DNA from: Nemertoderma westbladi
Taxonomy: Eukaryota; Animalia; Xenacoelomorpha
Reading direction: 5' to 3'
Length of the DNA stretch: 40,071 bases
NCBI GenBank assembly: GCA_032718475.1
Contig: JAUCBJ010008738.1
Span: 1 to 40,071 of the forward strand
Shown: positions 1 to 40,071 of the stretch, one piece after another
Layout of the letters: every line of letters begins with the position of its first letter
How positions within the stretch are numbered: the first letter of the stretch is position 1
Notes under the pieces: model-generated
The model's database searches: none
What the model was told of the DNA's origin: nothing
Seen by the model: only the letters and a program-made list of their open reading frames with translations
Made by a program: the position numbers and the translations under genes

Positions 1-206
1 TCTCACTAAATATAATATAAGTAATTACGTACGTAATAAACACGAATATATATTGCACTAATCTACTAAATAATCGCTAAAATAACATTCTACTGAATAA
101 AATTAAAGAAAACGATTATAATAAAATTACATAGCAATACATACGTAAATATAAAAATAATAAAATAATATAAAATAATAGAGTCACACACCCACTCCAT
201 ATGTTG

Positions 207-3200
207 CTACGTTACGGAGTCCCTAGATGTTTGAAGGATTAGGGAGGTGGTCGTGGGATGAGAATCTTGCCTTCCACAGTTTCCGGAGAGTCCTCCATTC
301 CCTTCCGGTAAACACAAACGACCGACTGGGTGATTGAGTCGCTGCATCCTGAATACAATTCCAGGTTTCCTCTTCGTCCTGGAATAGTGACGATAGAAAT
401 ATCGCTCAAAGTATATGACGGCGTCACAAAGCCGATTCCAGGAGCTATAGTGGTCCGTCGCTCTCTGCAGGAGAGGTGAGAGTCCCTGCGAGACGTCTGA
501 TGTTCCAGAGCTCCAATCACTCTCTCTGATCTTCATGAAGGATCCACTCGCGGTGGGGAGGTCCAGATCCACGGCGTCGTCCCTGGCAATATGTAATACC
601 GACAGATCTATCCCGGGTTCAAATAACTCCGCTCCACCCGTCCGGGTTTTAGGTTTAACTTTCTCCGCTCCCTTGGCTGGTCTAATCTCAGTTGGAGTAA
701 GATGGGGAGGCCATTCATCCTCCTTACTCAGGAAGTCGGGTTCACCTAACCGGTCTGTAGTATCTGTCAGTTCTTGAGGAGTTGCTCCTCTGGAAGCGAT
801 GTCGGCTATATTCATCGTCTTGGGGCAATATCTCCATTGATCTACATTGGAGTTAAGTCCCTCACTAGTATCGTCTTCCCATTCACTCACCTGGCAGACG
901 CGATCTTGAAGCAGTCTTTCCCTGAGCGTTCTACGGGAAGGTCCAGTAAGGTACCAACCTACTCTAGTTCTTACCGCATAGGTCTGAAGTGGTTGCGGTT
1001 GAGTAGGTCGTTTCTCTAATGTCTCCAGCGCCTCATGCGCGTTTTGGCCGATGAGTATTTGCACTCCAGGATAATCAGTCTGGAATCGAGGTATCTTAAG
1101 ATGTTGGATGCTCTCATCCTCGTCCCAATTATAAAGGTCTGCTTGAGTAGTAGCGAAGTTCTTTATTGCCACCATTTTGACTGACCTTATACTGTATTCT
1201 CCTAGTTTATCCTGTGGAGTGGACAACTCACCTATATAATAGTCGGCAGCTACAGTAGAATTCCAAACCTGCATGATCCCTGACATGTTTAGCTTGGTTC
1301 GGAACTTGGGTTGTCCAGCAAAGATGACTTCGGCTAGTTCTTTATCGATGAATGTTCCTGTGCTGCCGGAGTCCAGGAGGGCGTTCACTATATAGCTCTT
1401 CTGAGGTCCGTGGACCCGTAACTGGACTACAGGAAATTCTCGGATTCCTATATTGGAAGTTGGCGCTTTCCAAGATGGTTGTTGATCTGAAGTAGTTAGG
1501 GTGAGGTCGCTGTCTGTGTCTTTCTCATACATGAGTGCTCGATACACTGCGGTGGTGTTTATTAAGTAACAGGATTCGTTTTCGTCGGAGAACTCGTCCG
1601 TATAGAATCCTTCCATCTCAGATTGATCAGTGTCGTTCACATCACTGAATTGGACATGTAGTTCGGACTCACTTACCTGACTCGGGCTGTTTCGTTCGAA
1701 TTCCGTGTGCAACAAGATATGATGTTTTGCGCCGCACTTTGCACACCTTGCGTCGGAGTAACAGGTTCGCCGTTGGTGTCCTCGTCTGAGGCAATTATAA
1801 CACAACCGCTTATCCCACATGACTTCACATCTATCCTTTAGTGATTTCCTCAGGAATTTATCACACGCATTTAAACGGTGGGGCCCGTCGCACAGCACAC
1901 ATTTCGGTTTGATGTTACTTACTTTAACCTGTGCTATGTGGTGCACACTTGTTCTTTCCTCGGGCTTTCTCACCTGAATTCTTTTAGGAGACGTAGGAGG
2001 GGTTTTTTGTACCGGTTCCCTTCTGTCATTGGGTCGAGACTTGAATTTACTTACCTGATCTTTAGGCATTTTATTGACATAATAAGATCTATCAGTGTCT
2101 TTCCCGCTATCTTCTCCTTGAGAAGTCTGGCTTTCGCCGTCGTCTGTATAACACACTGGTGTTACCTTTCTCCTAGAGACGGGTTTTTCACTTACCTTGT
2201 TTTCCGGTGTCTTCTCTCGGGACTGCTTGAGGAGTTGCAATTTCACTTCTCCATCCAAGAATGACATGAGATCAGCCATGGTAGGGTCTCGTCGTTGTTG
2301 TTCCATCATATATAGTACTTTCTTATCCCAGCGTGTGCCTACCCCACCTTTCGGTAAAGTAGAAGCCACAGCTCCAATGACCATAGAACTTTGGTATTCA
2401 TGAGACTTACCTAACCAATCTAATTGTCTACAGATCTCTTGAATCTCATCGGAAAACTCTATTATCCCACTGCTGATGAACTTTCTGGGCGCTACTAATT
2501 TTGCATATAAATACTTAGCGATATTATTCCTATTACCATACCTGATGTTTAGTGTGTCCCAAACTTGTCTTAATCCGTCTGGATGTCCAATAAACTTTAA
2601 CGCCATTAACTTGGGAGATCCTTCCAAGCACTCGATGAGGTATCTAAGTTTTTCTCCATTAGATAGTACAGAGTTCTGTATGTTATCTTTGTAATATTCA
2701 TTAAAAGGTAACCATTTCATCTCATCTCCATTGAATTTGACTATCTCTCCCACCTTTACCGCTTGCCGGGCTTCGGTTCTAGCCATTTGACGCGTAAAAC
2801 TTTCTTGGGCCATCGTGTTATTTAATATCGAATTATCGGTATATAAATTTCTCGGATTATGATCAGTTCTATAGGGAATATCATTATCAACAGGTCTATA
2901 ATTACCCTTAATAGGGTTCACTATAGGAGTTTCTACTTCGCTAGCAGTATAAATGCGTGTAGGCTCCACACCTTGCGCATGAGATACTTCAGACCTAACG
3001 GGTTGACACATTGTTACAGAGGGTGGTGGTATACCCTTTTGTAAATTTACTAATTTATCGCGCTCTAGCGCGATATTTTGCTGCACTTCTTGCAACTCTA
3101 ACTTACTTTCCCTCACTGTTCCCTTTAAATGTTGGACAGTCCCTTCCAACTCTCGGACCTGTTGGGAGGAGCGTATTCGATTCTCCTTCATCTCTCCGAG

Positions 3201-5132
3201 GAGAATATCCATCCCCCGCCGTCTCTCGTCTTCCCAATCAACCGCCGAAACGGGATCCGCCAACGTCGTAGCGGGCAGACGAGGGACAACGGGCGACAAA
3301 TTTGGAATATTTCGCTCGGGGTCCAGGACCTGAACTGTCTCCTGGGCAGTTCTACGGGGCACAGGTAGCTTAGTGCTATGCAGAGGGAATTTATAGGTAG
3401 CTTCAGGGAGCACAGGTGTATCTATTACCGAAGGGGTGATTTCAAGAACAGGCCTACTTATTTCAGGCTCATCTACTATAGTAGGGAGTCTTTCTATTGT
3501 CATTATTTGGTCTGTGGGTTCTGTACTCTCTAAGTTGGTGTTATTTAGTTGCCTTCTAACAGCTGGAGGCAAATCAGGCAATTTCTGACGGTGGAATGTT
3601 CTTTTACGTCTGCTTAGGCGGGATCGATTTCCTCCGCCTTCAGTGTCGGTGGTATCGCCTTCCTCAGATGATGTATAACCTTGTCGTTTGGGAGTAGATC
3701 GATTCATCATCTGCATATTACTAGCTGTTAACTGTTTATTAAAGTTATCTTGCCTCTCTTGAAGATTTTCCAACTCTAGTTGGGTTGTCTCTTCAGATGC
3801 CCTCCGTTCTGCTTCTGCCACTGCTATCTTTCTTTCCGCTTCTGCCGCTGCCGCTTTCCTTTCCGCTTCTACGGCTGCAGCTGCCACTTTTGCCTCTGCC
3901 GCTGCCGCTGCTGCCTTTCTTTCCGCTTCTGCCGCTGCCACTGCCGCTGCTGCTGTCTTTCTATCTTCTATACGTTTTTTCTTTACTTGTTCTTCTTGAA
4001 CCTTGGCGATGCGGAGTTGTTCATCGAATTTAGCTTGGTTCGCCGCTAACCTATCCACATCAATTGCATCTAACACAAGTTTGGCTCCCTCGCTGTTAGG
4101 GCTAAGTCCCTCCAGCCTTCTCCTCAACTCGTCATCTCCTAAAAAACGCTGATAGTCTGACAGATAGATGTCAATGGCATCCTTTTTATGCGGTTTCTCT
4201 GCCGTCGCTTCACTTTCCACTTGGGAAAAAGTAGCGTCTGTTGATTCTCCATGGGTTGAGCGCTCCTCCAACTGAGCTTTCCACTGAGCTGCTCCTTGAA
4301 CCTGGCGACTCACCCGTTGAAACCAAGTCTTTACGGCAACTTGCAACGACGTGTCTTGTTTTCTTTTAGAAGCCTCCTCAAAGGCGGATAAGATTAGCCT
4401 AATCCGCAGAACTCTTTCTCTAACTTGATAAAGCAGCTGTCCCTGCTCTTGAGGTCCTTGAGGTTGTTTAAACAGTTGTTTTTCTACTCGCTCCATAGAG
4501 CTGAAGAATCCCTGTGCGTATCCGGCTGCGGACCTCTTCCACACAGCTGGATCGATGGTTTCCTTGGCTACTCCCATCCGGTGTATGTCTTCCCAGGCAG
4601 CTTCTGATAAATCAAACGGGAGTCCGGGTCCGGGGAAGTTCCATTGCGACTCGACCATGGACTTCAGTTCTTCTCTTGTGTATCCAGCATAACTATCTCT
4701 AGTTGAACGCTGGCTTCTCGCCCAATCGATCTGGTGTTCTTCCACAGCGATCAATAACCTAGTGAGTACGGCTGCAGGAAGGATGAGAAGGGGATCCGTA
4801 TAGACCGCATCCGTCATCTCTGCTCCGCGCTCGGGTGTCAGCTCTACAGTATCCTCACTACTGGAGCTGCTGGGCCTCTGAGGAATAAGTTCTTGACTAG
4901 CGGGTTGTTGCTGTTCCGCTGCTTCTTGGTCCCGTTTGACCTGAGCTCGAGTGCCTATGATAGACCTACGATGTTGGACCAGCCTAGGTTCTTTTATTAC
5001 TACTGGAGGGATGACTTTCCTCACAGTGGGAGGTGAACTGAACTTACGACTAGAGGGTTCTACACCTCTATCTGAGTCGCAGATAGTTACATCTAATAGA
5101 CTGTCTGACAGGTTCTGCTTAGTATCAGACAT
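207..5132 (-). CDS. Gag-protease polyprotein, 1641 aa (long coiled-coil/low-complexity N-terminus, DUF1759-like Gag, zinc knuckles, aspartic protease); no RT or integrase
   Basis: KFNGDEMKWLPF..YLIECLEGSP..RYG Gag core; CVLCDGPHRLNAC, CYNCLRRGHQRRTC and CAKCGAKHHILLH knuckles; ALLDSGSTGTFI protease; YAVRTRVGWYLTGP; then QWRYCP..N.ADIASRG remnant of the BEL RNase H end. Confidence 0.92.
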   Translation of the reverse strand: MSDTKQNLSDSLLDVTICDSDRGVEPSSRKFSSPPTVRKVIPPVVIKEPRLVQHRRSIIGTRAQVKRDQEAAEQQQPASQELIPQRPSSSSSEDTVELTPERGAEMTDAVYTDPLLILPAAVLTRLLIAVEEHQIDWARSQRSTRDSYAGYTREELKSMVESQWNFPGPGLPFDLSEAAWEDIHRMGVAKETIDPAVWKRSAAGYAQGFFSSMERVEKQLFKQPQGPQEQGQLLYQVRERVLRIRLILSAFEEASKRKQDTSLQVAVKTWFQRVSRQVQGAAQWKAQLEERSTHGESTDATFSQVESEATAEKPHKKDAIDIYLSDYQRFLGDDELRRRLEGLSPNSEGAKLVLDAIDVDRLAANQAKFDEQLRIAKVQEEQVKKKRIEDRKTAAAAVAAAEAERKAAAAAAEAKVAAAAVEAERKAAAAEAERKIAVAEAERRASEETTQLELENLQERQDNFNKQLTASNMQMMNRSTPKRQGYTSSEEGDTTDTEGGGNRSRLSRRKRTFHRQKLPDLPPAVRRQLNNTNLESTEPTDQIMTIERLPTIVDEPEISRPVLEITPSVIDTPVLPEATYKFPLHSTKLPVPRRTAQETVQVLDPERNIPNLSPVVPRLPATTLADPVSAVDWEDERRRGMDILLGEMKENRIRSSQQVRELEGTVQHLKGTVRESKLELQEVQQNIALERDKLVNLQKGIPPPSVTMCQPVRSEVSHAQGVEPTRIYTASEVETPIVNPIKGNYRPVDNDIPYRTDHNPRNLYTDNSILNNTMAQESFTRQMARTEARQAVKVGEIVKFNGDEMKWLPFNEYYKDNIQNSVLSNGEKLRYLIECLEGSPKLMALKFIGHPDGLRQVWDTLNIRYGNRNNIAKYLYAKLVAPRKFISSGIIEFSDEIQEICRQLDWLGKSHEYQSSMVIGAVASTLPKGGVGTRWDKKVLYMMEQQRRDPTMADLMSFLDGEVKLQLLKQSREKTPENKVSEKPVSRRKVTPVCYTDDGESQTSQGEDSGKDTDRSYYVNKMPKDQVSKFKSRPNDRREPVQKTPPTSPKRIQVRKPEERTSVHHIAQVKVSNIKPKCVLCDGPHRLNACDKFLRKSLKDRCEVMWDKRLCYNCLRRGHQRRTCYSDARCAKCGAKHHILLHTEFERNSPSQVSESELHVQFSDVNDTDQSEMEGFYTDEFSDENESCYLINTTAVYRALMYEKDTDSDLTLTTSDQQPSWKAPTSNIGIREFPVVQLRVHGPQKSYIVNALLDSGSTGTFIDKELAEVIFAGQPKFRTKLNMSGIMQVWNSTVAADYYIGELSTPQDKLGEYSIRSVKMVAIKNFATTQADLYNWDEDESIQHLKIPRFQTDYPGVQILIGQNAHEALETLEKRPTQPQPLQTYAVRTRVGWYLTGPSRRTLRERLLQDRVCQVSEWEDDTSEGLNSNVDQWRYCPKTMNIADIASRGATPQELTDTTDRLGEPDFLSKEDEWPPHLTPTEIRPAKGAEKVKPKTRTGGAELFEPGIDLSVLHIARDDAVDLDLPTASGSFMKIRESDWSSGTSDVSQGLSPLLQRATDHYSSWNRLCDAVIYFERYFYRHYSRTKRKPGIVFRMQRLNHPVGRLCLPEGNGGLSGNCGRQDSHPTTTSLILQTSRDSVT

Positions 5133-6898
5133 ATTTGTGAGTACAGTTGAATGCCTACTGCTATATTACAGTCTAAGCAAGTCTAGTAATTCAGTATTAA
5201 CTGCTAGCCTAGTAATTAATTACCGATACTGCTACTCAGTGTAGCGTGATATATATAATATATTAAATACCGGTATGCTTATAGTATATATAAGTATTAT
5301 TACAGACTAGGTTTATCACAGAATACCGGTATAATTTTAGCACAAATATATATAAATATATAATAGGCCTATCGGGAATACCGGTATACAGCTTACAGTT
5401 TGTAGTATATATAATTCTGGAATAGAATTAATTACAAGTACCGGTATAATTTCAGCCTAGATTTATAGAAATAAAGATAATAGGCCTATCGTAAATACCG
5501 GTATATCAATTATTTTAAATAATTGAACTTCTGAATTTCAGGGTTACTTTGTTACTTTACTTACTTTATTACCATTATTTGAGCAGTAGTCCAACTGATA
5601 TGGAGACCTAATGGTTGTATGGTAGGCCTACTATTTATAAATCGTTAGATTTGATTTATAATATATATATACCCGTTTTAATGGGTTTTGTCAATGTTTG
5701 AAATAAATGTTATTATTTCTGGGGAGTAATCACTACACAAAGCGGTGCGCTTTCAGTGAAGTGTTACTTATAGGACACTAAAACAAATAATTCTAATTTA
5801 CCTAAGTTACTTAATACTACAAATTACGTACAATTCGGGTGAGATTACAATCTCTAAATAAACATAAAAATTTACAAAACACAAAATACGAATTTTTAGG
5901 GTAATTTTACAAGAAGTCTACAAACCAGCCTAACAAAGGGTTAGAAATCTGGTTATTACAACGGACAGGGTACTACGGTATTTGAAATAATAAGTAGTAG
6001 TAAATACACTGCGTTGTCCAGATAGGAAAATACCACCGCCTGACGACCTATAGCCGTATCGCTATAGGTTCTACGTTATGTATCACGGAGTGTTCCTACC
6101 TAGAAGTTAATAGAGCTAATCGAACGTGCCTATCAACCACTTTACAACACAAATATAATGCCTACACTAATTACTTTCGGAAAGCACTGTACACTAAACC
6201 CTAAATTAGGTACGAGTACTTGTACAACAGATAATCAATAGTTAAATATACTTGAACAGCTAAAAGAACCACGGCATCTGCTGGAGTGACCGATGCACAA
6301 AATCACCAGTCTTTACCTACGCCAAGCAGCCCGTGTAGTACCGGGGTTAATTTAACTATAGCGGTATGTATAACAAACACAATTACTGTAGGAACAAACT
6401 TGGGGAATGAATGTTGCGGATAATCGCATAAACTCTGAATAATAAATATTACGCTACGCGTACAAACCACTCAAACAAAATGCAGACCGAACACTGACAG
6501 ACTACTATCAAGCCTAAACAAACTACAGGACATGCAGACTCCGAAATGATTAGGGAGTATGCGTTCTAACCCAGTAGTACGACTTATTCTTTAGTTGGGG
6601 GTTTACCTTACAGCATTCGCTGCCCCTACTTCCTAACCGTACTTAATCGGACAGGTGATCTACACACACTGCAATCCGTTCAGACTTAACAGCAATCAGA
6701 CAACAGCTCAGCCTACAAATTGTCTGTACAATCTGATCAGGCTTACACGCCTTCTGTTCAATACTGGCCTACAAACAAATAAAACTTGACAGAAATAAGT
6801 AAAAATCTCAATAAAAAACCAGGGCTGCAGTCCCTGATTAATTATTAAGGCCTACCGGTATATAACTATCAAAATCGAATAATACTAGTGTACTTATA

Positions 6899-7026
6899 CG
6901 GAAGTACCGGTTAGGACAGCTAGGCCTACGGACCTACAGAAGTACCGGTTCTGGCAGTTGGACCTACGGACCTACGGCAGTACCGGTTCTGGCAGTTGGG
7001 CCTACTGACCTACAGATGTACCGGTA
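6899..7026. repeat. ~38-bp tandem repeat (~3 copies) in the leader of copy A
   Basis: Repeated GTACCGGTTCTGGCAGTTGG(A/G)CCTAC units; counterpart at 14544-14667. Confidence 0.8.
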
Positions 7027-7082
7027 CAGGTTTACCGGTTGACCGGTACTTTCAACTTTATTGCTTACTGCAATAAAGAAGC

Positions 7083-7094
7083 TATATCCTTTAA
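7083..7094 (-). promoter_or_regulatory. Non-tRNA primer-binding position of copy A (TTAAAGGATATA in element sense)
   Basis: Directly follows the LTR end (...GCGAACA), has no TGG, and is the exact reverse complement of LTR 7869-7880. Confidence 0.7.
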
Positions 7095-8340
7095 TGTTCG
7101 CGCTTTCAGACCTTTGGCAGTTTAACCCACCAAATTAAGATGTCTTCTAGATATTAAATCGCTTTTTAGCCTATGACAAGTATTTGATTCACTACACTAG
7201 TCGAAACCAATCTGTGCGCGATCATTCACCCGCTGGATATTCCCGGGAGATTGGGTTCGACGGTTTAATTTTATTGCTATGTAAGCCTAATGTATTATTC
7301 GACTGACAGTATTATATAATCTCTGACAATATTATTCACCTTCGGGAATATTAACAGTTCCTTTTGGACGTGGCGCTTTATTTATATAAACAGAGTTATG
7401 ACTTAAACTACTCACAACGATATGGCTTAATTATAATTCACATATATGGCGCATTCTTTAGGAAATGCTTCTTTAACAGACTCACTCGTACACAATGCTG
7501 CACAATACTGCACACTAATCTGCCAATCTTCACTGATTTTAGTCACATATAAAAGGAACACAGACTGACTCATGTAGGGTCTATCAAATAACATTAGATT
7601 CACTTCAAACCACTTTAACATAAGTCACAATCGTTATTGGTAACCTTTCTCTCTTACCTTCGGTATATCAAGAATATTGGGTGTCGGGGTTATTTCTCGT
7701 TATTCCAATATAATAATTCATCAACAAATATAATGAATAACCGATAACAAATAGCAATATACAGTATTGATTGAGCAGGTAAATTTTAGCAGTTTCAGCA
7801 GTTATTAAAAGCCGTGTGTCAGCAGTATTCACAGATCAGTGATTCCATGAGTTTGGTCGGTACGTCAGTTAAAGGATATATGTCCTTATAATTAAACCTA
7901 CTAGTGTTGAGCTAAAAAGCAGAAAAGCACAAAACACTATACAAATACACAAAACGCAAAACGCCGTTCTTTCGTGGCTTTGAAAAACTCGTGACTACTG
8001 CTCTATACGAGGATACCAACTACCCTTATTCCACGAAGCTCCCGTTCAACACAGAGAAAGAGCAGTGAGATAGGAAAATTTCAGTTCAGTAGCTCTGTGA
8101 TAGGTCAAAATCAAGGCTAACTCAAATTCTATTGGGAGATACAAAAACAAGGCTATGACGCAACCTTCTTAGGCTGGTTGGCCGATTAAACAGAGCCCAG
8201 ATACCTGCGTACAGCAAATCAGCCAATAAGCTGGTAGCTTGCGCTATTCGAGCTATAGATCCCCTTTTAGAGAATTCAGCGACTGGGGGGGAACTGGTTA
8301 GCAAGGCAAACGAATCAGTTATCCCACAAAAGCTTTTACA
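7095..8340 (-). repeat. 5' LTR of copy A (1246 bp, TG...CA)
   Basis: Termini match the LTRs of B. ~7095-7760 is highly similar to B and 7860-7930 recognisably similar; ~7990-8326 is unrelated. Confidence 0.9.
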
Positions 8341-8444
8341 AGTACATCAGTCAGTCGGTAGACACTCCACTGCCTGCACCAGCAGCACCCACTCAGCCTG
8401 CATTGGAAGCTGCTTGTTCTACACTGCTGATTTGTGTTTGAGTA

Positions 8445-8593
8445 CAATTGAATGTTTGAGTGTTTGAGTACGATTGAATGTTTGAGTGTTTGAGTACGAT
8501 ACGATTGAATGTTTGAGTGTTTGAGTACGATTGAATGTTTGAGTGTTTGAGTACGATTGAATGTTTGAGTGTATGAGTACGATTGAATGTTTC
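8445..8593. repeat. 26-bp minisatellite (GATTGAATGTTTGAGTGTTTGAGTAC)n
   Basis: About 5-6 tandem copies; units start at 8503, 8529, 8555 and 8581. Confidence 0.9.
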
Positions 8594-8599
8594 TGACAT

Positions 8600-9189
8600 T
8601 AAAATGTGCCTCCCATTCAATTCGCGGAGTAAACTTGCACGGAATGAGGTTAGATGTTCGGTCACGTAAACGCCGACTGGAAGGTTATTCTTGTTTTTCA
8701 AAACGGATAATCGTGTACGACATGCAACAAAGCAAATGAGAAGAGGGCGGGGACGAATTTTCACTGGACGGGCATTGATGTGTTTATCATGCAGCTGTTT
8801 ACTGGTTTACCTGGAAGACGGTGCATGATGTCAATATCCATCTCGGATATATCAAAGGAATTTAGGATTTCCGATTCCGGTAGATCCTCAACTCCATGGA
8901 ATACCAGATTGTAAGATTTCAAGAATTGTTCTTGGTCATCGATCCATACGTTTAAAGCAGCACATTTTTCATTGACTTTAACAAGTTGATTCTCCAAGTC
9001 CCCTTGTTTGTGTTGAAGGCTGGCAATTATTACATTGCCCTGTTTGATATCAGTGATATCGGCTTTCATTTTGTCCATGTCTGAGGATAACTTAATTATG
9101 AGGTAGGCCTTGTTTATTTCGTCGGTTTCACAGGAATCGAGTTTGGTAACGCTGGACCTAGTCGAACCAGAAGTCTTTTTAGTCGGCAT
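8600..9189 (-). pseudogene. Frameshifted LINE ORF1-like (coiled-coil plus RRM-type) fragment, CR1/L2-type
   Basis: IDDQEQFLKSYNLVFHGVED..DIDIMHRLPG, then in another frame RPRPLLICF..VYVTEHLT; matches the EQYSRxxNLxIxGxxE / HRL / RPIIVKF / EDLT pattern of LINE ORF1. Confidence 0.7.
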
Positions 9190-9418
9190 AGTGTTGTGAC
9201 TGTGATAGGAACAGAGTACTGGACCTAGCAGCCTAGTAGTACAGCCTAGTCCAATCCAATCCGCTAGGCTATTGGTTGAGGGTGAACGGAAGCTTCAGCT
9301 GGAAGCGCGAAGTTAGTTGGATATTAGATAGACCTAAATTAGGGCAGTAGGGTATGTCGGCAGCAGCAGGGCAGTGCTACCGGTACTATCCTAGTACATA
9401 GGCATTACGGTACATATA

Positions 9419-10150
9419 GATTGATTTATTTATACATTAGGTCTATGTAAAAACAATAACAAATACACCAAACAATGTACTGGTATAAAGGTATTGTCCA
9501 ACATAACATAGTATTACCCCTAAAGCTTTGCAGCTTATTTCCAAGGGGGGTCCTTTATGTTACTTGGTTACAAATACAATATTACACTACGCTAACCTAA
9601 AACCAATATAAAACGTAATTACACTATGTACATGTACAACTTTACCGAGAGCGTGACAATGTCCGACTCAACGATAAAGATGTAATGTACAGAACAATTT
9701 ATTATAAAACGTAATTACAGTATAAATAGTGAATAATTAATAAACTAATAACTTTCTGTAGGACTATTGTACCTATTTTTACATTGCACACGGAGGTGAG
9801 ATTTAACTGCAGATTTAAAAGAATGTTGATTATCTAGGTTTTTTATTTCATTAGGCAGAGCGTTCCAATTTTTAATACCGTTAAAAAAGAAAGTATCAGA
9901 TTCGAAGGATTTACAATTCGGGAGGTAGAAGTTTGAAGCACTAGCTCTGGTACTGTAAGAGTGTGTATCGCGTACTCTGTTGAATTTTTGTTTTAGGTAA
10001 TTGGGACATTTACCATTATACACTTTATGCACATGGTTAAGGCGTAGCTGCCTAACTCTACTATTCTTACTAAAGACCCTCAATACTTTATTTTTTTTTT
10101 CTATCATCTTAACTCTACTATCTAAGTTAAGTAGTCCAGATTCATAAAAG
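9419..10150 (-). mobile_element. 3' end of a CR1/L2-type LINE (ORF2 C-terminus plus 3' UTR)
   Basis: CPNYL..RVRDTHSYSTR..TFFFNGIKNWNALPNEIK...FKSAVKSHL is a typical CR1/L2 ORF2 C-terminus; the UTR ends in AATAAATCAATC. Confidence 0.8.
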
Positions 10151-10639
10151 TACAACCTTTTTAGCGGGATTTTCAATTCAATCTACAGCATTTGTTGATG
10201 GCATTATTGATTGAAAATATTATTATCAATGGCTGAACGCGCTCTGTTAATATAGACGTACTTTAATTAGGCCGACAATACAACCGACATATTGTAGCAA
10301 ATTATAATATCTTTAACATATTAATTTTCTTTTAACTTATTCAGTAAATAGCTGTATTATCTACGGTCAGCGCTGTTAGATAAGCTGATTATAGTGTCAG
10401 GTGTTGTTGCTGTGTTGCTAACATTCCCATCTCACTATTGTATCGAACAGCTGTAGTCGAAATCTCAGGTTTTGGGGGGAGGTGAGATAGGTCCTGCTAT
10501 TTAGAGTATTGTAGAATATTGTGACTCCGCCACAATATTCGATTTAAATAAAGTACGTATCCGTCACGCAGTCGCTTACACTCGTTCTTAATACAATTAA
10601 TTCGAATAAGTAATGCGTAACATCCCTAATGAAACCAGT

Positions 10640-10880
10640 GGGTGCATTGATTTATATTCCCGGAAAATGATTTGGTTGAACGTGTATAACACCAACAATG
10701 ACAGTAAATTTATCGGGGGCTACTTCCTGGAAGCGATAACTGAGAACAAGGGTGCTCCGCGGATTGTTCGTGGGGATTTTGGAACAGAAAATGTTCGCGT
10801 TCGAGACTTTCAGAAGTTCATCCATAGAGATCACACTGACAATATGCAACAGACCTGTTACATCGATGGCGCAAGCACAT
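10640..10880 (+). pseudogene. IS3EU-like integrase-core transposase fragment
   Basis: GCIDLYSRKMIWL..TNND...YFLEAI...GAPRIVRGDFGTEN...YIDGAST motif string. Confidence 0.75.
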
Positions 10881-11097
10881 CTTTGGATAATTTCCTGATT
10901 TAGTTTTAAAGCAGATGAAATCTGTCCGTATGTTAGGCCTAAGTTAAAGTACGTCGATATTAACAGAGCGCGTTCAGCGATTGATAATAATATTTTCAAC
11001 TAATAATGCCATCAACAAATGCTGTAGATTGAATTGAAAATCCCGCTACAAAGGATGTACTTTTATTACCAGTATTATTTAGCCAATCAAAGTAAAG

Positions 11098-11726
11098 TTA
11101 GTAAGTCGTTCGCACGAGTTACTAAGTCGTTCGCACGCGTTAGTTAAGTCGTTCGCACGACTTAGTATGTCGTTCGCACGACTTAGTAAGTCGTTCGCAC
11201 GAGTTACTAAGTCGTTCGCACGCGTTAGTTAAGTCGTTTGCACGAATTAGTAAGTCGTTCGCACGAATTAGTAAGTCGTTCGCACGGTTACTAAGTCGTT
11301 CGCACGCGTTAGTTAAGTCATTCGCACGACTTACAGTAGTATGTCGTTCGCACGACTTAGTAAGTCGTTCGCACGCGTTAGTTAAGTCGTTCGCACGACT
11401 TAGTATGTCGTTCGACGACTTAGTAAGTCGTTCGCACGAGTTACTAAGTCGTTTGCACGTGTTAGTTAAGTCATTCGCACGACTTACAGTAGTATGTCGT
11501 TCGCACGACTTAGTAGGTCGTTCGCACGACTTAGTAAGTCGTTCGCACGAGTTACTAAGTCGTTCGCACGACTTAGTATGTCGTTCTCACGCGTTAGTTA
11601 AGTCGTTCGCACGACTTAGTATGTCGTTCGCACGGCTTAAGTATGTCGTTCGCACGAGTTAGTTAAGTCGTTCGCACAACTTAGTATGTCGTTCGCACGA
11701 CATACTAGGTCGTTCGCACGAGTTAG
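11098..11726. repeat. 21-bp tandem array (TTAGTAAGTCGTTCGCACGAC)n, subterminal repeat of the IS3EU-like element
   Basis: Roughly 28 degenerate copies, ending just before the CATGTCCCTTTAGGGGCTCCGTA terminus. Confidence 0.92.
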
Positions 11727-12486
11727 CAAAAAAATATTTTTTTTTTCATGTCCCTTTAGGGGCTCCGTAAGTTCTAGTGTCTTTGTAAAAAATACTTTGT
11801 AATATTTCGTATGAATTATATAGCTTTACCAAGGTTGTATTATATCATTGGTTGAACTGGTCATAACTACAATTGAACCATTAGTTTATTCTAAAATTAT
11901 ATATGCAATATAGTTAATTATTCTATAAAATTATTAATATTATTGTGCCAAAATTGTACTCATATTAATGATGTTTTTGTTTTAATAAATTATAATATTA
12001 ATAACTTAGAAATTAGTGCCTACGCAAACCCCTCCCTTATAAATAACAGCCAAGAGAGAGGATCCTGTGGGTTATTTCGTGTTTCACACTTTTAATTTGC
12101 CTTGCCCCATACAGTTATTCTGCTGTCTACAGCATTACTACCTGAAGTAGGTATTTCAACTATTTATTCATATTGATTCCACTTTCTTGTACCGGTACGC
12201 CAAAGTCACCATCCGTGGATTATGTAACGGCTGGCACATTTTATGGCAGGAAAGTACGTGGTGTCCTATCAGTCTCGTTTCTTTTTTTTATAAACACCAA
12301 TCATTTATTCATACAGTATACTGTTCCTTTTATTAACATTGCGCTACTTTGCATCCACTATGATGTAATACCCGTTACTAAAAGCCGGTACGTGGCAACT
12401 TTCTGAGCAACTTGATGAAAAATTCTGGTTGTCGAACAAAAAAGTTGAGACGTGTACACTTGCTTTAATGCACATGTATTACTTTG

Positions 12487-12494
12487 TATAAATA
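12487..12494 (+). promoter_or_regulatory. Candidate TATA box of the FReD host gene
   Basis: TATAAATA ~130 bp upstream of the ATG at 12617; AT-rich context lowers specificity. Confidence 0.3.
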
Positions 12495-12616
12495 TATAGC
12501 CTACTGTACTGTATATACACATACAGAAGGTAATGTTTATTTACGTTGTTACATTCAATCACAGAGAAGTTTGCATTTTCCTTCGTGAAGAGTAAATCGT
12601 TTACTGTAACTCTACA

Positions 12617-12736
12617 ATGTTAAAGGCAATGTCGTCTCTACTCCTGTTAACGTCTCTAATCGTGGCAGCTCTTTTAGCTGTTGAGTGCCTTGGAGAAAAC
12701 AGTCGGGACTCAGACGAATTGGTTAAAAGAGACACT
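12617..12736 (+). CDS. Coding exon 1 (signal peptide plus propeptide) of a secreted fibrinogen-related protein
   Basis: MLKAMSSLLLLTSLIVAALLAVECLG is signal-like, followed by ..ELVKRDT and a consensus GTAAGT donor at 12737 (phase 0). Confidence 0.72.
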
Positions 12737-12799
12737 GTAAGTTCGTTCTTAAAGCAAAATTGTCATACAATATGTACCGTATATTTTTGTGTAACAATA

Positions 12800-13274
12800 A
12801 TTTTAGAGCTACTGAATATAAACTACAATTATTAAAACTATGTACTGGCCACTCTATTCTCTGTACCCCATTTTCGAAGACCAAACTCCAAATAAACATA
12901 AATTTACTAGATACTTACGATAGTACTGTAAAGAATGGATCAACTTTGCTGAAAATTCTTGAATTGGTAGATACATCAAATTACCATCCGTGAACATCCA
13001 GTCTTTTGCATTATTTACCAAAAATCATCAGGTTCTAAATACAGATTCGATTCCAACGCCCCTGAGAATTATTGTATTTCACTGTTCCACTCGAACCAAC
13101 AGTCATAACCAAAGTCTAAATGATAGTTTGTATTCAGGTTCTAATTTAAATAATTTGTTGTGCAATTTAATATTACGTTTTAGACTTCAACCTTATTGTA
13201 CGCTATTGCGGAAATTGAAAAAGCATTTTTAAACAAGTAGGACTTAATGTATCAGACCGTTATTGTACACGTTT
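12800..13274 (+). pseudogene. Decayed BEL/Pao reverse transcriptase relic, 5' part (interrupted by element B)
   Basis: HQVL..TPLRIIVFHCS..SLNDSLYSGSNL..LILRFR..(A)EIEKAF..DRYCTRF with frameshifts; continues at 24654. Confidence 0.8.
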
Positions 13275-14473
13275 TGTAAAAGCTTTTGCTGAATTGTCCG
13301 GTTATTTTTCCTTATTTTTCCCGTAAAATACTCTGTAGTTGGTTTACCAGGCATAAAAAGGCCGTGTCCTTGCTGTACTGGTGTTTTAGCGGACATAAAA
13401 GCTATTTCTTCTGTATTTGTACTTTAGAGGACATAATCCGTAATTCCGTGACGTAAAAGCTCGATACTCTTGAAAACAGTGTCGCTACCATGACGACGGC
13501 TAGCAGCTGATATTGCCACGTCGACGTTTCTTTGTTTCTTTGTTCTCTCGTTGTTCAGGTTGACCAATCAGAGCGTTTGTTGTCTCTGTGTTGGAGGTGT
13601 ATACAGAAACTCAGTAGTTCAGTGTTATGTTTTGCCCAGAGCCTAAGAACCGGCTTTTGGCACCTCCGTGTTTTCAGTTTTTAGTCCTACACTAGTAGGC
13701 TTAATTATAAAGACATATATCCGTTATCTGATGTCTGATCTCAACATACCTCAACTCATAACATACCATACCTAATCAAACAACCTGTGCATACTTTTAT
13801 ATTGTTATGCTGCTATTTACTGTCGGTTCTTCATAATATGGTTGATGAATTATTATATTTGGAATAACGACAAATAACCCCGAAAACCCAATATTCTTGA
13901 TATACCGAAGGTAAGAGAGAAGGGTTACAGATAAATGATTGCGACTTATGTTGAGTGGTTTGAAGTGAATCTAATGTTATTTGATAGACCCTACATGATT
14001 CGGTCCGTGTTCCTTTTATATGTGACTAAAATCAGTGAAGATCGGCAGATCAGTGTGCAGTATTGTGCAGCATTGTGTATGAGTGAGACTGATAACGAAG
14101 CATTTCCTAAAGAATGCGCCATATATGTGAATTATAACTAAGCCATATCGTTGTGAGTAGTTTAAGTCATAACTCTTTTTATATAGATAGAGCGCCACGT
14201 CCTAAAGGAACTGTTAATATTTCCCGAAGGTGAATAATATTGTCAGAGATTATATAATACTGTCAGTCGAATAATACATTAGGCTTACATAGCAATAAAA
14301 TTAAGCCGTCGAACCCAATCTCCCGGGTATATCCAGCGGGTGAATGATCGCGCACAGATTGGTTTCGACTAGTGTAGTGAATTAAATACTTGTCATAGAC
14401 TAAAGGTGATTTATTATCTAGAAGACATCCTAATTTGGCGGGTTAAACTGCCAAAGGTCTGAAAGCGCAAACA
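13275..14473 (+). repeat. 5' LTR of element B
   Basis: Direct repeat of 23450-24648; only 2 differences noticed by eye (13833/24008 and 14469/24644); AATAAA at 14294. Confidence 0.97.
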
Positions 14474-14485
14474 ATAACGGATATA
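14474..14485 (+). promoter_or_regulatory. Non-tRNA primer-binding position of element B (ATAACGGATATA)
   Basis: Immediately 3' of the LTR, has no TGG, and is the exact reverse complement of TATATCCGTTAT at 13716-13727 (and 23891-23902). Confidence 0.7.
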
Positions 14486-14543
14486 GCTTCTTTATTGCAG
14501 TAAGCAATAAAGTTGAAAGTACCGGTCAACCGGTAAACCTGAA

Positions 14544-14667
14544 CGGTACATCTGTAGGTCAGTAGGCCCAACTGCCAGAACCGGTACTGCTGTAGGCCCG
14601 TAGGTCCAACTGCCAGAACCGGTACTTCTGTAGGTCCGTAGGCCCAACTGTCCTAACCGGTACTTCC
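14544..14667. repeat. 38-bp tandem repeat (~3 copies) in the leader of B
   Basis: CCGGTACT(G/T)CTGTAGG(C/T)CCGTAGG(T/C)CCAACTG units. Confidence 0.85.
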
Positions 14668-14842
14668 GTATAAGTACATTAGTATTATTCGACTTGATTG
14701 TTGTATACCGGTAGGCTGTTTAAGAGATTAGGGACTGTACACCCCTTGTTTCTTTTGGAGCTTACTTATTTCTGTCAGTTTTATTTATTTGTAGGCCAGT
14801 ATTGAACAGAAGGCGTGTAAACCTGATCAGATTGTACAGACG

Positions 14843-15415
14843 ATTTGTAGGCTGAGCTGTTGTCTGATTGCTGTTAAGTCCGAACGAATTGCAGTGTGTG
14901 TAGATCACCTGTCCGATTAAGTACGGTTAGGAAGTAGGGGCAGCGAATGCTGTAAGGTAAACCCCCAATTAAAGAATAAGTCGTACTACTGGGTTAGAAC
15001 GCATACTCCCTAATCATTTCGGAGTCTGCATGTCCTGTAGTTTATTTAGGCTTGAGAGTAGTCTGACATCGTTTAGTCTGTACTTTGTTTGTGTAAGTCC
15101 GTACAGGTAGCGTATAATATTTATTTAGATAATTTGTAGGCTGGATAGTTGTCTGGCTGCTATTAGGTCTGAACGGATTGTAGTGTGTGTAGAGCCTCTG
15201 TCCGATTAAGTACGGTTAGGAAGTAGGGGCAGCCAGTGCGGTAAAGTAAACCCCCAATTAAAGAATAAGTCGTACTACTGGGTTAGAACGCATACTGCCT
15301 AATCATTTCGGAGTCTGCATATACCGTAGTTTGTTTAGGCTTGATAGTAGTCTGTCGGTATTTGGTCTGCATTTTGTTTGAGTAGTTTGTACGCGTAGCG
15401 TAATATTTATTATTC
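14843..15415. repeat. ~290-bp diverged tandem duplication in the leader of B (single copy in A)
   Basis: ATTTGTAGGCTG...GTCCGATTAAGTACGGTTAGGAAGTAGGGGCAGC...TAATATTT occurs at 14843 and again at 15132. Confidence 0.85.
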
Positions 15416-16727
15416 AGAGTTTATGCGATTATTCGCAACATTCATATTCCCCAAGTTTGTTCCTACAGTAATTGTGTTTGTTATACATACCGTTATAGTT
15501 AAATTAACCCCGGTACTACACGGGCTGCTTGGCGTAGGTAAAGACTGGTGATTTTGTGCATCGGTCACTCCAGCAGATGCCGTGGTTCTTTTAGCTGTTC
15601 AAGTATATTTAACTACTGATTATCTGTTGTACAAGTACTCGTACCTAATTTAGGGTTTAGTGTACAGTGCTTTCCGAAAGTAATTATTGTAGGCATTATA
15701 TTTGTGTTGTAAAGTGGTTGATAGGCACGTTCGATTAGCTCTATTAACTTCTAGGTAGGAACACTCCGTGATACATAACGTAGAACCTATAGCGATACGG
15801 CCATAGGTCGTCAGGCGGTGGTATTTTCCTATCTAGACAGCGCAGTGTATTTACTACTACGTATTATTTCAAATACCGCAGTACCCTGTCCGTTGTAATA
15901 ACCAGATTTCTAACCCTTTGTTAGGCTGGTTTGTAGACTTCTTGTAAAATTACCCTAAAAATTCGTATTTTGTGTTTTTTGTAAATTTTTGTGTTTATTT
16001 AGAGATCGTGATCTCAACCCGAATTGTACGTAATTTGTAGTATTAAGTAACTTAGGTAAATTAGAATTATTTGTTTTAGTGTCCTATAAGTAACACTTCA
16101 CTGAAAGCGTACCGCTTTGTGTAGTGATTACTCCCCAGAAATAATAACATTTATTTCAAATATTGACAAAGCCCATTAAAACGGGTATATATATATTATA
16201 AATCAAATCTAACGATTTATAAATAGTAGGCCTACCATATAACCATTAGGTCTCAATATCAGTTGGACTACTGTTCAAATAACGGTAATAAAGTAAGTAA
16301 AGTAACAAAGTAACCCTAAAGTTCAGAAATTCAATTATTTAAAATAATTGATATACCGGTATTTACGATAGGCCTATTATCTTTATTTCTGTAAATTTAG
16401 ACTGAAATTATACCGGTACTTGTAATTAATTCTAGTCCAGAATTATATATACTACAAATTGTAAGCTGTATACCGGTATTCCCGATAGGCCTATTATATA
16501 TTTATATATATTTGTGCTAAAATTATACCGGTATTCTGAGATAAACCTAGTCTGTAATAATACTTATATATACTATAAGCATACCGGTATTCTAATATAT
16601 TATATATATATCACGCTACACTGAGTAGCAGTATCGGTAATTAATTACTAGGCTAGCAGTTAATACTGAATTACTAGACTTGCTTAGACTGTAATATAGC
16701 AGTAGGCATTCAACTGTACAAACAAAA

Positions 16728-19700
16728 ATGTCTGACACAAAACGGGCACTGTCAGATAGTCTTTTGGAAGGTGTTAGAATCAGCCTTAGACTTGGACAGG
16801 GTCTTGAAAGGAAGATGGCAGAGGCAATGGCAACAGCAGAAGCGAAAAGAAAGGCGGCAGAGGCAATGGCAACAGCAGAAGCGAAAAGAAAGGCGGCAGA
16901 GGCAATGGCAACAGTAGAAGCGGAAAGAAAGATAGAGACACCTGTACTCCCAGAACCTGCCTATAAATTCCCTTTGTACAGTACTAAACTACCTGTGCCC
17001 AGTAGGACTGTTCCCGAGTCCGAACCCATCCTGGACGCCGAGCGAGATATTAAGAATTTATCACCCGTCGTCTCTCGCTCGCCCGCTACAACGTTGGCGA
17101 CTCCCGCTTCGGCGGTTGAGTGGGTAGCTGAGGGACGACGGGAGATGGGTCTCCTGCTCGAGCAGCTGAGGGAACACTGTTTGTGCTCCTCTCAGCAGGT
17201 CCGGGAAATGGAAGAGACTGTTCAGCAGCTCAAGGGAACAGTAAGGGAAAGTAGGTTAGAGTTGCAAAAGGTGCAGCAAAGTATCGCGTTAGAATGCGAT
17301 AAATTAGTGAACATACAAAGGGGTATAACACCACCCCCTGTAACAATGTGTCAACCCGTTAGGTCTGAAGTATTTCATGCGCAAGGTGTGGAGCCTACAC
17401 GCATCTATACTGCTAGTGAAGTAGAAACTCCTATAGTAAACCCTATTCAGGGTAATTATAAACCTGTTGATAATAATATTCCATATAGACCTGATCATAA
17501 TCCGAGAAATTTATATACCGATAATTCTATATTCAATAATACGATGGCTCAAGAAAGTTTTACGCGTCAAATGGCTAGAACCGAAGCCCGGCAAGCGGTA
17601 AAGGTTGGAGAGATCGTCAAGTTCAATGGAGATGAGATGAAATGGTTACCTTTTAATGAATATTACAAAGATAACATACAGAACTCTGTACTATCTAACG
17701 GAGAGAAACTTAGATTCCTCATCGAATGTTTGGAAGGACCTCCCAAGTCAATGGCGTTAAAATTTATTGGACATCCAGATGGATTAAGACAAGTTTGGGA
17801 TACACTAAACATCAGGTATGGTAATAAGACTAACATAGCTAGGTATCTATATGCGAAATTAATGGTGCCCCGAAAGTTTCTTAGCAGCGGGATTATAGAG
17901 TTTTCCGATGAGATTCAGGAGATCTGTAGACAACTAGATTGGTTAGGTAAGTCTCATGAATACCAGAATTCTATGGTTGTAGGAGCCTTAGCATCTACTT
18001 TGCCCAAGGGTGGAGTAGGTACACGCTGGGACAAGAAGGTGTTATATATGATGGAACAACAACAACGAGACCCTACCATGGCTGATCTCATGTCATTCCT
18101 GGATAGCGAGGTGAAATTACAGCTCATAAAGCAGTCCAGAGAGAAGACAGCGGAAAGTAAGGTAAGTGAGAAACCCGTTTCTAGGAGAAGGGTAACACCA
18201 GTATGTTATACCGACGACGGTGAAAGCCAAACTTCTCAAGGAGAGGACAGCGGGAAAGACACTGACAGATCTTATGTCAATAAAATGCCTAAAGATCAGG
18301 TAAGTAAATCCAAGTCTCGACCCAATGACAGAAGGGAACCGGTACAAAAAACCCCTCCTACATCTCCTAAAAGAATTCAGGTGAGAAAGCCCGAGGAAAG
18401 AACAAGTGTGCACCACACAGCACATGTTAAAGTAAGTAACATCAAGCCCAAATGTGTGCTGTGCGACGGGCCCCACCGTTTAAATGCGTGTGATAAATTA
18501 CTGAGGAAATCACTAAAGGATAGACGTGAAGTCATGTGGGATAAGCGGTTGTGTTATAATTGCCTCAGACGAGGACACCAACGGCGAACCTGTAACTCCG
18601 ACGCAAGGTGTGCAAAGTGCGGCGCAAAACATCATATCTTGTTGCACACGGAATTCGAACGAAACAGCCCGAGTCAGGTAAGTGAGTCCGAACTACATGT
18701 CCAATTCAGTGATGTGAACGACACTGATCAATCTGAGATGGAAGGATTCTATACGGACGAGTTCTCCGACCAAAACGAATCCTGTTACCTAATAAACACC
18801 ACCGCAGTGTATCGAGCACTCGTGTATGAAAAAGACACAGACAGCGACCTCACCCTAACTACTTCAGATCAACAACCATCTTGGAAAGCGCCAACTTCCA
18901 ATATAGGAATCCGAGAATTTCCTGTAGTCCAGTTACGGGTCCACGGACCTCAGAAGAGCTATATAGTGAATGCCCTCCTGGACTCCGGTAGCACAGGAAC
19001 ATTCATCGATAAAGAGCTAGCCGAAGATATATTTGCTGGACAGCCCAAGTTCCAAACTAAGCTCAACATGTCTGGCATTATGCAAGTTTGGAAATCTACA
19101 ATAACAGCTGATTATTATGTAGGCGCGTTGTCCACCCCACAAGACGAACTAGGAGAACACAGCATAAGGTCAGTGAAAATGGTGGCTATAAAGAACTTCG
19201 CTACTACTCAAGCAGACCTTTATAATTGGGACGAGGATGAGAGCATTCAACATCTTAACATACCTCGATTCCAGACTGATTATCCTGGAGTGCAAATACT
19301 CATCGGCCAAAACGCGCATGAGGCGCTGGAGACATTAGAGAAACGACCTGCTCAACCGCAGCCACTACAGACCTATGCGGTAAGAACTAGAGTAGGTTGG
19401 TACCTTACTGGACCTTCCCGCAGAACGCTCAGGGAAAGACTGCTTCAAGATCGCGTCTGCCAGGTGAGTGAATGGGAAGATGATACTGGTGAGGGAGACG
19501 ACCCAACTGAGGGAACACCACACTCCTCAGATAATGACAATCTTAGCTCCAATGTAGATCAATGGAGATATTGCCCCAAGAAGTTTAATCCAACGGACAT
19601 CGCTTCCAGAGGAGCAACTCCTCAAGAACTGACAGATACTATAGACCGGTTAGGTGAACCCGACTTCCTGAGTAAGGAGAATGAATGGCCTCCCCATCTT

Positions 19701-20192
19701 ACTCCGACTGAGATTAGACCAGCCAAGGGAGCGGAGAAAGTTAAACCTAAAACCCGGACGGGTGGAGCGGAGTTATTTGAACCCGGGATAGATCTGTCGG
19801 TATTGCATATTGCCAGGGATGACGCCGTGGATTTGGACCTCCCCACCGCGAGTGGATCCTTCATGAAGATCAGAGAGAGCGATTGGAGCTCTGGAACATC
19901 AGACGTCTCGCAGGGACTCTCACCTCTCCTGCAGAGAGCGACGGACCACTATAGCTCCTGGAATCGGCTTTGTGATGCCGCCATATACTTTGAGCGATGT
20001 TTCTATCGTCACTATTCCAGGACGAAGAGGAAACCTGAAATTGTATTCAGGATGCAGCGACTCAATCATCCAGTCGGTCGTTTGTGTTTACCGGAAGGGA
20101 ATGGAGGACTCTCCGGAAACTGTGGAAGGCAAGATTCTCATCCCACGACCACCTCCCTAATCCTTCAAACATCTAGGGACTCCATAACGTAA
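16728..20192 (+). CDS. Gag-protease polyprotein, 1154 aa; no RT or integrase
   Basis: Same motifs as 207-5132 (Gag core, three Cys/His knuckles, LLDSGS protease), with a shorter N-terminus containing three AEAMAT(A/V)EA repeats. Confidence 0.93.
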   Translation: MSDTKRALSDSLLEGVRISLRLGQGLERKMAEAMATAEAKRKAAEAMATAEAKRKAAEAMATVEAERKIETPVLPEPAYKFPLYSTKLPVPSRTVPESEPILDAERDIKNLSPVVSRSPATTLATPASAVEWVAEGRREMGLLLEQLREHCLCSSQQVREMEETVQQLKGTVRESRLELQKVQQSIALECDKLVNIQRGITPPPVTMCQPVRSEVFHAQGVEPTRIYTASEVETPIVNPIQGNYKPVDNNIPYRPDHNPRNLYTDNSIFNNTMAQESFTRQMARTEARQAVKVGEIVKFNGDEMKWLPFNEYYKDNIQNSVLSNGEKLRFLIECLEGPPKSMALKFIGHPDGLRQVWDTLNIRYGNKTNIARYLYAKLMVPRKFLSSGIIEFSDEIQEICRQLDWLGKSHEYQNSMVVGALASTLPKGGVGTRWDKKVLYMMEQQQRDPTMADLMSFLDSEVKLQLIKQSREKTAESKVSEKPVSRRRVTPVCYTDDGESQTSQGEDSGKDTDRSYVNKMPKDQVSKSKSRPNDRREPVQKTPPTSPKRIQVRKPEERTSVHHTAHVKVSNIKPKCVLCDGPHRLNACDKLLRKSLKDRREVMWDKRLCYNCLRRGHQRRTCNSDARCAKCGAKHHILLHTEFERNSPSQVSESELHVQFSDVNDTDQSEMEGFYTDEFSDQNESCYLINTTAVYRALVYEKDTDSDLTLTTSDQQPSWKAPTSNIGIREFPVVQLRVHGPQKSYIVNALLDSGSTGTFIDKELAEDIFAGQPKFQTKLNMSGIMQVWKSTITADYYVGALSTPQDELGEHSIRSVKMVAIKNFATTQADLYNWDEDESIQHLNIPRFQTDYPGVQILIGQNAHEALETLEKRPAQPQPLQTYAVRTRVGWYLTGPSRRTLRERLLQDRVCQVSEWEDDTGEGDDPTEGTPHSSDNDNLSSNVDQWRYCPKKFNPTDIASRGATPQELTDTIDRLGEPDFLSKENEWPPHLTPTEIRPAKGAEKVKPKTRTGGAELFEPGIDLSVLHIARDDAVDLDLPTASGSFMKIRESDWSSGTSDVSQGLSPLLQRATDHYSSWNRLCDAAIYFERCFYRHYSRTKRKPEIVFRMQRLNHPVGRLCLPEGNGGLSGNCGRQDSHPTTTSLILQTSRDSIT

Positions 20193-20499
20193 CAACATAT
20201 GGAGTGGGTGTATGACTCTATTATTTTATATTATTTTATTATTTTTATATTTCTGTATGTATTACTATGTAATTTTATTATAATCGTTTTCTTTAATTCT
20301 ATTCAGTAGAATGTTATTTTAGCGATTATTTAGTAGATTAGTGCAATATATATTCGCGTTTATTACTTAATTACGTATGTATTATATTTAGTGCGACGGC
20401 AAGGGATAATTCTTTTCTCTTTCCTTACGGTGTCCGTATCATATTATAAATACGTGACTACAGTAAGATGAAATGTCCGTACTTATTAAAGTACAATAA

Positions 20500-21290
20500 A
20501 GCCACTACTATATTCAAGTATTATTGGTAGGCAGAGTATTAGGAATGCAAAGTTCAGATCCTCGTGTCTCGGCTAAACCAAGCTCTGGGTAGACCTTGGA
20601 AATGACTTGCCTCTTCACACTGACATTGCTTCGTGCGATATTGCTCTCATACCGTATATTAAATAATACATATAGTAGCGTGATGTCCCTTTAACAGTAG
20701 CGTATAACGCAAAATAAATCTGTTAAACCCTTTGACCATCTGTAATTCTAGTCGATTAAGATATCGTGGCACCCACCGATATACTTGAAAGACAAATTAT
20801 AGAATCAGTGGTTAACGTCCCCAGACAAGTTCTGGAATAAATCGGTGCCCATCTCAAATATTAATTATTTAATATTTGCAAATCTAATAAGTCAAAATCT
20901 GTAAAATTCAGATCCTTCAACAATTCTAGTCAATTAAGATATCGTAGCATTTACCGATATTCTTAAAAAGACAATTGTCATAGAATTAAGGATCTTGTGT
21001 CCCCAGACATGTTCTAGAATCAAAATATGTCAATTTAATTATCAAATAATAAAATTTCAGGGAATAAATTTAAATTCATACCTTTTAATGAATTTAATAA
21101 ATTGCCATTTTTACGCAATTTATAACATTCCCAAAATTCCATTAATTAATAGATCAAGGGAGCGGAGATTTATCTTATTATGCGTATGAGTGTGCGAAAG
21201 TCTCCCAAACATAGTCAATAGCCGATAAAATTCATAAAGTCATGTATAAAACAGGACATTGACCATTAAAGAATTACTATTAAATAACAT
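20500..21290 (+). pseudogene. Heavily decayed BEL integrase remnant (tentative)
   Basis: TCLFTLTLLRAILL at 20605-20646 resembles the CLFTCxxTRAVHLE motif; PDKFWNK at 20821 resembles ADxFWxRW; no open frame. Confidence 0.4.
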
Positions 21291-21871
21291 CCCAGATCTG
21301 TATGCATTGGAATTACCCTAATTCTACCGCTAGCTTTGCATAATGTCACCATAGCAACAACCACGCTAGAATTAGAATTGAGTTAAAAGAACAATAGAAA
21401 GCTTGTCCCATTGAATAGCATAGGGAATAAATAGTGCACTGCTAGTATCCAAGGATACATGATAATAACGTGACATTCTGGAAGGCACTGACTAACGGAC
21501 AAGTGACCCGAGTGTGTGTAATTTGTGACAAGTTGTGTGTGTGGTATTTGTGAGTTTATAGGCGAATGTTACTACTAAGGTGTGTTTACAGTAGCGAGTC
21601 GCAATTGTGAAAGTAACCCTAACTCTCCAGTAAGAACCTGAGGTGTATCTAAGCCTTTGGGACGGACAGTCGAGTGACTTGTGCCGGTTGTCTTTGTCGT
21701 TGTGCGGCTACGTCGTTGGCGAAAGTACAGCGGCGACGACACATCGGCGCTGAGGATCTCGTACTGTCCGGGGGTTGATTGGGGTAGGCAGCGATGCCCG
21801 CTCGCCTAAATATAAACTCATTATAATATGGATAAACTCATATATAGCAGATATGACGGAGTTGATAGAAG

Positions 21872-22810
21872 ATGGTCTTGGTATCGGGGAACGATATACT
21901 CTACTTTCAAACGTTTGTTGATAGCTTGATACGCGGTGATACTAGTCCAACTACTACGAAGGATGATGGTCGTTATATCGAACCGCCAATGTCCCAAGAG
22001 CAGCTCACGCGTGAGTTGGACTATAAGAAATTCACCGCTCGCTATACGCATCGTAATAGTACGTATGTGGACTTCTTAACTACTGGTCATCCTATCGATT
22101 TACACGATACGGACAATGTCGACACCAAAAGGGAAATGGTACGATTGAAATATCCTACCCAGCGGAGGCGGAACGATAAACCGAGAATGGAACACGAGAA
22201 TTCTATTCGAAACAGACTCGAAAGAGAAAACGTTGAGGAGCCGGATAAACGCAGCGACTTCAACGATTATCTGGAATTCCTGATAGAAACATATCTCAAT
22301 ATTGCCAGTCAACAAAATCTAGAAACTCGATATCCTCAAGGTATACATCATGACCGCATGGTAGAACTCAAACGGCTCGATTCCCCTATGATGTATCTTA
22401 CCGCCGATCGACCGCTACCTGTTGTACCGAATAGCTTCGAACGGATGGAGGAATATTGTAAGCTGGAGAAAGATCACTCGCGTTTCCCCTACAAGACGTA
22501 CGTTTTTGGGTATTATTGCGATGAATGCCCAAGACCCAACCAACGAACGGAAAGACATAAACATCCGCGGAGACGTTGCTTTAAACACGGTTTTACTCGC
22601 TATACTTACAGGAGTTTCGAGCGAAACTTGTTCAATGTATCACCTACGCTCGTTCGACTCAGACGATCCTTAAATAAACCAATGATCAGAGTTTCGGAAT
22701 ACTCGATCAGAGCTCCTCATTCCCTAGTGAGACCTCAGACTCTTGATCCTATTAGTATGACGGATCCTCCCGAGCTGTATTCACTGTTCAAAGATCTAGT
22801 GCTACCCTAA
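21872..22810 (+). CDS. Orphan ORF2 (312 aa) in the env position of element B; hydrophilic, with a Cys/His cluster
   Basis: 939-nt uninterrupted ATG-TAA frame in AT-rich DNA; YCDECPRPNQRTERHKHPRRRCFKH motif; no signal peptide or TM segment visible. Confidence 0.75.
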   Translation: MVLVSGNDILYFQTFVDSLIRGDTSPTTTKDDGRYIEPPMSQEQLTRELDYKKFTARYTHRNSTYVDFLTTGHPIDLHDTDNVDTKREMVRLKYPTQRRRNDKPRMEHENSIRNRLERENVEEPDKRSDFNDYLEFLIETYLNIASQQNLETRYPQGIHHDRMVELKRLDSPMMYLTADRPLPVVPNSFERMEEYCKLEKDHSRFPYKTYVFGYYCDECPRPNQRTERHKHPRRRCFKHGFTRYTYRSFERNLFNVSPTLVRLRRSLNKPMIRVSEYSIRAPHSLVRPQTLDPISMTDPPELYSLFKDLVLP

Positions 22811-23441
22811 CAATTAATCGGTAACACTCCTACAGTGATTTCTAGCTAGCCGCCCATCTTACCTAGCCGGATTGTGACGCGGACATTTAATATCGCCGTT
22901 TAACCCTTACCATCTTCCCGGCTTGACACGATATAACCTGTCACCAGAGTGGCGGAGAACGTTGTACCAAATGAGTTAAACGCTATTCTACAAAGATCAG
23001 AAAGGAAACCTACGTTTGTTCAGATAAATGTAAGTTATAACAGCAAGTCCAAGCGATAAACGAATTGTCTTTATCTCAGTTCGATTGTGAAATCCAGAAT
23101 CTCTAAGAAGATATCGCACTTAGACAACCCCATTCTCTGCGAGAGTTTTTGGATGAACGTATCCAGCTACGAGCGGAGGAAAATCAGCTCGAGGAGAAGC
23201 ATATCGAAACGGCGGATACCCCGACCATAATCCTACACCTTCTGATGCAATCATATTGCACCTTTCACCCAGGATTTATAGCCCTCCTAGTAAAGTGGCT
23301 CCCCCCAAAGAGAAAAGGACTCTTGCTAGCCTCAAGAAACTGCGTAAACGCCGTCTGCGCAAAGAAACTAACTGTTTAGAGTATCTTTATGTTTTAGAAA
23401 CTGTGATTTTTATATTTTATAGACTGAAAATCCCATTTTCT

Positions 23442-23449
23442 GGGAGCGG
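23442..23449 (+). promoter_or_regulatory. Polypurine tract of element B
   Basis: GGGAGCGG directly abuts the TG of the 3' LTR. Confidence 0.7.
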
Positions 23450-24648
23450 TGTAAAAGCTTTTGCTGAATTGTCCGGTTATTTTTCCTTATTTTTCCCGTA
23501 AAATACTCTGTAGTTGGTTTACCAGGCATAAAAAGGCCGTGTCCTTGCTGTACTGGTGTTTTAGCGGACATAAAAGCTATTTCTTCTGTATTTGTACTTT
23601 AGAGGACATAATCCGTAATTCCGTGACGTAAAAGCTCGATACTCTTGAAAACAGTGTCGCTACCATGACGACGGCTAGCAGCTGATATTGCCACGTCGAC
23701 GTTTCTTTGTTTCTTTGTTCTCTCGTTGTTCAGGTTGACCAATCAGAGCGTTTGTTGTCTCTGTGTTGGAGGTGTATACAGAAACTCAGTAGTTCAGTGT
23801 TATGTTTTGCCCAGAGCCTAAGAACCGGCTTTTGGCACCTCCGTGTTTTCAGTTTTTAGTCCTACACTAGTAGGCTTAATTATAAAGACATATATCCGTT
23901 ATCTGATGTCTGATCTCAACATACCTCAACTCATAACATACCATACCTAATCAAACAACCTGTGCATACTTTTATATTGTTATGCTGCTATTTACTGTCG
24001 GTTCTTCCTAATATGGTTGATGAATTATTATATTTGGAATAACGACAAATAACCCCGAAAACCCAATATTCTTGATATACCGAAGGTAAGAGAGAAGGGT
24101 TACAGATAAATGATTGCGACTTATGTTGAGTGGTTTGAAGTGAATCTAATGTTATTTGATAGACCCTACATGATTCGGTCCGTGTTCCTTTTATATGTGA
24201 CTAAAATCAGTGAAGATCGGCAGATCAGTGTGCAGTATTGTGCAGCATTGTGTATGAGTGAGACTGATAACGAAGCATTTCCTAAAGAATGCGCCATATA
24301 TGTGAATTATAACTAAGCCATATCGTTGTGAGTAGTTTAAGTCATAACTCTTTTTATATAGATAGAGCGCCACGTCCTAAAGGAACTGTTAATATTTCCC
24401 GAAGGTGAATAATATTGTCAGAGATTATATAATACTGTCAGTCGAATAATACATTAGGCTTACATAGCAATAAAATTAAGCCGTCGAACCCAATCTCCCG
24501 GGTATATCCAGCGGGTGAATGATCGCGCACAGATTGGTTTCGACTAGTGTAGTGAATTAAATACTTGTCATAGACTAAAGGTGATTTATTATCTAGAAGA
24601 CATCCTAATTTGGCGGGTTAAACTGCCAAAGGTCTGAAAGCGCGAACA
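23450..24648 (+). repeat. 3' LTR of element B
   Basis: Direct repeat of 13275-14473, followed by the TSD CGTTT. Confidence 0.97.
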
Positions 24649-24653
24649 CGTTT

Positions 24654-25250
24654 TTATGGCCCGTGAACCCAATCGATCCATACAGTAAGACTTTATAGCT
24701 TCAGAGTGGTTTTATTCGGTGTTTCGTTTAACCATATTTTATTGAATGCTACTATTTTACACCACCTGAAGAATTACAAGTTACCAATAGCCGATAAAAT
24801 AAGTGAAAATATTTATATAGACAAATTATAATAATTTAATGATTGCTCTGAAGAATAATATATCTTGATGGTCCTGCTTGGTTTCAGATATAAATCAAGC
24901 CACTCAGTTGTCATTTCCGAGAGAAATAATTTTAGGTCCAGTTGGAGATATACATTTTTATTGAATTATATACGCGGTGTATATAATGGGATATTTACTC
25001 CACATACATTAAACTTGTGGTCATATAGTCGGATTGTACTTTATGTTATATAATACCAAAATTTCGGACACCTTTGTCAAAAATATAGTTGACACGATTC
25101 GTGGTATGTTGCCTATACTGGGGCATTTCAATATATCCCTACGAAGATAATCCAGCTAATTTATTGGTTGGAAGAATCACATACTGTACCCTCGGATATT
25201 GGATTCGGTATTACGGAGAAATGGTCCTGAATGGCTACGTAATTAGAGAG
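24654..25250 (+). pseudogene. Decayed BEL/Pao RT-RNase H relic, 3' part
   Basis: Resumes (RF)LWP..SFRVVLFGV..LNATILHHL...ISENIYID; later DNPANLL and NGPEWL motifs; many stops and frameshifts. Confidence 0.75.
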
Positions 25251-25585
25251 CCGCTTAACTAACAACATAAATCAATATTGGATATAAGTTATATTATGGT
25301 GTGTGCAATCAGACACTTAATTTGCAATAACGTTTGAGTGTGTGCATGGATTTTTCTCAAATGTCCTGAAAACCTTTTCTACTTTCGATCCTCTCTCAAC
25401 GCATGTAATAAAATTTATGAAATTCCACCAAAATTTTTAATTTTACTTTTTAAGGCGGAAAAAATTTAAATCGATGCAATCCTATGGGTTATTTTTTCCC
25501 TAGGGAAAAAAATCCATTTTCTCCCGATTTTGGTGTATATTCAAGTGAAAAAGTAGCAATTAAAAGTATTTTTTATTATTTTCAG

Positions 25586-26284
25586 TTAAGTAAAATACAG
25601 AAAGACAGGTATATAATGAGCATCTATAAGTTCGCGATGCTATCGATTAAGTTAGCACATGCAGGAATTGTAATTTCGAAAGAAGAAAAGATAGGCGTAA
25701 AGATACAACAGAGGGTAGATGAAACTGTTGGATTCGATCGTAACTGGAACGAATATGTTGCTGGATTTGGGGATGTATCTACAAATTTCTGGATTGGTCT
25801 CGAAACGCTGTCAAAGCTATGTAAAGGTGGGGTTAAGTTGAGAATTGATTTGTGGTTCACTGGATATGGATACGATGGTACCACGGGAGATTTTTTGGAA
25901 AGTAATGACACCACGGGATACTACGTGGAATACCAGAACGAACACCGATACGCCGAATACAGCAACTTCTATATCGGATCAGCTGCAACTGATTATCACC
26001 TACATGTATCCGGTTACCAAGGCACTATTGGTGATGCATTGTCTGCGAGGCATAACTGTCAGCCATTCTCCACCAAAGACCGCCGCAACAATCCCCAATC
26101 CTACTGCTTGGTAACAGATCTTACAGGAGGGTGGTGGTTTAACGCAGACTGCTCGGGCAGCAACTTGAATGGAAGGTATGTTTCGCCATCGCTTTACATT
26201 TGGAATCAACCGGTCAATTCGTCCTCGAATGCATCAGTAGTCGAAGAATACGCTAATCGAATTGAAATGAAGATTTGGATTTAG
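25586..26284 (+). CDS. Coding exon 2: fibrinogen C-terminal (FReD) domain, ficolin/techylectin/angiopoietin-like
   Basis: IQQRVD..FDRNWNEYVAGFGD..FWIGLE..LRIDL..YAEYSNFYIG..YHLHVSGYQGTIGDAL..HN.QPFSTKDR..GGWWFNADCSGSNLNG..EMKI. Acceptor TTTTTTATTATTTTCAG ends at 25585 in phase 0; AATAAA at 26316. Confidence 0.9.
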   Translation, partial: LSKIQKDRYIMSIYKFAMLSIKLAHAGIVISKEEKIGVKIQQRVDETVGFDRNWNEYVAGFGDVSTNFWIGLETLSKLCKGGVKLRIDLWFTGYGYDGTTGDFLESNDTTGYYVEYQNEHRYAEYSNFYIGSAATDYHLHVSGYQGTIGDALSARHNCQPFSTKDRRNNPQSYCLVTDLTGGWWFNADCSGSNLNGRYVSPSLYIWNQPVNSSSNASVVEEYANRIEMKIWI

Positions 26285-26948
26285 TGATAAACTGTAAGTT
26301 GTATAAAAATTACTAAATAAATTCAATGTTGTAGCATGTGTAAACAATTTAATTATGAAATGTAGTTTTATATAGGATAGCTATTATTTTACAATAAATG
26401 ACCCAAAAAATACATTAAACCAATTACAATAATTCATATTAATATTACATTAAACCAATTACAATAATTCATATTAATATTATATTCAAACCAATTATAA
26501 TAATAGGGGTCTCCCTTGAGCTTGTTGATGCCAGCAGGTTCACCTTCGGCTGTTGTCCCCTTGGTTATACCGTGTGGTGCTGTTTCGATCTCGATTGGTT
26601 TTGGCGCTTTGGTTTTGCTCCTTTCAGTGTCCAACGTCCCGAGTAAATAATACCTTATTGGTAAATTTAATGTTATTAAGTTATTACTTTACAGTACATT
26701 ACTTCACATCTTGTTTGTTTTCCAGATTGAATTCCTAGAGCCAATTGGATTACCACAAATAATTTTTTCTATGTTACTGGTTTTTGAATAATGAATAATC
26801 TATGGTATATGGTTGTTGGATATTGGGTAGTTTAGTAAACATTAGTGCAGGATTAATAAATTACTACAGTAATGTGGTAAAGTTCCTTTATGTGAGTTTA
26901 ATGTGACGGTGTGGAATAAATTTACAGCCATCCCACGATGCCCGTTAA

Positions 26949-27154
26949 GGCCGCGTTCACACTACCGAGTCAAAGTCGAAGTCCAAAGATACAATGTAAA
27001 ACACAACATATGAAATTTTATTTTTTCTAGAATGCCCTTATGTATATTATATTATACTGTATAATGTATTATTATTTATTATTGCTAGTTATATTTATTT
27101 TCATTTGACTTTGTCTTTTGACTTTGAATTTGACACGGTAGTGTGAATGCACCA
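26949..27154. mobile_element. PIF/Harbinger-like MITE
   Basis: Imperfect TIRs GGCCGCGTTCACACTACCG...CGGTAGTGTGAATGCACCA flanked by TAA on both sides. Confidence 0.75.
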
Positions 27155-27319
27155 TAACAGTTTTGGCATTGAAGAAAGGCTTCCCGGGTTCCACTAAGAG
27201 TGGTATCATCGAGGCTAATAACGCTGTTCATGTAGCACTGGGGTTCGCCGTCCCGACTGAACAACGCTTGCGCTTGGCAATGTCCAATTATTCTAACCAA
27301 AACAATAAAGAAGAATCAA

Positions 27320-27763
27320 TGTGACGGGATCCTAAGATCCCGACTGGGTTAGATTTGTACGCATCACCGTTCTGCTGGGCAGTTGCACTGGGTCGGTTTG
27401 GCCGAAGGCCGTCGGAGAAAAATAATAGAGTTTCTGATTCTCAATGTTTATACTCCGAGCGATGATAGCACAATCGGTAAATCAGAGATGAATATCACGA
27501 CATATAATGACAGCAGAATACACAGATATTAAATTGTTAATGTTGGTAGCGGTGACTGTCATAAACTATGACCGGTCTGCAACTGAGTAACTAATGAACT
27601 GGCCGGTAAATCAGTAGTGCAGAATAATATATGATTAATACACACGGATATTGATTTCAGCTCTTACTGTACTTGGCCCTCTGTACCCAGTGGATGCTTT
27701 CCTATCTCTAATCACGTGCTTCCCTCCCTGCTATTGGCTAATATACTAATTGTCACTTTGGCA
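27320..27763 (-). repeat. Candidate 3' LTR of the second BEL-like element
   Basis: On the minus strand a purine tract CGGGGAG precedes TG at 27763, CCAAT and CACGTG boxes follow, and it ends ...GTCACA at 27320. The partner LTR is outside the window, so this is unconfirmed. Confidence 0.45.
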
Positions 27764-28441
27764 CTCCCCGTGAGTGTTTCCCCCCGCTGCTAGCCTCTAC
27801 TAGCTGTTCTCCCTCCGAGGTGGTTTGACCTCTCACCTCTCTCTGTGGCTTTAGGGCTTGTGTCGCCCCCCCCCCAAAGTTGGTTATGAGGCGAGATTAA
27901 TATTGGTAATCTCGTATCCCCAACTATATTAGTAAAATGCCACTGGTCCCCTTTTCTGGTGGGTAATGAAGTGGAATTGAATCCGCTTACACTCCCCCCC
28001 ATTCTATCTTTCTGGTGAGAAGATAGCATCAACCTTAAGTGCACTTCAATTCCGCTGGAACCCAATCTAATATTGGGTGTTGGCTGGAGTTCTTTTCTCG
28101 GGGTTGGCTTTCCTGACCGCCCCCCCTGGGTATGTTATTACTACCCCTCCTTGATGCAATCGCGAGCTATGTAGCACCAAGGTATCTGGTGTCTCTGTTT
28201 GAGACAATTGTGCTCTCTCTCTCTCCACACAATTTTTTACAACCTCACTCTAACCTTACTCTCGTACCTCTCTGTCCCTTACTTTCTCTCTCGCAGACCT
28301 CGTTGTCCCTTACTCTCTCTCTCACAGACCTCGTTGTCCCTTACTCTCTCTCTTACTGCTCGCTCCGCACACTTGAATTGCACTCCTCTCACTTCCTCAC
28401 GCACCAAAACCTCCTCTCCATACTTCCCTCTTACACAATCC

Positions 28442-29945
28442 CCTGTAAGATATATCTCTTCTGATATATCTTTTGTCCGAATCTGATATATCTCCTGTTT
28501 CCCTGGCCTCGCTCCCCTTTTCAGCGAGTTCGCCAGTTCCGCTCTGTACTCCTCTCGGACTTGCCCCAGTCCATCGGCTTGTGGCAGACAAGCCCCATGA
28601 TCTGGCCCATCGCCACTGCTCCACAATGTCCTGTACCCGCTCCGTGCTCCTCCCGGAACTTGCCCCAGTCCATCGGCTTGTGGCAGACAAGCCCCATGAG
28701 CTGGCCCATCCCCACTGCTCCACAATGTCCTGTGTTCTCTACCACCCCCAAAGTGCCAATTTTTCTTAGTTTTATTTTAATTTTATCTATGCTGCCCCCT
28801 GTCTGTGCTATCATCCTATCTACCTTCCTACTCCTTTCTTACTATGTGCCCTACTACTACTATGCTATGCCTACATACCCTTTACTTTCTTACTACGTGG
28901 CGCTCTCGGTGCCCACAACCCCTCTGCTACTACTTCTATGGTATACCTACATACCATACCCTCTACTCTCTTACTATGTGGCGCTTTCGGTGCCCACAAC
29001 CCCTCTGCTACTTTTTCTATGGTATACCTACATACCATATCCTTTACTCTCTTACTACGTGGCACTTTCGGTGCCCACAACCCCTCTGCTACTACTTCTA
29101 TGGTATACCTACATACCATACCCTTTACTCTCCTACTATGTGGCGCTTTCGGTGCCCACAACCCCTCTGCGGTACTATGTACCCTACTACTTAGTACTAT
29201 GTACTATCTACTACTACTACTTTCTATTATCTTACTTCTTATTTTATTATTTGCTTATTATTATTTTTTTTTATATTTTTATGTGTGGGAAGGGTGTCTC
29301 GCCCTCATTCCCACCCCCCTCAGTCCAACATATTGGACGACTCAACAACCTAAGGGCGATTCTTCCAGCAGGCTACTATCCCACTGCCCCCCTATAGGTC
29401 CTCTTAATCTTTGCTCTAAGATCCTAATTCCAACTCTTTTGGAATTTACCTTCCCTTCTCCTTCACCCTTAAGTCGGGTCTTTCCGTCATGTTACTGATC
29501 TCCTGGTGGTCATCCCCTGGCGGCAAAGAGCCACCCTTCATCTTGTCGTAGTTTGGCGGTAGAATGCCGCCCCTCATGTCATCCTTAATGGTACATGCTG
29601 CATCTGCGGGCCTCCCCCTTAATATGTGCGCCGGCATTAAAGCCCCCGATGACCCCCGGTCATCCTTCGGTACATGTAATGGTTTACCATTTAATGCCCC
29701 TTACTTTAATGCCACCCGCTTATGAGTGTATAACATGCCCTCTCCCACTTTCCTGCCTCCTTTGTCACGTTTCATCATGGGCTTCTCTGCCCCAGGTCTA
29801 ATCTTCCCACATCCTCTCCCTTTCCACCTTGTCTTCTTACTCGACCTCCTCCCCACCGGTATGCCTCTCAACCGGACCGGTGTTTGTTCCGGACATCTCT
29901 CCGGACACCTCGCCATCCACTCTTCTCCATCCCCATACCGATACT
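28442..29945. repeat. Copy 1 of a ~1.5-kb duplicated module (copy 2 = 30801-33919 minus the LINE); contains 2x99-bp and 4x81-bp tandem repeats
   Basis: CCTGTA(A/G)GATATATCTCTTCTGATATATC at 28442 and 30801; 99-bp units at 28561 and 28660; 81-bp units at 28897, 28978, 29059 and 29140; shared ATACCGATACT end at 29945 and 33919. Confidence 0.88.
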
Positions 29946-30789
29946 CCCCATTCTCCTCCGCCCTCGGCATCGTCTCCCCAAACACTACCCGTGGTGCCGT
30001 TCCTGGCTGCTCGCCCAGCCTGATCGTGCCTCCCGCAAAATCCATCGCCGGCTCCTCATGCACCCAGGCCCGCTTGCCGGGTTTATCCCAGAAGGCTCTC
30101 GCTCTGCTGGCCGTCACCACTCTCCCGCCCACCCAGTCCGTATCTGAGTGGCCGATCCTCTCGATGGGCGGCATCTCCCCAAACTCGTTGTCATCTTCCT
30201 CCCTCGCTGGGAGTGGATCCAGACCAGGAATCCCGGTAGATCCACTGTGCCCCTTTCCGCCTTGGCTTCCACCCGTAACTTTCCACCCTGCCTGCTCTCT
30301 TGGTCTCTTCCTTGCGAAATCACCCTCAGAGCCCCCTGGTATGGGCATCATTTGCAATCCCGATGTCGACTGTTTCGGTGATCCCTCCGTCCATCCCAGT
30401 TCCTCCCCCAGAAACTCGCCCGAGCTCCCTGATCCCCACCTTAGCTCGTCCAAGTCCTGGGCTTTGAACCCGTACTCATCTCGCCTTATATCTGCCTCTC
30501 TCTCGTCTGCTTCCCTCCTTTCTTGCCTGGCGATTTCTTCCAGCCTCTTCTCCTCGGCTCTATCTGCTTCCAGCTTCTCCCATCTCTTGTATGGTGTATC
30601 CACCTCTCTGTCTACTAGGTGCCGGCTGTCATAGTACACCGACTCGCCGTTCAGCCTCGGTTGGTCTACCAGACCTCCGAAGGCCACCTTAAAGGCTCTT
30701 CTGTAGTTTAGAGGTGCTCCTGATAGCAGAAACGCCGTTGGCTCTCTTCCGATAACCACGGCCATGAATAGGTTTAGTAAACCTATCAT
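29701..30789 (-). CDS. Unknown extra ORF (~362 aa from MIGLL) of the second BEL element, with a charged coiled-coil segment
   Basis: Open frame in unique sequence between the two modules; EKLEADRAEEKRLEEIARQERREADERE; C-terminus paralogous to the gag-PR tail. Confidence 0.55.
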   Translation of the reverse strand: MIGLLNLFMAVVIGREPTAFLLSGAPLNYRRAFKVAFGGLVDQPRLNGESVYYDSRHLVDREVDTPYKRWEKLEADRAEEKRLEEIARQERREADEREADIRRDEYGFKAQDLDELRWGSGSSGEFLGEELGWTEGSPKQSTSGLQMMPIPGGSEGDFARKRPREQAGWKVTGGSQGGKGHSGSTGIPGLDPLPAREEDDNEFGEMPPIERIGHSDTDWVGGRVVTASRARAFWDKPGKRAWVHEEPAMDFAGGTIRLGEQPGTAPRVVFGETMPRAEENGEYRYGDGEEWMARCPERCPEQTPVRLRGIPVGRRSSKKTRWKGRGCGKIRPGAEKPMMKRDKGGRKVGEGMLYTHKRVALK

Positions 30790-31221
30790 TATCCAATCCT
30801 CCTGTAGGATATATCTCTTCTGATATATCTTTATCGCTCCCCTTCGGAACTGATACACCTCCTGTTTCCCTGGCCTCACTCCCCATTTCAGCGAGTTCGC
30901 CAGCTCCGCTCCATACTCCTCTCGGAACTTACCCCAGTCCATCGGCTTGTGGCAGATAAGCCCCATGAGCTGGTCCATCGCCACTGCTTCACAATGTCCC
31001 ATGCCCGCTCCGTGCTCCTCCCGGAACTTGCCCCAATCCATCGGCTTGTGGCAGACAAGGCCTATGAGCTGGCCCATCCCCACTGCTCCACAATGTCCTG
31101 TGTTCTCTACCACCACCAAAGTGCCAATTTTCCTTAGTCTTATTTTATTTTTCTTATGTTCCCCCCTGTCTGTGTATTATCCTTTCTACCTTTCTACTTC
31201 CTCCTTACTATGTACCCTACT

Positions 31222-32788
31222 CCCAGATATTCCCATTGGCGATATCTCCTTTGCAGAAGTGAAGGCTGCTGCAAAGAGCATTAAGACCAATCGTGCCAGT
31301 GGAGTAGATGGTGTTCCCCCTGAGGTCTTTAAAATACCTGAGTGTTTAAAGCTCATCTATCCCATCATAGTAGACATGTACCGTACAACAAGAGTCCCAC
31401 AAGAAATGAAAACAAATAAGTTGGTGCCAGTTCCAAAGAAGGGCAACCTAACACTCTATGGTTCTTTTCGGGGAATCTCATTGATCTCGATTGCTGCAAA
31501 ACTATACAATAGAATTCTATTAAATCGCATCAGGGATCCCATTGAGAGACTACTACGTGGAAATCAGAATGGGTTCCGTAAAGGTCGTGGGACCATGGAG
31601 CCCATTTTGGCACTTAGAAGGATAATTGAAGAGTTATCAAAAAAGAAAGACAGGCATCTGGCTGTTATCTTTGTTGACTTCTTCAAGGCCTTTGATTCAG
31701 TCTCTCGCTCACGTATGTTCAGCATACTTTCATTATATGGGATTCCTGATGAAATTATTGCAGCAATCAGATCAGTATACGATGGTTCGACAACATTTGT
31801 GTCTACTGTTGACTGTGACACAGAACCATTTGAAGTGTTATGGGGCGTCCTCCAAGGAGACACACTTGCACCATTCTTGTTCATTATTGTGGTTGACTAT
31901 GTTCTACGCATGTCCTTAGATCATCATAATGATGATGGGGTGATGATAACTCCACCTACTGGCTCCAGAAGTCGAGGAAATCCTGCCAAGTACCTAACTG
32001 ATCTAGACTTTGCTGATGACTTAGGAGTACTCTCAGAATCATTAGAGGGAGCCCAGCGGCTCCTCAGCTCATTAGAACATGCTGCTTCTAGTGTTGGTCT
32101 TTTTATTAACTCCAGAAAGACCAAAATTCTGACAGTTAACTTTGAAAGTCCTCAGCAAGTCTCTGATCGGATGAGCATAAGCTCAAAGGATGGTATGCTT
32201 GAGCATGTGGACGACTTCTGTTACCTGGGATCATGGATCCGGAAGTCAGGTGAGGACCTTCGAATACGTAAGGGAAAGGCATGGGCAGCCTTGAATAGGC
32301 TTTCCAGGATTTGGAAGTCACCTAGAATTAATCGGAAACTTAAGGTCCGATTATTTAGAGCAGCAGTAGTTCCAGTACTCCTCTACGGGAGTCCATGCTG
32401 GGCTCTAACTGCTGAGGACACCAAATCTCTGGATGGCACATTCACAAGAATGCTACGCCGGGTACATTGTGTCAAGTACAATGCACACATCTCCAACCAG
32501 ACACTATATAACATTGGAGGTGTCTCATTGGTTCCCCCAAGCTTGACACTAGAACAAAATCGCCTCCGCTTTGCAGGACATTGCTTTCGCCGTGAGGACC
32601 AGCCAGTGCATAATCTTGTACTTTGGCAGCCTCATGGAGTGAATAAGCATGGTGGACAGCCCATGACTTTCTTGAGAGGCATCTTAAAGGACACTGGCCT
32701 TAAAGATGCGGATGATCTAGCAAATGTCATGGGTGATAGGGAGTTGTGGCGGTGCAATTTTGTTGACAAGCCGGCACAGCATTCTTAA
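31222..32788 (+). CDS. LINE reverse transcriptase domain (open frame, endonuclease missing)
   Basis: ASGVDG, PVPKKG..FRGISL, QNGFRKGR, FVDFFKAFDSV, GVLQGDTLAPFLF, DLDFADD, FCYLGS, LLYGS..W, LRFAGH. Confidence 0.93.
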
Positions 32789-32824
32789 AAATGCAGCTGC
32801 AATGCAGCATGCCGATCCTAGTAG
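31222..32824 (+). mobile_element. 5'-truncated RTE-clade LINE with 13-bp TSD
   Basis: TATGTACCCTACT at 31209-31221 and 32825-32837; short 3' UTR ending in TAGTAG. Confidence 0.92.
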
Positions 32825-32839
32825 TATGTACCCTACTAC

Positions 32840-33170
32840 TACTATGGTATGCCTACATACCCTTTACTTTCTTAGTACGTGGCGCTCTCGGTGCCCACAA
32901 CTTCTAACTTCTATGGTACTATGTACCCTAATACTGCTACTATGGTATACCTACATACCACACCCTTCACTCTCTCTCAACGTGGCGCTTTCGGTGCCCT
33001 CAACCCCTCTGCTACTACCTCTATGGTATACCTACATACCATACCCTCTACTCTCTTACTACGTGGCGCTTTCGGTGCCCACAACCCCTCTGCCACTACT
33101 TATATGGTATACCTACATACCATACCCTCTACTCTCTTACTATGTGGCGCTTTCGGTGCCCACAACCTCT
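32840..33170. repeat. 81-bp tandem array, second module
   Basis: GTGGCGCT(C/T)TCGGTGCCC units at 32878, 32982, 33063 and 33144. Confidence 0.88.
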
Positions 33171-33761
33171 AACTCTCTCGGTACTATGTACCTACTACTA
33201 CTCTCGTGGTATGTCTATATACCACACTCCCTAATCTCTAACTTCTAACTCTCCTCTTACTCTTACTAACTTCTACTAACTTTCTAACTTCTTACTTCTT
33301 ACTAACTCTTACTAACTTCTAACTCTTACGGTACTATGTACCCTGCTACTATTCTCATGGTAGGTTAATATACCATTACTACTACTTAGTGCTACATACT
33401 ATCTACTACTATTACTTTCTACTATCTCACTTCTTATTTTATTATTTTATTATTATTTATTTTTATATTTTGTGTGGGAAGGGCGTCTCGCCCTCATTCC
33501 CACACCCTTCAGTCCAACATATTGGACGACTAAACTTCAAGGGCGATTCTTCCAGCAGGCACTCTCCCACTGCCCCCCTGTAGGTCCTCTTATCCTTCGC
33601 CCCACTCTCCTTGTCAATTCCAACTCTCTAGGAATTGATTCTCCCTCCTCCACCACCCTAAAATCGGGTCTTTCAGTCGCCTTCTTGATTTCCTCATAGT
33701 CCTCTGGCAGCAAAATGCCACCCTTCATCTTGTCGTCACCTGGCGGTAGAATGAAAAGAAA

Positions 33762-36700
33762 TCAAAAGAATAGATAGAACAGAATGGATAATAGTAATCC
33801 TATCCCTTTCCACCCTGTCTTCTTATTTGACCTCCCACTTTTCGATATGCCTCTCAACCGGACCAGTGTCTCCTCCGGACATCTCGCCATCCACTCTTCT
33901 TCATCCTCATACCGATACTTGCTGGGAACATCCTTGTTCCATCCTATCATCTCTAAGTCTTCCGCGTCAAATCCATTCTCCTCCTCCCACTCTCTTGCTG
34001 TTGCTTCCCCTCCTGACTCATCTACCGACGGTATTTCTCTGGAACTATCCTCTACCCTTTCATGATGCTCCACTATGCGTGGTTCCAGATCCATACCCAA
34101 CTCCTGGTATCCTTCCCTGGGCCGCTTCTCACATGGGACCTCCCCATCGTCCATCTCTTGTTTCTCCTCTACGTCCTCAACAGTGCCTGATAGCATGCAC
34201 CCTGATGTCTCCGACACCCTGAATGGAATCTTGGTTTTTATTGGGCCGCTAAGCGTCCATCCGAACGGCGTGATAATCGCCGTCGGATCCCACTGCTTAT
34301 TCTCTCCGAATATGGTCCTTACTCTCTCGTCGGACAATCCATTCCAACTATGATGGATAACTTTGAGATGTCCAGTTCCGGTATTGAGAAATCGATATCA
34401 TCCAGGAACCGGTATTGCTCGACCTCGATCCTGGTGGGTCGCCTGGTGTTTATATTAATCGATTCTATTATCTGAATGGGGTCGATGGTCGCCCCATAAT
34501 CACATCCTGGTGCTATTGCTGATATCTCGCACCGTCCCATTCTCATCTCCAGGACCTCATCCTTGCTCGAGATAGTAGTTACTGCCATCCTACTCGGCCT
34601 TGTCTGTAACCCTATCTCCTCGGCCACCCAATTCTCCACCAGCGTGAAGGCTGCTCTGCTGTCGACCAGCATCAATGTTGTGACTGATCGCCTGCCCTTT
34701 CCTGTTATCCTCACTGGTACTAACCCGAGTAGCACTGTCCTCTTCTTCTTTGCTCCTGTCGTGCTCGTAGCCATAGTTTGGCCTCCAGTCTCATCAGTCT
34801 CGTCGTATTCTTTCGGTGTTCCTCCACACTCTCCAAATCTGTGTCCTTCTACCACGCATCGATGACAAAGTCCGTTTGTATCTGCGTAGGCTACCCGATC
34901 TTGTTTAGGCAACGCTTGCCAATGTTTACAACTCATGGTCTTATGGGTTCTATCCCTATGCAATTGACATTCGTATCCTGGATTGTAGCGTTCCTTATAT
35001 AGCCCTTCACATATCGCGCGTAGGTTCATATCTACCAGTTTAGTGTTTTGGTTATTTGGACTTGGCCTACTGGGTATGTTGGGATTATATTTGTTCGTGT
35101 TGTTATTCTGTTTCTGTCCCTGCCACGGTGTGGCCCTACTCCCAGCTATCTGTGGACTTGTAGCCCCCTGCATGGCCGCATGTGGTAGCGACTGTCTCAC
35201 TCTCGGGAATGCATCTGCCGGATTATGTTCGGGTTTAGGCCTGTTGTACTCAGCTTTCGGCGCCCTCCCCAAACTATCCTCACTGTAGACTGGGTCTGTA
35301 ATCAACTCCACCTCATAGTTAAGGAAGTTCGACATCTCCTCTAAGCCTGGTTCCGCACCTTTCTTCTCCCAGGTGGAGAAGGTGATCTTTCTCCACTTGT
35401 TTCTTAGCCAGATTGGCAGTGCCTGCGCTATTGTGGTGACGTTATTCGATGCGTTGAGTTCGTAGGGCGCATCCAAGGTCTTCAGCACAATCAGTGCCTT
35501 TTCGACTTTATTCGCGAAAGTCTTATTGCTGACAGGGTTATCCTGTAAGCCACCTGATGTTATTCCCCTCAAGGTTTGCTGGATGATCTTGGCAGGGTGT
35601 CCGTATTCCCTGTCTAGGGCCCGCCATGCAGTCGTGAATCCACCCTCGATACCTTGATACTGCCTTACGATATCGTATGCTGGGCCCCCTATGTAAACTT
35701 GTAAATATTTTAGGCACTCCACCTGCGTCAGATTCTTTGTTAATATTTCATTACTGTACATGCGTTGGAATTGCAGATATTCTTCCGGCCTGCTTCCATC
35801 GAATTTGAACGGCTCCACTGGTGGCAGCTCGATCCTGGTCTTAAGCGCATCGATGAGTGTTGCCATTCCCATCGCCTGTACTTCTAGTGGGCTGGATGGA
35901 TGCTGTACAGACTTCCCTGTTGCTGGGTGCGGTTCGCCCATTGGGCCTGTCGACCTCTTCTGTGTTGGATATATAATTGGGGGTAATGGTCCCCCATATC
36001 TCTGTATCGCACGATCTATTTTGGTCCAAGGGGTTCGGGGTTTTTGTTCTTGGTTGAGTACATTGCTGATATTGTAATGGGGGAATGTCACCCTGCCCCC
36101 CCCCCCCCCCCCTGGTGTTATATTTGGTATTGGGGTTGATGTTACCATGTTAGGGCCCATACACCTATCGGCAATAACTCCCCCCTCCCCTGGGTATATG
36201 TTATGTCCTTGCATATGATAGTCATACTGGTGTGCAGGTACCGGTACAGGCCTATCCACCTACCTATCTACCTACCGGTATGTATGCCGCGACTTCCGGA
36301 TCTAATCCCGTTGTCCGCACTACCCTATCGCCTACACTATCTCTTCCAGCATGGCCTATAGTATGTGCGGTAAGGCCCACATTATGTCCTGCATTCTGCC
36401 TGTGTCATTCCGGACCGAAGTTTAATCTTCTCTAATATTCCAAGAAGTCCTCCCCGCGACTGCCGTACTCTCGATCGGCAGCTATATCCCATCGGGAAAT
36501 TTCTCTTTGATCCCCTCTCCTGTCCTCGTCCTCGCATCTGTACATCCTGTACCCTTCTCCTGGTGTGTGGTATATCTCACCAGGCTGCGTCTCTCCAGGG
36601 CGATGGCAATCTCCCGGAGTTCGACCCCACTGACTCTCTAACTCCATCTCTGCTACCGACGGTTCACAGTCCGCCCTTCCTCTCCGGTTGCTCGTAGCAA

Positions 36701-39359
36701 TGCTTCTTCTATTCTCTTCATTTCTTCTCTCTTCAGTGTAGCGATCCCCTTCGTGAGATCTCTCTTCGACCTCCCGGATAAACTCCACTGTTCTTCTTCT
36801 GTCTTCCTACTGGGCTCGACGTCTTGTCGCTTGCCCGCTCACGGCGCCAACCTTCCTCTCTCTACCCGGTTGGACGCTCTTGGGGATACTCGCAATCCCC
36901 CTACTATTCTCTGTCGTCGGGTGCCGCGGTTCACCTAACTCGCCGTGCGCATTGTCCACCAATACTTGTGGGACATTCGCTGCCCCCCCTCCCCCTCTCG
37001 CCACTAATCTCTCGTGGTGGGGTGCCCGTTGCCCACCCCCCCCCCCCCCCATTCGCCACCTCTCACTTCGCTACCTCCAACTTCGCTTCTACGCCCCTCT
37101 CTAGTCGACGCACTATATCTACTCCGGCTGAGTCTACTCACCCCCGCCTCTCCCTGTACGACTGCGTCGCCTTGCAGGCTCCCGTCGGGTTGACTCACCC
37201 CCGCTACTCCCTGCCTAACTATGTGGCCTTGCAGGCTGCCGTCGGGTTGACTCACCCCCGCTACTCCCTGCCTAACTACCTGGCCTTGCAGGCTCCCTCT
37301 GGTTGGACCACCTGTCTCCCCTACGTTAGTATTAATTGCACCGTTATTTATAATATTATTTTGATTAATTTCTCCGGGGTTATTATCTGATGCAACATTA
37401 TTATTTAAGTTATTTAAATTATTTAAATTATTTTGTTCAGAATTAGGGTTATTATTTGGATTACTTTGCACGTATAAATTAGAATTATTATTTGGATTAT
37501 TTTGTATATTCAGCATCCTCGGCTCCACAAAACTTATCGGTTACATTTTTTATTTAGGTCTTAAATATTTTTTAAATATTATTAACTAATATTAATTATT
37601 ATTTTATTTATTATTATTTATTAATTATTATATTATTTAATTATTATCAAGAAATTAATATGGCACAATTCAAAATTCTAACCGATAACTTTTGATGAAA
37701 ACCCGAAAAGAAATCAAACAAAAAAAAATTTCGAAAATTGGTTAAGAAATGGCTGAGTAGTAGTATTTTGAATGTGAAAATTACAATTCCGAGATAAACG
37801 CATTTAAATTTTAAGAACATTTCAAATGTTCCCACTATTTTCAGTAACTGGTATCTCCTTTTCTTTTCCCATTGGTTATCCCCTATCCATATTTTATGAT
37901 TTTTCAATGGATTTCATGAAATTTGGTTCAAAAAAACCCCTACCCACTTTTACCAACCTGTTTAAATAATTTTAGAGTGCTTGCCAAAAAACACTTCGCG
38001 CAGCACGTGAACAAATTTCATTTTGGCGTATTAATTTGATCGCATACTATTTCGTCATTTAGTAATAAATAGTCATGGAATAATGAGACAACCTTAACAA
38101 ACATTCAAAATTATATAAAAATTTCCACATAATTTTATAATAAGCCTTTACACAGAAATTAAGCTTTGCGCAGCACGTGAAACCTTCGCGCAGCACGTGA
38201 GACATTTGCGCAGCAGGTGAAGGTTTCACGTAGCACAAATTCTTCTCAAAGCACGTTAATTAATCGAGCACCTCGGAAAGCTTTTTATTTTGATCAGAAT
38301 GAGAAGCCTTCACGCGGCACATGAAAAGTTCATCCAGCACATGAAGACTTCGCGCAGCACGTGAATTATTCTCAGAGCCAGTGGAATTAAAAAAAAATAA
38401 GTTTCTGGTTGTTTCCCAGAATTATTACTAGCTATTGTTATATGATGGTTCACATTTGTTATTACTAGTAGACAACAAGTCCATTAGACAACTGTTCAAT
38501 ATGTAATATAAAACTCACAAATATCTATTAAATATATATTAATTAAAATTTGACGGAGATGTTGACAGGTAGACAGACATACAAACAGACAGACAGACAG
38601 ACAAACTGAGAGACAGACTGATATACAGACATACAGTAGTGATTAGATAATTCCAAATATGAAAACAGACATCGACATTAAGAAAAATCCTAACAGCAAA
38701 CATTTCAGATTGCTTATTTTATGCCCTTTTTAATATTTCGATGGACAGACAGACAGACATACAGAGGGAAAACCAGCCATTACTCGAGAAGTAAAAGAGA
38801 TCTGGCTAAGGCGTTTCCAGATTTGAAATCCGCATTAAATTCTACTCTAGATGAAATAAAAAAAACAAAAAAAACGAAAATTTTGACCTGAGGGGGGCGT
38901 ACACCCCCCCCCCCCTTAAATTAGTATTATTATTTGGTCTATTATTATTTGGGTTATTTTGCACATTTAAATTAATATTATTTGTATTATTTTGCACATT
39001 TAAATCAAAATTATTATTACCGGGTAAAGTATTATTTCCTGCAACAAAGGTTTGATGAGGGTTGTCTACTACGGTACTATTAATATTAATCCCTACTAAT
39101 GTATTATTATTACCCCCCCCCCCCCCCCCCCCCCCCCCGCCCGTACAGTTACACCAGTCCTGGGTCTGTCGTCTGGTGCCTGTAAGTGGGATATTAACAA
39201 ACGTTTCCATTACTTCTGGTTCCTTGTAAATACTACCCAAACCAGCCTCACTCTCCGATAATCCCAACTTCGCCAGTTCTAGCCAGCGTTTTTGCTTCGC
39301 CTGGTATTGCATAAGCCCCCTTAGCCGGGTGTGCATATCATCCCGCATACGCGTTCCCG

Positions 39360-39393
<34 letters not shown>

Positions 39394-40071
39394 GTCCTCT
39401 CTCAAACTTTGGTTGGCCAATTCTGCCTCCCTCGCCTCCCGCTCTCTACGCTCGTTCGTTTCCCTTTCTACCCTCGCTACCTCTCTCGCTTCTCTATTCT
39501 CGCCTCTCGCTCCTTGCGCTCGTTTATCTCTCTCTGTTCCCACTCCCTACAGTTTCTCGCCACCCTCTCGGCCCTCTCTTTACACTCTCTCGCTAACTCT
39601 CTCTCTTTCTCTAATAATGCGGTTCCCTCGTCCAGTTGCCTCTCCAACTCCCTCTGATCCAGCGCCACAAGGTCTAGTTTACACGCCAGATCTATCTCTA
39701 ATACCCTTCTTGCTTTTGCGGAGAATGTAGCGGACTTATCGGTCGCGACGGACTCCCGTCGCCTCTCTGTCCTACTAACTTTCCCCCGCTTTCTGGGATT
39801 CTCGCTGACCGACGACACCGAATCCTCGGGGTTAACCTCGGGTTCGCCATCGTGCGGGTCCGCCCAACCCACTAACTTAATTCCCCTAGCATCCACTAAG
39901 TAAGGCCCTATGTACACTATGTCTGGCTCCATCACCCCAGACCGCCACAATTCAAACAGTTCTGTGGCGACCCCCCTCGCTCTTTCACTCGCCAGTTCTC
40001 CCTGTCCAAAACGGACTAAATAGCGAAAATGTTTATTCGACTCACCTACTACTAGGATCAGCATGCTGCAT
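33762..40071 (-). pseudogene. Disrupted BEL gag-protease (stops, frameshifts and a 1.4-kb insertion)
   Basis: VNPEDSVSSVS N-terminal motif; ELPPVEPFKFDG..LKYL..EYGHP Gag core; CQLH..HKTMSC and CHRCVVEGHRFGEC knuckles; protease LVDSRA (DSG altered); frameshift into PTAIITPFGWTLSGP. Confidence 0.85.
37515..38915. mobile_element. DNA-transposon-like insertion in the Asn-rich gag repeat (one Kolobok-like end at TTAA; CGCGCAGCACGTGA repeats; (GACA)n)
   Basis: Gag N(V/I)QNNP repeats stop at CCCC|TTAA (38916-38919) and resume near 37512; no matching left terminus found. Confidence 0.5.

Follow-up and report, generated by a model that had tools for sequence, protein, structure and literature searches.

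What primes reverse transcription in a BEL/Pao retrotransposon that carries no tRNA-type primer binding site (PBS)? The ICTV describes the Belpaoviridae as primed by host tRNA, with an 18-nt PBS complementary to the 3' end of tRNA-Arg or tRNA-Gly (PMC8742986), and this agrees with the initial annotation of the locus, which had noted that BEL/Pao elements are in general described as tRNA-primed. The stretch of DNA analysed here, 40,071 nt of Nemertoderma westbladi contig JAUCBJ010008738.1 (the window), holds two related elements, copies A and B, and a PBS of that kind was found in neither.

Two BEL/Pao copies in the window

Copy B lies as a whole element at 13275-24648 of the plus strand. Comparison of its LTRs gave a 5' LTR of 1199 bp with TGT...ACA ends at 13275-14473 and a 3' LTR at 23450-24648, directly preceded by a short purine tract (23442-23449). 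The two LTRs differ at 2 positions, and the 5-mer CGTTT is duplicated at 13270-13274 and 24649-24653. From the low number of LTR differences, the TGT...ACA ends and the duplicated 5-mer, we conclude that copy B is a recent insertion. Copy A is on the minus strand and extends past the start of the window, so the element is incomplete there; its 5' LTR of 1246 bp was located at 7095-8340. Between the copies, the R-U5 part of the LTR is ~94% identical and the internal parts are 91-96% identical. The U3 regions (13275-13675 in B, 8340-7920 in A) could not be aligned and showed 24-52% identity per 50-nt bin. An unalignable U3 beside such similar R-U5 and internal parts indicates a U3 swap between subfamilies.

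The ORF of copy B (16695-20192, plus strand) encodes a BEL-type Gag (DUF1759), three Cys-His motifs, a protease and a C-terminal RNase H motif. The ORF of copy A (207-5165, minus strand) has the same layout of Gag, protease and RNase H tail. DUF1759 was matched in Pfam with E values of 1.5e-13 (B) and 7.8e-12 (A), the Cys-His motifs and the aspartic protease were read from the translations of both ORFs, and the in-frame tails of both matched the RNase H C-terminus of BEL polyproteins. When thirteen BEL polyproteins were used as queries, no match to a reverse transcriptase or an integrase was observed in either copy. Since both domains are absent, we regard A and B as non-autonomous BEL/Pao elements that need a helper. 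A 313-amino-acid ORF inside B (21869-22810) stands at the place of the integrase, has no Pfam match and is possibly a captured sequence. The 2.2-kb leader between PBS and Gag contains tandem repeats of 38 bp (3.3 copies, 14544-14670) and 289 bp (2 copies, 14843-15411).

The best protein relatives were 20-35% identical over long stretches. They carried the BEL domain set as a simple polyprotein in 14 of 15 and in 4 of 4 matches, the fifteenth being a composite. No close autonomous relative was found in the searches of sequence collections. In metagenomes, a 15-nt pattern that proved too short matched 119 loci, none of them homologous. Among viral contigs no relatives were observed (0/4, 0/33 and 0 matches), and 3 pattern matches there had a likeness of at most 39 nt. 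Prokaryote genomes gave 5 matches of only 20-31 nt.

Taken together, the DUF1759 Gag, the triple Cys-His motif, the protease and the RNase H tail place A and B with BEL/Pao (Belpaoviridae, Semotivirus), and the LTR features of this family, namely 1.2-kb LTRs with TG..CA (here TGT..ACA) ends, a 5-bp target-site duplication and a short purine tract, were all found in copy B. A and B differ from the family in having no tRNA-Arg/Gly PBS and in the loss of reverse transcriptase and integrase from both copies. Judged by their sequence, they are BEL-derived elements that depart from the priming described for the family.

The window holds several other features. A third, distant BEL-type Gag-protease ORF (DUF1759; 34319-36259, minus strand) is not accompanied by a pair of LTRs within the window. 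A reverse transcriptase ORF at 30854-32788 (plus strand) reads as the non-LTR type and is flanked by related tandem arrays of 81 bp and 99 bp. Between A and B we observed a 21-bp tandem array of 29 copies (11098-11726) and beside it an inverted repeat pair of 123 nt (10144-10266 and 10944-11066). An ORF with a fibrinogen C-terminal domain (25454-26284, plus strand) adjoins B and points to an animal host gene.

Complementarity between the PBS and the LTR

The initial annotation had reported that the sequence following each 5' LTR is complementary to a segment of that LTR. We recomputed the coordinates and confirmed this for both copies. In B, the 12 nt directly after U5 (14474-14485, plus strand) are the exact reverse complement of 13716-13727, and in A the 12 nt at 7094-7083 (minus strand) are the exact reverse complement of 7880-7869. 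Positions 1 and 5 of the PBS differ between A and B, and at both positions the two partners have changed together, such that 12/12 Watson-Crick pairs are kept in each copy. The reported absence of a TGG-type PBS also held, as no TGG occurs within the first 100 nt after either 5' LTR. The candidate self-primer, 13716-13727 in B and 7869-7880 in A, starts at LTR position 442 (B) or 461 (A), and in both copies the match, when anchored at the edge of the LTR, has a length of exactly 12 nt. In the first 47 nt of the leader (14474-14520), the two PBS changes are the sole differences between A and B.

The probability of an anchored 12-nt match arising by chance was calculated with Markov models of orders 0-2 and was 2.4-7.3e-4 per LTR for B and 3.3-3.6e-4 for A. 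Control positions in the window gave matches of at least 12 nt in 17 of 72,514 cases (B) and 19 of 72,514 (A). Because A and B share ancestry, their matches are not two independent draws. What adds to the signal is the double compensation between PBS and 12-mer, which is expected by chance at ~2e-4, given a leader divergence of 4.5%. The primer:PBS duplex had an energy of -13.3 and -11.6 kcal/mol for the cognate pairs versus -7.3 kcal/mol when primer and PBS were crossed between the copies. This is the geometry of a self-primer: opposite the first base after U5 stands the 3' end of the 12-mer, and its extension would copy the LTR end.

A CCA tail cannot end-match this PBS, and the 3'-terminal base of the would-be primer differs between A and B. 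ARAGORN found 0 tRNA genes in the window, no tRNA-like Rfam match was present in the 5' part of the element, and the 2 Rfam matches within 13200-16800 were at chance level; on these results, a tRNA primer encoded by the element was rejected. Taken together, the sequence data make it very probable that this BEL/Pao family self-primes with its own LTR 12-mer.

Just after the PBS, the leader forms a perfect 9-bp hairpin (14490-14512, plus strand) that is identical in A and B. Two-strand folding lengthened the primer duplex by 7 bp through 13707-13713; this extension was discarded, since the leader hairpin wins over it in full folds.

A second partner of the 12-mer within the LTR

In folds of the LTR with upstream bases, the 12-mer is also part of a predicted stem, which we call S2. 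Its 5' arm (13698-13728, plus strand) consists of the 18 nt upstream of the primer, the primer itself and one further base. The 3' arm, an internal mimic of the PBS, is located at 14091-14144 in B (blocks 14091-97, 14121-28 and 14132-44) and at 7424-7477 of the minus strand in A (blocks 7477-71, 7447-40 and 7436-24). The stem is alike in both copies and is built of three blocks of 13, 8 and 7 pairs round a small hairpin (14100-14117); all 28 positions pair in A, and 27 of them in B. The 3' arm mimics the PBS over 11 of the 12 primer positions. Each primer change is matched here once more, 13723 by 14096 and 13727 by 14092, and it is this second compensation of the same two positions by an internal LTR partner (14091-14144) that is new here. 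Of two further A/B differences in the stem, one leaves a G-U pair in A and the other a mismatch in B.

S2 was picked by inspection among many possible stems, and the chance of its double compensation, ~4e-4 at the R-U5 divergence of 5.8%, is the value before allowing for this choice. Dinucleotide shuffles reached the binding energy of S2 in 1/40 cases for B (z -3.7) and in 0/40 for A (z -5.3). When the arms were swapped between the copies, the A island (the conserved segment that holds the 5' arm) fell from -18.2 to -12.6 on the B partner, and the B island fell only from -22.5 to -20.3 on the A partner. Since the S2 partner has no route by which it could be templated, its compensation points to selection on the stem, and we hold S2 with high confidence to be a real RNA stem.

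Other stems appeared in the LTR folds. The upstream half of the island can form nested outer stems with U5 (13677-13696:14368-14407), which need an RNA spanning both. One of these (13677-86:14398-407) has one apparent compensation (13685/14399) and a probability of 0.99 in A, and is not in the best fold of B; the other (13687-96:14368-77) has one mismatch in A. A stem between U3 and the end of U5 was seen as well.

Predicted folding depends on the RNA 5' end

The folding of RNAs with different 5' ends was calculated at 25 C. In these equilibrium predictions over 800-900 nt, in which the primer-to-PBS loop of ~750 nt is a span where such folding is unreliable, the primer:PBS helix of B had a probability of 0.99 when the 5' end was 0-14 nt before the 12-mer. 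With the 5' end 18 nt upstream, the value for B was 0.00 and S2 reached 0.91. For RNA starts no more than a few nt from the 12-mer of B, its predicted pairing with the PBS was 0.97-0.99. For A, the helix was at 0.70 with 0-1 nt, at 0.41 with 6 nt and at 0.00 from 10 nt upstream. Over both copies, 18 nt of upstream sequence gave primer:PBS probabilities of 0.00-0.09, and in an RNA with 150 nt of U3 that ended past the AATAAA the 12-mer was in S2 at 0.89-0.91. The predicted switch was the same at 15, 25 and 37 C. In A, the four 3'-terminal primer pairs reached only 0.20-0.41 even with the ideal 5' end, which is poor for a cleavage of the Tf1 type; here the 7-pair block of S2 competes.

Tf1 needs a "pretzel" of three duplexes, according to the accessible part of PMC10085805. 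In A and B such a three-duplex structure could not be supported. The leader duplex of the pretzel was rejected, as the leader folds on itself, and the flanking duplexes needed by Tf1 were not found above chance in the shuffle test of either copy. A possible U5-end duplex (14345-14360 with 14456-14473) had a probability of 0.94-0.99 in A, a value also reached by 23/200 shuffles; in B, where a private change at 14469 breaks it in the 5' LTR, 96/200 shuffles reached the value.

Other roles for S2 and release by processing

If the 12-mer is the primer, S2 may still serve something else, such as 3'-LTR-specific activation of poly(A), strand transfer or packaging, with the masking of the primer as a side effect. 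Foamy virus, which is tRNA-primed, offers a parallel. Its RNA with 13 extra U3 bases folds unlike the RNA that starts at +1, which allows identical LTRs to behave differently, as stated in the accessible text of PMC3694450. A and B are predicted to share such a U3-dependent refolding that separates the 5' from the 3' LTR, S2 forming only with U3 bases. They also share the order of elements in the LTR, since a putative 5' splice-donor-like site (13908-13916, plus strand, GT at 13911) lies upstream of an AATAAA that is likely the poly(A) signal (14294-14299, plus strand), both identical in A and B. In the accessible description of foamy virus the switch controls U1 binding and poly(A) choice, whereas in A and B the stem is long-range and is predicted to act on the self-primer. 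By this analogy, a role in poly(A) choice would be the main alternative to a primer lock. An S2 made for another role does not account for a partner that mimics the PBS and tracks both primer changes, and we consider this explanation rather unlikely.

The donor-like site allows another scenario, in which transcription starts further upstream, S2 holds the primer and splicing from 13911 (e.g. to 14246) or some other processing frees the 12-mer. The site lies between the primer and its S2 partner. When 13911-14246 was held unpaired, 5' ends lying 18-31 nt upstream regained a primer:PBS helix of 0.89-0.99, and the weak 3' primer pairs of A rose to 0.86-0.95. With 60 nt upstream the rescue failed (0.49 in B, 0.00 in A). 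The acceptor has a poor pyrimidine tract, and no GT..AG joint occurred among the 10 joints listed from the public runs, one of which is only by guess RNA. The donor may rather act to suppress poly(A), in the manner of foamy virus. Release by processing is therefore, on this balance, clearly improbable, and self-priming from a 5' end close to the 12-mer is the reading we follow below.

Alleles of the family and the conserved island

Assembled contigs from four coded public DNA runs (X1, X3, X4 and X5) were compared with copy B. Read as shares of summed contig depth, which is not copy number, and among the variants listed (40/170), the A-type letters at PBS positions 14474/14478 made up 62%/64% in X1 and 50%/61% in X3. 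Within the same variants they made up 83% in X5 and were missing in X4, where 14474 is covered and 14478 is not. The shares in X1 and X3 indicate that both PBS types are spread family-wide. The alleles of the contigs are unlinked, and linked triples of primer, PBS and S2 come from the two copies A and B. At the S2 mismatch site of B, the pairing base accounted for 63-65% of X1/X3 contig depth. At 14469, the A of the B 5' LTR is private, and a G stands in the B 3' LTR, in copy A and in 98-99% of X1/X3 contig depth. One contig of X4 carries two purine changes in the upstream arm, and in its primer the C of position 7 is a T. Near 14132-14141, loose ends of X1 carry both partner changes that would keep the upstream S2 blocks paired. 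These pieces come from different runs and are unlinked, so that they are a lead to a third subfamily and a hint only; such a type would be predicted to have an A at PBS position 14479, or to keep the G there in a G-U pair.

The identity bins and the contig depth delimit a conserved island at 13676-13730 (plus strand), which is likely the U3/R border. It lies between the subfamily-specific U3, in which A and B are unalignable upstream of ~13676, and a hypervariable stretch. From 13726-28 to 13732-34 the depth dropped from 134,321 to 7,097 in X1 and from 87,098 to 3,190 in X3. Loose ends starting at 13726-13730 were 7 of 14 among those listed, with at least 6 unlike continuations. A 55-nt island that is common to the subfamilies and ends just past the 12-mer fits a core promoter followed by the primer.

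The island bears on a caveat of the initial annotation, by which a TATAAA at 13706 might put the start downstream of the 12-mer and leave the 3' LTR copy as the pairing partner. A related possibility is a primer of LTR origin supplied by another molecule, such as a short promoter-proximal RNA, a small RNA or a co-packaged helper RNA, or by the copy in the 3' LTR; genomic RNA would then start past this TATA. Cis and trans pairing cannot be told apart by complementarity, a helper is needed by these elements, and the TATA-like run is present in B. The run, however, fails the consensus TATAWAWR in A and B, and its bases are an arm of the covarying stem. A start 25-30 nt past it would hit the least conserved part of the family, so the island does not fit such a start, and the 12-mer of the 3' LTR (23891-23902 in B), being in a U3-containing RNA, is predicted to be locked in S2. 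We thus disfavour the caveat, and a primer from another molecule appears very unlikely. A 12-mer at the 5' end of the element's own genomic RNA is more in line with the island.

Proposed mechanism

The initial annotation had proposed that this BEL lineage self-primes with a transcript start near 13716, and both the sequence and the predicted folds lend support to this. We suggest that the genomic RNA would start at or a few nt before 13716, that the upstream arm of S2 would then be missing and that the 12-mer would pair with the PBS. By analogy with Tf1, the RNase H of the reverse transcriptase of an autonomous partner would act in trans and cut after base 12, and the freed 3'-OH would be extended into U5. 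Where the arm 13698-13715 is present, as in the copy in the 3' LTR or in RNA that reads through or starts upstream, it is predicted to zip up S2 and hide the 12-mer, and only the correct 5' end could prime. After strand transfer, the 12-mer would be inherited with U3 from the 3' LTR. On the retroviral scheme, plus-strand copying of the primer would rewrite the PBS, and PBS and primer would then stay matched without selection. Such a reset means that the PBS covariation shows the LTR segment to be the primer more than it shows selection.

Taken together, Tf1-like self-priming with a covarying LTR stem that is predicted to lock the 12-mer in upstream-carrying RNA is the best explanation of the data, and as a whole we judge it probable. 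Its parts differ in strength. On the folding models, the arguments for and against S2 acting as a primer lock are evenly balanced, and the simplest use of the stem would be to lock read-through RNA and the second copy of the primer. The widest version is that a BEL/Pao lineage primes with its own 5' end and has evolved a co-evolving, PBS-mimicking switch, possibly released by splicing, that locks the 3' LTR copy and wrong-start transcripts; we put it forward tentatively, as slightly more open to doubt than to belief.

Comparison with known priming systems

In Tf1, 11 nt at the RNA 5' end show complementarity to the PBS and are cut by RNase H (accessible text of PMC7175516), and in Tf2 the choice of the start site decides whether an RNA can be reverse-transcribed (likewise for PMC5341516). 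Self-priming is reported for the Tf1/sushi and Tcn1 groups and predicted for the copia lineage TAR in the available portions of PMC6317226, PMC4600332 and PMC6934838. A and B resemble Tf1/Tf2 of S. pombe, Tj1 and the Tf1/sushi and Tcn1 groups, as far as the accessible texts describe them, in that the PBS after the 5' LTR pairs with an LTR segment, 12 nt long here and 11 in Tf1. They are unlike these Ty3/gypsy chromoviruses in superfamily, in their BEL-type proteins and in a primer-PBS loop of ~750 nt. A and B have an internal, covarying mimic of the PBS that is predicted to mask the primer; the accessible parts of the sources on the Tf1 groups make no mention of such a mimic. From its sequence, the element seems to work like Tf1 and not to be a member of the Tf1 group. 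With the TAR lineage of plant Ty1/copia elements (Houba, Osr-1), A and B share an LTR-PBS complementarity of at least 10 nt, the criterion given in the accessible text of PMC6317226. TAR differs in being a copia lineage of plants, and that text describes no covarying masking stem for it.

The tRNA priming that the ICTV states for the family (PMC8742986), and half-tRNA priming in copia lineages (accessible text of PMC6317226), would favour a tRNA fragment or other host RNA as the primer, with the LTR match as a structural element or chance, but this needs two host RNAs differing at the 3' base and leaves the 12/12 LTR complementarity with its double compensation unexplained, and is most improbable.

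The preferred reading, self-priming from the LTR, has not been described for BEL elements in the openly accessible literature that we searched, in agreement with the initial annotation, which knew of no such report; a prior annotation elsewhere, for instance in Repbase or GyDB, is possible. The BEL survey PMC3118150 contains no occurrence of primer, tRNA or PBS. A second survey (PMC554778) does not discuss priming and mentions only PCR primers. Nothing further on BEL priming was found in the accessible parts of PMC8220671, PMC3601003 and PMC3286476.

Implications

The replication of BEL/Pao elements has been called poorly understood. A self-priming BEL lineage would extend tRNA independence beyond the gypsy chromoviruses and a copia lineage, and it matters for the question of a single ancestral or a repeated origin of self-priming. 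LTR annotation that demands a tRNA PBS would miss or misjudge such families. Self-priming elements each carry a second copy of the primer in the 3' LTR, and a covarying stem would be a concrete, testable answer to how this copy is silenced. If the reading is true, self-priming occurs in all three LTR superfamilies, here with a layer of quality control that is not described for Tf1.

Follow-up and report, generated by a model that had tools for sequence, protein, structure and literature searches.

A young BEL/Pao-type LTR element that keeps Gag and protease but lacks reverse transcriptase and integrase

The 40,071-nt stretch of DNA analysed here (the window) contains an 11.4-kb BEL/Pao LTR element, element B, at positions 13275-24648. 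We consider it probable that element B is a recent insert of an abundant BEL/Pao family that has neither reverse transcriptase (RT) nor integrase, maintains an open Gag-protease frame, is likely to co-assemble with the proteins of a helper and probably primes its copying with LTR RNA.

Element B is delimited by two plus-strand LTRs of 1199 nt (13275-14473, starting with TG and ending with CA, and 23450-24648) that differ at only two positions (99.83% identity), and the sequence CGTTT is found on both flanks as a target-site duplication (13270-13274 and 24649-24653). These features bear out the original prediction of a young insertion, and they agree with the LTR length (0.2-1.2 kb), TG..CA ends and target duplication expected of BEL/Pao. 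A candidate intron (13911-14421) lies within the 5' LTR. The 5' leader (14474-16727, plus strand, 2.25 kb) contains three copies of a 38-nt repeat and two of a 289-nt repeat, while a short purine-rich tract (23442-23449, plus strand) precedes the 3' LTR. No tRNA gene was found within the window, and the single Rfam match in it (E 0.076) fell far below its threshold.

ORF1 (16728-20192, plus strand) starts with an ATG at 16728 and encodes 1154 aa within an open frame spanning 16695-20192. It comprises, in this order, a shortened Gag N-terminus, the Gag core, zinc knuckles, protease, a linker, an RNase H tail, a pre-integrase stretch and a novel C-tail. The BEL Gag core (DUF1759; 17622-18008) was identified by Pfam (E 1.5e-13), the triple Cys/His nucleocapsid knuckles (18450-18644) by their sequence and a weak zf-CCHC_4 match, and the aspartic protease region (18963-19415, from the LLDSGS motif through GWYLTGP) by its motifs and a weak Pfam aspartyl protease match, all on the plus strand. 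Next comes an in-frame joint (19538-19545, plus strand) at which RT and the greater part of RNase H have been lost, as judged by sequencing-run contigs that depart after 19538 and by the BEL profile, which resumes at 19545. This profile, built from 45 full-size BEL proteins, matched ORF1 at 4e-91 and covers it only at profile positions 19-704 and 1253-1371, the latter representing the RNase H tail and pre-integrase stretch (19545-20033, plus strand), with integrase absent. The distance from GW.L.G to NP.D..SRG is 65 aa in element B and 50 aa in a related copy (copy A), compared with 503-619 aa in 38 of the 43 other proteins containing both motifs. The gap in the profile and the short motif spacing confirm that ORF1 jumps in frame from the post-protease region to the RNase H tail, omitting about 510 aa, and the frame stops before integrase. 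At E<=1, Pfam detected none of the RT, RNase H and integrase families, and no RT or integrase match was obtained in any frame inside element B, in line with what had been predicted. The RNase H tail is a leftover that has been kept open, not an enzyme.

Element B thus has the Gag and protease of BEL type but no pol with RT, RNase H and integrase, so it should be regarded as a derivative of BEL/Pao and not as an autonomous member. Having neither RT nor integrase of its own, and yet carrying nearly identical LTRs and a target duplication, it was recently reverse-transcribed and integrated without enzymes of its own. In a Gag-protease tree ORF1 grouped with BEL relatives that have no tRNA-type primer site, with a FastTree support of 0.96 but an ultrafast bootstrap of 56; two proteins (P0158 and P0077) that were misaligned in the first tree were removed from the second.

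Copy A lies on the minus strand (1-7756) and is cut by the window start; it includes a partial 5' LTR (7756-7095, cut at LTR base 537), the leader and ORF1 (5132-207), and its 3' part falls outside the window. The original prediction that copy A has the same architecture held up, since its frame (207-5165, minus strand) is open for 1641 aa from the first Met and has the same gap. Its linker is 15 aa shorter than that of copy B and about 500 aa of its Gag N-terminus are absent, in frame, from copy B, the reading frame being kept through these large differences in length. The divergence between the two copies is mosaic, with some 250-nt blocks differing by 2% and others by 12-24%, and dS amounts to 0.45 in the Gag core versus 0.06 after the joint. 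The window shows just two copies, as would suit a single deletion event that segmental duplication then multiplied. This origin is contradicted by the target duplication that B has for itself, the opposite orientation of the copies, their mosaic divergence and the very large family spanning the joint, and we regard it as extremely unlikely.

The size of this family is apparent from sequencing-run contigs: 101,288 contigs from run X1 and 23,268 from X3 mapped onto 10.35 kb of the element, and DNA-run contigs of three studies represent a large and diverse family. Among the 32 pieces listed at the joint, three span it with at least 31 letters on each side, namely X4 record 22 (depth 1085, summed contig depth being a rough within-run contrast only and not a copy number), X4 record 19, which has 40 differences in 233 nt across the joint and no gap, and X5 record 28 (X5 may be RNA, but this is a guess, and no expression is concluded from it). 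Nine X1 contigs depart at 19538, as does X4 record 21 (383 nt, depth 30). The low-depth contig departing exactly at the joint, which comes from an independent study whose other contigs span the joint at high depth, is a candidate for the undeleted partner.

The single clean in-frame joint common to diverged copies would also be expected if the gap were an intron, i.e. if the family arose from a helper's spliced subgenomic Gag-protease RNA that was packaged and reverse-transcribed. Similar RT-less BEL proteins occur in other animals, and one of these (P0013) has nearly the same right breakpoint (profile 740 to 1252), but P0013 comes from a gene model, whose prediction may have passed over a broken RT. 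Moreover, one splice is insufficient to account for element B, in which integrase is also lost and unrelated sequence and ORF2 stand in its place. We find this explanation very improbable.

Comparison of the two copies shows purifying selection on Gag-protease. The A versus B dN/dS was 0.115 for Gag-protease (p 7.5e-30), with 0.087 for the Gag core and 0.128 for the protease region, and 0.21 over all 1071 aligned codons (bootstrap 0.16-0.27), values that are not near 1. In the segment 17701-17790, five of the eight differing codons are synonymous, as first noticed. The little-diverged C-tail gave a dN/dS of 0.18 (7 synonymous and 4 non-synonymous differences, p 0.007), and the RNase H tail, which is not constrained, gave a non-significant 2.4. 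Among the 40 variants listed near the joint, of 104, 19 of the 26 after the joint change an amino acid, which is about neutral, and no stop codon is created by any of the 40. It should be underlined that, with a mosaic A/B divergence, a dN/dS from two copies does not prove that the RT-less lineage itself was where all of the selection took place; diverged Gag blocks may derive by recombination from an autonomous lineage, and some of the selection was possibly inherited from the helper. An alternative is that element B is LARD-like, moving by cis signals only, with a Gag-protease that looks selected because recombination with the helper repeatedly refreshes the diverged blocks. The mosaic divergence, the occurrence of the lowest dN/dS in the most diverged block and the near-neutral variants after the joint would fit such a history; the frames that stay open over 1154 and 1641 codons despite the 15-aa and roughly 500-aa differences in length, the low dN/dS of the C-tail at low divergence and the lack of stops among the listed variants near the joint speak against it, and we think it rather unlikely. 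A propagating non-autonomous family, as opposed to a one-off event, is what the missing RT and integrase, the low Gag-protease dN/dS, B's own target duplication, the inverted copies and the large joint-sharing family together argue for.

ORF2 (21872-22810, plus strand) encodes 312 aa with no known relative and no membrane segment. It has 313 open codons versus a maximum of 168 in 500 shuffles, and searches for homologs, including Pfam, PHROG, PDB and the loci compared, yielded no match. The predicted fold was unusable (pLDDT 33), and six of the seven listed family variants change an amino acid. A role as envelope gene was ruled out by the highest 19-residue hydropathy, 1.08.

The primer-site position directly after the 5' LTR (14474-14485, plus strand) has no TGG and no site of the tRNA 3'-end type, whereas BEL/Pao elements have an 18-nt site matching a tRNA 3' end. 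Instead, these first 12 nt are exactly complementary to LTR bases 442-453 (13716-13727, plus strand; 3' LTR copy at 23891-23902, plus strand), with which they are predicted to pair at 0.85-1.0. A 12-nt self-complement at offset 0 was reached at 2 of 8910 mock positions and in 7 of 20,000 shuffled LTRs (about 1 in 3000), and with G-U pairs allowed at 12 of 385 mock sites. Element B thereby passes a published screen for self-priming, which in the accessible text of its source asks for a complement of at least 10 nt at an offset of 0-5 nt from the LTR (PMC6317226). In six distant non-tRNA BEL relatives, no uninterrupted complement reaches 10 nt. Copy A differs from B at two of the 12 primer-site bases, and the matching part of its LTR is missing; the 40 family variants listed, of 1454, do not include the pairing positions. 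On this basis the primer for copying may be a fragment of the element's LTR RNA and not a tRNA.

Transcription would start from the 5' LTR, and the Gag-protease might bind in cis the RNA that encodes it, a behaviour reported for mouse IAP 1Delta1. One polyprotein can contain both BEL Gag and BEL Pol, as in the full-size relatives compared here, so borrowing would likely take the form of mixed particles of Gag-protease and an intact BEL partner's polyprotein. The proposal that RT and integrase are borrowed is retained, and that of a wholly self-built capsid gives way to likelier co-assembly with a helper polyprotein. In the Tf1 scheme, cleavage of an RNA duplex makes the primer; by analogy, helper RT/RNase H would cut the LTR duplex here, and helper integrase would make the 5-bp duplication. 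The search for an autonomous partner did not recover the helper: the best 150 library matches had at most 39% identity, and no DNA-level match to B was seen at any locus. Nothing was found with ORF1 in viral and metagenome contigs, with the LTR-end pattern, or with the protease-to-tail part among shorter proteins.

More speculatively, and in our opinion unlikely, the two partners may form a self-primed BEL system with two components. RT and integrase would come from a rare intact element and excess Gag and protease from the abundant RT-less family, both elements priming from their own LTR without tRNA. RT-less BEL forms that differ in the modules they keep (Gag-protease here, but Gag-protease-integrase in P0158) would then reflect a division of labour that recurs among animals. 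As a single-ORF BEL element cannot make a Gag excess by frameshifting, the 'parasite' would then also be the main capsid source.

RT-based surveys are blind to families of this type and can therefore miss a large share of the young LTR content in an animal genome. With an abundant young family, a defined joint and a 12-nt LTR complement, both selection on Gag within a non-autonomous lineage and self-priming by BEL elements become testable with genome and RNA data. If our preferred reading of a helper-dependent Gag-protease family is true, BEL/Pao joins plants and mouse ERVs in a strategy of keeping Gag and borrowing Pol. The kind is already known from plant TR-GAG and GAG/PROT families, Athila and mouse IAP 1Delta1; the LTR self-complement is an addition of the present analysis. 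Our search of the accessible literature found no BEL example of an RT-less family.

Element B resembles BEL/Pao (Belpaoviridae; PMC8742986) in its Gag with DUF1759 and Cys/His knuckles, protease, RNase H tail, LTRs and short purine tract, but differs in lacking RT, the RNase H core and integrase, in its extra ORF2, in its length (4.2-10 kb in the BEL/Pao profile) and in having no tRNA-Arg/Gly primer site. The ICTV profile describes BEL/Pao replication as poorly understood and tRNA-primed (PMC8742986). Plant TR-GAG and GAG/PROT-only families are likewise non-autonomous LTR families retaining Gag, with protease in 28 sugar-beet families (accessible text of PMC13570524), and so are the pol-less Athila families, whose intact ORFs are under purifying selection (accessible text of PMC2410132); recombination among families is described in this literature as well. 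Element B agrees with the TR-GAG definition (Gag, optionally with protease, in an LTR element devoid of RT, RNase H and integrase) in that only the RNase H tail is left. TR-GAG and Athila are plant Ty1/copia or Ty3/gypsy elements, whereas element B is an animal BEL/Pao element fused in frame to an RNase H tail; the analogy first drawn therefore applies to how the element works, but with its BEL-type Gag it is not itself a TR-GAG. Self-primed Tf1/sushi, Tcn1 and TAR elements also have no tRNA site and at least 10 nt after the LTR complementary to the LTR, but are autonomous gypsy or copia elements (PMC6317226, in its accessible part), and the pairing segment of element B lies 746 nt upstream. 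In mouse IAP 1Delta1, according to the available portion of PMC6466679, an in-frame deletion likewise gives a fusion ORF and proteins are needed in trans; the fusion protein acts in cis, and this type is the source of most new insertions. IAP 1Delta1 is a betaretrovirus-like ERV whose 1.9-kb deletion takes part of gag and pol, whereas element B keeps the Gag core and protease and loses RT and integrase.

The LTRs of the BEL/Pao element B have TG..CA ends, differ at two positions in 1199 nt and are bordered on either side by CGTTT. The element spans 13275-24648, and the near-identical LTRs and 5-bp duplication of the original prediction are borne out. If 1e-8 to 2e-9 changes per site per year are assumed, the LTR divergence gives an insertion age of approximately 0.08-0.4 million years. 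ORF1 (16728-20192; 1154 aa counted from its ATG) has a match to DUF1759, the family of BEL Gag, together with Cys/His knuckles and the motif of an aspartic protease. A BEL profile built from 45 full-size proteins out of 157 fetched aligns to ORF1 at profile positions 19-704 and then at 1253-1371. Moreover, the interval from the post-protease motif to that of the RNase H tail is 65 aa in element B and 50 aa in copy A, the family member at 1-7756 on the minus strand, compared to 503-619 aa in 38 of the 43 other proteins with both motifs (three were shorter and two longer). About 510 aa are therefore absent in frame from ORF1, confirming the predicted jump from the protease end to the RNase H tail. 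ORF1 stops upstream of integrase, and a search for RT or integrase within element B gave no match in any of the six frames.

Copy A has the predicted open frame of 1641 aa. Compared with element B, it has a linker shorter by 15 aa and about 500 aa more of Gag N-terminus, the frame being preserved in both cases; its LTR ends at LTR base 537, with the 3' part falling outside the window. Element B itself interrupts the RT region, now decayed, of an older BEL element: the sequences on its two sides, 13026-13199 and 24667-24831, match the profile at 834-887 (E 1e-10) and at 917-973 (E 0.056), respectively. A host ORF with a fibrinogen C-terminal domain lies at 25454-26284, 0.8 kb from the 3' LTR, and BEL/Pao elements are described as confined to metazoans (PMC3601003), both of which mark the host as an animal.

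Selection on ORF1 was estimated from copy A and element B by the Nei-Gojobori method. The dN/dS was 0.087 for the Gag core, 0.157 for the knuckle region and 0.128 for the protease region, giving 0.115 for Gag-protease and 0.21 (bootstrap 0.16-0.27) for all 1071 aligned codons. These values are not near 1, and the earlier count of five synonymous differences in eight was correct. The C-tail gave 0.18 (p 0.007) and the RNase H tail a non-significant 2.4 (eight non-synonymous changes, one synonymous). For the 40 family variants listed, out of 104 around the joint (19538, where ORF1 skips RT and most of RNase H), synonymous to non-synonymous ratios were 5:1 at the protease end, 3:5 in the linker and 7:19 past the joint, and none of the 40 created a stop. 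The RNase H tail stays open, yet its residues look unconstrained. Counting against a straightforward reading of these ratios, the two copies diverge unevenly, by about 2% in certain 250-nt blocks and 12-24% in others, with most of the LTR and leader at 2-10%, which points to recombination. Recombination is compatible with co-packaging, and with it the Gag blocks may have an autonomous lineage as their source.

The sequence was present wholly or partly in seven of ten listed sequencing runs from four studies, the best-matching run possibly being the source of the assembly. In all, 101,288 contigs of run X1 and 23,268 of run X3 aligned to 10.35 kb, and single-contig depth reached 9251 on the element versus 57-125 on the flank, although depth is not a copy number. 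Three of the 32 pieces listed at the joint bridged 19538 with at least 31 letters per side: one from run X5 and two from X4, an independent study, of which one had a depth of 1085 and the other 40 differences in 233 nt without gaps. Three further pieces (depths 102, 743 and 4629) fell just short of the 31-letter rule. The joint is common to copies about 17% apart, indicating that the loss is old and insertion ongoing. The share of aligned sequence continuing unlike the window was 0 in X1 and X3 and 0.18 in X4. At 19538, 7 nt upstream of where the BEL profile resumes, nine X1 contigs and a 383-nt X4 contig of depth 30 depart from the window sequence, which makes them candidates for a rare partner without the deletion.

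The BEL primer site is given by the ICTV profile as 18 nt, for tRNA-Arg or tRNA-Gly (PMC8742986). The TGG of a tRNA-type site is absent after the element B LTR. Instead, the LTR is immediately followed by 12 nt that are perfectly complementary to its own bases 442-453; among mock positions 2 of 8910 match this length, and among shuffled LTRs 7 of 20,000. The predicted pairing is 0.85-1.0, with five more pairs beyond a small loop. An LTR complement directly after the LTR is a feature shared with the Tf1/sushi, Tcn1 and TAR elements, to which a published screen for self-primed elements has been applied (PMC6317226), and element B passes that screen. However, 12 of 385 mock sites attain 12 when G-U pairs are allowed, and copy A mismatches element B at 2 of the 12 primer-site bases and lacks the partner LTR segment, both of which count against self-priming. 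The sole AATAAA of the LTR (base 1020) lies between a 5' splice site close to the consensus and a pyrimidine-rich AG, the two bounding 13911-14421 (LTR bases 637-1147). Judging from the sequence, splicing of this candidate intron would leave the 5' LTR without its AATAAA and make the primer loop shorter.

For comparison, 36 BEL loci were fetched, mostly host DNA within bacterial bins. Thirty-five of them (L002-L036) come from prokaryote genomes and bins of GTDB, including a Wolbachia record; they encode animal BEL retrotransposons and are likely host contamination. An LTR pair was found in 21 loci, of which 14 were retained and seven discarded for unclear ends. TGG occurred within 7 nt in seven of the retained loci, one had a resembling site and six lacked a tRNA-type site. 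None of these six showed a contiguous complement of at least 10 nt, but three had a complement of 11 nt that spans a GT..AG joint within the LTR, involving the first 11-12 nt after the LTR (L007, 1003-1770; L013, 1291-2046; L024, 1484-1848; nulls 0/137, 2/321 and 0/158, respectively). No such complement appeared in the three tRNA-site controls tested out of eight. Part of the BEL group thus seems to prime independently of tRNA. Support in the tree for grouping ORF1 with the non-tRNA relatives is weak (ultrafast bootstrap 56).

Element B has integrated recently without an RT or integrase of its own, its Gag-protease bears a signature of selection, its joint is old and shared, and its LTR carries a complement. 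In the mechanism we propose, element RNA would be translated to Gag-protease, which would bind the same RNA in cis and co-assemble with the polyprotein of a helper, a presumed intact BEL partner. Since Gag and Pol lie on a single chain in full-size relatives, RT and integrase would enter the particle on helper Gag. Cutting the self-primer and extending it would fall to the RT/RNase H of the helper, whose integrase would produce the 5-bp duplication. In the Tf1 scheme, an RNA duplex is cleaved to make the primer. ORF2 (21872-22810; 312 aa) showed no relatives, usable fold or sign of selection, and its region varies among subfamilies, which makes an accessory or decaying gene likely.

A second BEL Gag-protease gene, unrelated to element B, lies at 33762-36259 on the minus strand, with related sequence at 28436-31221. 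It ends past the post-protease motif and continues into duplicated, strongly skewed sequence broken by a non-LTR RT (30854-32788); it has neither RT nor integrase within the window, and its LTRs were not found. Possibly, then, it belongs to a further RT-less family. Elsewhere in the window, a tandem array with a 21-nt unit and some self-complementarity (11093-11741) adjoins a 123-nt inverted repeat (arms 10144-10281 and 10928-11066), together probably a small DNA element. Outside the window, RT-less BEL proteins include P0013, a barnacle gene model, and P0066 and P0158, both Gag-protease-integrase. P0158 (1255 aa, with protease and both integrase ends), P0066 and P0152 have Gag and integrase domains and no RT or RNase H family match, and may be either real deletions or gene-model artefacts.

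The family of element B is real and its strategy of keeping Gag is known from plants and mouse, and no BEL case was listed in the open-access literature searched. In the main text of a BEL/Pao survey, the words 'autonomous', 'primer' and 'PBS' do not occur (PMC3118150), and a Culex paper describes non-autonomous elements without coding sequence (PMC3286476). In plants, non-autonomous LTR families keeping Gag or Gag-protease are reported, including 28 in sugar beet (PMC13570524), as are Athila families that lack pol and are under purifying selection (PMC2410132). The mouse IAP 1Delta1 resembles element B in being an LTR element with an in-frame deletion, and its fusion protein is reported to work in cis (PMC6466679).
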